Source of the DNA: a virus
Taxonomy: Duplodnaviria > Caudoviricetes
Reading direction: 5' to 3' (one strand)
Virus record (IMG/VR): IMGVR_UViG_3300020577_006105
Length of the DNA stretch: 64,000 nt
A program made the translations under genes and the position numbers. Below the pieces are notes generated by a model. The model was not told the DNA's origin. It saw only the letters and a program-made list of their open reading frames with translations, and made no database searches. This document shows positions 1 through 64,000 of the stretch, piece after piece (the stretch's first letter is position 1; every line of letters starts with the position of its first letter).

Positions 1-546
1 CTCGGCATACTCAAAGTTGGTTGGGTCTGGTGGCCATGGTGACGTGGATGGTGGTGGTGTAGTGCTGTCAGTAAACAATAACACATCTCCGGCCGCAATG
101 GTCGTAGTGTATGTGTTGTAGTTGTTCTGTGCATAGTTGCTGGGTGTCTCTCTGACGCTGATGCTATCGGCTGTACCATTCGCAGTAAAAGCTGCGGCAA
201 GTTGCCCAATAACCAATCCATTGCCAACGCCCAAAAATGTATAGGCATTTGAGAACTTCTGAACAGTTGTTGAGATACCCGCACCCCAGCACAACAGACC
301 CGCAAGACCGTCTAATACAGCCACGTTTGGCGTCTCATAAACGTCTGTGCAATAACCGTAATACTGCTTCCAGAATGAATCATCTCGATGCTCGGGTGGC
401 GTTTTGAGCATTAGGTCGTTGGCCGCAGTTCGTGCCTTAATATCTGGCCATAATAAAGCACGAAAACGCCCGAATTTTTTCACACTTTCGGCTTGCATTA
501 AGCCGGCAATTGCTTTTTGTACGTCGTTTGGTCTTGAGTTTGTCAT
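1..546 (-). CDS. Virion structural protein, partial (runs off window start)
   Basis: Hand translation from ATG at 546 (GGAGAC upstream): MTNSRPNDVQKAIAGLMQ... stays open for 182 codons to position 1; continues the minus-strand structural cluster. Confidence 0.7.
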   Translation of the reverse strand, partial: MTNSRPNDVQKAIAGLMQAESVKKFGRFRALLWPDIKARTAANDLMLKTPPEHRDDSFWKQYYGYCTDVYETPNVAVLDGLAGLLCWGAGISTTVQKFSNAYTFLGVGNGLVIGQLAAAFTANGTADSISVRETPSNYAQNNYNTYTTTIAAGDVLLFTDSTTPPPSTSPWPPDPTNFEYAE

Positions 547-586
547 ATTTGTCTCCGCGTTGGAACTCGCTTGTCTACTTATACAT

Positions 587-3500
587 TTATTCGGGGGCTT
601 CCATGATATTCACTCTATCAGCGCAGACAACTAATGAATTTTGATATTGGCAGGCTGTCCTGACATTGACAAATCCATACACAACCTCATCCCTTGGCAT
701 ATTCGGATTCTCGGTCTTCCAGTATTCTCCTACGCGATTGTATGAATAAGCATGCGCTGTTCTCGAGTCTGGATTGTCAAAAGCATTGTATTGAGGATAG
801 CCCTGTGTAAATGCCCACAACGCACCCTGATATGTGGTCAATGTAGTTACTCCACCAGATGAAGGGAATCTCCACATCAAATCAAAGTCTTTGGTTTCAT
901 ACAAAACAGGCGCCTGTGACTCGCCAATATAGAAGCGCATATGTGACCAACCAAATGTTGACTGTGCTTCTGTTGCCATGATTTTACCAAAGATGACTTC
1001 AGACTTCTCTGTTGGCCATCCAAGAAAATCGGTTTCATTGATAACCGGCGTGCTCTTTCTACCAACCCAAACTTTAACATCTCTGTCTGTCACACCAATT
1101 CGAATCGGTGTGAAGTTATCAGTGATGTTATTGCTACCAAGGTCAGTATTGCAGCTAATGTAGTCAATATCAAAGGTGTAATCACCTTCGTCATCTAGTG
1201 CAGGAATAGCTTCATCGGATTCGCGCAAAACACCGCGCAATTGCAATGCAATCGAGCGCATGGTGCCAACCCAAGGTGGCGAGAATTTGTACGTAACAAA
1301 GTGCGCGTCTGCGCTAACATCTACGCTTTCAGAAAAAACAAAGTCAGTTGGTGCAGGGTTACTTACCGGAGACCAAGCCATGTACAGCTTCGTGTCATTA
1401 GTGTTGAACCCGGATGCATTCAGTCGCATTCTAACATAGAAATACACAGAGTTGTCTACTTCTACACCGTCGTCATCTGCTTTCCAGTAGATGACTGGGT
1501 CACCATCAAGCAATGCGTGTACTCGCAAGGATTGAGTTTGGCGAGCGAAGGTCGCAGTATCTGACTCGTTTTCAACGAATATGTTACCCGCCGCATTGTT
1601 GGTAAACGGAATTACGAAATCACCAGCAAGCCAATCTTCGGTTTCACCAGCACCTTCTTCGCCAGTCCAGTATGGACCATAGTCATTGCCCTCAGTGGTG
1701 CCTGCAAAGTTCCACACCTTCTTATTACCTCGTTCTGGATATACAATTCCACCGGTGTGTGTTAGAATTGTGACGTCATCACTCCAGCCAGCGTAGTTCC
1801 TGACGACTGTGTTGCTACCACTCGTTAGGGTCATTTCGGTGTCGTCAAAATCAAGCCTAACTCGATATCTACCATCAGCAATCTCAATACTTTGTCTTCC
1901 GTCTCCTTGAATGTGCATAAGATTGAATTCCATCATCCAGTTTTCAGCATTACTACATGCCTGTTCCCAGTCCGAACCAGTGTCTGTTCTGAATATCACA
2001 CTTCGTTCTGCGGGGCCGTCAAGGGTAATGAGCTCTCTCATTCCAATTTCTTCATTGGGTTCAGTGATGGCGGCCCAAGTAATCAATGGGTCGTTCTCGG
2101 ATGACATTGTGATTCCGCCAGAAAGCTGGTTTACATCAGTTGCGAAAAATTGCCATGGTGCAGGGTTGTTGACAAACCATCTGTCAAAATATGTTGTTGA
2201 CCACAGTTCATCAGTAATTGGCTGGTCGACTTTCTTTTGAGAGTATGACCATATTTCTGGTTTGTTGCCAATACCAGCAACAACCTGCTCGTTTGCTGCC
2301 GCCAAACAAGTAACAGGCATGCTGTAAGATTCGTTCACGCCAATAAACTTCGACCGCAACTCGGTTTCTACCAATGCAGCCTCTGTGTCTCCTAGTTCTG
2401 CGTCGTATTCTCGAATGTATTGCAGTATCTTGTTTGAGTCTGTGCCGATAAACAGGCGATTGTATTCACCGACAGCGCAAGTCAAACTGCCTGGTTCGGT
2501 GCTTTCCAAAAATCCTGTACCTATTTGCTCGAGTCCACTAGTGGTTTCAAGTGTTTCTGCGGCAAATCTATACAATCTTGGTTTGATTGCTGTGCCGGCG
2601 TAAACATGCGAACTGCTTTCGTGCTGGAATTTGAATTTGACCAAGAATGTCACTGGTAATTCCACATCATCCTCGGACAGAGAGAACAGGCTTGGGACAA
2701 CTACTGTACCGTCAAATCCCCAGATATTTCCAGAGTATCCACCTAGTGCAATATAGTCAGAAAGTGGGAGAATACTCAGTACGCCCTTCTCGCCATATCC
2801 TCCGATGTCATAAGCAAGTTCTAGCCTAGCGCCGTCCCAGCGATACAATACACCTGTTTTTCGAGACACTGTTACGTTGAATGTTGGTGACTCTGGCAAT
2901 GCACCACAGAACACAATCAATCCACGCTCGTTGTCAATACGATATGAATTGGCAGGCGCACCGTAGCAAAGGTCATCGCCGCCAAATGGGACAAATCTTG
3001 TCCACTCTTCACTGTCCACGGTAATGGTGATGTCATCTATATCGCGAACATACACTACTCTACCAAGGTCGTTTTCGTTTGGAGATGTGACTAAGTACGC
3101 ATCTCCGCTAGAGTATTCTGGGTCAGTACTTACTGTTAGAGTGTAGTCTTCATATGTGATGAATTCAATTCCACCTAAGTACAACCATTCTTTATCACTG
3201 CCGGGCGGTGTCCAAGTACACGAACACGTAAATAGCCTTTTGCTACCGGATGTGTCAGAAATGATTTCCCACAACGGTTCTGGTTGATTTGCATTGTTGC
3301 CATAATCTCTGAACTGTGCCTCAATACGCTTGATGCCATCGGCCAGTAAATCGTCGTCTGGTACATTTACGCCAATATCATTTTTGATGTATTCAAGATA
3401 AGGTGCCCAATTAGACCAACTAGAGCCAACACCGGCTTGAGACATTCGAATTCGAACATCTTTGACATCCGTAATTCTATCATTCAAGTCTAGCTTGACC

Positions 3501-6500
3501 GTGCTGTCAGCTTCCTTAGTTGTAGACAGCGTAGCACCAGAATCAGGGTTGACAATCGCAAGCTCACCGGTTGGTGCAGTGGTGTCAACGAGCGCAAGGG
3601 ATTGAGCAGTCACAGTCAACGGCTCGCTTTCGCTGATATTTCCGGCAGTGTCCATGACCTGTGCCCAGATTCTTCTTGCGCCATCCATGGACTGGTTTTG
3701 TGACAACATTTCTGTGTCAAGTTCGCCTTGAGAGTCAAGCGGCCAGCGGCCGTGCAAATACACTGTGTAGTGTACTGTGGTTGCCTCTGGGGCAACTGTA
3801 AGCCATGTTTGGCTTGTTGTGCCCATTACATAATATGGAGGTGTTTCATTTGGTTCATCAAGGTGTAAATACCATGTGGTTCCGCCATATGTAGTCCCTT
3901 CTTCAACCGCAATCTTGATGTTTGGATGCAATTCGTCATCTTCATCAAAATCTGTCGCTCGAGACCACGCACCCGACAGATTAACAATGTATACACCGTT
4001 CGCCGCCGAACTTGATTGTGCCACCAACAAGATTCTTTCACCATCAGACCAGCTTGAATATCCGTCTATTGTTCCAGGCGAACCATTAAGCACGACCTGG
4101 TTTGATGTCTGAACAACCTTGACCGTACTGAGTGTTCGGTATGCTACAAAGTGATTCCAATTCTGCCAAGGGCCGTATTGAGCGATACCATTGTCGCCTT
4201 CTTTGATAATTCTGAACGCCATGATTCCAGAATCACTATCATTGGCGTCGATGGCCAACAGAGCACTGCGCACTGATGGCTCCTGCACTTCTGAAATCTT
4301 CGGCCGCGTGCTTGTGTAATATCCAGGCGCAACACGGTCTACCAGTACATAATCTGATAGTAACGATGCGTTACCACTTAATCGCGCATGTGAGTCAGCG
4401 GAAAGTCTGCACTGAATATATGCACCATTAAGTGCATTGTTGTATCGTTCTGAATGATACAAAAATAGCTTGTGATACACCCCAAAAGCGCGTGTGGCAC
4501 CAATCAACCCGCCCTCAGTGAACCGTTGTAGTTCGCCCATGCGTTTTGCGTTTCCGGTTGCAATCTCACACCCAGAAGGCAACATTACAGACATCCACAG
4601 TTGTCTGCCCTCCGTGGCGGTTACTTCTGAAGTACACAGGTCAAATTGAACTAGATAGTTTTTGGACATCGTGTATCCAATAGTTGTGTGGAAACCATTT
4701 GATGTACCGTTGGTATGCCATTGGCTTACTGGATTACCAACTTGCTCGTCCTCAACATATTCGTAAAATCTTACCTTTGGTGATGTTTTTGGCTTGAAGT
4801 TGTTTTCTGTAGGTCGGATTAGTACTTCTGCAAGTTTTAGGTAAACATCTTCTGAGTTAATCAATTTGTTTACGCCAGTAAGCGTTATCAACTGATTAAA
4901 CATCGCTGATTTCCATGTCAATGGAGTGATGTCTAAATTGAATGTTCCAACCCATTCATCAATATACCAAGCAGTACCCAAGCAACTACCAGAACTTGTG
5001 GTTAGCTCAGTTATGATATATGGTGTTTCATTGATAACAAGGTTGCCGTCAGTAGTGGCACAAAACACAGAACCTTCATATGTATTGCCATTCAATACGA
5101 TGATGATAGTTCCGCTTGGGAACTCTCCATACGTATCTGCATCAGTAGACCTAACCCATATACCATCGCTACCAGTGCCAACTACAGAAACAGTGTAAAG
5201 GCCATTTTTTACTTGCTCTGCAGGGTCGTCGCCTATGACTAAAATAACATCATTCACGCGCACAGGAAACCCATCAACAGAGCTAGGCATGTTTTGTAAC
5301 GTGCCTGTAAAGACATACTCTTCACCAGCCAAGAATTCATATGCCAATCTTGCGTATCGAGCGTCATCAACTTCAACCCTGTTTCCGTATTGAACATGTG
5401 CATTAGTAGACAAGTCGTATGAACGAGTCCATATTCCGTTTGAACCAGAACCTACTGAATTGACGACATAGATACCATTCTCTGATGGATTGGTTTGATT
5501 GACACACAATACGCGATGGTTCACCGACAGCGGTATGCCGTCTACTGTATCTGGTGCCGAACCAAATGAAATGTTTTCTTGGGCCACGCATTGAACATTG
5601 GTATATGTCTCAGGCGCCGCAGGAATTTTAATCCACATGTCAGACTCATCGGTAATTGATGAAACCATTCTTTGCCCAATAAGGTGCTTGTGATTGTGCT
5701 GTGCTGTTTTGCCCTTGGTAAATCTTCTGAAGTGCGGCGAAGGATTGCCGTCTAGCGGCTTAACAATTGGTTCTGGCATCATGCTGAATGCTTTAAGAAC
5801 CGCGTGTCCTTGTGCTAAGTTGTTGTCTTCAGACCAATCGCTAAAATCACCATTAAGTCCTCCTCGAACGCCTGCAGCAACGTACCATCCGGTTCCGTTG
5901 ATGTTTCCACTTAATGGTAAGTCTAGTTTGTGACTGCCCCAAAATTCTCCGTCTTTTCTGACAACAATCCAAGTTCCGTGTCCTCTTCCCTTTGGGGGAA
6001 CAGTAGATACCTGAATGTTCCACTCTGTAAACGTTTCTGCTCCAACATCTTCGGAATCAATCGGTGCATATCTTCTCATCTTACGCTTGGTAAGGGTTCC
6101 ATCAGAGTGCCTCTGTCTAATTTCAATAGAGCGGTCTCTTGTTTTGAAGCAAACCATGATGGCTTCTGGTGAAGATGTTTCAACATCTTCGTATTCACAC
6201 CTCAATCCGGTTGGTATGCCGTTTTGAGCATAGTCTTGACTAAGCGTAACATAGAAGTCTCCAGAGTAGTGCGCAAGTTCAAAGTCAATGAATGTTCTCA
6301 ATCCAAATGATGGTATATACGCCTGGACCTCTGAATATGATATGCTGGATTCTGACGACGGCGCTCTTAGATACAATCGGTCGTTGTCGGCTATGGCAGC
6401 GTCGCCATATGCAGTTTCTGTGTAAGTAAACACACCAAAGTCTGTATCTAAATTGTCAGCCCAAAGATGGTCTGAATCGTCAATTTGAACGTGCGGGAAC

Positions 6501-8029
6501 TCTACTACTCCGGTATGGTTGCATGTACAGTCACCATAGTCACCACCTATAACAAATCTGCCAGCCGCCATCGCAAGTTCGTGGAACCAAACCAAACAAT
6601 CAACATTAGACCCAGCACCAACAATTGCGCCAAGATACGAAAAATCATCTAATGATTGAACAATGGCGTCTGCTATGACATACGAATCACAAGGAGAAGT
6701 ATTTTCATATTGTGTGATTTCACATGGTGTGATATAGGCACGAATCAGTGCCAGTCCATCATTGCGGTCTGTGGCATACATCTCAAGCAATCCCCCAAGA
6801 CGAATCTGCTCTGTGGCTTGCTCAGGTAATGTAGTAGTCAGAATGACATTTGGTTCCTTAACACCGTCGTGTAGTCGGTATAGCTGTGCAGTAGCTGCAC
6901 CATAGGCAGGAACATCTACGCGTACAATATACGCATGACCAACATTGGGTAAGTCCCATGCATTGTTGCCAATACCAATGTAAAACGTTGTTTCTGCTGT
7001 TGGATTGTCTTCAATCTCAAATTGGATAGATGCGTTGATTGCTATGTCCGGTCGCTTGAGGTCCAGGTCGACTTCTTCAACAGTTATGGCTGCCATGTTG
7101 GCACCAGCCGCGAAAGCAACAGGTGTATGAGCAGGAATTAGACCAATTGCTGTTCCAAATGTTTCTCCGTTGAACATGTAACCATATTTATAAGTGTGTT
7201 GTGCTGGATAGTGTGGCAATATGAGTCGTCTTACGCCTGGGTTGTCAAATCCAGCCCTTGTGCTATAAAATGCGTTTTCAACACCATCAACAACTGGCCT
7301 AAGTTCAATGATATCAGTGACATACCGAGAAACACCTGTGTTGTATCGCCCCGACGCATGTTCTTCAGAGGCCCTGAATTCCCATGTAGTTTTCTTCCCT
7401 GTGTATTCATCTGACACATTGATTGCATATGGCTTTCCTGGGGCGCCTGGTCGCTCTGACTGCCAGAAAATCTGGTCATACAATCCGTAGTCATTTGGAT
7501 AAGTAATAACTTGCGAACTTCCAGTCGCAAGAACCTCGGCCTGAAGATAAACCGCACTTAAGCCACCGGTTGCAGAAAGTGGCCAGCCTTCAATGACAAA
7601 AAATCCAGTAAACCCAGTTGTGCCGGCTTCTGCACCGTCGTCGTCCCAGCCGGTTCTGTATTGGTCTACTGATTCTCCAGTGAAAAACAATGGGTTGAGC
7701 TTTCGTCTATAGTTGTTGCTCGTGCTAAAGGTGGCTGGCGAAGCAGGCCAGTTTTCCACAACCACAGTATTGCTCGCATGAAACTCAGGGTCGTTACTGA
7801 GTCTAAGTGAAATAATTCTTGATAGTGCGACCTCTTCTCTTGTTTCTGTGTCAACAAGTTTGAACCCAATGACAATATCGTGTTGATTGTACGATGTATC
7901 AGCATCGTACAACGAAGAATCCGCGCTAACCTTGTCTGTGGAGTACACTTCACCTCTTTCAACAAAATCACCGCGCAGATAACTGCTTCTCAGGTTATCG
8001 GGTAGTAAAACTTGGACTTCTATTGGCAT
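587..8029 (-). CDS. Giant tail fibre / baseplate-associated structural protein (2480 aa)
   Basis: Acidic, beta-rich ORF. Three copies of a phage fibre repeat (DTVDGIPLSVNHRVLCVNQTNPSENGIYVV; SSVDGFPVRVNDVILV...KNGLYTV; GTIDGYSSWSDGERILLVAQSSSAANGVYIV..GAWSRATD). Propeller-like segments in the C-terminal half. Confidence 0.7.
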   Translation of the reverse strand: MPIEVQVLLPDNLRSSYLRGDFVERGEVYSTDKVSADSSLYDADTSYNQHDIVIGFKLVDTETREEVALSRIISLRLSNDPEFHASNTVVVENWPASPATFSTSNNYRRKLNPLFFTGESVDQYRTGWDDDGAEAGTTGFTGFFVIEGWPLSATGGLSAVYLQAEVLATGSSQVITYPNDYGLYDQIFWQSERPGAPGKPYAINVSDEYTGKKTTWEFRASEEHASGRYNTGVSRYVTDIIELRPVVDGVENAFYSTRAGFDNPGVRRLILPHYPAQHTYKYGYMFNGETFGTAIGLIPAHTPVAFAAGANMAAITVEEVDLDLKRPDIAINASIQFEIEDNPTAETTFYIGIGNNAWDLPNVGHAYIVRVDVPAYGAATAQLYRLHDGVKEPNVILTTTLPEQATEQIRLGGLLEMYATDRNDGLALIRAYITPCEITQYENTSPCDSYVIADAIVQSLDDFSYLGAIVGAGSNVDCLVWFHELAMAAGRFVIGGDYGDCTCNHTGVVEFPHVQIDDSDHLWADNLDTDFGVFTYTETAYGDAAIADNDRLYLRAPSSESSISYSEVQAYIPSFGLRTFIDFELAHYSGDFYVTLSQDYAQNGIPTGLRCEYEDVETSSPEAIMVCFKTRDRSIEIRQRHSDGTLTKRKMRRYAPIDSEDVGAETFTEWNIQVSTVPPKGRGHGTWIVVRKDGEFWGSHKLDLPLSGNINGTGWYVAAGVRGGLNGDFSDWSEDNNLAQGHAVLKAFSMMPEPIVKPLDGNPSPHFRRFTKGKTAQHNHKHLIGQRMVSSITDESDMWIKIPAAPETYTNVQCVAQENISFGSAPDTVDGIPLSVNHRVLCVNQTNPSENGIYVVNSVGSGSNGIWTRSYDLSTNAHVQYGNRVEVDDARYARLAYEFLAGEEYVFTGTLQNMPSSVDGFPVRVNDVILVIGDDPAEQVKNGLYTVSVVGTGSDGIWVRSTDADTYGEFPSGTIIIVLNGNTYEGSVFCATTDGNLVINETPYIITELTTSSGSCLGTAWYIDEWVGTFNLDITPLTWKSAMFNQLITLTGVNKLINSEDVYLKLAEVLIRPTENNFKPKTSPKVRFYEYVEDEQVGNPVSQWHTNGTSNGFHTTIGYTMSKNYLVQFDLCTSEVTATEGRQLWMSVMLPSGCEIATGNAKRMGELQRFTEGGLIGATRAFGVYHKLFLYHSERYNNALNGAYIQCRLSADSHARLSGNASLLSDYVLVDRVAPGYYTSTRPKISEVQEPSVRSALLAIDANDSDSGIMAFRIIKEGDNGIAQYGPWQNWNHFVAYRTLSTVKVVQTSNQVVLNGSPGTIDGYSSWSDGERILLVAQSSSAANGVYIVNLSGAWSRATDFDEDDELHPNIKIAVEEGTTYGGTTWYLHLDEPNETPPYYVMGTTSQTWLTVAPEATTVHYTVYLHGRWPLDSQGELDTEMLSQNQSMDGARRIWAQVMDTAGNISESEPLTVTAQSLALVDTTAPTGELAIVNPDSGATLSTTKEADSTVKLDLNDRITDVKDVRIRMSQAGVGSSWSNWAPYLEYIKNDIGVNVPDDDLLADGIKRIEAQFRDYGNNANQPEPLWEIISDTSGSKRLFTCSCTWTPPGSDKEWLYLGGIEFITYEDYTLTVSTDPEYSSGDAYLVTSPNENDLGRVVYVRDIDDITITVDSEEWTRFVPFGGDDLCYGAPANSYRIDNERGLIVFCGALPESPTFNVTVSRKTGVLYRWDGARLELAYDIGGYGEKGVLSILPLSDYIALGGYSGNIWGFDGTVVVPSLFSLSEDDVELPVTFLVKFKFQHESSSHVYAGTAIKPRLYRFAAETLETTSGLEQIGTGFLESTEPGSLTCAVGEYNRLFIGTDSNKILQYIREYDAELGDTEAALVETELRSKFIGVNESYSMPVTCLAAANEQVVAGIGNKPEIWSYSQKKVDQPITDELWSTTYFDRWFVNNPAPWQFFATDVNQLSGGITMSSENDPLITWAAITEPNEEIGMRELITLDGPAERSVIFRTDTGSDWEQACSNAENWMMEFNLMHIQGDGRQSIEIADGRYRVRLDFDDTEMTLTSGSNTVVRNYAGWSDDVTILTHTGGIVYPERGNKKVWNFAGTTEGNDYGPYWTGEEGAGETEDWLAGDFVIPFTNNAAGNIFVENESDTATFARQTQSLRVHALLDGDPVIYWKADDDGVEVDNSVYFYVRMRLNASGFNTNDTKLYMAWSPVSNPAPTDFVFSESVDVSADAHFVTYKFSPPWVGTMRSIALQLRGVLRESDEAIPALDDEGDYTFDIDYISCNTDLGSNNITDNFTPIRIGVTDRDVKVWVGRKSTPVINETDFLGWPTEKSEVIFGKIMATEAQSTFGWSHMRFYIGESQAPVLYETKDFDLMWRFPSSGGVTTLTTYQGALWAFTQGYPQYNAFDNPDSRTAHAYSYNRVGEYWKTENPNMPRDEVVYGFVNVRTACQYQNSLVVCADRVNIMEAPE

Positions 8030-8079
8030 TCGATAATATCACCACACACAATCCTTTTACAGTATTGTGTTTGTTCGCA

Positions 8080-9057
8080 TTAACCCAAAAGAGGGTCGTC
8101 TTCATATTGGTCTACAATTTCTGCTCCGGTTGCAGTGACCGCCATTGCGACGGGCAAGTCAGTATTGATTTCCATTGGCATGTAAACTGACAAATATGCG
8201 AAACCGTCGACATAATCGACTGTGTCTTCTTTATGGAATGCATACGATGCGTAGAACACCGAGCGCGTACTGTCTGTAGATACTTGTCGAGTCATCTCGA
8301 CTGCAACTGGTTCGTCAACAGTGTCGAGTCCAGCAGGCAAGTAAATGTGTAACACGGGTTCGACATCATCTGGAATAACAACATTGGAGATGATTTTGAA
8401 ATACATTGTGCGCTTTGTGGTACCAAGTCCTATTTCTAGTACCTGAAGCTCAGATTCACTGAGTCCTGCACGATATATTGGAACAGTTGAAATTACCGGA
8501 ATACCGAGACGCATTGGCCTTGGCACAGTTCTTGACGCATCATCAAACACCGCAATTGAGAACTCTGGCAATACACCGTTGCTTGTAACCACATAAGTTC
8601 CGCTTGACATCGCCCTGGCATTCATTGCAACCATGCTTGTCATGGCTTTGGCTGAATCATTAGGCATATAAAGCGTCACAATTGAGTGAGTACCACTTGG
8701 GTATATGTTGAGTTGATTGCCAGACGCCATGCATGTGCTTCTTTCGCACAACATGAAGACATCACTGACATTGAATGAGTTGTTTCCAATCATTTCAATG
8801 GCATCATTGAATTGTATGGTGTACCCCTCTGGTGCTGCGGTTTTGTTTGTAAACTGAACCACAACTGTATCATCGTGCTTGAATACAATGATGCTTAAAT
8901 CACCCTTGCGTATATTGATAGATTCGCCGCCCTTCATAGACATGATTTGGGCGTCGGCCATGTTACGAATTGAGAATTTAACCAATGTTTCGTGTGGGCT
9001 TTCAACACTGATGTTCAGCAGCGAATAGTCTTGTTTGGCAAAAATGCTAAAATCCAT
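8080..9057 (-). CDS. Hypothetical protein, probably structural (325 aa)
   Basis: ORF track; start codon 1 nt after the stop of the upstream gene. Confidence 0.6.
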   Translation of the reverse strand: MDFSIFAKQDYSLLNISVESPHETLVKFSIRNMADAQIMSMKGGESINIRKGDLSIIVFKHDDTVVVQFTNKTAAPEGYTIQFNDAIEMIGNNSFNVSDVFMLCERSTCMASGNQLNIYPSGTHSIVTLYMPNDSAKAMTSMVAMNARAMSSGTYVVTSNGVLPEFSIAVFDDASRTVPRPMRLGIPVISTVPIYRAGLSESELQVLEIGLGTTKRTMYFKIISNVVIPDDVEPVLHIYLPAGLDTVDEPVAVEMTRQVSTDSTRSVFYASYAFHKEDTVDYVDGFAYLSVYMPMEINTDLPVAMAVTATGAEIVDQYEDDPLLG

Positions 9058-9058
9058 A

Positions 9059-12000
9059 TTACTCCGATACCAAAACGTCTCCGTTTGGCAATAAAGAAAG
9101 TCCAGTCGGCTTCACAAGCGTTCCAACTCCCCAAATCAAATTGGTGTTGCCTTGTGCGGTCATGCGCATTAGTCGCGACGTTTTTCCGCCGCCAACCCTG
9201 TCATATATCGCCACCCAATAATGCACCCCGTCTGAATCTGGCAATGCCCTAACTGGGTCTCCAGAAATTGACAAATCTACTAGCGGAATATTGCCAGCAG
9301 CTCGACTAATTATTGATAGTCTACCACTGGTGTCACTTCCAGCCGCCGGCGCTGCAATCAAGATATTTCCAGTTGGTAGTTCATATGCTGACCCACCTCG
9401 ACCTTCTGGTAGCGCAATTACAGACGAACTAATAGTCCACGACCTATCTCCAGTGGGGCTGTATGCGATAACAGACCTGGTTCCACCAGTTCCCACCACA
9501 TAATCTTCTTCGGTAGTATACTGCACAGATTGCGGGCTATACAAGTTATCTAGCACCACATTACCGACGTATACGTCAAGAATTACAGTGCCAACCTGTC
9601 CGCCTGGTCCCTGCAGTCGAGTTTCGTTGGGGTCAAACACGCCGTCTGAATCATCAGTTTCATCAGGAACGCTTAAACCATCTTCAGCGGTCAAAGGACA
9701 TGTAGCAGCAGGAATATACCCGCTGCCATTTAGCGGTCCAAAAAGCACACCATATTCGTCTGTGAGCCAATCTGGCAATCCGCAATCTGACAGACCGCCA
9801 GGACCTCCGCCGTCGCCACCGCCACCTGAATTACTACCACCACCAGAACCACTATCTCCCCCGCCGCCAGAACCTGGGTCTTGTTCATCTCCGCTACTCA
9901 CTCCAGCATCTGTAATCGCACCTTCGTTGATAACTAACTTGATACTGTCCGTCCATGCGTTGATTTGTGCAACTTGTGCTGTACTAAATCGAACCTCTAA
10001 AGTCGCGCTCTTGCTGAGTGTGTCCGGGCCAAACAGCACTACGTTCACACTCGAGTCTCCAAAATTGATTGAATCAAGACCGCTTGTCAATGCCATTTTC
10101 TCCCTAGCCGACACATTGACGTTTTGGCTAAACATTACCCATAAGCGGCCTCGAGTTGGATTGTAGTAAGCACACAATGCGGCCAACGCTCTTTCTTCTT
10201 TGCGTAATCTCAAATTGCCTTGAATAACGAGTTCAACAGTTTCATCAAGATTGACGTGTGCCATGCGGTCATTGGCAGTATCGGCCACGATGACAGAATC
10301 ATCAAGATACACTGCATCAACAGGCGAAGAGTACCCCTGTGATACGCTGCCGTTCCAGACTTGCATTGGCGATACTGGCAGTTCTTGTCCATCGGAATAC
10401 GTTTCTTCTGGGTCTCCTCCAGAGTCAAAATCAGCATATATGTTGTTACCTCTGATGAATCTCCATTCACCAACATGTGTAACATCAGCAATTTTCAAGT
10501 CGTTAGGTGGAACTTCGGTGTCGGGGTCACAGATAACATTTACGAATGCATTTGCTTTGCTCCATGCCGCAATATTCTCTCCATCCGCTGGTATCTTTCT
10601 GTCCCATATTTTTGTATTCGATGCGCCAGGACTTCTGAATTGAAGTGCTAGGTCATCAACAAATGGCGCAGTTAGGTTGTCTGTAGAACTACGAAGCTCT
10701 ACAATAATGTCAATCCATGTACCAGTGTTGCCAGATGGATTGACGATACCACCGCTGACAAGATATTTGTTTGCGGTTGCCAATTCTTCTTCGGTTTCGG
10801 CTACCCTGGTTTGAACCGTAACATATGAATCAATGTCAGTAGTCCAAACAACTGTATCGTATTGAGTGAGTTCGTAATTGGAATTGAATCTAAATACCAA
10901 TCTTGCTGAATCTGCGTAATATGCATCATTCCATGCAAATATCGTACCTGTCGTGTCTGGTAAGCTCGCTCTGTATTCAACAACCCTTGTATCAGGAATA
11001 TCAGTTTCATCTGGAACATTGAGTTCAAATGTCATTTCTTTGACATCCCAACCATATTCGGTGTCCCAAATAAATCCGATACCATTCACATTCAAAAGCT
11101 CTGTGGATTCATTGATGAACTCAGTTAGATTTTTGACCGCAAACAAGTCGTTACCAGTGTCGTCGTCGGCATCATGAATTTTCACCAACTTGGACAGCAT
11201 CAATGTTACTTCTGCGCCGGTCGTGGTGACAACTTCTTCCGATGTCCCACCAGACTCCAGCAACAAATACATGTAGATGTCACCTTGCACATTTTCAATG
11301 CCAAGGTTGTATCCAACCATGATTTTTGTTTTGTCAGTCCAGTCTTCACTGGAACCAAATTCGTAATAAAAATGTCGCCTGACGTCATAGTCGTCACTGA
11401 CTTGTGTTGGTGGCGGAGAGACTGGTAACTTGGTGGCATTATCTGTGAAAACATATGCTGTTGTCCAATCGGTTAAATCACTTGTGGCCACTCGATTGTA
11501 ATTCAGTGGCCTTTCAATGGTAATTCCACCATCAATACCATCGCCTGTTACCTCAATATTTCGCGTCTCTGGGTCTGGAGATATAACACGCGCCAATCCT
11601 AAGTCCAGCGCAGTTGTGAAGTCAGTATCTGTTATCCACGCAATCGCGTCACTATTGATTGGACTGCTAAGACTTCCTCTAATTTCTCGGTTATCCTTGT
11701 CAATGATGGCAAGCTCAATATTGCTTGGCACATACGGTGTGCCAATTCCAACCAATCCATATGATGCATAGTCTTCATAGTATGAAGCATAGCTATCTGG
11801 GGTTACTCCGGGCACATATAGAATTGCGTTGACGGTTTTGGCGTCAATATCGCTCCATCCGTCTCGCTTTTTAGCAGCCAAACCAAATTGGAGTATGTTA
11901 ACACCAAAAAGGTCTGATAGTCTGTCGCTGTAATCTATTTCCAAGGCCGCGAGCAAGCTGTCTATCTCTGCGTGCGTTAGCGTGCCTCTTCTGGTCAGCG

Positions 12001-12712
12001 TGTTGTGGTCTATTTGCGGCAGTCTTTCGGCATCAAGCGTGCCAGTAGTAAACTTCGACAGGTCACCATCTTCAATAAAATCACCCGATAGCTTGCCCTG
12101 TACGTGTCTGCGCAAGTCAATCGGAGAAGGATTGCGCGAACCACCAATGTGCTTGTGACGATTGACGATACTTGCAATGGTTGAGAATAGTGATATCTCA
12201 ACACGGCCGCATTCTGCAGTGTTATTTGGTGTTAGAACAATACCATTGCTGGTTTGGGTTGCAACGACACACCCAAGTCCGACGAACCTATCTAGGTCTG
12301 ATAGTTCCGTATTTGAGGCAAAGAACTTTACAGTCTGCCTGTGTGGCGTGGTTTTGTTGGCTTCTGCGTAAATATAGTATGTGAACGACTGATTTGTGCC
12401 AAGGTTTGGCGGCGCTGGAATATCAAGCGTATACGAGTCTGTGGTAACACAACTCTTCCAAGACACGTGACCGCGCCCAGGTGTAATTGTGACTTGTCGT
12501 GATTTGTTCTCTCCAGTTACGTTGAGAATATACCAACTTGGATTATCGGGGTCGTCATCAATGATGCCGTTACCAAAAATATCAAACAGCCAATACAGTT
12601 GACGCTCAATTGTTTGAAAACGCCTCTCATCCATTGTGAGGTCGTTTCCACCAATTTGAGCATATGGAGTAAGGTACCCCAGCTTATAAATGGCTGTTTC
12701 TGGTATTGTCAT
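9059..12712 (-). CDS. Tail/baseplate structural protein with C-terminal NHL/beta-propeller-like repeats (1217 aa)
   Basis: SPVDAVYLDDSVIVADTANDRM and KPTGLSLLPNGDVLVSE resemble NHL blades; Gly/Ser linker PGSGGGGDSGSGGGSNSGGGG; ATGA overlap with upstream gene. Confidence 0.6.
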   Translation of the reverse strand: MTIPETAIYKLGYLTPYAQIGGNDLTMDERRFQTIERQLYWLFDIFGNGIIDDDPDNPSWYILNVTGENKSRQVTITPGRGHVSWKSCVTTDSYTLDIPAPPNLGTNQSFTYYIYAEANKTTPHRQTVKFFASNTELSDLDRFVGLGCVVATQTSNGIVLTPNNTAECGRVEISLFSTIASIVNRHKHIGGSRNPSPIDLRRHVQGKLSGDFIEDGDLSKFTTGTLDAERLPQIDHNTLTRRGTLTHAEIDSLLAALEIDYSDRLSDLFGVNILQFGLAAKKRDGWSDIDAKTVNAILYVPGVTPDSYASYYEDYASYGLVGIGTPYVPSNIELAIIDKDNREIRGSLSSPINSDAIAWITDTDFTTALDLGLARVISPDPETRNIEVTGDGIDGGITIERPLNYNRVATSDLTDWTTAYVFTDNATKLPVSPPPTQVSDDYDVRRHFYYEFGSSEDWTDKTKIMVGYNLGIENVQGDIYMYLLLESGGTSEEVVTTTGAEVTLMLSKLVKIHDADDDTGNDLFAVKNLTEFINESTELLNVNGIGFIWDTEYGWDVKEMTFELNVPDETDIPDTRVVEYRASLPDTTGTIFAWNDAYYADSARLVFRFNSNYELTQYDTVVWTTDIDSYVTVQTRVAETEEELATANKYLVSGGIVNPSGNTGTWIDIIVELRSSTDNLTAPFVDDLALQFRSPGASNTKIWDRKIPADGENIAAWSKANAFVNVICDPDTEVPPNDLKIADVTHVGEWRFIRGNNIYADFDSGGDPEETYSDGQELPVSPMQVWNGSVSQGYSSPVDAVYLDDSVIVADTANDRMAHVNLDETVELVIQGNLRLRKEERALAALCAYYNPTRGRLWVMFSQNVNVSAREKMALTSGLDSINFGDSSVNVVLFGPDTLSKSATLEVRFSTAQVAQINAWTDSIKLVINEGAITDAGVSSGDEQDPGSGGGGDSGSGGGSNSGGGGDGGGPGGLSDCGLPDWLTDEYGVLFGPLNGSGYIPAATCPLTAEDGLSVPDETDDSDGVFDPNETRLQGPGGQVGTVILDVYVGNVVLDNLYSPQSVQYTTEEDYVVGTGGTRSVIAYSPTGDRSWTISSSVIALPEGRGGSAYELPTGNILIAAPAAGSDTSGRLSIISRAAGNIPLVDLSISGDPVRALPDSDGVHYWVAIYDRVGGGKTSRLMRMTAQGNTNLIWGVGTLVKPTGLSLLPNGDVLVSE

Positions 12713-12963
12713 TGTATGTTGCCCCCGTTGTCTTCAGAGTTCGCCAACTGGCCGGGAAACAGATATCCGGTGACTGGTTCAACACCAAAAGTTGATGTGC
12801 CCCATCTCATCACACTATTTGCAGCGTATCCAGAACCTTCGTCAAGGGTTTTGGCCTGGCCTGCATGCACAGACATGGGCAACGCCTGCGATATATCGCT
12901 GACGTTAATCACGTTTTCAACGTGATATCTAACTGCTTCGCTAAGTGAACGGAATCGAGACAT
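12709..12963 (-). CDS. Small hypothetical protein (84 aa)
   Basis: ORF track; tightly coupled to both neighbours. Confidence 0.6.
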   Translation of the reverse strand: MSRFRSLSEAVRYHVENVINVSDISQALPMSVHAGQAKTLDEGSGYAANSVMRWGTSTFGVEPVTGYLFPGQLANSEDNGGNIQ

Positions 12964-12964
12964 A

Positions 12965-15900
12965 TTATGTACCTGGTGTTGCGTTGGTTGGCGATGCTGC
13001 CACCAATGCGTCCGCAGTGATAACCGGGAAGGTTTCTCCTTGAATAGATGCTGTTATGGTATTGGCCTGCTTATCAAACTTGTACGAGACTTCTCGGTAG
13101 AAGTACATGTCAGTATTGATTGCGGTGTTTTGACCAACCATCGTTTTCAAGTAAAATCGTCCTTGGTGCATCAAAGGTCTGGTTACGTAACAACTAAAGT
13201 TGATAGTTTGATAAGACTTCCGACGCACATCATATATTGTTTTCGCCCTGCGACGCAGTGCATCCTTGGTCAACAATGACCTTTGCTTATCAACTTCAAC
13301 ATACCACTTTGGATAACCAACATATCCAATGTTCTCGGGTAATGGTTCGTTGTTCTCAAACGACTGATTGATAAGGTCAAGTGTTGCTTGTGAATACGCA
13401 TCACTGTTTCTATCCTCTGGTTCAATCGCTATTGCTGGTTCACCATATGGGGTCGTTCCCACCACCTGGAAGTCTGTGTAGATGTACGCATTTGAAGTAA
13501 CCTCTGCGTAATCTCCGGTCAGAACACCGTGAGTATGTTCTGCACTGACATTGGGCAAGAATGTAACATTGTTTTCATCCGGTGCCCCAACAAACTCTAG
13601 TGCGTCAACATACGCATTGTCGAATCTCCAATCAAGCCTGATGTAACCAGCGTTGTAATCCCAGTAGTACACGGGTATGGCATTGGTGTTCAGCATCAGA
13701 TTCAAAATCGGGTCTATGACTTCTGAAATAGATTTTGCTGGGTCGCCATTGATAACTGGCGTTGACAAAGCCGGGTGATTACTTGTTGTTGCCAATCGTA
13801 TTTCAATTGCCTCGCGGAAGGCTTGTAGCCCTAATTCGTCTTGCTCTGGGTCATTAGTAGAGCCAAATATCTCTTCCTGCTCTCGATACCAGTCAATTAG
13901 ACCGGTGTGTTCCATACATGTGCGAATGATATCATTGTACTTTACACCCGCAAAGTAAATAGATTGCCTGAAGCCCATGTTCTCGGTGAGAACACTGGCT
14001 ATGTCATCACACTCTAACACCGTTAGTGTTGTGCCGTCAGGTCGACGCCTTGTTGTTGTTTGAATCACTTGTCCTTGGAAGTATGTTTTTGGAGAACCAA
14101 AACCACCACCAAGTGTTATAGCAGGCTTGTTCTCGTTCAAGAATGCCAAAACTTTGCGCCCAAATTGAGTCGCGGCAAGATTAAGTAGGTTAACCCTTGC
14201 TTTGCCTTTGAGCCTAGATGCATTGTCGTTTTCAAGATTGTAAGTTACGTCCCACTCGGACATATATGTTGAAATATCGCCCCATTTCACAAATTGTTTG
14301 ACAAGTGGTTCTGGTTCTACTGGCGCCGGTCTTGGTTTGACGTAAAAGAACACAGGCCCCTCGAGTGTCGTATTGAAACTGACAATACCGCGACAAATTG
14401 CTGGAGTTCTCGGGTTTGTTGCAAGTTGTTCGTCTGTGGGCATTGTTAGCTGACCGTAATATACCAACTCAGGTCCTTGCTCTACTGTCCTTCTGCGCCA
14501 ATCTGCATAGTATGTCGGAGCTGCCTTTAGTTCATCTTCTTCTTCTGTTTCCTTGGGCTCGCGCATTCTATGTTGCTGGAAAAAATCATTGAGCAAGTCT
14601 GGCTGAATTGTTTCAGACTTACTTGGAGTTGTGGAAAAATCAGCGCGGACAAACCCAAGGTCTTCGATATCGTCATTCAGACCATCGGCCGTAATAAGTT
14701 CTGGATGATAGTTATTGAATCCAATTGGTCCATACTGGAACTTTGTGTTGATGTATCTAAATGTTACACTGATAGTGGCACGGTCTGATACGTAAATAGG
14801 AAATTGTGTATTGGCGTCATCTATTTGCTCATCGCTCAATGGTGGACTAAAGCAGTTCCATGTTAATGGATTGGGCTCAAAACCAATCAGCATAACTGAA
14901 CCAGCATAATGTACGAATACACTGTATTGCGATTCGTTTTGTCCTTGTGCAAATACTGGACCAACAATAGAGAATGTCTCAAACTGTCTTGAGCGCGGAT
15001 GATAGTATTCCAACTTGGGCTGTTGGTTAACCGTTAGAGTTAATCTGAACCTTGACACTGTAATTAAGTCTTCTGATTCACCAGCATCTTCGTCACCCCA
15101 TTCTATAACAATACTGCCGTCAAAGGCGTCGTTGTTTTCTGTAACAACGTTGGTTCTAGGCCTACCGTGCCAGAAATGCATTTGAAACCCGGTGTTTGGG
15201 CTTGATGCCATTTGAACACGCCTTGACGACACTTTGAACAGTTTATCGGCGGGGTAAACCAGCACGGCTTTGGTGTTCTCTGCAACATCTTCATCGTCTA
15301 CATGCCCGGTGTACATGTAATCCTTACTGATTGGAAACATCCGCTTCAGCGTGCAGTTTCCATAGATATCCAAAAACATCGAACTATCACCTGGAATTTG
15401 CGAAAACAAATCTCCAGTTGGCCCTTGGTTCTTTATCAACTTGGTGTCTTCGATTTCTTCTGGACTAATTCGCTTCCAGATATTATATGTCGAGCGCAAT
15501 GTTGGTTTTGAATCACCAAGCGAGTCAAAAACAGTGCGCGACGATGCCGGAATTGTTGGGTTGGGTATGCCAAAAACTTGTGTTGTTGTTTCTGGTGGTA
15601 AATCGTCATAATCTCCAGAAACCGCATCAGAAACAGTAGCCTCTGAGTCGTATTCTGGTTCATACTTTTGATTGTCATAGGTAGTGTCTGTTGTTGCTGG
15701 GCCCTTAATCAAATCGTAATACGCACTGACTTCATCCAAGGGCACTCCGCCATATGCAAACGTACACATAGGTGCGCCAAGGTTCATGTTTGCGTATGGC
15801 ATGATTCCACCACTGCAGTTTGGGACAGAATTCAAGCGCATAGAGATAATCAGCTCTTCGGCTGTTGAGGGTCTACCCTGGTGCGGGTTACGCATAGTGG

Positions 15901-16048
15901 TGATGAAGTTCCTCGAAATTGTACGAGTTTCTTCATCTTGAACAAATCCTTGTGCGTTAGTGCCGCCGGTTGTTCCTGGTCTTGGCAACAGGATTGCACC
16001 AAGCATACACTGCCCTCTCAATTCTTTTGGCTTAAACGAACCTGCCAT
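12965..16048 (-). CDS. Baseplate hub / tail-tip-like protein (about 1027 aa)
   Basis: C-terminal half has a hub-like pattern (WDVTYNLEN..KARVNLLN..TYFQGQVIQTTTRR..TVLECDD..KYNDIIRTCMEHTG). Start moved from 16105 to the ATG at 16048 (MAGSFKPK), which has a TGTACAAAG motif just upstream. Confidence 0.55.
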   Translation of the reverse strand: MAGSFKPKELRGQCMLGAILLPRPGTTGGTNAQGFVQDEETRTISRNFITTMRNPHQGRPSTAEELIISMRLNSVPNCSGGIMPYANMNLGAPMCTFAYGGVPLDEVSAYYDLIKGPATTDTTYDNQKYEPEYDSEATVSDAVSGDYDDLPPETTTQVFGIPNPTIPASSRTVFDSLGDSKPTLRSTYNIWKRISPEEIEDTKLIKNQGPTGDLFSQIPGDSSMFLDIYGNCTLKRMFPISKDYMYTGHVDDEDVAENTKAVLVYPADKLFKVSSRRVQMASSPNTGFQMHFWHGRPRTNVVTENNDAFDGSIVIEWGDEDAGESEDLITVSRFRLTLTVNQQPKLEYYHPRSRQFETFSIVGPVFAQGQNESQYSVFVHYAGSVMLIGFEPNPLTWNCFSPPLSDEQIDDANTQFPIYVSDRATISVTFRYINTKFQYGPIGFNNYHPELITADGLNDDIEDLGFVRADFSTTPSKSETIQPDLLNDFFQQHRMREPKETEEEDELKAAPTYYADWRRRTVEQGPELVYYGQLTMPTDEQLATNPRTPAICRGIVSFNTTLEGPVFFYVKPRPAPVEPEPLVKQFVKWGDISTYMSEWDVTYNLENDNASRLKGKARVNLLNLAATQFGRKVLAFLNENKPAITLGGGFGSPKTYFQGQVIQTTTRRRPDGTTLTVLECDDIASVLTENMGFRQSIYFAGVKYNDIIRTCMEHTGLIDWYREQEEIFGSTNDPEQDELGLQAFREAIEIRLATTSNHPALSTPVINGDPAKSISEVIDPILNLMLNTNAIPVYYWDYNAGYIRLDWRFDNAYVDALEFVGAPDENNVTFLPNVSAEHTHGVLTGDYAEVTSNAYIYTDFQVVGTTPYGEPAIAIEPEDRNSDAYSQATLDLINQSFENNEPLPENIGYVGYPKWYVEVDKQRSLLTKDALRRRAKTIYDVRRKSYQTINFSCYVTRPLMHQGRFYLKTMVGQNTAINTDMYFYREVSYKFDKQANTITASIQGETFPVITADALVAASPTNATPGT

Positions 16049-16712
16049 AGTTCTCTTTGTACAGAGCGTACATAATACACAGTGTGACTCAGAAACCAAC
16101 CACAACCAACACGCTGCACTAAGGCGTCAGTGGTATACATGCTTGTCGAAGTCCAAGCCTGACCTATCTGATGTATTGCCTGCGTGGCGATACACGCCTA
16201 ACGCATTTATCGAAGCAATGTATTGCCTCGGGTGGAAATCTGGGCACTCGATAGAGCGTGTGATTGAAGAGAACCCTCTTGAACCAGGCAATATACAGTT
16301 TGTGCCATATAATCACAAAATCCGCACTAGAAGAAGGGGCAACACAAGATATGTTACTGCATTTGGTGTTGTTGCGCCAATAGCATGGTTTATTGATAAT
16401 CATACATTGTGCAAGGTCAAAGATTATCATGTGATTTACGGAAGAATTGCTAGTGGTTGGTCTGTTGAAAAAGCCATGACCACACCGTCTTCTGGTCGAC
16501 CTAAGCCAGAACACTGTACATATTCTCAATCTACAGTGGTTGAATTCAACGGTGTTTCAGAAAAACTGTCTAATGTGGCAAAGTCCAGTGGGATAAAAAC
16601 AAAAGACCTGGTCAAGAGACTCAATCTTGGTTGGTCTCTTGACCAGGCAATTAACACTCCATTATATGGAGTGCGACCTTCTAGGAAGCCCGGCGCGAAT
16701 CGCGAAACTTAA
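15960..16712 (+). CDS. Degenerate HNH homing-endonuclease-like protein (start uncertain, possibly a pseudogene)
   Basis: SIERVIEENPLEPGNIQFV resembles the HNH consensus SIDRIDNDGNYEPGNCRW; two C-terminal DNA-binding repeats (RIASGWSVEKAMTTP, RLNLGWSLDQAINTP); antisense to its neighbours. Confidence 0.55.
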   Translation: MPPVVPGLGNRIAPSIHCPLNSFGLNEPAIVLFVQSVHNTQCDSETNHNQHAALRRQWYTCLSKSKPDLSDVLPAWRYTPNAFIEAMYCLGWKSGHSIERVIEENPLEPGNIQFVPYNHKIRTRRRGNTRYVTAFGVVAPIAWFIDNHTLCKVKDYHVIYGRIASGWSVEKAMTTPSSGRPKPEHCTYSQSTVVEFNGVSEKLSNVAKSSGIKTKDLVKRLNLGWSLDQAINTPLYGVRPSRKPGANRET

Positions 16713-16887
16713 TTTGGTCGTATGCGACACCACCAAAAATACCAGCTACGAACCACGCGACACCAACACTGAATGCTGCTTTAGTGTCATTGAGCTCCAT
16801 GTATGTCTTGCTGAAGCCCATACAAAAAGCACCAGCTCCAACGGTCACTGCTCTCTCAAAGAGAATTTTCCAATCAAAATTTATCAT
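16681..16887 (-). CDS. Small two-TM membrane protein, holin-like (68 aa)
   Basis: Two hydrophobic stretches and a basic C-terminal tail (KFRDSRRAS). Confidence 0.45.
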   Translation of the reverse strand: MINFDWKILFERAVTVGAGAFCMGFSKTYMELNDTKAAFSVGVAWFVAGIFGGVAYDQIKFRDSRRAS

Positions 16888-16932
16888 TGTTTCACCTATG
16901 ATGACTGATTGTCACCTGGTTATTATGGCACT

Positions 16933-19900
16933 TTAGTTGATTTCGGTAAGTTTGAATGCTTTTCCGACACTTCCACTCTGACTTAAGTGTCTGCATACTA
17001 GGTCTCCATTTGCGGCTACGTAGTATATTGCTGTTTGCCCGTAATACTGTACGGTCCTGAGTGAAACGATGCCCGCTCGTTGTTGCAGGACGTTATCTTC
17101 GTTATCCGCCCTGTTCACTATTAGGTAGCCAGCAGATTGCATTTGCGTGAATGTATTGTCAGCGGTGCTGCCAGATGTGAAATCACTACTGCCGGCGATG
17201 AGATGTATCGGTTTGAGAACTGTCTGACCAGAACTGTTTTGACGTGGAATTTGTGTAGCAAACAACCGGCCACTTGACCAAAACACCACTGTACCCTCGT
17301 CATAATGTTCGTTAAAAGTCGCCGCTGGAGACACCATTGGTGTCTCGGACGAGTTGGATATACCGCCCTGTCTAAAGCTACACACCACAAATGCTCGACC
17401 AAATCCAGTTTCATCCAAGGTTCTTCCTATCAATTCTCCATCTCTGCCAACAACTGAGTAAATGGCCGTTGGCCTATCCCTGCTATCGACAAACACAGCA
17501 GCGTAATCCTCACTCACTGTGCCACTAATACCGCCTTTGGGTGGTCGTGGTGTTTGCTCATATGGCATGCTTGATTCGGGCGAACCATCTATTAAGAACA
17601 CATCACCAATTCCTCCTGGCCCTTGTTGCTGTGATTGCGTTAGTGTGGCAGTACGTAAAACTAACCCGCCGCCATCTACCCATCCAACTACATAGCATTT
17701 ATCTCCATTGTGCGATGTAGCAGTAGAGTGCAGCTTCAAACCTGCGGCGATGTATCTTGGTTGATTCAGTGTGCTAGAATTGAGTGCAGCATTGGCAGTT
17801 CTGAATGTCCCTGCATGAGCGTGTTTAGTACTTGCTCCGACATTAACCGTTGCTATTTCAGAGTCGGCAAATTGAGTAGACACGCCAACAACTGAGCCGC
17901 TTTTATCGCCGCCCGACAGGCTTGTTCTAAACACACTCGCTTCTGTTCCTTTTAGTTTGTTGTCGTCTTTATCTTTCACAACATCAACATACTGTGGTTG
18001 GCTTCTTCCTGCTTGGTGTGTTAGGACTTCTACGCCGCGCTCATCTTCCTCTACTTCGCCACGCTCATTGAAAACCACGTGAACTCGTTCGCTTATTGGG
18101 TGACCAACGGCAGAAACAGACAGTCGTTGTGTGGTTGTGCCGTCTTCGCCAGGAACTGTACGCACCCATAACTGTCTCGAGAATATGCCTGAATTAAGGC
18201 TCGGGGCGCGAACAATCACCTCTACGTCTTTTGGCATGTTCAAATACCAAACAGGCGAGTACATAGTTCCTTGTATCCTAAATGTGTCTGGTCGAATAAT
18301 GACTTTGAATTTCAAGTTTTCTTCATCGGCAATATACCAAAACTCATTACCGCCAATACTCCTAGATGGAACCAGGTCTAGATTTTCATAAAACGCAGGG
18401 CTTCCGATGAAACTTGGGGTTTGATTGATTTGCAGTGTTTCCAGGGTGTGCTTCATAATCGCAGCACGCGTAATACGCATGCCAACAGGCTTGTCGCCCA
18501 TTAGTGCCTGGATGTCATCTATTTTGACCGGTGAGCCGTTAGCTGAATATGGATACGCATAAAAGCGCAATACCAATCGCGAGTCCGCCGATGACGTTAG
18601 CACAAATGGAACTGTGATTTCTGTTTCGTATTCATAGTTTGCTTGCCCCGTAACAAACGGCACAAGCGGTGAGCGGAAGATACGCTCTGTGATTCTTCCG
18701 CTAACATCAACCACAAATCCTTCGACGCGCATATCGAGCTTGATTGACTCATTGTCAATGCCTTCATCAACACTCCATTCAACCTTCCATGTACCTGCCT
18801 CGGTGCTCGCACCAGTGGCACGAACATTTGATATCCTTCCGCCTGCAATGTTTTCTGCACTTGCACAAAAATCGGCTTTGACTTGCCCTTCAGCAGTGTG
18901 TGTATTGGGTATGACGGTGTATGGTATACAAAAGCCCACGGAATCTTCTTCTCCGCCACGCAATGTGTAAAGATTGTAGTATGCCGTAGTGCTTGAACTA
19001 GGGTCATATGGGCGCACAGTGTCGTCATATACGATAAACTCATCATCATTCGCATCAGAACCATAAAATCGCGTTTCTCTTATGCTCAATGGTGAATATG
19101 GGTCTGCGACGCCGCCATATGGCTGATACCTACTTGAATTGTATCGCAACCATCTGATTGGAAAAAGTGCATGTGACTGTGACATCAAACATGTGCCTTC
19201 GGCATATCCATATGTTGGGTCAAACTCCACCTGAACTCTCGGGCATGTTTTTGCTGTTAGTGACGGTGTTGTTGTTGAGCCGTCTCCAGTTGGTTCTGAC
19301 AAAACATAGAGCCCTACCGCCAGCTTCCAATCACCACCTGGAATATCCAGTGTTGTTCCTCCGTCTTCTGCTTGTTCAATGTATCTAACCACTTCATACT
19401 CGCGAAGAGTACTGTCGAGCGGCGGCGTAATCATCACATGTCTCAAATTGGTTGGTTTTCCAATCTTCAGCGTGCTTTTTTCACTACCGTCAGTGCCCGT
19501 TACTGAATCAAAGTATATTTCTGTGGTGTCTCTGTATGCCGCAATTTCTTCAGGTGTTGCAGTGCTTGGTATATTGGCAGGAACCAGCCACCACCTGGCC
19601 ATAAGGTGCATATCTGCTGTAATTTGGTCATCCAGTGCCTGTGCTCTGATTTTGAATCTCCATGCGCCTGGGGCAATCTGTATTGGATTTGTGAACACCT
19701 TTTCGTCATCAACTACAAATGTTGCAACCGCCGGCGCACTAAATGGACCATTTGGCAGATTGCTAAGCATTTCAACCCTTCTGGTTGCGTATTCTCTTGG
19801 TTCGCTATTGCTGATTGACGGTTCAGTTAACGCCTGGAACGACGTTTTCTCCGACCATACTTGACTCCTAAATGGAGTACTAACAAACTCCACATCACTA

Positions 19901-21318
19901 AGCAAATGTTGCCTTACTCTAAACCAGTCTGTGGATTTTGCGACATTGTCGTTTTCTGTTTTATCCAAATATAGATATGGTGAAATCATTGGGCCACCGT
20001 CTGAGTATGTGTTGTTAGTGTCCAACACGTATGTGTACACAGTTGAGTACTGAGAGCTTGTGGTTGGCGGACTTGCGCTTACACTACCTGTGTATTTTTC
20101 AACCACGATTTCTATGCAATTATCACGCACTGGAAACAAATCTAGCGGTACTACGCGCCCTGCTGGTGTTAAATTAGTCCGGGCCATCAAAGAATAAAAC
20201 GCATTGCGCCGGCCGGGCCGAGGCCCAACGAACATGCAAAAGAACGCCGATGGGTTCGCCATATCCTCGAGAAGTCCAATCAAGGAAAAATCACCGGGTG
20301 CTATTCCGTATGCAGGAATGGCAAAAATCAAGAACTTTAGGTATACAGAATGGGCTAATCCAGTTTCTGCAACATTTTCGTCTGGGGCGAATATCTTACA
20401 ATGAAAGTTTGGTTCTGAAGAACTGTTTGGCCACAATGCAGTACCGCGAATGGGGTCAAATTCAAAGTCAACCAAATATGCATATTGCAATAGTGCTGTT
20501 GGGGTTTGCCCATAAGATATGTTAACTCGTTCTGCGTTGAATAGTTGAATTTTGTGAATTTCAATCCGCAAGGTTGGTATTGAATATCTGTTTGAGATTC
20601 GAATGCGTTTTTGTACCGAGTATGACTCTGGCATGTCTTCATCGCCGTCGCCGGTTTTGAACTTGATGTGCAGGATTCTGATTGGTTGAGACTTGCCTTG
20701 AAAGCCAGTGAGCATAAGCTCTGATGGAACATCGTTGACTGGCTTTGGAAACTCATCTCCGTCTCCATCAACATCCAACGAAGCACGCACCATACCCCAT
20801 GGGTACTTCGGAAATTCGATGTCTGGATATGGATTGTTCTCTGGGTCTGCCCTATATGCCTGCACCAATTCCAGGTCTGATTCGTCCAAATACAGGTCAA
20901 TTGACTCATCTAGAATATCTACTGTTAGGCGATATTCAATGGTCATACCAGAGACCCTGTCAACATTATTTGGTAGTTGTACTGCCCACGAAAGCTCTTC
21001 TCCGTGCGCAATAAACGGCTCAGTCGGAATGGTGCCGGTGTATCCATAAGGGTCTTCAACATACCTATATGCCCTTGTAATTGGGTACATTTCAGAACCT
21101 TCTGCGCTCTCCACCTCACCTCCGGGTTCCTCTATAACAGCATTTCCGCTGTTGCCAATAACTGGCGCATCATTCCTGAATTCTCCGCGTTCTAATACCA
21201 GGTTTCGGTATGATGGCCCAGGCACAGAACCACCAAGGCCCTCTCTTGGAGTTGGGACCCAGTTAAAATTGCCGACATACGGCTTGTTGTCTGGATTTTG
21301 ATACGGGTCGTATGGCAT
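16933..21318 (-). CDS. Large virion structural protein (1461 aa)
   Basis: Long beta-rich acidic ORF within the structural cluster; no family recognised. Confidence 0.6.
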   Translation of the reverse strand: MPYDPYQNPDNKPYVGNFNWVPTPREGLGGSVPGPSYRNLVLERGEFRNDAPVIGNSGNAVIEEPGGEVESAEGSEMYPITRAYRYVEDPYGYTGTIPTEPFIAHGEELSWAVQLPNNVDRVSGMTIEYRLTVDILDESIDLYLDESDLELVQAYRADPENNPYPDIEFPKYPWGMVRASLDVDGDGDEFPKPVNDVPSELMLTGFQGKSQPIRILHIKFKTGDGDEDMPESYSVQKRIRISNRYSIPTLRIEIHKIQLFNAERVNISYGQTPTALLQYAYLVDFEFDPIRGTALWPNSSSEPNFHCKIFAPDENVAETGLAHSVYLKFLIFAIPAYGIAPGDFSLIGLLEDMANPSAFFCMFVGPRPGRRNAFYSLMARTNLTPAGRVVPLDLFPVRDNCIEIVVEKYTGSVSASPPTTSSQYSTVYTYVLDTNNTYSDGGPMISPYLYLDKTENDNVAKSTDWFRVRQHLLSDVEFVSTPFRSQVWSEKTSFQALTEPSISNSEPREYATRRVEMLSNLPNGPFSAPAVATFVVDDEKVFTNPIQIAPGAWRFKIRAQALDDQITADMHLMARWWLVPANIPSTATPEEIAAYRDTTEIYFDSVTGTDGSEKSTLKIGKPTNLRHVMITPPLDSTLREYEVVRYIEQAEDGGTTLDIPGGDWKLAVGLYVLSEPTGDGSTTTPSLTAKTCPRVQVEFDPTYGYAEGTCLMSQSHALFPIRWLRYNSSRYQPYGGVADPYSPLSIRETRFYGSDANDDEFIVYDDTVRPYDPSSSTTAYYNLYTLRGGEEDSVGFCIPYTVIPNTHTAEGQVKADFCASAENIAGGRISNVRATGASTEAGTWKVEWSVDEGIDNESIKLDMRVEGFVVDVSGRITERIFRSPLVPFVTGQANYEYETEITVPFVLTSSADSRLVLRFYAYPYSANGSPVKIDDIQALMGDKPVGMRITRAAIMKHTLETLQINQTPSFIGSPAFYENLDLVPSRSIGGNEFWYIADEENLKFKVIIRPDTFRIQGTMYSPVWYLNMPKDVEVIVRAPSLNSGIFSRQLWVRTVPGEDGTTTQRLSVSAVGHPISERVHVVFNERGEVEEDERGVEVLTHQAGRSQPQYVDVVKDKDDNKLKGTEASVFRTSLSGGDKSGSVVGVSTQFADSEIATVNVGASTKHAHAGTFRTANAALNSSTLNQPRYIAAGLKLHSTATSHNGDKCYVVGWVDGGGLVLRTATLTQSQQQGPGGIGDVFLIDGSPESSMPYEQTPRPPKGGISGTVSEDYAAVFVDSRDRPTAIYSVVGRDGELIGRTLDETGFGRAFVVCSFRQGGISNSSETPMVSPAATFNEHYDEGTVVFWSSGRLFATQIPRQNSSGQTVLKPIHLIAGSSDFTSGSTADNTFTQMQSAGYLIVNRADNEDNVLQQRAGIVSLRTVQYYGQTAIYYVAANGDLVCRHLSQSGSVGKAFKLTEIN

Positions 21319-21319
21319 G

Positions 21320-22750
21320 TTATCTCATCATGAAATTGCTAAAGGCTTCGCGCAAGTCTTGAATCTTTTTGTTCATAGATTGTTGCATATTGGTAAGTTC
21401 GGTTGAGAATTTGTGTGTCAAAACATGTTCGAGTTCTACTCGACTGTTGGCCTCTTGACTTAATACATGTTGAATCATTTGTTCGATTTGATTTTCTTGA
21501 GTTGCAACCGTGCTGTTGTTCACAGCGGTAGAATTTGGTGATACTGGACTCGTTGCAGATTTTGCTGCTTTGATGACTTGTTTCCAGTCTTGTCGACCTT
21601 CACCAAGAATTGTCCTGACTTGTTCATACACTTCGGCATCAGACTGTGTAGTAACAGAGGGCATTGTGTTGTGTGTCACATTGTCATTACGACCAACATT
21701 AGTACCTGACTTGTTAGACTGATGTGATTTGCTCTGGTGCGCAATGGGGAGTTCTGATGCTTTACTTGGTACGCCAATAGATTCGCTGGTAGGTTGTTGA
21801 TGGTTTGATTGTGTGCTCGCTGTGTCTGTGTTTGTGGCACTTGACCAATCTCGGGCTATAGGTTTGTCATTTGATACAACTGTGCGATTCATTAGTTCAA
21901 TATCTATCGAATGCTCGGTGCTGCCATCTCTGGTGTAAGACTGAGGTTCTGTATGTTTGGAATCCAAGCCTTTCACATCTATCGAACTGCCATCTCTGGT
22001 GTAAGACTGAGGTTCTGTATGTTTGGAATCCAAGCCTTTCGCATCTATCGAATTATCTGTGTTGACCTTGGTGTAAGATGACTGCTCTGTGTTCCTGTTT
22101 GTACGATTGGTGAGTATAGAGCCCGGCGAAACAACTACATCAGATTTAATACTGTAGGTGTTATGATTGTGTGTTTGATTGTCATTGGTAATGGTTGAAA
22201 TATGGTTGTTGAATTCAACATTAGTCAAACTTGTTGGCGACAGATTGACCACAATGGCTTTTTCTTGAATGATTTGATTTGTGACATTCTGTGTTGGCGG
22301 AGCAACATCGCCGGCGTCAGAGTGTCCTAACTGCTTTAGCAAGCCCATAACATCCCTGCTCGGCCCGCCTTTTTCTGGTGCGACTGCATTTACAGGCTTG
22401 GCATCCTTCACAGACATAAAATTGTCATTCTGGAATCCGGTGGGTTTCCAAGTGAATTCTGATTCGTCACTGTTTTGTGGGAAAACAGCATCTTGACCCT
22501 TGCCGCCATTAGACTGAATAGGGATATACTTTCTTGAAATCCGTTTTGGTGTATTGGCCTCTGCGACCTCGGGTAATCCAGAATCGGGTTTTCCAGAAGT
22601 ATCACCTGCGGTATATGACGTAATATGAAGCGCATCAGTACGCACACCGTGACTAATGATGTCGTTTGATAACGCAGGGCTGACATCGCCAGGCAATGCA
22701 TCGTGCGCAACAAATGCGTCTTGGTTGAATCTAGTCGTCTTTTGGTTCAT
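21320..22750 (-). CDS. Low-complexity Ser/Thr/Asn/Gln-rich protein with C-terminal coiled coil (476 aa)
   Basis: ORF track; contains an internal 22-aa duplication. Confidence 0.6.
   Translation of the reverse strand: MNQKTTRFNQDAFVAHDALPGDVSPALSNDIISHGVRTDALHITSYTAGDTSGKPDSGLPEVAEANTPKRISRKYIPIQSNGGKGQDAVFPQNSDESEFTWKPTGFQNDNFMSVKDAKPVNAVAPEKGGPSRDVMGLLKQLGHSDAGDVAPPTQNVTNQIIQEKAIVVNLSPTSLTNVEFNNHISTITNDNQTHNHNTYSIKSDVVVSPGSILTNRTNRNTEQSSYTKVNTDNSIDAKGLDSKHTEPQSYTRDGSSIDVKGLDSKHTEPQSYTRDGSTEHSIDIELMNRTVVSNDKPIARDWSSATNTDTASTQSNHQQPTSESIGVPSKASELPIAHQSKSHQSNKSGTNVGRNDNVTHNTMPSVTTQSDAEVYEQVRTILGEGRQDWKQVIKAAKSATSPVSPNSTAVNNSTVATQENQIEQMIQHVLSQEANSRVELEHVLTHKFSTELTNMQQSMNKKIQDLREAFSNFMMR
21921..22052. 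repeat. Tandem direct repeat, 2 x 66 bp, in frame (SID[A/V]KGLDSKHTEPQSYTRDGS)
   Basis: Copies at 21921-21986 and 21987-22052 with one mismatch. Confidence 0.9.
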
Positions 22751-25043
22751 GTCGATGAGACTTGTGTTTGTGTTTTCGAGTGTGCTCCTCTACTTCTTTT
22801 ACAGTCTCATGTCTATGTTTGTCTGGATGTTCAAGCACTGTGCCATATCCTGGTAGCAAATCATCAAAGTACTTTCTGATGATTTCGTCTGCAATTCTAT
22901 CAGCCTCTTGTTCTTCAACGTTGGCTATCCGCTCGTTTACCATACGACCAGTTAATCTTACTTGTTTCTCTAGGCTTGCTGGCGCACCACCAGCCACACT
23001 ACCCATCGTAGCTGCTATAATCTGAGTGTACTTAGCCTTAACGCCCTCAATTTTAGATACTAACTGCTTGCGTCTTTGAATCAGTGCATTAGAGATTGAT
23101 TTGTCCATTTGACCCGTGCCAAGAACGCTCTGGATTTTAGCAATAGCATTTCTGAACTCCATGACTACGCGCATGTAAAGCACAATCAGTGCCTGACTAG
23201 GCGCAGGACCAACAACGTTTTTGTATTGTCCGTCTTGGGTCATTGTGCGATATGTAGTCATGCCAAATTGGCCAACAAAGTCATTTCCTGTGTTGGCTTT
23301 AATTTGAGCACCAAGATTTTCGAACATCGAAATCTGCTCTTCGAGCCTAGTAACCCTAACAAGTGTTGGTAGAACAGTGGCGTAGTCCACCAGTTGTTGT
23401 TTTGACTTCTCTAACTCGGTTTGAAGCAGTTTTGAGTTGGCATCAAAATGTCTTATGGCTAAACTGAGCTGAGCCTTTTCTTGTTGGTGTGTTGATGGGT
23501 TCAGTAATCTATTAGACTCGTCAACGAACAACGAAAGAATACGCCCGTATTCCTGAATTTCATCAAATGTTCTCTCTATTAACGCACCGCATTTTGCAAC
23601 GGTTTGCGTAATCACCTGAGGTGTTAATAGTGTGACATTATTGATTTGGCTTAATTCACCTGTACCGCCGCCAACTTTCATACCACTCTCGGTGGCCATT
23701 GCGGCCTGCAATGGTTTCATATTGCTTTCAATGATTCTGTACATCCATCCGCCAGGAGGATTCTGCATAAGACCAAGATTTGCCTCCAGTTCGTTCATGC
23801 GTTGCAACTGCATTGCTAATCCGCCGTTGAGCTGCACCATGGTTTGAAAAGCGTTGTTTTGAACACCAAAAGAGTCTTTTTGAGCCTGTTCTTGCGTGGT
23901 TCCTGGTTTGATATATTGGTTACCAGCAGCAGAACCTGCAGCGCCTGCTCCTTCAAACGCCTTCTTGGAATTCTCGTTATAGTCTTCAAACTTGTTTTCT
24001 TCTTTGCGAACCTCTTGTCGTGTTTGTGCGAGAACCTCACGGTTTACGTATGTGCTTGCCTGCGGTCGAAGGTCTGGGCTTGAACGGCTTAGGCCAAACA
24101 TATCGTTGAAGACTGAAATTTTTGCACCAAAGATTAGAATGTTTTTGCTTAACATTTGAACAGCGGCCATTCCATCAAGTCCCAAGAATGTAAATGCCTC
24201 TTCTGGGTTTTTTGCCCAACTGTTGTATATCTCGCTCAGCATCTCAAAATTAGGTTCATATACCTTTTCCCATGCAAGTTTTGCAGCAGCCTCATCAAAG
24301 GTGAACTTCATTCTTTGCCATTTCTCAAACATCGCGGCTTTTTTGTTTTCGATGGTTAGTCGCTTGTGTGCTGGCGAGAATACCTCTGTAACAATACCAT
24401 TCATCTTTGTGTAGTATTCATTAAGGCTTCTTCCGTGCTTCATTGCGGCGGTGAACGCACCAATCCAGCTTAAAATTGGCAATGCTTGAATATCACCTCG
24501 AGATGCATCTGCAAACATTTTGACAATATTGAAGTTGGGGTTTTGTTGATATTCATGCGATAGTTCTTTGAGAACTTGCAAGATTCTATTAACCTTATCT
24601 GCTGGCGCTGCGGCGCGTGATTGAATCGCAACGCGCATCACGATTGACAGAACATCCCTGAAATTGCCACCAAGTTGCGGAACCATATCTTGCAATTTGC
24701 TAAAAAGCTCAGATTGCTCTGGGATTTGTAATCCATTGTGCAAAAGCGTGTCGCTAAATGCTTTGACTTCTTCTTCACCCATGCCATATTGCGCACCGAG
24801 TGCGTACATAGACTGTAGGTTCAAATACATTGGTCCCATTGCTCGAGCACCAGCTAGTGTCTTTGGTGCTCCCATATCACCGGGTTGAAGTGCGTCATTT
24901 GCAACATTAACTGCGGTTCCTGCCGCATTTAATGCTGGGTTATTGCCCAAAATCATACTAGCACCTTGTATAGCGGTGCTAGGTAGATTTGTTGGACTTA
25001 TTTGCGCAAATCTTCTCTGCCGCATATTGGGATTATTGCTCAC
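22731..25043 (-). CDS. Helical Ala/Gln-rich protein, possible internal virion or tape-measure-like protein (770 aa)
   Basis: GTG start; predominantly helical composition; function inferred from context only. Confidence 0.5.
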   Translation of the reverse strand: MSNNPNMRQRRFAQISPTNLPSTAIQGASMILGNNPALNAAGTAVNVANDALQPGDMGAPKTLAGARAMGPMYLNLQSMYALGAQYGMGEEEVKAFSDTLLHNGLQIPEQSELFSKLQDMVPQLGGNFRDVLSIVMRVAIQSRAAAPADKVNRILQVLKELSHEYQQNPNFNIVKMFADASRGDIQALPILSWIGAFTAAMKHGRSLNEYYTKMNGIVTEVFSPAHKRLTIENKKAAMFEKWQRMKFTFDEAAAKLAWEKVYEPNFEMLSEIYNSWAKNPEEAFTFLGLDGMAAVQMLSKNILIFGAKISVFNDMFGLSRSSPDLRPQASTYVNREVLAQTRQEVRKEENKFEDYNENSKKAFEGAGAAGSAAGNQYIKPGTTQEQAQKDSFGVQNNAFQTMVQLNGGLAMQLQRMNELEANLGLMQNPPGGWMYRIIESNMKPLQAAMATESGMKVGGGTGELSQINNVTLLTPQVITQTVAKCGALIERTFDEIQEYGRILSLFVDESNRLLNPSTHQQEKAQLSLAIRHFDANSKLLQTELEKSKQQLVDYATVLPTLVRVTRLEEQISMFENLGAQIKANTGNDFVGQFGMTTYRTMTQDGQYKNVVGPAPSQALIVLYMRVVMEFRNAIAKIQSVLGTGQMDKSISNALIQRRKQLVSKIEGVKAKYTQIIAATMGSVAGGAPASLEKQVRLTGRMVNERIANVEEQEADRIADEIIRKYFDDLLPGYGTVLEHPDKHRHETVKEVEEHTRKHKHKSHRHEPKDD

Positions 25044-25079
25044 TATGGTTACTTTACTGGATGCAATGGCTTGTCCCTA

Positions 25080-25292
25080 CTAAATGCTGGGAACTAATTG
25101 CTTTGCTCTTGCTTCAGAAATGACCTTATAGCATACTGTTCCGGCATGCGGGCACGTACCCCTAAGGGCGTAGCGATTGTTTTTCAGCTTAACCAATTCT
25201 GGTGCTGTGATGATGACCGTGGTTCTGCATTTGACGCAAAACATCTTTTCGGTGTGCGAAGGGTTTGTCTTGTAAGATTGTACTGTTGGCAT
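25080..25292 (-). CDS. DUF5679-like small zinc-ribbon protein
   Basis: MFCVKCRTTV...LKNNRYALRGTCPHAGTVCYKVI; likely start MPTVQ at 25292 with AAGGAG upstream. Confidence 0.65.
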   Translation of the reverse strand: MPTVQSYKTNPSHTEKMFCVKCRTTVIITAPELVKLKNNRYALRGTCPHAGTVCYKVISEARAKQLVPSI

Positions 25293-25329
25293 TGGTGTCT
25301 CCTTGATATGTTTGTTGTACAAGTAAAGC

Positions 25330-25686
25330 ATGCCGAACTACGAGTTCGAATATGTCGACAACGATGGCCAGACTCATTACTTTGAGCAATGGGTTGAAGC
25401 TGACAGGCAAGATTTAGTTGCTGAGATGAAAAGTCCTTGTGGACAATATCCAGCTTCGCGTGTTTGGACAGCTCCACCTATGCATCATGGCATGACTGCA
25501 AAAGAGAAAACTTCTGGCACAACCAAGTATCGAAAGGAATTCTCGCACTATGCTCGCGAACAGCGATATGAGCGCAAAAAGAATTCGGAACCAGGCACCA
25601 GGGACGCCATTTCAAATGAACTCTGGACTGGAAACGAATCTTTCAAGAATGTTTTGTCCGCCGAACCAAAGGTGAACAAGGCTTGA
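25330..25686 (+). CDS. FmdB-like (degenerate zinc-ribbon) small regulatory protein
   Basis: N-terminus MPNYEFEY...YFE...SPCG...RVWTAP resembles the MPxYEY-C family with Cys losses. Confidence 0.5.
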   Translation: MPNYEFEYVDNDGQTHYFEQWVEADRQDLVAEMKSPCGQYPASRVWTAPPMHHGMTAKEKTSGTTKYRKEFSHYAREQRYERKKNSEPGTRDAISNELWTGNESFKNVLSAEPKVNKA

Positions 25687-25744
25687 TTTCCTAATAGACA
25701 AATTGCGCACATGCGCATGCTACAAAAACAAAAAGGAGCAGACA

Positions 25745-26596
25745 ATGAGTAACAAAAACACAACCCCACGGGCCAAGTCGCCTAGCAATACGCGAGCAGC
25801 TCGCACAACACCTCAGGCTGAAGCAGCGGAGCAGGTTCAAGAGACATTTTATGTCCAAAATCCGTACCCTGGCATTCACCACATTTCCGACATCGACCTT
25901 TCGTTTGGTCCATTTGAGGCTAAGAACCTTCTTTGGGAAAAGTCTGAATTGGTCAAACAAAGCTACGACCTTGCCAAAGCACTTAACAGCGGTTCGTTAA
26001 TTCGTATCAGCCAGTCTCAGTATGAAGCCATTCTTCAACAAGAGCAGCAGATTGAACAAATGGAGCTCGCGCAGAAAATGCACGGCAATCGCATGGTGGG
26101 TGTTGATGCCAATGGACGAAGAGTCGCCGCCGAGGCAATCAACGTCAATGCTGAAAGTCCAAACAATCGAGCACCAATGAGCTTGGCCGGCGATGCCAAT
26201 GACCCCAAAACATATGCAATGGCACTCCAGGTCTATACGCGAATGTGCGCTGCTAGTGGACAAGAGGCCAATGCGCGTGACTTTAATGCTCAAATTGAAA
26301 AAAATCCAAGGTTCCTTCAGGGATTACTTGACCAGATTGGATTTGTGCCAGAGGCACTCGGACAGACTTCGGGTGTAACCGGTCGTGGCAGGGCTACAGT
26401 TGCCACCGTTCCAGAAAGCACAGGCTTTGGTGGAACCGCACAGGTCAACATGAGCAATTTCCAGCGCGACCAATATGTTGCTGGCGGACAAAACACTCGA
26501 AGCAATAGCTTTGACTACGAAATTCCAGCCGGCGACGACAACATTGACTTGTTGCCAGACGCCGAAGAAATTGACTTGATGCTGGACGGCGACTAA
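25745..26596 (+). CDS. Hypothetical protein
   Basis: ORF track 25703..26596; likely start MSNKNT at 25745 after AAAGGAG. Confidence 0.65.
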   Translation: MSNKNTTPRAKSPSNTRAARTTPQAEAAEQVQETFYVQNPYPGIHHISDIDLSFGPFEAKNLLWEKSELVKQSYDLAKALNSGSLIRISQSQYEAILQQEQQIEQMELAQKMHGNRMVGVDANGRRVAAEAINVNAESPNNRAPMSLAGDANDPKTYAMALQVYTRMCAASGQEANARDFNAQIEKNPRFLQGLLDQIGFVPEALGQTSGVTGRGRATVATVPESTGFGGTAQVNMSNFQRDQYVAGGQNTRSNSFDYEIPAGDDNIDLLPDAEEIDLMLDGD

Positions 26597-26626
26597 CCAC
26601 TAGCACAAAATTCAACAAAACCAATT

Positions 26627-26655
26627 GAAAGGCCGGGAAACCCCCGGCCTTTCTC
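26627..26655 (+). terminator. Intrinsic terminator-like hairpin
   Basis: GAAAGGCCGGG-loop-CCCGGCCTTTC just after the stop at 26596. Confidence 0.7.
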
Positions 26656-26668
26656 GTATAAAGAAGTT

Positions 26669-27727
26669 ATGCCTGGATATGATATGAATGCATTTAGCGA
26701 GGATGTTCCTCTTGTTTACTATGGTTCACAAGATAGTCCTGGCGTTTATCTCAACTGGGATAGATACCCAGCACCATCTGCATCTATCGCCACCTATCAA
26801 ATCGAAAGAGCGACCAATTTCTATGGACCGTTTGAGATAGTAGATACAGTCGACTATCCAGTCAATGAATACATTGATGAAACAGGTCGACCAGAATATT
26901 ACTATCGCATAGTAGAGCTTGACGGTGACGGATTCACATTGAGAACAAGTCAGCCAATTATCGGAGATGAGCTGCTCGTCAAAGCATCATTGGCATACCA
27001 GGTCAGGGACTTGCTTCGTGTGCGCGTTTTAGATGAAGAAGTGCCATTCAATCGAAATCGCACAGTTGCATTTTCATCATTCCCGAACTGGAATTACTCT
27101 CCCAGACCTATGATTCGAATTTCTAGCCTGTCTAATGACGGCGCAAGAGACCCAATGGAGATTATGAGCGAAGACGAGGGTATCTTGCGTACATTTGGAA
27201 CCACAGACAATTATCCAAGCGGTCTGAAATACAAACTGGATTACCAAGGTCGCATCTATTTCATTGATGGCAATGACGAACCTCTAGCTGTCGATTACGC
27301 AGACACAGTGCTCGCAACATATTACGTCAGAATGTTCTCTGGTCGAGAAATGAATGACGCGCTGTATATGGCACTTCAACAAATCAACGCACTGCCTGGT
27401 GTCACTGCATACTCATCAGTTGGTGGTGCTCCATATTGGTACGATGCCGCGCTTGTTATTGGCGCAACATATTGGCTGATACGCTCGTTGATGCTAAGGC
27501 TAACCAACAGAGAAACCAGGTTACTAGTGCATGAACCTGGAGCAGACGACCCATGGTTTGACAATCTTAAAACGATTGCAGATATGTACAAAACCGACTG
27601 GGATTCAATCTTGAAGACGCTGCCTAAAGCCAGATACCCAAGCCTACGAACAGTCGTTACACCAGAGTACTACCTTCCAGGTGGTCGCTCAAGATTCTTC
27701 AGATACGTTTGGAAGGGAAATGCGTGA
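26669..27727 (+). CDS. Neck / head-tail adaptor-like protein with N-terminal FN3-like segment (352 aa)
   Basis: LNWDRYP..TYQIERATNFYGPFEIV..YIDETG..YYYRIV is FN3-like; C-terminal helical adaptor-like region (ALQQINALPG..AALVIGATYWLIRSL). Confidence 0.5.
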   Translation: MPGYDMNAFSEDVPLVYYGSQDSPGVYLNWDRYPAPSASIATYQIERATNFYGPFEIVDTVDYPVNEYIDETGRPEYYYRIVELDGDGFTLRTSQPIIGDELLVKASLAYQVRDLLRVRVLDEEVPFNRNRTVAFSSFPNWNYSPRPMIRISSLSNDGARDPMEIMSEDEGILRTFGTTDNYPSGLKYKLDYQGRIYFIDGNDEPLAVDYADTVLATYYVRMFSGREMNDALYMALQQINALPGVTAYSSVGGAPYWYDAALVIGATYWLIRSLMLRLTNRETRLLVHEPGADDPWFDNLKTIADMYKTDWDSILKTLPKARYPSLRTVVTPEYYLPGGRSRFFRYVWKGNA

Positions 27728-28684
27728 TTTGCCCAAGAAATCAAACCAATTTTTCCATCCCACATTAGAATATGTTTGGTCTGGATATTTAGGTGCATTA
27801 ACATCTGGATTGTTCGAGCACCACTTTCTCCATGCTAGACCGCTTTTGATACTTAATGACTGCGCTATTTTTTTACATTCATCATAGGAAATCCATGGTT
27901 CATAAGCCTTGACATTTAGGCAGTAGTCATCTTTGACTACAATATTGATATCGGGTATGTTGTTTTCAAAGAAGAGCACGAGTGCTTTATCTGCGTTTTG
28001 TATTTCATCGTATTTGATAATCAATAGCGGAATGTTCATTTTTTGACAATATTCATACTTTATCAAATCTTTCTTCTGTGTCTCTAGTAAGTATGCCAAA
28101 CCACCCCAATGTTCTACTGGAAAATAATGTTGCTGCCCGTGAAACTCTATTAACCCCAAGACAAAATCATTTTGAATAATTGCAAAGTCAAATTTGAGTA
28201 CCGCCTTATCTACACATTCACTTATTGAAAACTGATGCCTGTGTTCTATCTTTGAATCGCTTAAAATTCTAGATATAATCACTTCGCCATAAGAAGCACC
28301 TCTTCTATACCCTAAGAAATCAGACCAAGACACCCACCCTTTGCCAAGATATGCCAACCTCGGTTCACTTGGAATGTTTTTTGGTTTTTGACCCGACTTC
28401 ACAAATCTCTCCCAGTCAATTTTGGATTTCATATTCAGTGTTTGCGCAAATAACCTGCATTCTTCATAGTTTGTATAACTATGAGAAGAAATTGTATGTG
28501 TCTGCAGAAACTCGCCCCAGGAATCCCATTCATTATAAAATGTATCTGGTCTAGCAGGAAATTGCCCTGGACGACCATGCGCTTTCATATATGTGCTCAG
28601 TTGTCTTTTGGATTTGATTTTGTGGTCAACCACCCATTTTTGAGCCTCGTGATACGACCAATAGTTGCTCTTATTAACTTTCAT
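27689..28684 (-). CDS. Free-standing PD-(D/E)XK (Vsr/DUF559-like) endonuclease with integrase-repeat-like DNA-binding units
   Basis: SYGEVIIS..LKFDFAI..LIEFHGQQHY..DLIKYEYC..IPLLIIKY; three repeats of the type YEECR.FAQ.L..KS..DW...P..P...Y..GW.SW.DFLG; AT-rich and antisense to neighbours. Confidence 0.75.
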   Translation of the reverse strand: MKVNKSNYWSYHEAQKWVVDHKIKSKRQLSTYMKAHGRPGQFPARPDTFYNEWDSWGEFLQTHTISSHSYTNYEECRLFAQTLNMKSKIDWERFVKSGQKPKNIPSEPRLAYLGKGWVSWSDFLGYRRGASYGEVIISRILSDSKIEHRHQFSISECVDKAVLKFDFAIIQNDFVLGLIEFHGQQHYFPVEHWGGLAYLLETQKKDLIKYEYCQKMNIPLLIIKYDEIQNADKALVLFFENNIPDINIVVKDDYCLNVKAYEPWISYDECKKIAQSLSIKSGLAWRKWCSNNPDVNAPKYPDQTYSNVGWKNWFDFLGKSRISLPNVSEES

Positions 28685-28734
28685 AATTCATGCCTTCTTG
28701 GAAAGGTGGCGCAAAACCTACAATATTATGGTGA

Positions 28735-30363
28735 TTGTTCGTGATTGCCAACAGTCGCGTAACTGTGGTGAGTCAGGTCACCAGCGAAGAGTCTGCATCC
28801 AAATCATTACCAGTTCTTGTAGCGGCCTGCAATGGTTTAGTTGATGAACTGATTATTGTGGTGCCGAAAGCCGATAAAATACTGACCGGCGTAGTTTGGG
28901 GACTGCTATTAGATGCATCATGTGATGCAAGGGTAGTTGCATTCAGCGACCACGCCAGTAAAATGTACATTCCTGCCATTTTCGGCATTCCAGAACTTGA
29001 AAATGCAGAAATCATTGTATGGTGCTCTGAAGACCTGTGTTATATTCATCCAGACGCTATATGTAATCTTGTTTCACATATAGCCAGCAGAAAAGAATTG
29101 TCATTCGCGTATCCGGCATGTGTCGGCACTGAGCGAACCACATATATGCAACAAGCGATGGGTTTCTTGCCGCCATGGTGCTTCAAGATGTGGGATGGTC
29201 TATACATAGACTACCTAGACATACGCAAAGAGCACCCCAATTTGCAAGAGGCGTGTCATCGTGCGTGGCTTTCCGAATTAAACCAGGGTCGAGAGTCGTT
29301 GCAACAATTTGGAGTGATTCGACTTGAGGAAAAAGACATTCCGGTAGAGTGCTGTTTTGCTTTTGACAACAGGAAAAGGCACGAACTATTCAAGCCTTCA
29401 GACCGAAGTGCCAAGGTTGCATTGATGCGACACATCACAAAGACTGAAATTTGTGGTCGCGCCTGGACTGCGTATTACGCATATCCCGAGCATGTTAAAC
29501 ACATGGACCGGACAGATATATGGACTCAATATCTCTCACACATTCAGCAATCATCTGACGCGGTGGCCAAAGTTGTCGAAGACGAGATTCAATATGGTTC
29601 GGAGTCCAGCTTGTTAAACTCTATGGTTGGTGAATGCGCCAAGAGCCCAAGTGCTGAAGATTTAAGGTTTTGCATATCAACACACATAAGCGACATGCAT
29701 CGCTCCGTGCCTGTGATTACAAACAGCCTGTTTAGGAATGGGGTCAAACCAGAGCAAATTCATATCGTCGCAGGCGGATTTGAAAGTCAACAAACACTTG
29801 AAATCAACCGCGTAAAAGTTCATTGCGTCACACACAACTCGTATGACCACACTGCGTTAATTGACGTAGTTGAAAATAATGTCCCTGGGTGGTGGTGGTT
29901 CGTGATGCACGCCACGTCCGAGGTCGGCCCAAGGTTTATCGAACGAATTCTGGAAAAAGGACTCGATTGCGAACATATCGCAGTTCTCGAGTATGGCTGG
30001 CTAAACATGGGATTGATGTCCCGCTCGTTCATTGAAAAGAACACAAACTACATTCTAAATCTCAAAAACTGTTCTAAGATGCAAGCTATTCTCACAGAGC
30101 AAATGTATTGGCGTATGGCAGAGACTAGAGACTATTACAACGAAGTGAGTCCAAAGATATATGCCGGGAGTAGAGAGGTGTACCAGGACGGCATTCAAAG
30201 GCAGATTCTATATCTTGATGGATGTGACTTGTACAAATATCAAGCGTATCACATTATTCAAGAACGCACACAGAGGCTGTTGTCAGAAAACATTGTGCAA
30301 TCTTCAGATTTGATACCAAAAACCAAGAGTAACCAGCAACAATATGAGACCAACAAAAAATGA
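28735..30363 (+). CDS. Two-domain glycosyltransferase-like protein (542 aa)
   Basis: N-domain parallels 56921..57772 (VWCSEDLCYIHPDAI vs VRLDDDICWMMPGAL); C-domain GT-A-like (FCISTH..HNSYDHTALI..WWFVMHATSEVG). Confidence 0.55.
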   Translation: MFVIANSRVTVVSQVTSEESASKSLPVLVAACNGLVDELIIVVPKADKILTGVVWGLLLDASCDARVVAFSDHASKMYIPAIFGIPELENAEIIVWCSEDLCYIHPDAICNLVSHIASRKELSFAYPACVGTERTTYMQQAMGFLPPWCFKMWDGLYIDYLDIRKEHPNLQEACHRAWLSELNQGRESLQQFGVIRLEEKDIPVECCFAFDNRKRHELFKPSDRSAKVALMRHITKTEICGRAWTAYYAYPEHVKHMDRTDIWTQYLSHIQQSSDAVAKVVEDEIQYGSESSLLNSMVGECAKSPSAEDLRFCISTHISDMHRSVPVITNSLFRNGVKPEQIHIVAGGFESQQTLEINRVKVHCVTHNSYDHTALIDVVENNVPGWWWFVMHATSEVGPRFIERILEKGLDCEHIAVLEYGWLNMGLMSRSFIEKNTNYILNLKNCSKMQAILTEQMYWRMAETRDYYNEVSPKIYAGSREVYQDGIQRQILYLDGCDLYKYQAYHIIQERTQRLLSENIVQSSDLIPKTKSNQQQYETNKK

Positions 30364-30695
30364 AAGACGAATCTCAAGCAATAGAAAATCTGGGGGATTT
30401 CCTCAAGCGGCTAGATTGGCAGGACTACGAATTTGTCCAGCAGCCAGAGCTACCGCATGGCGTGTCACCGCAAGCTAAAATCACCCCTGAAAATCAAGCT
30501 AAGCTGGAAGCCTATCGGTTACAGCGCGTAAAATGGCGCCAGTGTATGGAATCAATCACACCTGGCACGGTGCTGTTTTTGAAGACAGGCAAGTTCATAC
30601 TGGTTGGTCACGTGAACGAGAGTCTTACGTCTAAAGAGAACTACGAACCAGATTTTGAATACGAAGACATCTGTAAGATAGCCAAGTTGTGGTAA
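30360..30695 (+). CDS. Hypothetical protein (111 aa)
   Basis: ORF track; ATGA overlap with upstream gene. Confidence 0.6.
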   Translation: MKDESQAIENLGDFLKRLDWQDYEFVQQPELPHGVSPQAKITPENQAKLEAYRLQRVKWRQCMESITPGTVLFLKTGKFILVGHVNESLTSKENYEPDFEYEDICKIAKLW

Positions 30696-30704
30696 ACTGC
30701 ATGC

Positions 30705-31181
30705 ATGGAAATTCTGCAAAGACCAACGCACCAAGAGGTTTGCGACCTGGTTCAAGCCATTACTGGTTCATTTGAATCTATCTCGTGCGACCTCGATGCA
30801 AGTTTTGCCAACAAAATCACTGGCAAGACGAATTCAAGATTTGAGTCGCCTGTCATAATGGCGCTCCGTGTGTATCAAGATATTGTGGATGCATATTTCT
30901 GGTCTCATATGCTGGATTGCTCTGGTTGCGGTCGTGAAAATCGTGACCACGGAAATTTTTGGGGGCAATACTATGTATACTCCGAGATGGGTTGCACAAA
31001 GAAAAAGATTGACTCAGAATGGCCAGAAGGAACTCAAGATAAAGCGAAAGAGTTTCTAGACCACAGGAAGGATTACGAAGCCATTTTTCCACACATCTGC
31101 GAACTGTATGCATCTGGAATGTCATACGAAGAGGCCAGGGAAAGCGCAGAAAAAGCAGCCAAGACCCAAGTTAAGACGTGA
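30705..31181 (+). CDS. Hypothetical protein (158 aa)
   Basis: ORF track. Confidence 0.6.
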   Translation: MEILQRPTHQEVCDLVQAITGSFESISCDLDASFANKITGKTNSRFESPVIMALRVYQDIVDAYFWSHMLDCSGCGRENRDHGNFWGQYYVYSEMGCTKKKIDSEWPEGTQDKAKEFLDHRKDYEAIFPHICELYASGMSYEEARESAEKAAKTQVKT

Positions 31182-31227
31182 TTTTCGGGTTCAAACACGA
31201 CTTTTTTCGGATTTTTCTCGGAACCTC

Positions 31228-31256
31228 TTGACAAAAAACGAAGTCTGTTGTATAAT
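31228..31256 (+). promoter_or_regulatory. Consensus sigma70 promoter for the tRNA island
   Basis: TTGACA (31228-31233), 17 nt, TATAAT (31251-31256); 5' hairpin GCGATG-AAAA-CATCGC at 31267-31282. Confidence 0.9.
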
Positions 31257-31295
31257 ATGAAGGTGAGCGATGAAAACATCGCGAAAGGAATGAAC

Positions 31296-31409
31296 ATGCG
31301 ATTTAGCTTGAATAACCATAATGGAAGCACACGGTTGGCCTATCAGGCCAATACCGCCGTGCATAATTATCCCAATATGGTTCGGGCTAACTGGGGGTAC
31401 CAGGCTTAA
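31296..31409 (+). CDS. Attenuator leader peptide, Asn/His/Tyr-rich (37 aa): MRFSLNNHNGSTRLAYQANTAVHNYPNMVRANWGYQA
   Basis: SD GAAAGGA at 31283-31289; 12 of 37 codons are NAY (7 Asn, 2 His, 3 Tyr; 9 are NAU); 3' end overlaps the antiterminator. Confidence 0.8.
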   Translation: MRFSLNNHNGSTRLAYQANTAVHNYPNMVRANWGYQA

Positions 31410-35832: not shown

Positions 35833-37761
35833 ATGAGATTGTCGTCTCACAATGTAGAATTTGCCACACTTGGGTATGGGGAGATAGGACTTGGCGGCAA
35901 AATTGGATTCGCTGATTTGTACGCCAGTGTAGCCAATCGCCATTACCCAAATGCCATCGGTGCGCATGCACCAAGCAAATTAACGTTTGCATTGCCTCAA
36001 GGAATGCAAGGCTTTTCTACATATGTTGCCCTGAACGATACGGCAGAACCCGGCGCAACTGCTGATTTTCTCGTTTATGCAGATGACGAGCTTATAGCAG
36101 CAACTCACGCAGTAAGGGCAGGCGAGGCACCCAGACTACTTGAAGGCGAATTGTACGGTGCTAAAAAAGTACACTTGGTCATCAATACCCTGCACTGGCC
36201 AGGTTGTCACACTTTGTGGATTGACCCTTTGGTAACCAGGCAAGAAAAACCATTCTTTACTGGCGTTCTTGGCGAGATAGACGTGCCAATAGGTTCATCT
36301 ATAGAATACTGTGACACTTGCATTGCAATTATCGTCACAGACGGATACGAGACAATGGCAGAGGCCATGCTGGGTTCGCTATGGGACAACGGTTGTTGCA
36401 GAGACGCCTCGGTTTTGATTATCACAGACAGTGATAATACAGCGTGCCAACACCTTGCTTCAAAATTCAACGCGATAGTTAAGTACATCACTCGAATTCC
36501 AAAAGATACGTATATCATCAAGTCAATTGCGTATTCGGTTGCCAGAATGATTCGCGCAAACAACTATATTGTTCTGGACGTTGACATGATTGTCACTAAT
36601 AGCCTTAATCCCTTGCTTTCTTCGATTGGTGTGGTACCGCCCAGCCACATTCTAATATGTAAAGAACAAGAAGGGCAGTCACAAAGCACATTGCTAACGG
36701 GAATTGACACTTATGCTCATCCATATTTTGGAAAGTCAGGAGACCTTGCCAATCTTAAGGTCACGCCTCAAATGTCACAACATTGTCCTGTGTTTAATGG
36801 TGGTGTAATGGCGGGCCGGCGAGAGGCATTTTTGGGACTCGAGAGTGCAATGAGAGACCTAATGCCATTCTCTGGATACTGGGAAAAACAAGAAGTTTAC
36901 AACCAAGATAGCATCAAAGTCAAATGGCGCGAGCAGGGTGTGATGAACGCAAGCCTTGCCAGAACAGGCAAGTGGTCTGAACTAAGCGGTGTTTACAATT
37001 GCCAGTTAGCTGTATCGAATCATCCATTTGAGCTTATTCAAGGGGCACCATCTGCAATCATTGACAATCAGCAGGCCACTATCATACACTTTAATGGCGT
37101 AATCGGTCGCGCTCATTACAGCAATATCACTCACAACTATCGAGACGGAATCAAAAAGCCATTTGGAACCACAGGGCAAAACGGAACATCTGAAGCCACT
37201 GTACTTGGTGCGAAATTGTTCAGGGCATGCTATCGTCCAACGGCGTCTAAGGCGTTTCATAGCATAGACTCATTCTGGGATTATCAAGGGTTGTGGTATC
37301 TGCTTTGGGAATCAATATCCGAACACAAAAACCCACGTGTGCTGGACATTAACACGTTGTCAATGTGTACATCAGTGATTGCAATGCGTGCTACCGAATC
37401 GTGTATGGGACATGTGGAAATCATTACCAAATCACAGCCACCAGAATGGTTTATCAACATCGCAGGCAGCAGAATCAAAATTGGTGATGTTGAACTGCTT
37501 GTGAACCAAAGCCAGGATGACTCTAAGCTATATGACATCATATGTATCGACACATCATCCAATGCAAGGATGCTCATGAACTTGTTGAACATATCGAAGA
37601 GCATCCTAGAACCAGGTGGTTCATTATTGTTACTAGACATACAACATCCGGTCAACGACGTAAGCGTAATTTTGGACAAAATGAGAAGAGAGGGATGGAT
37701 AGACAAGTTGGTGTTTTCACATCCAAGTATTGCGCTATACAAATTGACCAGAAATGAATGA
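35833..37761 (+). CDS. NPCBM/NEW2 carbohydrate-binding + GT8-like glycosyltransferase + degenerate methyltransferase-fold fusion (642 aa)
   Basis: YPNAIGAHAPSKLTFAL..FSTYVALND..FLVYAD..GAKKVHLVI (NPCBM); YIVLDVDMIV..FNGGVMAG..EQGVMN..YN..IIHFNG (GT8); YDIICIDT..ILEPGGSLLLLD. Confidence 0.7.
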   Translation: MRLSSHNVEFATLGYGEIGLGGKIGFADLYASVANRHYPNAIGAHAPSKLTFALPQGMQGFSTYVALNDTAEPGATADFLVYADDELIAATHAVRAGEAPRLLEGELYGAKKVHLVINTLHWPGCHTLWIDPLVTRQEKPFFTGVLGEIDVPIGSSIEYCDTCIAIIVTDGYETMAEAMLGSLWDNGCCRDASVLIITDSDNTACQHLASKFNAIVKYITRIPKDTYIIKSIAYSVARMIRANNYIVLDVDMIVTNSLNPLLSSIGVVPPSHILICKEQEGQSQSTLLTGIDTYAHPYFGKSGDLANLKVTPQMSQHCPVFNGGVMAGRREAFLGLESAMRDLMPFSGYWEKQEVYNQDSIKVKWREQGVMNASLARTGKWSELSGVYNCQLAVSNHPFELIQGAPSAIIDNQQATIIHFNGVIGRAHYSNITHNYRDGIKKPFGTTGQNGTSEATVLGAKLFRACYRPTASKAFHSIDSFWDYQGLWYLLWESISEHKNPRVLDINTLSMCTSVIAMRATESCMGHVEIITKSQPPEWFINIAGSRIKIGDVELLVNQSQDDSKLYDIICIDTSSNARMLMNLLNISKSILEPGGSLLLLDIQHPVNDVSVILDKMRREGWIDKLVFSHPSIALYKLTRNE

Positions 37762-38641
37762 GCACAAGTACGGAATCTGTTTAGGCCCGTGGGGGGATAT
37801 CATATGTGCTATGGGGCATTTCTATCAACTCATGCCCAATAAAGAGTGTATCTATTATGGATACCTGTCTCCAGAATCCATTGTTTTAGACTTCTTGAAT
37901 TCTCAAGAGTACATTACCAAAGCGCATTACGTGTCGCCCGATTCTTACGAAAACTACAGGGCAAATAACACAATGATGTGGAGTCCAAACCCAGACACGC
38001 GCAGAGAGGGTATTCAAAAAGCACTTGCGCACTCTATATTTGACCCAGAGCTGGTGGCAGACACAAATCTCAACTATGGATTTTCTGGATATGATGCACC
38101 AGAAATACCTTTAGCACCGAGAATAAACGTACCAGAATACTGCAAAGTGTGGGCAGAGGATGTGGCATCATATCTACCAAGACCATTCTATTTGGTGCAA
38201 CCATTCAGCATCAATACAAATCAAGTCATTCACCACTGGCCTCATTGGAGTGAGTATCTTAGGTGGATGCTTCATGACCAAACCAAACACTATGTTACAT
38301 GTGGCGTTCATTGGGATGACTCTGTTGTGTCTAAGCTCAGCAATGCCACTCGATTGGTTGGTAAAACACCTACGGTAATGCATTTGTGGGCCCTGGCTTC
38401 GCTGGCAGACGGAGTGATTACCACAAGCAACTCATTGGCACACTATTGCGCAGCCAACAGTATTCGCACGATAGTTCTAGCGGCCGAAAGAAATAGTGAA
38501 CCAACTGAGTATTTTCACCACGTCATAAAGGGGAGCAATATCTTGTTCTTCAACAAATTCTCTAGCTACTTCAGGGTGTGTTATGAGACCAAGGAGTTTC
38601 TGAACATATGGCCTGATGTAGAAATCGGTACAAGTAATTAG
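37754..38641 (+). CDS. GT-B glycosyltransferase, GT9/heptosyltransferase-like
   Basis: GPWGDIICA; YLVQPFS..HHWP..W; RLVGKT..LWALASLADGVITTSNSLAHYCAANSIRTIVL. Confidence 0.7.
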   Translation: MNEHKYGICLGPWGDIICAMGHFYQLMPNKECIYYGYLSPESIVLDFLNSQEYITKAHYVSPDSYENYRANNTMMWSPNPDTRREGIQKALAHSIFDPELVADTNLNYGFSGYDAPEIPLAPRINVPEYCKVWAEDVASYLPRPFYLVQPFSINTNQVIHHWPHWSEYLRWMLHDQTKHYVTCGVHWDDSVVSKLSNATRLVGKTPTVMHLWALASLADGVITTSNSLAHYCAANSIRTIVLAAERNSEPTEYFHHVIKGSNILFFNKFSSYFRVCYETKEFLNIWPDVEIGTSN

Positions 38642-39898
38642 ATGACCACGACACACACATCTGAGTTTTTGCGTTCTGGCAAGACGCTGCAAAATCTGTA
38701 TCAGCGATACGACATACAACACTTCGTCAATCACGAATTGGGAGTTGTGGTGTTCAACTACAGACCCCTGAGTCCAAAATCTTCTCCGATTGTCAGAGAG
38801 TGCCGTGGTTTGATTTTGGAGCTCGATACATGGGACGTTGTTTGCAAACCAATAGGCGCATTTTTTGAACCCAGTGAATCTGGATATAAGGCAATTGCAG
38901 ACCAGTTTGATTGGTCTAGTGCTAAAGCAATGCACAAAATCGACGGCGCATTAGTGTGTATGTATCATTACAAAGGACAATGGCGGTGTTCAACTAGGTT
39001 TAGTGCCGATGGCAGCTCAATTGTGCGAAGTCCAAATGGTTCTGGCAGAACTGTTACATGGAGACAACTGGTTGAAGAAGCACTTATGAACAACGGCACA
39101 AGCTGGGCAGAGTTCACAAGCAAGCTCAATCCAGATGTGTCCTATGTTTTTGAACTAGTCACACCAGACAACAGGGTTGTGGTATTGTATTCGACATCAC
39201 ATTTATATCTTGTCGCAGCCGTCAACAGAAAAACACTCAAAGAAATTGACATCTTCAACATGAAATTTCACGGAGAGGTTGCTCCCTATAAAAAAGTACG
39301 CTCGCTGGCCCAGGTTTATGAACTGATTGAAGAACAGCCAGACGCTCATAAAAATGAAGGATATGTTGTTGTCGACAAAAACTTCAACAGGCTTAAAATC
39401 AGAAACCCAAGGTATTCAGAAGCCATGCGTATCTACTCTGTGGATGATGAAATGTCTGCACTCAGGGAACTCAGGATGCTAGATGTTGAGGGCTTTACCA
39501 TTGTCACAGACCCAGACCCAACGGACACTGGCACAGGTGGCGGCGGCTCTGGCGGCTCTGGTGGCTCTGGTGGCTCTGGTGAGACAGCAACAGTTACTGG
39601 CATTTCCGCAGTCGCCGATTCATATGTTGGTGCTATGGCGGCCCCGCCGACGCTTAGAAATGTTTTGAACCGAGTTCTTTACCTGGCAAGATTTATTAGT
39701 GAGGGTTATGAAAACGCTGTTGCTGCTGGCAAACCAGTTGAAGACACTGAATACTACGCCGTTTGGCCGCAGGCATTTGAGGGTCTTAAGAGTGGCCGAA
39801 GTGTCAGCGACGTGATGGACAGTAGCTCAGACCATGAACTTATGAGCGCATTACGCAAGTATGAACTAGAATTTGCAGGTAAGACAGTCATAGACTAA
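38642..39898 (+). CDS. RNA ligase, T4 Rnl1-like nucleotidyltransferase
   Basis: IVRECRGLIL..VVCKP..FF; motif I HKIDGAL; YVFELVTPDNRVVVLY; motif IV NEGYVVVD; motif V region RLKIRN; Gly/Ser linker before the C-terminal helical domain. Confidence 0.85.
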   Translation: MTTTHTSEFLRSGKTLQNLYQRYDIQHFVNHELGVVVFNYRPLSPKSSPIVRECRGLILELDTWDVVCKPIGAFFEPSESGYKAIADQFDWSSAKAMHKIDGALVCMYHYKGQWRCSTRFSADGSSIVRSPNGSGRTVTWRQLVEEALMNNGTSWAEFTSKLNPDVSYVFELVTPDNRVVVLYSTSHLYLVAAVNRKTLKEIDIFNMKFHGEVAPYKKVRSLAQVYELIEEQPDAHKNEGYVVVDKNFNRLKIRNPRYSEAMRIYSVDDEMSALRELRMLDVEGFTIVTDPDPTDTGTGGGGSGGSGGSGGSGETATVTGISAVADSYVGAMAAPPTLRNVLNRVLYLARFISEGYENAVAAGKPVEDTEYYAVWPQAFEGLKSGRSVSDVMDSSSDHELMSALRKYELEFAGKTVID

Positions 39899-39945
39899 TA
39901 AATCAACAATGAGGTCATTTACCATTTGACGTGGAATGCAATACT

Positions 39946-40287
39946 ATGCGAAACACAGACAATATCACAAAATTAGCCGAGGTAATTGCATCAAACGGCA
40001 ATCTTCATACCAGCACAAGGTTGATGCGCATTGCCCAGGCAATCGACGGTGTGCCATCTGACGAATTCAATGAAGCCGGAGATGTGCCGGCTATTGAGAG
40101 CTTCGTTAGAAAAGACAGCCCTATCCAAAATGTGCAAGTGCATACTGCAACTGTAGCATTCGCGGCACCACACGGTGTTTCAGAGGCAGACATTATGGAA
40201 TACATTCTAGGAATTGGTGACGCACTAGGTGTCAAAGTAGAATCATTCAAATGGTCTGTACACGACAGCAAGAAGCAAAAGGACTAA
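39946..40287 (+). CDS. Hypothetical protein
   Basis: ORF track 39931..40287; likely ATG start MRNTD. Confidence 0.6.
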   Translation: MRNTDNITKLAEVIASNGNLHTSTRLMRIAQAIDGVPSDEFNEAGDVPAIESFVRKDSPIQNVQVHTATVAFAAPHGVSEADIMEYILGIGDALGVKVESFKWSVHDSKKQKD

Positions 40288-40288
40288 C

Positions 40289-40840
40289 ATGAACAAACAA
40301 ACACGGTATTCGTTCTCAAAAAACAACATGAACGCTGCCATCGCCATGAGAACCAACGCTTACGGTCAAACCGTACTCAATGAATCTGAACAAGCGAGAG
40401 GCGAACATATTGAAGTCGATGACATTGCGCCAGATGCAGAATTTCAACCACACATCGGCCCATCTGGAGAGTTCGTCCACAATCAAAGCGTCGTTAATTC
40501 ACCCACTCTAAAACGATTTTTCGAAAACTACGCCAAAAATCTCGAGCAATCGGCATCTGATGAAACACCAGAGCCACCAAAAGAACAATTGGTCAATATG
40601 CTCAACAATGAACACACAAGTGTTACAGACATTGATGCGTATGCAAGGGAATTCCCAGATGAAGACCCAGAACCCGAACCAGAACCAATAATCCGCCAAG
40701 CTGAAACCAAGGCAAAAAGAACGTTCGCATCGCGTTCATTAGTGAGATTTTGCACAGAGTGCGGATTTTCGTTTAACGCCGAGAAGTTCTGTCCGCATTG
40801 TGGCCAAAAACGAGCCACATACTCCGCTCCAAACGCATAG
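40289..40840 (+). CDS. Hypothetical protein with C-terminal double zinc ribbon
   Basis: RFCTECGFSFNAEKFCPHCGQK. Confidence 0.65.
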   Translation: MNKQTRYSFSKNNMNAAIAMRTNAYGQTVLNESEQARGEHIEVDDIAPDAEFQPHIGPSGEFVHNQSVVNSPTLKRFFENYAKNLEQSASDETPEPPKEQLVNMLNNEHTSVTDIDAYAREFPDEDPEPEPEPIIRQAETKAKRTFASRSLVRFCTECGFSFNAEKFCPHCGQKRATYSAPNA

Positions 40841-40872
40841 GTACGACTACCGCTCTTGTGTAAAAGAATGGT

Positions 40873-41628
40873 ATGCGTAAGTACAGTTGGTATACGCAAT
40901 CACGAACAGTCGAGTCTTTGCGCAAACACATGATGCGCGTGGACTTGCGTTTGTATGCACCGGTCGAGCTCGATGCTCAATCGGTGATGGCTGCCGACCC
41001 ACACTTGCGCTCACTTCTGACTGCTGGTATTGCCAACGGTCTTGATGTAGTTGGCGTAGTACACCCACTTGGTCCTCAGTTTGGGTGGAGAGCTCAACAA
41101 ATTGCATTGAAAGACAATTTGGATATATGGGTAGTACCAGGCGAAGAATATCTTTGCAATGACAAGACCAGGTTGATTGTGTATCTCATGAAAAAACCAA
41201 TGCCACCCAATCTTGACATGCAACAAGCGTGCCAGCACGCGCATAAGTCTGGTGGATGGGTAATGATTTCTGAATTGACCAAAGGCCAGGCCCAGAATGT
41301 CAATAGTGTTCTTAATACACCGGCGTCGCCAGATGCGGTAGAAATCTATAATGCTGCTGTTGGTCATTACCAAGACATCGACGTACAATTGCCTAAATTC
41401 ATCAGTTCTGCTTCAAGAAATGCTAATGACGTTGAGAGAACTAACGTTTACACACTAATTCATCGCAGAGACCTAGAATCTTATGGTCTTATTCCAGAAG
41501 GATTTGGAGAAGACTTCAAACCGGATTACCTCAAGACACAAACAGAAAAAATCCAAGAAGAACAGGTACCACAATCACAACCAGGATTGGCACAACCAGG
41601 AACTGGCGCTAAAGGAGAAATCATATGA
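40873..41628 (+). CDS. PHP-fold phosphoesterase-like protein, metal ligands lost
   Basis: MRVDLRLY (cf. DLHxH), GLDVVGVVHP (cf. AITDH), VVPGEEY, GGWVMISE (cf. AHP), DAVEIYNA, ISSAS (cf. GSDxH). Confidence 0.6.
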   Translation: MRKYSWYTQSRTVESLRKHMMRVDLRLYAPVELDAQSVMAADPHLRSLLTAGIANGLDVVGVVHPLGPQFGWRAQQIALKDNLDIWVVPGEEYLCNDKTRLIVYLMKKPMPPNLDMQQACQHAHKSGGWVMISELTKGQAQNVNSVLNTPASPDAVEIYNAAVGHYQDIDVQLPKFISSASRNANDVERTNVYTLIHRRDLESYGLIPEGFGEDFKPDYLKTQTEKIQEEQVPQSQPGLAQPGTGAKGEII

Positions 41629-42113
41629 CAACATATTGCAACATTGAAGACGTGATTGTGTATTTGCCAAACAACATTGTTGTTGAAGGTACTAATAGCA
41701 CACCAGACCCATACAACCCAGAACCAGCGAATCTTTTGGTCGACAACATCGAGTTCTATATCGAGCAGGCAACTCAACGCATCAATGCTTTGATACGTGC
41801 GGTTTATGACGTGCCACTAAAGAAGATTAATCAGGGCGGAGAGGTTGACTTTCCATCTCCGATACCAACAGTGTGTGCCATTATGGCCGCACAAATGATT
41901 TACGAACAGAAACTTCAAGGTGCAGACCGTGAAGCTAGTGAACCTCAAAAGCGCAGAGAAGACTGGGCAGAAAACATGATGGTGCGGTTGCAAAATGGTG
42001 AGATAGTGCTCGAGGGGCAAAGGCGAACCAGAAGTAGCAGGTTCATTTCAAACACCCTGAGAGGAGCGCCAAAGAACCCAGCGGTTGAGGGTAAATCACA
42101 AGGCAATAAGTGA
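41625..42113 (+). CDS. Head-tail connector, Mu gp36/DUF1320-like
   Basis: YCNIEDV..IEQATQRINALIRAVYDVPL..IPTVCAIMAAQMIY..AENMMVRLQNGEIVL. Confidence 0.7.
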   Translation: MTTYCNIEDVIVYLPNNIVVEGTNSTPDPYNPEPANLLVDNIEFYIEQATQRINALIRAVYDVPLKKINQGGEVDFPSPIPTVCAIMAAQMIYEQKLQGADREASEPQKRREDWAENMMVRLQNGEIVLEGQRRTRSSRFISNTLRGAPKNPAVEGKSQGNK

Positions 42114-42118
42114 TATAA

Positions 42119-42907
42119 ATGATTGAAGATGTCTACGAAACTATACGCGGAATACTGTTTGACGAATGGCCAAAAAACAACCAGTCGTTGCCGGCTATTT
42201 ACGACCAAGTAATCAAAAAATGGCATCTAGGCGAGTTCACACTGGTTGGTACCGATACACCTGCTGTAATTATCAAGGGCACATCTACACCCACATCAGA
42301 TGAGGTTTATGGTGCCCAAGAGTATCAACACAAAATTGACATAGAGGTATATGTTCAGGGTTCCTCGCGCCAATCGAGTGAAAGGTTTTCGCAAGAAGCA
42401 GCCAGATTGCTCAATGACATTCTACGCAACCATCGAAGAATGTGGGTAGTTGGTATATGCCCAATTTGCGGAAAGTCAGCATTGTCTCCAAAGCATTTTA
42501 CCGATAGTCACAACGATATTCTTTCAACGTATGTTACATCTGCGCAGAGCGATTTTGATAACATCTGGAACCTCACACACACATCAACATCGCCAACATT
42601 GGCGGATAGTGCCCTGGCCGCGACAGCCTTTTTAGAAATGTATGATTCAGTGGTAGATATGACCACTCCAGTCATACCAAATCTGTCAGATGAAGCACGC
42701 CAAAGAATTCTCTCGTATAAGAGTAAATGGCGGAGACCAGTTCGAATTCTATACAATGTGGTAATGGGCGAAATCAAGACATCTGACGGCGGCGAAGGGC
42801 AACAACTGCTATACAAGGCAACTGCTTCATTGTCGGCCACAGAACTGATTAGAGTTGCCGAGTATGGTCCGGATAACGTCTCCACTGATTCGTGGGAACG
42901 ACGGTAA
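42119..42907 (+). CDS. Tail completion/terminator-like protein with Zn-finger-like insert
   Basis: Follows the connector; PAVII..QHKIDIEVYV..LLNDILR pattern; CPICGK....PKHF..SH. Confidence 0.45.
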   Translation: MIEDVYETIRGILFDEWPKNNQSLPAIYDQVIKKWHLGEFTLVGTDTPAVIIKGTSTPTSDEVYGAQEYQHKIDIEVYVQGSSRQSSERFSQEAARLLNDILRNHRRMWVVGICPICGKSALSPKHFTDSHNDILSTYVTSAQSDFDNIWNLTHTSTSPTLADSALAATAFLEMYDSVVDMTTPVIPNLSDEARQRILSYKSKWRRPVRILYNVVMGEIKTSDGGEGQQLLYKATASLSATELIRVAEYGPDNVSTDSWERR

Positions 42908-45900
42908 ATGAATTTAGACCGAGTAGCATTCGAGCAAGTTTATAAGGCGCTGGGTATGGCAAGAAACAGCCTGCTCGGTGACTTTGGCGACACAAACAAA
43001 TACCCAGGCGCCCTAATGCGCATGGAGTCAGCACTGTGTCGACTGCGCCAGGCTACCACATTCCATGACTCAGATGGTTCTTCAGGGTTATTGGCATACA
43101 ACACTGAAGACCCTGTTCGTTTCGGAGTTATGGATGGCATATTGGAAGAGCAAGACCATGACGCACCCGAGTTCGAAGACCCAGGCATTTCAACCTGGTA
43201 CCCAAGATATTACGGTCCGCCTTCTCCAGAAGGCTGGGGTATCTGGTATTACAATGCATGGAGTTCGTGGGATGTAGAACCACAGGCCGGCAATACAGAG
43301 GGTGTCAATTACGACAGCAGACTTACATATACCAGACCGCAACGATGGGATGGTGCGGCGCACCAAGACGTACCGTATTTTAAGCACGGCAGATGGGTGT
43401 CGTTGCTAAATGAAACAGGCAGCACAATTGGGGCTTCATCTTGGGTTACATTTACAATTTCAGCAGACAAATTAGATGGTTGCATGTTGATTGATGCAGA
43501 GACTGATGTACCAAGAGACATTAGGGTCTATGCATATGATGAATTGGTGCAAACTAAAACCGGTTCATCGTGGAATGCGACAACACTTCCATCATACGGA
43601 GACATGCCTGTCGTGCTTGACATGGAGGTCTCAAAAACAGGTTCAACTTATGGAATTACTGTTAGGGTTCCGGCTAATGTAACCACATGGGTAGATAACA
43701 GCTATTGGCATATAGTTGTACTGTGGGGCACACATGAAGAACTATCGCTTGAACCAATAAGCGGAATACCTGGTTTACCAGCAATTACCGCTATATCAAA
43801 TGTGCGCATTTGGACTCGCAAGAACTTTTTCAGAAAAGACGTTGGTGTTCAATTTGGATGGACACTTGATTCAATTTATGCAGCCTATTCGTTTTTACGC
43901 GCCAAAAATCGCACGCATTTCAAGTTTTATGACGGCGAATATAGTGACCCGCCAGTGCCTAGTTTGTATTCTTTGCAAGATTGGGAAGCCGCCACACCGG
44001 TTGGGTATACGGGCGCACTCACTGGATATTTACGAGACCTAAGAAAAGGCGCAGCTTGTTGTATACGCCTTATGGGTCGACCACAGAAGAGCGATTATGA
44101 ATCACCAGATGTCAAGCCGTTACTATCGGTCGGTCCAGAGGTTACTGCTGAGTTTTGGCCAGAGAACTGGGATGAATGTCCGTATTTTCCACCAGAAATT
44201 GATGGATATGAAACTCTCGGCCGCATTGTTGTTGTTAGGGCGCCAGGTGCGCTATATGACATTGTCGACCAAAGAGACGCATCATTCAGGACACTGCTTG
44301 CAGACATTGGTGATGTTGATGATGCTAATTCAGATGAAATATCATCACTGAATTGCCATTTTTACATTGCTTGGATGTCACAAGATGCACTTTCGTTTGC
44401 GCGGCCGCCTGTTGAAGACCCAGACGCAATTGAGAGACTGTTATTTGCATTGTATCTGTCGTTGCTTGAGTTAAGATTGTACTCGATTGATACACCAATT
44501 TCGAGCCTGGCGTATGGTCTACTACCCCCTGGTGCTTATTTACCAAATACCATCCTTACTGGACTGTCGAATCTCAGAAACGAAAACAACACGTCGTCCA
44601 AGGCTTTCAGAGCCGCGCTAAAAACACCAATCAACAGTGAATTGGTGCCAGAAGACGGTTATCAATCATTTGAGTTTGATGCTGATGAGCGCAGGGTGGT
44701 TTCAGACATTGCAACTCGTCCACCGTCAACAGTTATGGCAAGGCTTGATTCAAATTTGCTGAGCACAACAGGCGAAGTACTTGACGTCTCAAATACGTTT
44801 GAAGTGTTCATGGATGAATCAGACCAGTGCGACGCGATTACATCAGATAGTTCTGCTGACAGACTTACAAATGACTACACTCTTAGGCTTAAATTACAAG
44901 ACTTTGACGAAAATCAATTTGAGAAAGACCTGTACGTCACTGCATCAAAATACTATCTTTCCGACAGCGAATACGACGCAAGAATAGCAGCGGGATTGTC
45001 AACACTGGGTTACTTCAAAAAAGACACCCTGCAGTACATGAACGAATTTCGATTACACGGATACGCCGGCGTAATCCCCGACTTGTCTATGCGTGACTAT
45101 CGTATTATCAACACTCGTGTGGTGTCACCGGATGATGAAACACTAGTTACAGAAGAGCAATTCAGAAAGAATCTTGAGAACCAAGGGTATTCACAAGAAC
45201 AAATAGACGATGCAGTCAGAGATTTCCTTGACAACGGCGGGCAATTTTTGATTATTGACCTAAGGCAGTATGATAACAAATTCATCTCACTTGACGAACT
45301 TGGAGTTTGTGTGTCGCAACTTGCGTCATATGACTCTCCATATTGGGTCAACAATCTTAACGGCTTCTTTGATTTTGCAGATTCGTCAACCCCAGACGAA
45401 CCCGTAGAACCAGAGGTCGCTCGTGGAGATTCGTTTACCATCGCGCCAAGCGGACTAGACCCATCTTTGCTCGAGTCATATGGCAATCAGGTGTTGGCGT
45501 CAGAAGACCCAGGCTTGGACAAAACATCCAATACCGGCCACGAAACAGCAATTGTACTTCCGGCTTTTGCAACCAAGATTGTAACTTCGGTTGACAGTGG
45601 TATATCTGGGTTTAAGCTCAGGCTTAGAAAGTCATCATATGACGGTGAGTTTACTAATTCTCCAGGTGCCGGGCTGCGTGCTTCGCTGTACTCTAGTGTT
45701 GATGGATTGCCTGGAAATTTGATTGCAACTGGTGGCACAGTAACATTTGATTCAATATCAGACATTGATTTTACTGAAAAAGAGTTCTTCTTGAATCATA
45801 ACTTTGCACAAGCAAGGGTCTACTGGTTTGTTATTGAACCCACAGAGGCAATGCCATGGGGATTTGTTGCAGTTGAATCTAAAACAGAGCCAGTTACACT

Positions 45901-47377
45901 TACAGCATGGCACTACGATGCTGGTCGTGATACACCAGATTGGACTCCGGTATCTGGGACTATTTGGCTTTCTGGATACAACGGAGAAACCGAAACAATA
46001 ACACCTGTGTTTAACCAAGAAGATGGATATTACGAAGAGGTTTTGTGCTATGACAAAACAGCAATCAAGATAACAGTTCCAAGCGACACAGACCGTATCG
46101 GTGTTTTGCTTTCGGCTATTCTGCAGGAAGAAAATCCATATGGTACATTGCTGAATGGAACTGGTAAAAGGGTCAGGATGCGCATTGTTACCAGTGTCGC
46201 AGACTTTCCGTCTGGTGTTGAGGTGACCACAGCCACAGGTCCAGAGATGCGCAGCATTACAGACAGCCTGGTTGAATACAAATTTGAAACAGAAGACACA
46301 TTGTCTGCCGGCACTTACTGGGCAGAGTTTTACTTCGATGAAACGCCACGCGGCGGATGGGTGTTTGTGCCCAAAGACACAAGCGATGTCACAAATGGGT
46401 ATGTGGCACATCGACACCCTGATGATACGTGGGTTGCACATTCATCAGATGTTTGGCTAGACTGTTATCAACAAACATATGCAGTTCTGGGCGCATTCAA
46501 TCGCGACACCCCAAACATCACAGAACATTTACCACCCCCAAACGACCAACGCAGATATACCGCAGTCAACACAAAAAGCAACGTATACAAAGTTGACACA
46601 TTTTGGTCATACACCTCGAGACAACTCGAAGAGCCATCGGAGTTGTCGATTTATCCTCGAGCATTCTATAACTCTAACACTGCATCATGGGAATATGCAC
46701 CAAGAAGTCGAGACATATTTGTAAAGGTCAAACTATGGGTTGACGGCCGCGTCGTTGAAAAAGACATCATACACCTTGAACCTGCTCCTGGTTGGAGGGC
46801 TCATTTCTGGGCAAAGACCTCTGGCGATGAGAAAGACCTAGACATCACTGACGAGCCTACAACAGATGTAATTGTAGAGAGTATCAATTATGAAAACTAT
46901 GAAGGAGATGATGATGAACTAGGCCAAAGCTGGAATGCAAGATTTGAAGGCAATTTTAGACCACTGTACGATGATGAGGTATACACTTTGGTGTTAGAGG
47001 CAAACACTGGTGCGCGTGTGTACTTTGAAGACATGGATACACCTGTAATAGATACATGGGATTCGCCTTCGTATGTGCCAGTAAGTTATGTTATTCCTGG
47101 CCCGCTTGACCAATCAAACACATACACGATTGTAGTAGAGCATTACAGAGATACAACAACGCAAAAACTAAAGCTGTTTTGGTATTCAACAACCAATCCA
47201 ATTCCAGAACTTATCAGCCCAGACACATCATACGCAGTTGCACCAACGGCAGTAACTCTTGGTCCGGAACTAGCAGACGGTATTGCATATTTGGCAGTGG
47301 CTAAAACACAAGAAGAACTAGAAACATATACAGACGGCGCCCCACCTGGTGATGTCATAGTAATAAGGAGTAGCTGA
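42908..47377 (+). CDS. Large virion protein with jelly-roll carbohydrate-binding-like modules and C-terminal PA14 domain (1489 aa)
   Basis: GWRAHFW..WNARFEGNF..YTLVLEANTGARVYF..VIDTW..YTIVVEHY..LKLFWYS (PA14); repeated LRASLYSSVDGLPGNLIA..YWFVI type modules. Confidence 0.65.
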   Translation: MNLDRVAFEQVYKALGMARNSLLGDFGDTNKYPGALMRMESALCRLRQATTFHDSDGSSGLLAYNTEDPVRFGVMDGILEEQDHDAPEFEDPGISTWYPRYYGPPSPEGWGIWYYNAWSSWDVEPQAGNTEGVNYDSRLTYTRPQRWDGAAHQDVPYFKHGRWVSLLNETGSTIGASSWVTFTISADKLDGCMLIDAETDVPRDIRVYAYDELVQTKTGSSWNATTLPSYGDMPVVLDMEVSKTGSTYGITVRVPANVTTWVDNSYWHIVVLWGTHEELSLEPISGIPGLPAITAISNVRIWTRKNFFRKDVGVQFGWTLDSIYAAYSFLRAKNRTHFKFYDGEYSDPPVPSLYSLQDWEAATPVGYTGALTGYLRDLRKGAACCIRLMGRPQKSDYESPDVKPLLSVGPEVTAEFWPENWDECPYFPPEIDGYETLGRIVVVRAPGALYDIVDQRDASFRTLLADIGDVDDANSDEISSLNCHFYIAWMSQDALSFARPPVEDPDAIERLLFALYLSLLELRLYSIDTPISSLAYGLLPPGAYLPNTILTGLSNLRNENNTSSKAFRAALKTPINSELVPEDGYQSFEFDADERRVVSDIATRPPSTVMARLDSNLLSTTGEVLDVSNTFEVFMDESDQCDAITSDSSADRLTNDYTLRLKLQDFDENQFEKDLYVTASKYYLSDSEYDARIAAGLSTLGYFKKDTLQYMNEFRLHGYAGVIPDLSMRDYRIINTRVVSPDDETLVTEEQFRKNLENQGYSQEQIDDAVRDFLDNGGQFLIIDLRQYDNKFISLDELGVCVSQLASYDSPYWVNNLNGFFDFADSSTPDEPVEPEVARGDSFTIAPSGLDPSLLESYGNQVLASEDPGLDKTSNTGHETAIVLPAFATKIVTSVDSGISGFKLRLRKSSYDGEFTNSPGAGLRASLYSSVDGLPGNLIATGGTVTFDSISDIDFTEKEFFLNHNFAQARVYWFVIEPTEAMPWGFVAVESKTEPVTLTAWHYDAGRDTPDWTPVSGTIWLSGYNGETETITPVFNQEDGYYEEVLCYDKTAIKITVPSDTDRIGVLLSAILQEENPYGTLLNGTGKRVRMRIVTSVADFPSGVEVTTATGPEMRSITDSLVEYKFETEDTLSAGTYWAEFYFDETPRGGWVFVPKDTSDVTNGYVAHRHPDDTWVAHSSDVWLDCYQQTYAVLGAFNRDTPNITEHLPPPNDQRRYTAVNTKSNVYKVDTFWSYTSRQLEEPSELSIYPRAFYNSNTASWEYAPRSRDIFVKVKLWVDGRVVEKDIIHLEPAPGWRAHFWAKTSGDEKDLDITDEPTTDVIVESINYENYEGDDDELGQSWNARFEGNFRPLYDDEVYTLVLEANTGARVYFEDMDTPVIDTWDSPSYVPVSYVIPGPLDQSNTYTIVVEHYRDTTTQKLKLFWYSTTNPIPELISPDTSYAVAPTAVTLGPELADGIAYLAVAKTQEELETYTDGAPPGDVIVIRSS

Positions 47378-48261
47378 TGTCACAACCATTCTTAAGCGCA
47401 GAAATAGTTAATGCAGTTGTGGTATCAGTAGACAAGTTTTTGTCTGCTGAAGACCGCGCCTTATCGTCAGCAGAAATGGCCATAGGTACAGCATTGTCCT
47501 CAAGGAATTTAGAGTGCTCGTTCGGTGCTTGTTGGGTCGAGCCATCAGATGCAAGCAATGCCTTGAAGCCTGTAGTGGTTGGTACTGGTCTGTTTCGAAA
47601 ATACGGCGACGCAACACCGACTGCAAAATACGATTCATCACCGTATGAAGTAGCGTTTGATTATAATGTGTTCTTGGGTGCTCGTCCGCTCAATGACGTT
47701 TATGTTTTCGGCGCCACATACGCTGTAGCATACAAAGTGTCCACTACTCCGTTTCTGGATATCAACGCGCTGCCATTCAAGGGCGGCGCGACCAACGAGG
47801 GCTCACCTTTGCTCATAGGAAGAACAATTTCAGTTCAAGAAGCGCTTGAACTTGTGAATAGTGAATATATGTCTGTGTTCACTATTACAGACCCAGGTGA
47901 CGAAGTTGAATACCTAGAGTTGCAGCGATTTGTCATTAGTGTTGACAATTATATCCCTGGCTCAACCAGCTTGACTGAAGCCAAGGTGTATTTTGCAGAC
48001 AAAAGGTCACCAAGGGCATGGGGTGGTTTTGCCGATGAAATCAGCGCTGCATACTTTAATCCAAGTGCAATCAGCAACTGGCGTTCTCAAGCAGAGATTG
48101 CAGACCAAGCAGCTCTCTCGCTGTACAATTTCGTTAGTGCATGGGTTGATTTAACGGCGTGGACGCCAGACTTTGTGGATTATTGGACGACATATAGTGA
48201 TGATATGCCACAGAGACTGAAACAATACTTACTGGACGAGCTGAACATCATTTTGCCGTGA
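47377..48261 (+). CDS. Hypothetical structural protein (294 aa)
   Basis: ORF track; TGATG overlap. Confidence 0.6.
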   Translation: MSQPFLSAEIVNAVVVSVDKFLSAEDRALSSAEMAIGTALSSRNLECSFGACWVEPSDASNALKPVVVGTGLFRKYGDATPTAKYDSSPYEVAFDYNVFLGARPLNDVYVFGATYAVAYKVSTTPFLDINALPFKGGATNEGSPLLIGRTISVQEALELVNSEYMSVFTITDPGDEVEYLELQRFVISVDNYIPGSTSLTEAKVYFADKRSPRAWGGFADEISAAYFNPSAISNWRSQAEIADQAALSLYNFVSAWVDLTAWTPDFVDYWTTYSDDMPQRLKQYLLDELNIILP

Positions 48262-50690
48262 GCATAGATATGGTTGAAGAATACATTTACGAATTAGTCA
48301 GAGCAATAGGCGACATGCATGTAGCAGTGCAAGATGGTGTCGGCAATGAAACGACTCCAAAGAGCGCGACTTTTGAATTGTACCAACTCGAGCAACTGGC
48401 CTCAAATCAACTACCTGCTTTTGGTATTTTGGAGACAACACCAGCGGGATTCACTGGTTCATATGATAGTGTCAACGATAAGTACTTTGTGAATTTCAGT
48501 TCTGGAGAAGTCGGATATAATGGACAAAGGCTGGTAATCCCAGCACAAAAAATTGCAATCCGAAGGGTATTTGCAGACACATATGGCGCTGGGTATCTAT
48601 ATGGTATCAGGGTTGGCTTTTCACTTACGGAAGCCGAACGTGCTACTCAGTCTTATTCCACAACGACTTCTGCATCTACGTCTGCAAACGCTACTGAATT
48701 ACCAATCAATAACATCAGTCTGGTCGAATCACTTGGGTTTCCTGTATCAGCACATGTTAACAATGTGTTTGTCAGGTTCTCTGGCGTAAATACAGCCGGC
48801 ACCGCACTTGTTGTAGACCCTAGCTATGATAATGGCGTTGGACTAGTCAGCGACCCTCTTCGATACGGCCGCATTTCATCATCAATTGCCTCTGGCTCAC
48901 CTGTGTATTTTGTGTACGAACCAAGGCTGTCTGTGTTGTATGGCTTGCCAGTGCTTCATGGTGGCACAAATCCAGAAACGTTCTATTACTTTCCACCGTT
49001 GCCAGACACGTGGCTTCCTGTCGCAGACATGCTTGCTGGCACGCCAGAAGACCCAGAACTAACAGAAGATGCTGGCGAACCGGTGATTCTTAGAACTGTT
49101 CAGGCTTATCCGTCACCTGACTCAACCAATCCAATTTTTGGCTCTGCTGATGCAAGTACTATCACAAGAGCAGCAAAGCAAACCAGAATTGCATTGAAGC
49201 AAGCCAGGGACAATGCTAGTTTGGCCAACATGATGGCCGCTATGGAAGAATATACCGCTCAGGTAGCCGATGCACCAGACCAGGATTTCAGAACATATTG
49301 GGCAACTCGCTCGTTTAAGCCATCTAGCTATTTCGCTCGAGGTATTTCATTCGCAGGCCTCGAGAGATTTGAGTTCCCTCGTAATTTTGCTCGGGCGTAT
49401 TACGATATCAGAGGCGTTGACGTACAGCACACATTTGCTATTTTCCGTGGCGACTTGTTTGATTATGCATATGGAATTGTGGGCGATGCCCCGACTAATG
49501 TCACAGGAACCAGTTATCGTTCAGATGATGTGTATTGGACAGGTGAGTCTTTCTCAATGAGTCGCGGCACGTATATCTATGGAGTCAGTGCGGTAACCAA
49601 CAATGGTGAAACACCGGTCACATACGCCACTGCAAACGCAAGTTACTCAAGCCCGTCTTATTTTGTTAATCATATTGAGTTCGATGAAGTAACCGATGCT
49701 CTTTTCTACCATGTCTATCGTCGTTCAAATTTGGTTGGGGACCAGATTGACTATCGTTTAACTGAAGTTGGCGAAGTTACAGGCTATGGTTCATACACAT
49801 TCCCAGGACTCACATATGACACCACCAGAACCATGTCCACGGCATTTGAAGCTATCAAATTCACTGCTTCTGGGACACTGCTCCAGGGTATTAGATGCCA
49901 GGTTCAAACATCGGCCACATTGTCTAATCCATTAGAAACCTTGACGTTTTACATCTATAATGACAATGCGGGTGTACCAGGAAGCGTCGTGGCTACAATT
50001 ACAGACACGGTGCCATATGGTGATTTGACAGCAACCACAAGAACTATTTTGCTAAAGTGCTCAGCAAATCTAACTGATGGCAATGACTACTGGCTTGTCA
50101 TGGAACAGTCTGCGGCACCCACAGGCGGAAACATTCGTTTTGTCGCATCGTCAGCAGTTGCAACTGGTAAATATGCAACAGCCACAACACCGCCGACGTG
50201 GTCTACGGTCAACAATCTAACAGCATACATTCACCCAATGTACGGTTATATCGACAGTGGTGTCGCAGGACAAGCAGTGACACAACGCGGACTCAGGCTA
50301 ACAGGTGATATTGCACTAGAACCGCGAAGACTACGCGTATATGTTCCGCCTGTAGAAGCAAACACATTGATTCGCGGTCGAGACCCGGTTGTTGCATTCG
50401 CCGGCGATGATGAGTATGATTTGTCAGACCCAGAAAACAGTCCGACGAAGAATGAATTGATTGTCACGGTTACCGCTCGACTCGGAGCGACGGGCACGCC
50501 ACAAACATTCAGTGTGACAGTCCCGCAAAACACCATTCGAGGCACTGAGTTTCTCGTGGGCTCTGAATCAGATTTATTTGACAGAGTTGACGAGGTTCTC
50601 ATTACACCTGGCACTGACCTAAGCATGGATGCAAATTATCGTATTGCTTGGAGTTTATACGATTTTGTCACAGTAGAAACGGTGCCGTAA
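48258..50690 (+). CDS. Virion structural protein (810 aa)
   Basis: FN3-like YIYGVSAV..GET..FYHVYRR; LTFYIYNDNAGVPGSVVAT..DYWLVM module shared with 42908..47377. Confidence 0.6.
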   Translation: MSIDMVEEYIYELVRAIGDMHVAVQDGVGNETTPKSATFELYQLEQLASNQLPAFGILETTPAGFTGSYDSVNDKYFVNFSSGEVGYNGQRLVIPAQKIAIRRVFADTYGAGYLYGIRVGFSLTEAERATQSYSTTTSASTSANATELPINNISLVESLGFPVSAHVNNVFVRFSGVNTAGTALVVDPSYDNGVGLVSDPLRYGRISSSIASGSPVYFVYEPRLSVLYGLPVLHGGTNPETFYYFPPLPDTWLPVADMLAGTPEDPELTEDAGEPVILRTVQAYPSPDSTNPIFGSADASTITRAAKQTRIALKQARDNASLANMMAAMEEYTAQVADAPDQDFRTYWATRSFKPSSYFARGISFAGLERFEFPRNFARAYYDIRGVDVQHTFAIFRGDLFDYAYGIVGDAPTNVTGTSYRSDDVYWTGESFSMSRGTYIYGVSAVTNNGETPVTYATANASYSSPSYFVNHIEFDEVTDALFYHVYRRSNLVGDQIDYRLTEVGEVTGYGSYTFPGLTYDTTRTMSTAFEAIKFTASGTLLQGIRCQVQTSATLSNPLETLTFYIYNDNAGVPGSVVATITDTVPYGDLTATTRTILLKCSANLTDGNDYWLVMEQSAAPTGGNIRFVASSAVATGKYATATTPPTWSTVNNLTAYIHPMYGYIDSGVAGQAVTQRGLRLTGDIALEPRRLRVYVPPVEANTLIRGRDPVVAFAGDDEYDLSDPENSPTKNELIVTVTARLGATGTPQTFSVTVPQNTIRGTEFLVGSESDLFDRVDEVLITPGTDLSMDANYRIAWSLYDFVTVETVP

Positions 50691-52051
50691 TGTCTGTTCA
50701 ATCAATCTATAGTAGTCTCGGAATGCTTGGGTTTCACGAGGGGTTTGTAGACCTCTTGGCTATTGTGCGCAACGAACCAAGCGAACCGCTATATGCAATT
50801 GACATAGTAGATGAGGTCGTACCGCGCACCATTCTCGCAGCCAGTTCGTTTCGATTAAACGTAGACCAGGCACCAAAGGTCACCGAGAAGTCCGCTGGAG
50901 AATCAGTAGACCCAAGCAACTTTATGGTGCCGCCGCTGACCATTTCTGCGACACTCGATATGCCACTACAAAGTCCAATTCAGGGATGGGTCGACCCGGC
51001 TTTTGCGGACTTGTATCACATGACCAGGCTTTCGTATGCGGGCACTCCAACCGTTGCATTAACCAGATGTCGTCAAACCATGGCACCCTCTGCAACTGAG
51101 TTGTTAGTAGATAACGCTGCTGATTTTGTTAGATTGTCAACACCATTCACTGTTAGTATTATTGACAATGGGATTACGAGTTCAGCAACTGTAACAAGCG
51201 TCAACAAACGCCTTGGTAAATTCACGTTTTCTGGAGCAATTGGAAGGACTACGACATCTGAGACACAGATATTTGCGCCACTTCGCGCTGCAACTGATAT
51301 ATTTCACGAACGGGCCTTCTCTCTTGTCTCACTACGAGAGGGATTGCTGACAGGATGTCTTGTAAAAAGCATAGAGCTTTCTTTTAAGCCAGGCCAGCCA
51401 ATCAAGGTTTCATCCGAAATCAATGCATGCAGACTTGACAGATATCATCAAATGGCAATTCGAAATGAATCAGCGGCAATTGTTGCGGCCTACGCCGCTC
51501 AACCACCTGCACGTATGGTTGGTCACACTGCTGTAGTGATTGAGTCAATTGCTTCTGACTCATGGTCTTTTGGTATGGATGGCGTTGTTGACAGCCCGCT
51601 GTTTAGAGGATTTTCTGGAATTAACCTGTTGCCAACCAGTATACAAGAATTCACATTCAAAATCGAACATAATATCATACCAATACATTCTATGCATGCA
51701 GTTGGAATCGAACCTGAGCGAGCAGAATACGACAATTCGGCAACTCGAGAGATGCTAAACGCATTTCCGTTTGCACTTGCCGTAGAAAGTCGCATAGTGA
51801 ATGGAACGATTACATACAAAGCACCAATAGAACCATGGGCACTTGCTGAGCGATTATCAGGGCCAAATGGAATTGGACAAAATGGGCTAAGGATTTCAGC
51901 AGACACTTTCAGACTTGAGGTGCCTCATGTGGTTTGGGCTCCCTCGAGTGGCACGGGTCAGTCTAAAGAAGCGCAAACCAGACAGGTTCAGTGGACTATG
52001 GTCACTGATGTGTATGAAGACCTTCCAGCCATGACATACATTACAAGCTGA
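50690..52051 (+). CDS. Tail tube-like protein 1
   Basis: GCLVKSIELSFKPGQPIKVSSEI..IQEFTFKIEHNI..RIVNGTIT; start moved to ATG 50690 (TAATG overlap). Confidence 0.55.
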   Translation: MSVQSIYSSLGMLGFHEGFVDLLAIVRNEPSEPLYAIDIVDEVVPRTILAASSFRLNVDQAPKVTEKSAGESVDPSNFMVPPLTISATLDMPLQSPIQGWVDPAFADLYHMTRLSYAGTPTVALTRCRQTMAPSATELLVDNAADFVRLSTPFTVSIIDNGITSSATVTSVNKRLGKFTFSGAIGRTTTSETQIFAPLRAATDIFHERAFSLVSLREGLLTGCLVKSIELSFKPGQPIKVSSEINACRLDRYHQMAIRNESAAIVAAYAAQPPARMVGHTAVVIESIASDSWSFGMDGVVDSPLFRGFSGINLLPTSIQEFTFKIEHNIIPIHSMHAVGIEPERAEYDNSATREMLNAFPFALAVESRIVNGTITYKAPIEPWALAERLSGPNGIGQNGLRISADTFRLEVPHVVWAPSSGTGQSKEAQTRQVQWTMVTDVYEDLPAMTYITS

Positions 52052-52725
52052 TGAAAATAGTCGATGTTGTTATTCTGAGCTATACGAAAAACGAACGATT
52101 CTATGCAATGACGCGCCACTGCATAGAATCGTTGCATTCTTCGGAAAACGATTGGGGTTTTAGGGTGCATTTAGTTGAAACTGCACCAGAACTTGGTGGT
52201 ATGACATACAATGATATTGTGCATCGTGTAATTCAACCAAATTTGCCGTTCAATTACAACCAGTATCTGAACATGGCTTTGCCAGAATGCACAAGCGAAT
52301 ATGTCATCATTATGAACAATGATGTTTTATGTCATAATGGCTGGTTTTCTGAGATTGTCGACAAGATGAAAGAGCACAATCTAGATTCCGCGTCTCCAAA
52401 ATGCCCAATATGGGAAGCACACAGACCTTATGATAATGGAATATTGCCCGGTTTTGAATCTGGTATCCATTTTTGCGGATGGTGTCTGGTTATGAAACAA
52501 GACACATTGAAGCATATCATGCCACTTGATGAGGCGTTCAGTTTTTGGTTTCAGGATAACGATTTGGCTCAATACCTTAGATGCACCAAGAAGAAACATG
52601 CGCTTGTCACATCTTCACTTGTAACACATCTTGAGTCACAGTCTCATGAACTCCTAGACCCAAAAGACAAAATTAACAAAACATATGGATTACGGCAAGT
52701 GTTTGCCGATAAGTGGGGCATGTAA
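52051..52725 (+). CDS. Glycosyltransferase family 2
   Basis: VDVVILSY..FNYNQYLNMAL..YVIIMNNDV..GWCLVM..LDEAFSFWFQDNDL..VTHLESQS. Confidence 0.85.
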   Translation: MKIVDVVILSYTKNERFYAMTRHCIESLHSSENDWGFRVHLVETAPELGGMTYNDIVHRVIQPNLPFNYNQYLNMALPECTSEYVIIMNNDVLCHNGWFSEIVDKMKEHNLDSASPKCPIWEAHRPYDNGILPGFESGIHFCGWCLVMKQDTLKHIMPLDEAFSFWFQDNDLAQYLRCTKKKHALVTSSLVTHLESQSHELLDPKDKINKTYGLRQVFADKWGM

Positions 52726-53546
52726 TGAATTCAGAGAAAATCGGTATCGCAATCACAACCAGAAACAGACCAGAGGTTCTCTCGGTCTGTCTTAGACATT
52801 TCGCTGTGTTCAAACCCGGACTTGATTATTCGTTTTTTGTACTTGATGACAATAGTGACGAAGATATCGCCAACATGAATGAGCAATCATGTGTAGAGCA
52901 TGGGTTTTCAATGAGCTATGTCTACGCTAGTGAAAGAATGGGTATTGCCAAAGCCAAAAATCAATGCCTGGAACGACTTGGTGATTGTGACTATTGTTTC
53001 CTGTTTGATGATGACTGCTTTCCCAAACAGACTGGATGGGACGAACTTTATGTCAACTGCTATAAGCACAGTGGCTGCCATCATCTGCTCTATAACGCAC
53101 ACATTGGCCCCTATGCACCTGTTGGCAAAGCATTCGGTGTTGAAGAGTACAATGCTGAGCTCGGCGTGCTGATGTTTATGACAAGGCATTGTCTTGACGT
53201 TATAGGCGGATTTGACGAACGTTACGGCATTTATGGCTACGAACACATAGAATACACTAGACGCGCCCAGGAAGCCATTCTGACCAACAAACTAGGCCGC
53301 TCCTGCGTGCCTGTCGGCGCAAGCAACTATATTTACGCCTTCGACCTTGATTGGCAAATGGGAAGAGTCCCACCACCACTGAAAAGTTTACCACATGAGT
53401 TTCAGAGTAGCTTGGTGGAAGAACCCTGGGAAGCATATCGAATTCATGCACGCAAGGTCAATGGGATTATCAACGAAGAGGTCTCTAGACGAGAACGTCA
53501 GCTACACGTTCCAATTACTGGTCAAAACGCAATGGATTTTTCTTGA
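52725..53546 (+). CDS. Glycosyltransferase family 2
   Basis: IGIAITTRNR..VLDDNS..GIAKAKN..FLFDDD..IGGFDERYGIYGYEH; likely start MNSEK at 52725. Confidence 0.85.
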   Translation: MNSEKIGIAITTRNRPEVLSVCLRHFAVFKPGLDYSFFVLDDNSDEDIANMNEQSCVEHGFSMSYVYASERMGIAKAKNQCLERLGDCDYCFLFDDDCFPKQTGWDELYVNCYKHSGCHHLLYNAHIGPYAPVGKAFGVEEYNAELGVLMFMTRHCLDVIGGFDERYGIYGYEHIEYTRRAQEAILTNKLGRSCVPVGASNYIYAFDLDWQMGRVPPPLKSLPHEFQSSLVEEPWEAYRIHARKVNGIINEEVSRRERQLHVPITGQNAMDFS

Positions 53547-54319
53547 CGAAACATATTTGGGTGTAAATTGTGAGCAAATAAAACATCTACGCCATGATAC
53601 GTGTATGACAATCCATTGTATGCAGTGCCCGGTTTTGCGCCATGACAACCATGCGTGTGAAATGTAGCTGGCATCACACGCACTCTCAGGTCTCCGCGAT
53701 ATGCAATGATGTAAGATATCAACCATTGCTGCCTTGCGTAATGCTCGAATATGTAATCAGTGCTCCCAATATTTCTAGCGTATTCCTCGAGTATCACAGA
53801 GAATGTAGAAACCGTAGCAGCCATTACGCCGGTGTTGTAGCATTTCGATGTTTTGATATTGGTATCTTTGAACACATCTGTAAGACTTTCCACCGGGACG
53901 AACGGTCTCAAATACTTTGCCTCTTCATACAGGGTTTCATTGGCGTCTTTGTTTTCTCCAACAAACACTTCTCCGTGTTTTAGCTTTCTCAATATGTCCA
54001 TTTCTTCAGGCCACATTCGCCTTTGCATTCGCATATCTGAGTCAGTAAACAAAACCACATCATCATGGTCTAAATTCAAGAAACTAATGAACGCACCGTG
54101 CTGCATGCATCTATTGGAGTGTGGGGCTATGACCTGGTGTTCATTTGTGTAGACATATCTCCATGGCTCACAAACCTCAGATTCATTTGGAAGAAAGTTC
54201 AGGCACAGGGCAACATAGTCGTCAAATTCTCCGTGTTCGGCCACAGAATCTATGTAATCTCTGGTCTTCGGGAAATAGGCACGGTCAAAACCGGTAGATA
54301 TGACGACTTTCCTGCTCAC
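53522..54319 (-). CDS. GT-A glycosyltransferase (GT8-like)
   Basis: VLFTDSDM..YNTGVMA..QQWLIS..LFAHN; probable GTG start at 54319, which avoids overlap with the divergent gene. Confidence 0.65.
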   Translation of the reverse strand: MSRKVVISTGFDRAYFPKTRDYIDSVAEHGEFDDYVALCLNFLPNESEVCEPWRYVYTNEHQVIAPHSNRCMQHGAFISFLNLDHDDVVLFTDSDMRMQRRMWPEEMDILRKLKHGEVFVGENKDANETLYEEAKYLRPFVPVESLTDVFKDTNIKTSKCYNTGVMAATVSTFSVILEEYARNIGSTDYIFEHYARQQWLISYIIAYRGDLRVRVMPATFHTHGCHGAKPGTAYNGLSYTYHGVDVLFAHNLHPNMFRQEKSIAF

Positions 54320-54344
54320 ATCAGCATTGTACAAGTTGAATAGA

Positions 54345-54734
54345 ATGAGTTTGTTTGTTGACCAAAATCCAGCAATCGAAATACGCTTTAAGTTTCGCAT
54401 GATTCCAGACGGAGGAATTGAGTTTCTTGGTGCTGGGTCTGATGAAGAATGTGATGAAATCATCTGTGCTTGCAAAGGCCGCGATTTCGACACAATGTCC
54501 CGCGTTCTCGAGGACTCGACTATTATCAATCACATTACTGGAAATGCGATGGTTCGAACCAGGAACCTATACCGTGGCATCGTTTGTAATTTTGTCAAGG
54601 CGTGGAATCTAAAAGACGAGAAGACAGAAAAACAAATCCCAATTACGCCAGAGGTTGTTGGCCAAATGCATGACGAAATCCCAAGGGCAATCGCTCGAGA
54701 ATGGTTAAAGAAAACTGGTCGGAGAAATAGATGA
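54345..54734 (+). CDS. Tail assembly chaperone-like protein
   Basis: IVCNFVKAWNLKDE....IPITPEVVGQM pattern; likely start MSLFVD at 54345. Confidence 0.5.
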   Translation: MSLFVDQNPAIEIRFKFRMIPDGGIEFLGAGSDEECDEIICACKGRDFDTMSRVLEDSTIINHITGNAMVRTRNLYRGIVCNFVKAWNLKDEKTEKQIPITPEVVGQMHDEIPRAIAREWLKKTGRRNR

Positions 54735-55927
54735 GAACACCGCCGTTAATCTCAAGCGGACAACAGTCTGTGTACTTAATGTCTATGACTGACTACAACC
54801 CTGGCATATGGTTAGACGAGAGTCAAACTCGTATTGGAATGTGCAACCGCAAAAACGGACTTGAACCCATCAAAGACACGTACACATGGGATATGCACAG
54901 ATTGGCAAGCGGATTACCACTTGAGAGAAACGGGTCTGGATTTAACACTCTATCATCAACATCACCATACTGGCGACCACTCTTGGTTGGGTCGTATTCT
55001 GATGACGCAGGTTCAAGAGTGTTTGAACCACTAGAAACGCATTTTGCAGTTGCTCCATTCACGCATGGTCTTGCGGCAGGACACGTGTTTGACTCTAAGA
55101 TGCAAACATCTCCGTTGATACCATTGGCAAGCGGGGATGTACTGTTCCCGTATTTGTCATTGAATTACCTTGGAGAAGTGGCACTGAGGCAATCAATAAT
55201 CTACCCAGGCATGCCGATGTTTGTGGGAACCACTACGCCAGCTTCGCGGGCCTACGGTCCTGTATTCATGTCATCTGCATCATTCAGTGTATCTGGTTCC
55301 GGTTCGTTATCTCCGGTGCAAGTCAGTGTTGATTGGAAAGGTGGAAAAGTAGTGCGCTCGCCGTTGATGCCACCAAATGCGTTCTGGGACGGAGATATAG
55401 AAACACGAGGGTATGCCAATGAATATCGCACGGCGAACATAATGGATTGTGGGTTTGACACAACACTACAGTTGACATCAGCAGACCTTGCATTGTCAAT
55501 GTCAAACTCGCGATACTGGGATTATGAAGCATTGGTTGGTATGAGTCTTAGTGTGCAACAAAGTGTCAAATTCGAATATACGTGCCCATCCAGGGGCAGG
55601 AGTGACCAACATGGTCCAAGATTTGTTTCAGTATCAAATAGAGTTGTAAGGGGAGAAATCACTTTCACTGGCCGCGACAGAGAGGCATTGTTCGAAGGCA
55701 TGACACAAGGTTCGTCTGGTTCGGTCACTATGTACTTTGGTGGCCCGTTCCTGTTTCCAATGCAGAATGTTGATTGGAACAAGCCAACTACTTCCCTAAA
55801 CCCTGGAAAAACATATGATGTGACATATTCATTTGTCGCCCGGTCTTGTGACTATGCAGTCACAAAGGGATTCACAGCAGCTACATCTGGATATCCAACA
55901 TCAGAGTTTTACGCAACCACAGAATAA
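54731..55927 (+). CDS. Tail tube-like protein 2
   Basis: SSASFSVSG..VQVSVDWKG..VGMSLSVQQSV..RVVRGEITF, parallel to 50690..52051. Confidence 0.45.
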   Translation: MRTPPLISSGQQSVYLMSMTDYNPGIWLDESQTRIGMCNRKNGLEPIKDTYTWDMHRLASGLPLERNGSGFNTLSSTSPYWRPLLVGSYSDDAGSRVFEPLETHFAVAPFTHGLAAGHVFDSKMQTSPLIPLASGDVLFPYLSLNYLGEVALRQSIIYPGMPMFVGTTTPASRAYGPVFMSSASFSVSGSGSLSPVQVSVDWKGGKVVRSPLMPPNAFWDGDIETRGYANEYRTANIMDCGFDTTLQLTSADLALSMSNSRYWDYEALVGMSLSVQQSVKFEYTCPSRGRSDQHGPRFVSVSNRVVRGEITFTGRDREALFEGMTQGSSGSVTMYFGGPFLFPMQNVDWNKPTTSLNPGKTYDVTYSFVARSCDYAVTKGFTAATSGYPTSEFYATTE

Positions 55928-55929
55928 TC

Positions 55930-56658
55930 ATGATAGAAGACAATCAACTCGAAACTGCAAAAAAGATGCGCGAATTGTTAAACGAAGCGCGTCAAAATCG
56001 CCCAGCACAAATAGCAAGTGAGACTGTTACTGTGACTACTGCAGAATTAGAAACCTGGGCACCTAGTGTGCAGGAAGATGAGTTCTTGTTGCGTATTCAG
56101 TTTGAGGGTGAAACCTATTTATGTTGCTTGAGAGAACCGACTTGGCGCGAGGCTGCGGCAATTGAAATGTATGCATTCAGAAAATCACAAGACGGCAGAG
56201 AGTATTTCGCCGGCGAATACGAGCGCAGAGAACTTCTTAAAAAGTCACTTATATGGATTGCAGAAATAGGAACGAAAACTGTCCACAAACCAGATATCTC
56301 TCAACTCTCATATGATTTCGTGGTTCAACTCTGGGAGCACGCTTCTAAAGTGTTCTTCGTACAGTTTGGAGAAGCGCAAGCACTATACGCCTCTGCCAAA
56401 TCATTCTTCTCTGGAGAGCTTGGACACCCAGTGCATCCAGTCATATTGGATGTTGATGGAATCATCAAGCGCGTGTTTGTGTTTAATGCTACAGAATGGC
56501 GGTCGGTAAAAATGTCTGATTATGAAAGGTATCAGATTGTCTGGATGGCATATAGTGAACCTGAATCATCCATGCCAACACAATCAGATGATTCAGAAAA
56601 CTCACCGGCATCAGACCCAAGGCTGAGAGCGTTACTTGGAAGGATGAATCGCAGATGA
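55930..56658 (+). CDS. Hypothetical protein, possible tail chaperone (242 aa)
   Basis: LREPTWREAAAIE..ELLKKSL; tail-gene context. Confidence 0.5.
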   Translation: MIEDNQLETAKKMRELLNEARQNRPAQIASETVTVTTAELETWAPSVQEDEFLLRIQFEGETYLCCLREPTWREAAAIEMYAFRKSQDGREYFAGEYERRELLKKSLIWIAEIGTKTVHKPDISQLSYDFVVQLWEHASKVFFVQFGEAQALYASAKSFFSGELGHPVHPVILDVDGIIKRVFVFNATEWRSVKMSDYERYQIVWMAYSEPESSMPTQSDDSENSPASDPRLRALLGRMNRR

Positions 56659-56924
56659 CAGCACGGCAAGTCGCCGCCGCACTAAGAATGCAAGCGCATT
56701 CTCTTACCATTGCGCTTAAAAAACTCGAGGAATCCGACACAATTGAACACAAGTCATTGATGCTATTCACACTTCAGGTTATCAAGCAATATGCTAACGA
56801 CAAAGTGGCCCAGGCATTGATGTTAGAGAATCTTGCACCTCAACTCGAAGGTATACAATTCGATGTACTAGATGAATGTGTAGATTTAACACCGCTGGGC
56901 ACTCCGCCAGTGGATATAGACTAG
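56655..56924 (+). CDS. Hypothetical protein (89 aa)
   Basis: ORF track; ATGA overlap. Confidence 0.55.
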   Translation: MTARQVAAALRMQAHSLTIALKKLEESDTIEHKSLMLFTLQVIKQYANDKVAQALMLENLAPQLEGIQFDVLDECVDLTPLGTPPVDID

Positions 56925-57772
56925 AATTCCATAGCACCATCGTATAGCGAAAGTACTTCATAGCTCTCGAGTAAATTGGTGTGTGTTTCGAAGTATTCGC
57001 GCTGTGTGTTGAATGCGAAATGTGCCATTAGGCTACCCCCATACATGCAATTGTGTTTGTGAATTTGACCTGGTTTTATTTTGGTCAACCAAACTTCTTC
57101 TAGATAGTCACAATTCTCATCTGCGACCACGCCTCCAAATTTTGCGAATTCCTCGCCAATCCAACTGATGCAATTGATGGGTGCCTGAGCATAGTCTTTG
57201 ATAACCACACTTTCAAATAACCACTTGTGAGCGTCGTTATTCTCTATTGACTCAAGAAGTTTTTCGTGATGCAAAATGCCCCACTTTGATTCACGTTGCC
57301 ATTTCCTAAACGATTTTGATGGGAATTTGACGAGCCCAAGAGCGGAGTGTATTTCGGCCGTGTATCCATTGTTGAAAATACCCGGATACACCAGAAAGTA
57401 TTCTGGATTGTCAATTCTGTAATCAATTAACGCCTTTAAGGCCCCAGGCATCATCCAACAAATATCATCATCGAGTCTAACATACACTGTGTCAGGTTCT
57501 GTGCAGTTTTTGAAGAATTGGCATATTAGCCTGACCCTTCGGTTACCTTTCCAATCAGGCTTAGGGTCATCAAGGTATTCTGCTTCAAAAAAATCAGGGT
57601 CTGAGTCGACTTGTTGTTTGATGTACTTAATGTCTTCTGCGTTGTTGGTATTGACCCAAAATCTGTATTTGTCAATGATTGCCTTCTCACGCAATACATA
57701 CGGCATAAGCACATTGAGGTACCGTCTTCGACCAGCAGGTGTAACTACAACTATGCGCTTGCCACGATACAT
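56921..57772 (-). CDS. GT-A glycosyltransferase-like protein
   Basis: VVVTPAGRRRYL..VYVRLDDDICWM..INCISW..EEVWLT..AHFAF. Confidence 0.7.
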   Translation of the reverse strand: MYRGKRIVVVTPAGRRRYLNVLMPYVLREKAIIDKYRFWVNTNNAEDIKYIKQQVDSDPDFFEAEYLDDPKPDWKGNRRVRLICQFFKNCTEPDTVYVRLDDDICWMMPGALKALIDYRIDNPEYFLVYPGIFNNGYTAEIHSALGLVKFPSKSFRKWQRESKWGILHHEKLLESIENNDAHKWLFESVVIKDYAQAPINCISWIGEEFAKFGGVVADENCDYLEEVWLTKIKPGQIHKHNCMYGGSLMAHFAFNTQREYFETHTNLLESYEVLSLYDGAMEF

Positions 57773-57773
57773 A

Positions 57774-58547
57774 CTACAGTTTATACTGCGGTAGTTTTAC
57801 ATACAGGTCGTCGTTATTGCTGTCAAACAACTTGCGATTTATGCTCACGATGTCGCCTGGTGTGTCAGCATGAGATGTTCGCACATGTTCAAAATCAATA
57901 ATGCCAATCGAGGGTTGTTGTTTGAGACTTTTGTATTCGTAATCAAGCGTGAAGATTTTCCCAATGGCGGCAATTGGGGTTAAGTATGCACCGTAATCCT
58001 GGTTCATGCCAGACAAAAACGCCCTTCTTCCATAAGACAGATGCTCAAAACCAAACATATGGTACTTTTCGTCAAATCCACCAATCTTCTCCAGAAGTTG
58101 CTTGCTGAAAAACATACAGCACCCCATACCCCACTCGCTAATGTACATTCCGGCTCGTTCCGACCTTTGGTCCGGAAACCAAGGAGTATAAGTCAGGTGA
58201 TGCACATTGTTGTGGTTCATGGTATGAATATAGGACTCAACCCAGAATGCCTCATTAGGAAAACTGTCGTCATCAAACAGGAAGACAACATCGTTATTTG
58301 ACATCATTGATAAGCCAAAGTTTTTGTTGGCGGCAACGCCAATTCTTGTTTGATGGTAGTGATAGTTTATGCCCCAATGTTCACATGTTAATTTGTTTTC
58401 TGTTGCACAATCAGTCGCACTGTTGTCATCACACACCAAGATGTCAACTGTATGTTCGGTTGGGAAATACGCTATAAAATGCGCCAGGCACATCTTCAAA
58501 TGCGCCTGGCGATTTCTGGTTGATATAGCTATACCAATGTTAGACAT
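57774..58547 (-). CDS. Glycosyltransferase family 2 (paralog of 52725..53546)
   Basis: IGIAISTRNR..VCDDNS..GVAANKN..FLFDDD..IGGFDEKYHMFGFEH. Confidence 0.85.
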   Translation of the reverse strand: MSNIGIAISTRNRQAHLKMCLAHFIAYFPTEHTVDILVCDDNSATDCATENKLTCEHWGINYHYHQTRIGVAANKNFGLSMMSNNDVVFLFDDDSFPNEAFWVESYIHTMNHNNVHHLTYTPWFPDQRSERAGMYISEWGMGCCMFFSKQLLEKIGGFDEKYHMFGFEHLSYGRRAFLSGMNQDYGAYLTPIAAIGKIFTLDYEYKSLKQQPSIGIIDFEHVRTSHADTPGDIVSINRKLFDSNNDDLYVKLPQYKL

Positions 58548-60121
58548 CAGCGAATGATTTGCTTGTAGACGTCAAAAGTCTTTTTGGCGATATGCTTCCA
58601 GTTAGTTGCTTTTAAGAACCTCACTCGGCTGTATACCTGAGAGTTTTTGACGTCGTTGTCCTTAAAGATGTTGTCAATCGCGTTATACATTGCATCATCG
58701 TCAATGCACTTTGTAGCAACATCGTCAAGGTCATCAAACAAGTGTACAGAACTTACAACGAGTGGTGTCTCTGTGCCGGCGACCACCCTGGCTATACCAG
58801 ATGTTGCACGCACCTCGTGGTCAGGGTGGCTTTGATATGGCAATACGCACACACGAGTTGTTCTGATAAATGACAACAATACCTCTTTGGACACAAACCC
58901 ACGGTTTACCGTTACATTTGATGAAAGCCCAAGTGCATCTGCGGTTTCAATGATTTGTGCATATAGCGCATCATGTTCCTTCATTGTGTGTGGGTTTTCT
59001 GAGCCCTGAATGATGTAATGCACATCAGGGTATTTCTTTTTCAGTCTGGCCACAATATGAAGCATCCTTACATGACCTTTGTATCCAAACATGAACCCTG
59101 GGTGAAATATAGTGTGCTTTGTGTGCCATGTGTTCCACATACTCGGCAACAGTTCTGGCGCATCTTGTGTACCAGCAAGAACCTCTGTGCCATGTGGTAT
59201 TGTGTGTATTTTGCTTGGCTGAAGTCCTTTCTTTACAAGACAGTCCCTTCCGGCCTCTGTGTGAACAATGATGTTTGGTGAAGACACTTCTGTTACAACC
59301 TTATCCTGGTGCTCATAAACACTATGGAACGTGGTGAGCACCGGAATTTTACGACCCTTTAGCCAGGTTACCAAAGATGTGTACATGTAAGCCCTTGCAA
59401 AGAACCCATACTCATGACCAATATGCACGACATGGGGCTGATATTCGAGCAATTCGTGCATAAGTTTGGATTTTGGATGCTCGTGTCTGCTCCAGCAGCG
59501 CAACACCCACTCAGGGTCTCGGTCGAGTCCTTGGTTTTTGTCTGTATCGGCGTACTCTGCGAATACCTTAACATCGGCGTACTCTCTCAGATATGGAACA
59601 AGTTCCTCGTTGTATGTGGCGATTCCACACGGTGTGCCCCACACACTGACATATGCCACTCGAAGTTTTTCGTTTTCACCAACACGGGGCTTATTGACCT
59701 TGTGTGGTTTTTTGGTACACCAGAAATATGGCATTGCTATGATGTTCAAAAGCATAACTAAAATCGAAAGCCATGAGCATCCATGCGCTGGGCATCCACA
59801 ATGGGGTGCATGACCACAATGTGGATGCCAACCACAATGCGGCGGCCAGCATCCGCAATACTCGCTGTCATATGGGTCTATGTGACACACTTTGTGCAAT
59901 GAGTCAATGATGCTTCTGAGCAAGAACTCTACATAAGCACACATAGCACAACCAATCCTATCAAGTGTCTTTCCGGCATATCCGAAGCACAGTCCAATGT
60001 ACGCCAATACGAGTAGAGGGATACCAACGACGAAAAAGAACACCGAAAGCATTACACACAGAATGCCCGATGATATTTTCTTGATAAGCGATTTTGTTGC
60101 TAGTGGTTTATGTTCTTGCAT
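58547..60121 (-). CDS. Glycosyltransferase family 4 with N-terminal membrane and Cys/His-rich extension
   Basis: CGIATYNEEL..VHIGHEYG..TTFHSV..IIVHT..IPHG..GFMFGYKG..VLPY..SG..PLVVS. Confidence 0.85.
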   Translation of the reverse strand: MQEHKPLATKSLIKKISSGILCVMLSVFFFVVGIPLLVLAYIGLCFGYAGKTLDRIGCAMCAYVEFLLRSIIDSLHKVCHIDPYDSEYCGCWPPHCGWHPHCGHAPHCGCPAHGCSWLSILVMLLNIIAMPYFWCTKKPHKVNKPRVGENEKLRVAYVSVWGTPCGIATYNEELVPYLREYADVKVFAEYADTDKNQGLDRDPEWVLRCWSRHEHPKSKLMHELLEYQPHVVHIGHEYGFFARAYMYTSLVTWLKGRKIPVLTTFHSVYEHQDKVVTEVSSPNIIVHTEAGRDCLVKKGLQPSKIHTIPHGTEVLAGTQDAPELLPSMWNTWHTKHTIFHPGFMFGYKGHVRMLHIVARLKKKYPDVHYIIQGSENPHTMKEHDALYAQIIETADALGLSSNVTVNRGFVSKEVLLSFIRTTRVCVLPYQSHPDHEVRATSGIARVVAGTETPLVVSSVHLFDDLDDVATKCIDDDAMYNAIDNIFKDNDVKNSQVYSRVRFLKATNWKHIAKKTFDVYKQIIR

Positions 60122-61160
60122 TGTTTTTCTCTATGAGAGTTTTCCATGATGAATCAAAGTCGTTCCACAGGCTTTGTGCAACGTTGCATTGATACCATGA
60201 ATCCGTATTTATAGCCTCGGCCGCAACCGTTGCTTCTATTAGGCTTTCGTGTGTTGCGGCCCATATGTTTACAGCACACTGTTCAGCCTTGATGTATCTG
60301 ACAAACTGTTTGTTTTTGTCATGGTGAATTAAGTCTACAAATCTTGTTTTAGAAGCCACTGCTGTGGTCGAAGCGTGGTATCTCATCGAAAACACCAACT
60401 CACATTTGCTGATGCTCTCTGACAGGTCTTTCCAAGGCATATGTGAAACCTGCCATGTTGCTGATTTCTTGTTTTGCATGTATCCAAAAACCACCGCAGC
60501 TATCAACCTGTCATCAATCTGGGTACTCACATGACAGGGCAAGAATTTCACTTTCCATCCAAACGATATCATCCAGTCCAAATGATGTGCCAGGACTCGA
60601 GCAAATTGGTGTGCGCGTTGGTGAAGATATACGTTATCGTTGTTGAACAAATCGTTCATTGGATACGCATTAAGTAGCACCCCAATGGTTTTTGGTTCTT
60701 TTTCCGTGTGTAACTGTTCTCGGAGTGTCAATGATATATCTGGCAAAAAGCTCGATTCAATATCAAGGTTGTAGAGTATGTCTTGTGATTCCATATCTCT
60801 TACCCACCATTTTGCATTTAGACTCTCAAGTTTTTTGCTAAAATCACTGTTACTCAGGTAGTCCTGTGTAACGCCGACATTCAAAAACACAACCCTGCCA
60901 TCTTTTGGCAACAGGTCAATCATTCCATCTTTGAATGCCCAGAAACCTGGGCCTATGATGTTGCCACCACCAATGACAATCCAGTCGCTGTCTAAGAATG
61001 AATGGTCTTTCATACCATTCAAAATATCACCCTTGCATACGTCAGAGTAAACTTTTACTTCGCTATCGCTAGTGCTAAGACGCTGGCTCAAGCATTCGGC
61101 CATTAAATCGTCGCCGTAATTGTTTTTGCCGTAGAAACCGCACAGTGATATTGATGACAT
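60108..61160 (-). CDS. Polysaccharide pyruvyltransferase (CsaB/WcaK-like)
   Basis: GFYGKNNYGDDLM; VIGGGNI; WVRDMES; LPDI; FSMRYHA. Confidence 0.85.
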   Translation of the reverse strand: MSSISLCGFYGKNNYGDDLMAECLSQRLSTSDSEVKVYSDVCKGDILNGMKDHSFLDSDWIVIGGGNIIGPGFWAFKDGMIDLLPKDGRVVFLNVGVTQDYLSNSDFSKKLESLNAKWWVRDMESQDILYNLDIESSFLPDISLTLREQLHTEKEPKTIGVLLNAYPMNDLFNNDNVYLHQRAHQFARVLAHHLDWMISFGWKVKFLPCHVSTQIDDRLIAAVVFGYMQNKKSATWQVSHMPWKDLSESISKCELVFSMRYHASTTAVASKTRFVDLIHHDKNKQFVRYIKAEQCAVNIWAATHESLIEATVAAEAINTDSWYQCNVAQSLWNDFDSSWKTLIEKNNART

Positions 61161-61274
61161 GGACTATAATGCTATCTTAGGAACTCGCCATTTTTTGCCT
61201 TGTGCTTTTCAAAAGAAAGGTCTAAATTGTCCGCGTTCGTAAGTTTCAAACTGTACACTTGTAATTGGTGAATC

Positions 61275-63557
61275 ATGGCAAACAACCCACGCATAGAACC
61301 ATATGTTCGCACAGCAAACACCTTAGACAAAATTGGCCTTGCTAAACAAGCCGATAATGTTGAGGCTTTGATGAGAGTTGGCATGGCAATGGATGCCGGA
61401 CAGCCACTGTTTCACAACACCCAAGAGCACCACGAATATCTTGAGTTTTTGCGCGAAGCCAAGAAACTAGTCTCGTCACAGACGGTCAACGAACGAACTG
61501 CTGGCGAAAAGGCGTTTGTACTTGGAGAGATTGACCGATATATTGAGCTATGGTCATTCATGCTTGAGGAAGACCACAAGGTTCGTTTAGCACGAAAGTC
61601 ACTGCCTTTTAGTGCCCGGTTTGCATCGAACATGGATGGAGAACTAACACCAGAGCAGTTATCAATGTTGGGCGTATTATCTCCAGTGTTCCGTAACATC
61701 TGGTTGAATGGAATTCGCGAAGCGTTTGGTAAATCAGACGCCGCATACACACCGAAAGAATTGAATGCACTAGGGTCGAGCCTTGTTAAGAACCTGGAGA
61801 TGCAAGCACTTAGTGGAAGAGAAGACATTTCTACTCGGGGCATGAGCAATGATATTCGCAAGGAGTTAGCAAGGGCTAAAAAGGTGTCTGAAATGGAGCG
61901 CGACCCAGAGCAGATTGCTCAAGTTCAATTTGATGGACTTTCGAGTTTGCAAACACCAGAAGCCAGACAAATTACAGAGTTGTTAGTAAGCAAACAACTG
62001 GAACCAATGATTCAAAAAGCCAAGACACCTCAGGCCAGAGAAGCCATTGCTGCGAACGCAGCGGCTTTGATAAATTGGTTTCTAGAGCCATTGCCAAACA
62101 TTACATCAACTATGAGTCTGGTAGAAGAAAAAGCACGTATGGTCGGAATGCCAAACGATGTTGCGTTGCCCGATGGATTCTTTGAATCATCTGCAGGAGA
62201 CCCTGAGACAGACGGCATAAGGTGGTTTGACCAAGATGAAGTCAATCACTTGTTGAGTCGGTCAAATCCAAAGTATGCAATTACAAATCTTCAACCGTCT
62301 GACACACCGATTCCACCAGACGAAGAGATGCCATTTGACGCAACCTCCGGTCCACAAGATGAAACGAATGACGCACAAACCATCGGTTTAGAAGAGCCAG
62401 TGGAAGCACCAATCACACCAGTCACACCACAACCAAAAGGAAGAAAGGGCAAACAACCAGTGGAAGCACCAGTGGAAGCACCAGTGGAAGAATTGGTTCC
62501 GCCGGCGCCAAAAGGGCGAAAAGGCAAAAAACCTGTTGATGAGCCTGTTCAGTCACCCGTTGGCATAGAGGCGCCCGAAGATGTTCCTGGTGCCGATGTT
62601 GGCATGGAGAACACCGATATCTCAGAACCACCTACACCAGATGATGAGTCATTTGTGCCAACAGATGAACAAATTGTTGACGAAGACCAAGATACGGTCG
62701 ATGAAGTGCCAAGTGGAACTGGTCAAGAATCTACACCAGAAGAAGCCGAGATTGAGCGAATGGCTATGGGTGTAGTCCAAGAGATTAAAAGCATTGAGTC
62801 AAACCCAGACACAACTCCTGAAGTTCTTGCAATTATTCAAGAGCTCAAGGACGATATCGTAAACGGTGGAGAAAAGCGCAAATACGCATTTACTATTGTG
62901 CTCAATAGCCTAATAGATAGCGTGCCTATAGCGGATAGGCAACCAAACAATGAAATTCTTCAATGGCTTGACTCCCAGGAAAACCTAGATGCGCTTTTAG
63001 AAAAGGCGGCATACATTATAGTAACCGCCCTCGGATTGAACCCAAACGATGGTGAAGAAAACACCATACTTGACCAAGAGGAGCACGCACCTGGCACCGA
63101 AGAGACGAAGCCCGGTCAGTATGACGAACCTGAAATGGATTTAGGCGACAACGAATCCCAAGACCAGGTTCCAGAGGATACTGGTTCATGGGTGCCTCGT
63201 CGCCCTCAAGAACGGGCCCTAAAACTCAAAAAGCTGGTTAAATTCTTGGGTGGTATGGGACTCGGCGCCGCAGCTATTTGGGGAATTGTAACCCAGTTGG
63301 CACCCGCAGGCGCGGCAAGAGAAGCTATCCAAACAGTGGATAGTCCTCAGTCTGGATATTCGCAACCAATGCAACAGCAGCCAGAACCTCAGTATACACC
63401 ACCGGTTCAACAAGAGCCTCGGTATACACCACCGGTTCAGCAACCTCAATATACTCCACCTGTGCAACAACCTGCTCCACAACAGCAGGTGCCGCGACAG
63501 GAAAAGCCTAAAACATGGGCTAACGAGTACGACGATTTTTGGGATACACGAAGATGA
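61275..63557 (+). CDS. Acidic Pro-rich protein with C-proximal hydrophobic helix (760 aa)
   Basis: Repeats PVEA, PKGRKGK x2, YTPPVQQ x3; FLGGMGLGAAAIWGIV. Confidence 0.65.
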   Translation: MANNPRIEPYVRTANTLDKIGLAKQADNVEALMRVGMAMDAGQPLFHNTQEHHEYLEFLREAKKLVSSQTVNERTAGEKAFVLGEIDRYIELWSFMLEEDHKVRLARKSLPFSARFASNMDGELTPEQLSMLGVLSPVFRNIWLNGIREAFGKSDAAYTPKELNALGSSLVKNLEMQALSGREDISTRGMSNDIRKELARAKKVSEMERDPEQIAQVQFDGLSSLQTPEARQITELLVSKQLEPMIQKAKTPQAREAIAANAAALINWFLEPLPNITSTMSLVEEKARMVGMPNDVALPDGFFESSAGDPETDGIRWFDQDEVNHLLSRSNPKYAITNLQPSDTPIPPDEEMPFDATSGPQDETNDAQTIGLEEPVEAPITPVTPQPKGRKGKQPVEAPVEAPVEELVPPAPKGRKGKKPVDEPVQSPVGIEAPEDVPGADVGMENTDISEPPTPDDESFVPTDEQIVDEDQDTVDEVPSGTGQESTPEEAEIERMAMGVVQEIKSIESNPDTTPEVLAIIQELKDDIVNGGEKRKYAFTIVLNSLIDSVPIADRQPNNEILQWLDSQENLDALLEKAAYIIVTALGLNPNDGEENTILDQEEHAPGTEETKPGQYDEPEMDLGDNESQDQVPEDTGSWVPRRPQERALKLKKLVKFLGGMGLGAAAIWGIVTQLAPAGAAREAIQTVDSPQSGYSQPMQQQPEPQYTPPVQQEPRYTPPVQQPQYTPPVQQPAPQQQVPRQEKPKTWANEYDDFWDTRR

Positions 63558-64000
63558 CAGATATTGATTTCATTATTGCATATATGCTTGAAAGAGCTTC
63601 ACAACTCGACTCTTCGGGTCGGTTTGCCGAGGCCAATCAAATTGACAGATATGCTCACAAAATCGTTACTGCCGGCTATGGCGGCGGTATGGCTGAGTAT
63701 GTAGGCAAGTTGTTAGATTTAGCCAGGTCTAAGGGCATTGACTATATGAAGGCTAGAATGCAAGAAAGTCGCATTGTTACACTGAACGACGGCACTCCAA
63801 TTATGAAACGCGACGACCCGCCTCAATTTGTTGAAGCAATTGTTGCTCGTGCCAAGGCACTAAAGCTACCAGAAACCAAGGGGTTACAACCAAAATCACC
63901 AGGAATGGTAGACCCAAGATGGTCAGAAGAATCCAGAAAACGAACACAAGATATTGCATCTGGTAAATCCTCATGGCTCAACCAGGCCAAGCCATTCTCT
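63554..64000 (+). CDS. Hypothetical protein, partial (runs off window end)
   Basis: ATGA overlap; MTDIDFIIAYMLERASQLDSSGRFAEANQIDRYAHKIVTAG... appears open to the end. Confidence 0.65.
   Translation, partial: MTDIDFIIAYMLERASQLDSSGRFAEANQIDRYAHKIVTAGYGGGMAEYVGKLLDLARSKGIDYMKARMQESRIVTLNDGTPIMKRDDPPQFVEAIVARAKALKLPETKGLQPKSPGMVDPRWSEESRKRTQDIASGKSSWLNQAKPFS

What the first reader, a model, noticed from the sequence alone, without database searches (positions are those of the whole stretch)
31228..39898. Integrated tRNA rescue island: sense, replace, bind, religate
Seen within about 8.7 kb, all on the + strand: NAY attenuator, six GUN tRNAs, a tRNA-like RNA, two Y RNAs, Ro60 and an Rnl1-like ligase (two glycosyltransferase genes intervene). 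Established: T4 Rnl1 with Pnkp repairs tRNA-Lys cut by PrrC, and phage tRNAs can offset tRNA-cleaving defences. Inference: a counter-defence against a host nuclease that targets queuosine-family tRNAs. No Pnkp-like end-healing gene is visible in this window, so the ligase link is unproven.
Basis: inference. Interest (0 to 1): 0.75.

Follow-up and report, generated by a model that had tools for sequence, protein, structure and literature searches.

The report
Codon-sensing phage tRNA cassette beside Ro60
A huge phage carries a compact cassette in which its only Asn, His and Tyr tRNA genes sit behind a leader-peptide switch and three tiny ORFs full of the matching codons, next to two Y RNAs and Ro60. 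The nearby RNA ligase belongs to an older neighbouring gene block and is not part of the cassette.

Summary
That includes a 12/12 sigma-70 promoter, an Asn/His/Tyr-rich leader ORF with a terminator, six GUN-anticodon tRNAs in three pairs and a sporadic tRNA-like element. It also includes two Y RNAs, Ro60, two probable glycosyltransferases and an Rnl1-fold ligase with an intact active site.

Five syntenic relatives (Ro60 56-93% identical) keep the leader, a covarying antiterminator and mini-ORFs whose codons match the tRNAs that follow. One relative lacks the His mini-ORF. In a complete 479-kb relative with about 60 tRNAs, Asn, His and Tyr tRNAs occur only in this cassette.

The single "island" does not hold. 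More distant relatives keep glycosyltransferase-glycosyltransferase-ligase-head/tail genes with no tRNAs and no Ro60 within 10 kb.

The complete relative has no Pnkp, TGT or Thg1. Its RtcB, 2H phosphoesterase and CCA-adding enzyme lie far away, and tRNA-Asp is elsewhere.

Best reading: a demand-sensing tRNA supply module with Ro60/Y RNA quality control. Counter-defence is possible but untested. First-stage readers had noted the attenuator, mini-ORFs and Y RNAs separately on this DNA.

The parts
31228..31256 (+). sigma-70 consensus promoter (TTGACA, 17 nt, TATAAT)
   Evidence: 12/12 match. Conserved in L001, L015, L016, L017 and L019.
31296..31409 (+). leader ORF (37 codons; an alternative start lies at 31290) rich in Asn/His/Tyr codons
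   Evidence: 12/36 N/H/Y against an 11.2% background, P = 3.5e-4. Orthologues have 13/36, 10/35, 7/35, 6/37 and 10/29. The region is 96% identical to L001, against about 84% for the flanking genes.
31383..31392 (+). antiterminator strand inside the 3' part of the leader ORF; it pairs with the terminator's 5' arm (31432-31444)
   Evidence: With the terminator's 3' arm removed, this pairing forms in all six genomes, although the sequences differ. Duplex energy beats shuffles: 27, 27, 11, 1, 3 and 4 of 300 shuffles reach it. In the full-length fold the same strand pairs with 31303-31311.
31431..31468 (+). intrinsic terminator of the leader (14-bp stem plus T run)
   Evidence: Present in all six genomes.
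31491..31514 (+). mini-ORF 1 (MEDNDNN-stop), placed before the Asn tRNA pair
   Evidence: Orthologues are also Asn-rich in L001, L015, L016, L017 and L019.
31562..31637 (+). tRNA Asn-1 (GUU; U73, CCA; atypical T loop; two mismatches in the anticodon stem)
   Evidence: ARAGORN at relaxed threshold. In L001 the anticodon stem is fully paired. Orthologues are found at default settings.
31691..32239 (+). HNH homing-endonuclease-like ORF inserted between Asn-1 and Asn-2
   Evidence: PHROG HNH families, 2e-21. Absent from L001, where the two tRNAs are 3 nt apart.
32242..32315 (+). tRNA Asn-2 (GUU; G73, CCA)
   Evidence: 63 bits. The anticodon stem is fully compensatory between the window and L001.
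32341..32490 (+). mini-ORF 2 (starts MDDHHH...); it reads through His-1
   Evidence: 100% identical in L001. Kept in L015, L017 and L019, absent in L016.
32376..32453 (+). tRNA His-1 (GUG; encoded G-1, C73, CCA; C54 in the T loop)
   Evidence: Read by eye. The L017 orthologue is found by ARAGORN at default settings. The MFE z-score alone is not significant.
32476..32551 (+). tRNA His-2 (GUG; no encoded G-1; 3' end CC, then T)
   Evidence: (64 bits).
32569..32863 (+). tRNA-like element with a large internal insert (acceptor, T arm and ACCA are kept)
   Evidence: Present in L015 with one compensatory stem change. Absent in L001, L016, L017 and L019.
32891..32956 (+). mini-ORF 3 (starts MESDYNY...); it runs into Tyr-1
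   Evidence: The D-Y-x-Y motif is kept in all five relatives.
32918..33004 (+). tRNA Tyr-1 (GUA)
   Evidence: Absent in L001.
33019..33105 (+). tRNA Tyr-2 (GUA)
   Evidence: 100% identical in L001.
33166..33690 (+). endonuclease VII / HNH-like ORF, a mobile insertion
   Evidence: PHROG 1035, 1e-22. Absent in L001.
33711..33719 (+). extended -10 promoter-like element (TGcTATAAT) in front of the Y RNAs
   Evidence: Read. Conserved in L001. L019 has a full consensus promoter at the same place.
33876..33942 (+). Y RNA 1: a simple stem-loop with a GGG-A-CGA / UUGCCC Ro-binding helix
   Evidence: 10 of 20 pairs show compensatory changes across 7 sequences.
33947..34082 (+). Y RNA 2 (YrlA-like, with a tRNA-like module) carrying a CGGU-A-CGA / UUGACCG helix
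   Evidence: Rfam YrlA, 41 bits, E 5.5e-7, below the gathering score. 10 of 27 pairs are compensatory and the core helix is invariant in 8 sequences.
34089..34119 (+). strong hairpin after the Y RNAs, a possible terminator
   Evidence: Inverted repeat. Conserved in L001.
34159..35781 (+). Ro60 (TROVE + vWA)
35833..37761 (+). NPCBM-domain protein with a weak GT8-like region. It belongs to the older neighbouring block, not the cassette.
   Evidence: Kept next to the ligase in relatives that lack the cassette.
37754..38641 (+). GT9-like protein (neighbouring block)
   Evidence: Atlas features, 0.97-0.98 to viral GT9 clusters. No Pfam, PDB or NCBIfam match.
38642..39898 (+). Rnl1-fold RNA ligase with its own helical C-terminal domain (neighbouring block)
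   Evidence: K99-x-D-G, R55, E171, E239-G and K252 are invariant in 49 homologues.

Best explanation
The region holds two units of different ancestry.

Unit 1 (about 30360-35781) is an RNA cassette inserted in one subclade of a huge-phage family. It contains:
- a host-type promoter;
- a classical ribosome-mediated attenuator whose leader peptide is rich in Asn, His and Tyr codons;
- the phage's only Asn, His and Tyr tRNA genes, arranged as three pairs, with the first tRNA of each pair preceded by a mini-ORF packed with its own codons plus Asp codons;
- two Y RNAs with their own promoter;
- Ro60.

Proposed mechanism for the attenuator:
- When NAY codons are decoded slowly, the ribosome stalls early in the leader.
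- Stalling melts the pairing that hides the antiterminator strand.
- The antiterminator forms and RNA polymerase reads into the tRNA genes.
- When decoding is fast, the ribosome reaches the stop codon and covers the antiterminator strand, so the terminator forms.

The result is demand-driven feedback on tRNA supply. The mini-ORFs would add a second sensor for each tRNA species, probably through competition between translation and folding or processing of the abutting tRNA.

Ro60 with its Y RNAs most likely handles misfolded or damaged tRNA-like RNAs, as Ro60 RNPs do in bacteria.

Unit 2 (35833 onward) is an older conserved block that leads into head-tail genes: NPCBM protein, GT9-like protein and an active Rnl1-fold ligase. 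The ligase may act on RNA, but it is a neighbour of the cassette and not a component of it.

Shown: the anatomy, its conservation, the covariation and the independent assortment of the ligase. Inferred: stalling, read-through, and the roles of the mini-ORFs and of Ro60.
For: - Promoter and terminator.
- Leader composition in six genomes. The enrichment is significant in four of them.
- Antiterminator: pairing is kept in all six genomes with different sequences and beats shuffles. A 1:2-type pairing appears in full-length folds. A compensatory change inside the leader hairpin alters two amino acids.
- Mini-ORFs: only 10 of 2269 ATGs in the window are followed by at least 4/6 NAY codons. Three of these sit just 5' of the three tRNA groups, each with the cognate codons.
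- Mini-ORF conservation: mini-ORFs 1 and 3 are kept in all five relatives and mini-ORF 2 in four of them, with the neighbouring codons varying.
- No such mini-ORFs precede the other ~55 tRNAs of the complete relative.
- Asn, His and Tyr tRNAs occur only in the cassette in that genome.
- Y RNA covariation. Ro60 domains.
- Ro60 lies next to tRNAs of other identities in four unrelated phage contigs.
- Independent assortment of the ligase block.
- Ligase active site conserved.
Against: - There are no expression or ribosome data.
- Leader enrichment is weak in L016 and L017 (P = 0.09 and 0.23).
- NAY codons are spread along the leader. A stall at the late ones would cover the antiterminator strand and favour termination.
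- Ribosomes paused on mini-ORF 3 would occlude the tRNA-Tyr 5' end. The sign of that control is therefore unclear.
- L016 lacks mini-ORF 2.
- The six genomes are syntenic kin, so co-occurrence of tRNAs and Ro60 within them is inheritance and not independent evidence.
- The host and its ribosome-binding-site rules are unknown.
Confidence: 0.6

Rival explanations
1. This is one integrated counter-defence island: a host anticodon nuclease that cuts queuosine-family tRNAs is sensed by the attenuator, the tRNAs replace the losses, Ro60/Y RNA binds the fragments, and the Rnl1-like ligase reseals them.
For: - All parts are adjacent and co-directional in six genomes.
- Ro60 through the ligase have short or overlapping gene junctions.
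- The ligase active site is conserved.
- Mini-ORFs contain Asp codons as well, so all four NAY boxes are represented.
- Precedents: the Salmonella rsr-yrlBA-rtcBA operon, which responds to damaged tRNAs (PMC7790460); jumbo-phage tRNA, ligase and TROVE repertoires (PMC7824862); phage tRNA-Tyr defeating a tRNA-Tyr-degrading retron effector (PMC11555353).
- A Streptomyces phage places an Rnl1-type ligase and Pnk inside its tRNA array.
Against: - The ligase block exists without tRNAs or Ro60 in more distant relatives.
- The complete relative has no Pnkp (kinase or HAD), TGT or Thg1.
- Its RtcB, 2H phosphoesterase and CCA-adding enzyme lie 130-350 kb away.
- tRNA-Asp is not in the cassette.
- The tRNAs keep U33-G34-U35.
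- No colicin E5-type domain was found in the candidate host MAG. That search is uninformative.
Confidence: 0.15
2. Plain codon supply. The tRNAs are simply three members of a complete phage tRNA set. The promoter-to-terminator unit is an independent small RNA or micropeptide gene, and the mini-ORFs are not translated.
For: - The relative encodes tRNAs for all 20 amino acids, grouped loosely by amino acid, with Gln also standing apart.
- A strong terminator directly after a strong promoter is the anatomy of an sRNA gene.
- Leader enrichment is weak in two relatives.
Against: - The antiterminator covaries with the terminator arm in six genomes.
- Cognate-codon mini-ORFs are conserved while their neighbouring codons drift, and they are absent before the other tRNAs.
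- No promoter-like site lies between the terminator and the first tRNA.
Confidence: 0.12
3. The ligase serves virion assembly or another late function, as T4 gp63 (Rnl1) also promotes tail-fibre attachment. It has no link to tRNA.
For: - It is invariably followed within 2 kb by a Mu gp36-like head-tail adaptor and giant PA14 proteins, and preceded by sugar-related genes. This holds with or without the RNA cassette.
- PHROG 562 is annotated as RNA ligase and tail fibre attachment catalyst.
Against: - The catalytic Lys, Arg and Glu residues are invariant in 49 homologues, so enzymatic nucleotidyl transfer is under selection.
- The nearest folds are tRNA-repair and tRNA-splicing ligases.
Confidence: 0.13

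Closest known systems
Leader-peptide (ribosome-mediated) transcription attenuators of the his, trp, phe, thr, leu and ilv operons and of pheST
   Same: It has a short SD-led ORF enriched in regulatory codons, an intrinsic terminator, and an antiterminator strand inside the 3' end of the ORF. An upstream segment can sequester that strand.
   Different: The controlled genes are tRNA genes that read the regulatory codons, not amino-acid biosynthesis or synthetase genes. Three amino acids are sensed together. It is phage-encoded, and a second tier of cognate mini-ORFs abuts individual tRNAs. I found no description of this in the searched literature. That is absence from a limited library, not proof of novelty.
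Salmonella rsr-yrlBA-rtcBA RNA repair operon (Ro60, two Y RNAs, RtcB ligase, RtcA)
   Same: It also has Ro60 with two adjacent Y RNAs, one carrying a tRNA-like module, and an RNA ligase gene nearby. That operon responds to damaged tRNAs (PMC7790460, PMC4201824).
   Different: Here the ligase is Rnl1-fold, not RtcB, and it belongs to a separate, older gene block. There is no RtcR or RtcA. The sensor is a translational attenuator and not a CARF-domain activator. The phage's RtcB lies about 350 kb away in the relative.
T4 Rnl1 with Pnkp, repairing tRNA-Lys cut by PrrC
   Same: It has the Rnl1 nucleotidyltransferase fold and motifs: KxDG, ECRG, FE(L/F)V, EGYV and a K-x-(K/R) motif V.
   Different: About 15% structural-alignment identity. 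The C-terminal domain has no sequence match to that of T4. There is no Pnkp anywhere in the complete relative genome. The T4-type equivalog model scores 38.6 bits against a cut-off of 242.
Phage tRNAs that offset tRNA-depleting defences (for example T5 tRNA-Tyr versus a retron effector, PMC11555353) and jumbo-phage RNA repair repertoires (PMC7824862)
   Same: It is a large phage with its own tRNAs, RNA ligases, a TROVE protein and a CCA-adding enzyme.
   Different: No defence system is identified here. What is new is regulation of the tRNA genes by their own codons.

Membership tests
Ro60 / TROVE RNA-binding proteins | TROVE (HEAT-repeat ring) domain followed by a vWA domain | tested here: met
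   PF05731 at 2e-33 and PF25045 at 8e-57. PHROG 850 at 1e-77.
Bacterial Y RNAs (YrlA type) | Terminal helix with the conserved Ro-binding sequence and a bulged nucleotide | tested here: met
   CGGU-A-CGA / UUGACCG is invariant in 8 sequences. GGG-A-CGA / UUGCCC occurs in the second class, with a GGA/UCC covariant in L017.
Bacterial Y RNAs (YrlA type) | tRNA-like module (T arm, D arm, acceptor-like stem) in at least one Y RNA per locus | tested here: met
   The Rfam YrlA alignment matches the T arm, acceptor-like stem and D arm. Covariation is seen in these stems.
Bacterial Y RNAs (YrlA type) | Score at or above the Rfam RF02553 gathering threshold | tested here: not met
   41.2 bits against 69. 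It is a divergent member by score. Binding to Ro60 is not testable here.
Bacterial Y RNAs (YrlA type) | Encoded next to the Ro60 gene | tested here: met
   It lies 77-280 nt upstream of Ro60 in the window and in relatives.
Rnl1 family of ATP-dependent RNA ligases | Covalent nucleotidyltransferase motifs: motif I KxDG lysine and motifs III/IIIa, IV and V | tested here: met
   The alignment to T4 Rnl1 keeps ECRG, K99-I-D-G, FELV, EGYV and K252-I-R. These are invariant in 49 homologues.
Rnl1 family of ATP-dependent RNA ligases | Overall fold closest to T4 Rnl1 / Trl1 ligase domain | tested here: met
   Foldseek top hits are 2c5u, 9do4 and 5tt6 (E 6e-14 to 1e-12), then fungal Trl1. The model has pLDDT 80.6.
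Rnl1 family of ATP-dependent RNA ligases | T4-type equivalog (TIGR02308 cut-off) and a T4-like C-terminal tRNA-specificity domain | tested here: not met
   38.6 bits against a cut-off of 242. Sequence alignment stops at residue 260. The C-terminal domain is helical but has no sequence match.
T4-type tRNA repair pathway (Rnl1 + Pnkp) | A polynucleotide kinase-phosphatase partner in the genome | tested here: not met
   In the complete 479-kb relative there is no HAD_PNKP. The only AAA_33 hit is a clamp loader. The Streptomyces phage Pnk finds nothing. A 2H phosphoesterase and RtcB exist elsewhere.
Ribosome-mediated transcription attenuator | Short translatable leader ORF enriched in the regulatory codons | tested here: met
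   An SD-like AAGGA lies 7 nt before ATG 31296. N/H/Y counts are 12/36, and enrichment is significant in 4 of 6 genomes. Translation itself is not testable here.
Ribosome-mediated transcription attenuator | Intrinsic terminator between the leader and the regulated genes | tested here: met
   A 14-bp stem plus T run, present in all six genomes.
Ribosome-mediated transcription attenuator | Mutually exclusive antiterminator that a ribosome at the stop codon would mask | tested here: met
   The terminator's 5' arm pairs with a strand 12-25 nt upstream of the stop codon in six genomes. The sequences covary.
Ribosome-mediated transcription attenuator | Read-through increases when the cognate charged tRNA is limiting | not testable with these tools
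   This needs a reporter or term-seq experiment.
Queuosine-family (GUN) tRNA set | All four families (Asn, Asp, His, Tyr) present together, or a tgt/que link | tested here: not met
   Asp(GUC) lies in a distant array. There is no TGT in the relative. The only QueC-model hit is a 25-bit PP-loop match in a 634-aa ORF.

The most novel reading that the evidence does not exclude
A phage carries a two-tier, translation-coupled gauge of decoding capacity. A shared Asn/His/Tyr leader attenuator opens transcription, and a cognate mini-ORF in front of each tRNA pair tunes maturation of that species. The phage would then make replacement GUN tRNAs exactly when a host nuclease, or queuosine-linked stress, depletes them. 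Ro60/Y RNA and the neighbouring ligase would clear or reseal the debris. This would be the first attenuator known to control tRNA genes by their own codons, and a built-in damage sensor for counter-defence.
Probability: 0.2. Interest if true: 0.9.

Novelty: new variant of a known kind. Interest (0 to 1): 0.62.

Why it matters
Phage tRNA genes are usually treated as constitutive codon supplements or as decoys against tRNA-cutting defences. Here the sequence suggests that a phage measures how well three codon families are being read and adjusts its own tRNA output. It does so with the textbook attenuation logic, turned onto the tRNAs themselves.

That gives a directly testable cis-regulatory device of about 250 nt, plus three roughly 30-nt mini-ORFs. 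It also gives a marker for finding similar sensors in other phages.

The work separates what belongs together (attenuator, tRNAs, Y RNAs, Ro60) from what is only adjacent (the ligase). This matters for anyone inferring RNA-repair islands from gene neighbourhoods.

Tried and rejected
- Megablast of the island against 50,697 phage records gave no match.
- No whole genome is held for the window. The 479-kb relative was used instead.
- Cognate-codon mini-ORFs or the shared header motif were sought before the other tRNA groups of the relative. None were found.
- Single-sequence folding of Asn-1, His-1 and the tRNA-like element gave z-scores of -0.96, -0.41 and -0.05. The 319-nt stretch gave +1.8. 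Folding energy alone does not support these RNAs, and the evidence for Asn-1 and His-1 is comparative.
- The idea that the 295-aa protein before the ligase is the missing end-healing enzyme is rejected. It looks like a viral GT9 glycosyltransferase.
- The AAA_33 hit as a Pnk is rejected. It is a DNA polymerase III clamp-loader subunit.
- The colicin E5 domain search in the candidate host MAG and in the relative found nothing, and the controls found nothing either, so it is uninformative.
- The Atlas search for the 111-aa protein at the cassette's left edge gave no usable hit.
- The records behind L015, L017, L019, L022 and L023 are not held, so they could not be searched whole. 'No Ro60' for L022 and L023 therefore means none within 10 kb of the ligase.

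Full report
**What is there**

The window is huge-phage DNA. A relative, L001, lies in a 478,840-bp IMG/VR contig that has terminal repeats and is rated complete. It is collinear with window 21441-45779 at about 85% nucleotide identity.

On the + strand between 31228 and 39898 I find, in order:
- a 12/12 sigma-70 promoter and a 14-bp intrinsic terminator 175 nt downstream;
- between them, a 37-codon ORF with 12 Asn/His/Tyr codons;
- six tRNAs with GUN anticodons in three pairs;
- two HNH/EndoVII-type ORFs;
- a roughly 295-nt tRNA-like element;
- two Y RNAs;
- Ro60;
- an NPCBM protein with a weak GT8 match;
- a GT9-like protein;
- an Rnl1-fold ligase.

Two of the six tRNAs are non-canonical in the window. 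The 'glycosyltransferase' label rests on weak evidence.

**The attenuator**

The leader region is 96% identical between the window and L001, while the flanking genes are about 84% identical. One hairpin inside the ORF changes by a compensatory pair that alters two amino acids. Selection is therefore acting on RNA structure.

I retrieved four further syntenic genomes through Ro60 homologues: L015, L016, L017 and L019, with Ro60 89, 78, 71 and 56% identical. All six genomes have the promoter, an SD-led leader ORF and a terminator.

Against the window's own N+H+Y codon frequency of 11.2%, leader enrichment gives P = 3.5e-4, 8e-5, 4e-3, 0.09, 0.23 and 8e-4. It is clear in four genomes and weak in two.

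When the terminator's 3' arm is removed, its 5' arm pairs in every genome with a strand 12-25 nt upstream of the leader stop codon. The sequences differ between lineages but complementarity is kept. The duplex is reached by 27, 27, 11, 1, 3 and 4 of 300 shuffles. In full-length folds the same strand is held by a segment near the start of the ORF, next to the first cluster of Asn/His codons.

This is the four-segment logic of classical attenuators. What it gates is unusual: no promoter-like site lies between the terminator and the first tRNA.

**The mini-ORFs**

While aligning the window with L001, I saw a shared purine-rich header ending in ATGGA three times. It lies just 5' of each tRNA pair, and each header opens a mini-ORF:
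- MEDNDNN-stop before the Asn pair;
- MDDHHH... before the His pair;
- MESDYNY... before the Tyr pair.

I saw this before reading any earlier notes.

Only 10 of 2269 ATGs in the window are followed by at least 4/6 NAY codons, and three of these are the mini-ORFs. The cognate residues persist in relatives while neighbouring codons drift. Mini-ORF 1 appears as MEENDNN, MEEGNNI, MEDDNNNN and MEDDNKK. Mini-ORF 2 keeps its DHHH run, and mini-ORF 3 keeps D-Y-x-Y. L016 lacks the His mini-ORF.

Nothing comparable precedes the other tRNA groups of the complete relative.

Mini-ORFs 2 and 3 run into the tRNA body, and the Tyr codons lie 0-6 nt from the tRNA 5' end. Translation and tRNA folding must therefore compete. 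I cannot tell the direction of control from sequence.

**The tRNAs**

In the complete relative, Rfam finds 62 tRNA matches. ARAGORN assigns them to all 20 amino acids plus CUA and UCA suppressor-like tRNAs. Asn, His and Tyr occur only in this cassette, and Asp(GUC) lies among Thr tRNAs in a distant array.

The Asn-2 anticodon stem is fully compensatory between the window and L001. The Asn-1 stem is fully paired in L001 but has two mismatches in the window.

His-1 has an encoded G-1, C73 and CCA. His-2 lacks G-1 and ends CC-T. All six tRNAs keep U33-G34-U35.

The relative lacks the two endonuclease ORFs, Tyr-1 and the tRNA-like element. The tRNA-like element recurs only in L015.

**Ro60 and the Y RNAs**

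Both Y RNAs have the Ro-binding helix with a bulged A. It is invariant in the YrlA-like class and shows a GGA/UCC covariant in the simple class. Compensatory changes occur in 10/27 and 10/20 pairs.

The Rfam YrlA score is below threshold (41 against 69 bits). I therefore file Y RNA 2 as a divergent YrlA-type RNA.

The Y RNAs have their own promoter-like element and a trailing hairpin.

A cellular-looking contig, L018, encodes a Ro60 that is 68% identical, preceded by three tandem Y RNAs. Its neighbours are PhoX and pyruvate kinase, and it has no tRNAs or ligase.

Y RNAs beside Ro60 in bacteria and phages are known (PMC4201824). TROVE proteins in jumbo-phage RNA-repair repertoires are also known (PMC7824862).

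In four phage contigs outside this family (L002, L003, L020, L021), Ro60 again lies within about 2 kb of tRNAs. Those tRNAs have other identities, and there is no ligase within 10 kb.

**The ligase**

Sequence and fold place it with T4 Rnl1 and fungal Trl1. The catalytic residues are invariant in 49 homologues. The C-terminal domain is helical and has no sequence match to that of T4.

The decisive result comes from more distant homologues at 46, 42 and 34% identity. They keep the order up542 - NPCBM protein - (GT9-like) - ligase - small proteins - Mu gp36-like head-tail adaptor - giant PA14 protein. They have no tRNA gene and no Ro60 within 10 kb. In L022 the up542 homologue overlaps the NPCBM gene directly.

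The tRNA/Y RNA/Ro60 cassette is therefore an insertion into a pre-existing block that already held the ligase.

The complete relative has no Pnkp, TGT or Thg1. Its RtcB is at 385 kb, a 2H phosphoesterase is at 201 kb, and a CCA-adding-type domain is at 163 kb.

By contrast, a Streptomyces phage places an Rnl1-type ligase and Pnk inside its tRNA array. This locus is not built that way.

**Verdict**

The cassette is real, conserved and unusual. Its most interesting feature is the control of tRNA genes by their own codons, at two levels.

The four-step 'sense, replace, bind, religate' island is only partly supported:
- 'Sense' has good comparative support.
- 'Replace' is plausible but cannot be told apart from ordinary supply.
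- 'Bind' is supported by homology.
- 'Religate' is not linked to the cassette by evolution or by a healing partner.

The counter-defence trigger is untested. I rate the locus as a new variant of known kinds: leader-peptide attenuation and phage tRNA/Ro60 modules.

Noticed in passing
L016 (GCA_018268375.1, contig of 1,363,254 bp; G002:C5): A contig binned as an Armatimonadetes MAG carries the whole syntenic phage region. It has phage-style dense tRNA arrays at about 95, 387, 432-457 and 490-520 kb, followed by sparse bacterial-style tRNAs beyond 560 kb. This is either an integrated or chimerically assembled huge phage. It is also a lead to the host phylum.
   Followed up: partly
L004:9329-9404 and L006:69-143 (relative genome G001): The complete relative encodes suppressor-like tRNAs with CUA and UCA anticodons. 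This hints at stop-codon reassignment or read-through at some stage. The window's ORFs are open under table 11.
   Followed up: no
window 27689-28684 (-), 31691-32239 (+), 33166-33690 (+): Three ORFs are absent from the 85%-identical relative. Two are HNH/EndoVII-type endonucleases, and one has a weak DUF2726 match. They look like recent homing-endonuclease-type insertions, two of them inside the tRNA array.
   Followed up: partly
L019:15032-16753: The ligase orthologue is 573 aa. It carries an insertion of about 130 residues in the linker before the C-terminal domain, starting with Cys and ending His-Asn, which is intein-like. Not examined further.
   Followed up: no
L018:5916-6389 and 6447-8063: A Ro60 in a cellular-looking context (PhoX, pyruvate kinase, PEP-CTERM) is 68% identical to the window's Ro60. 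That is closer than the Ro60 of the same phage family's member L019 (56%). It is preceded by three tandem Y RNAs. This suggests exchange of the Ro60/Y RNA unit between phage and host lineages.
   Followed up: partly
window 33763-33805 and 33846-33857: Upstream of Y RNA 1, a stem changes from TATAGC/GCTATA to TATGGC/GCCATA in L001. A small hairpin also covaries in L016 and L017. This may be a further structured RNA or a 5' extension of the Y RNA precursor.
   Followed up: no
L019:9712-9788: In L019 a canonical tRNA-Met(CAU), behind a consensus promoter, occupies the place of the YrlA-like Y RNA. Only the simple Y RNA follows it.
   Followed up: no
window 31513-31553: Between the mini-ORF 1 stop codon and Asn-1, a 5-bp tetraloop hairpin can alternatively pair with a segment that overlaps the stop codon. 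Similar alternatives can be drawn in L016 and L017. I did not test this formally.
   Followed up: partly
window 52051-53546 and 57774-60121: Four more glycosyltransferase genes (GT2, GT2, GT2, GT4/GT1) lie among large structural-looking genes. The phage invests heavily in glycosylation, which may explain the sugar-related genes beside the ligase.
   Followed up: no
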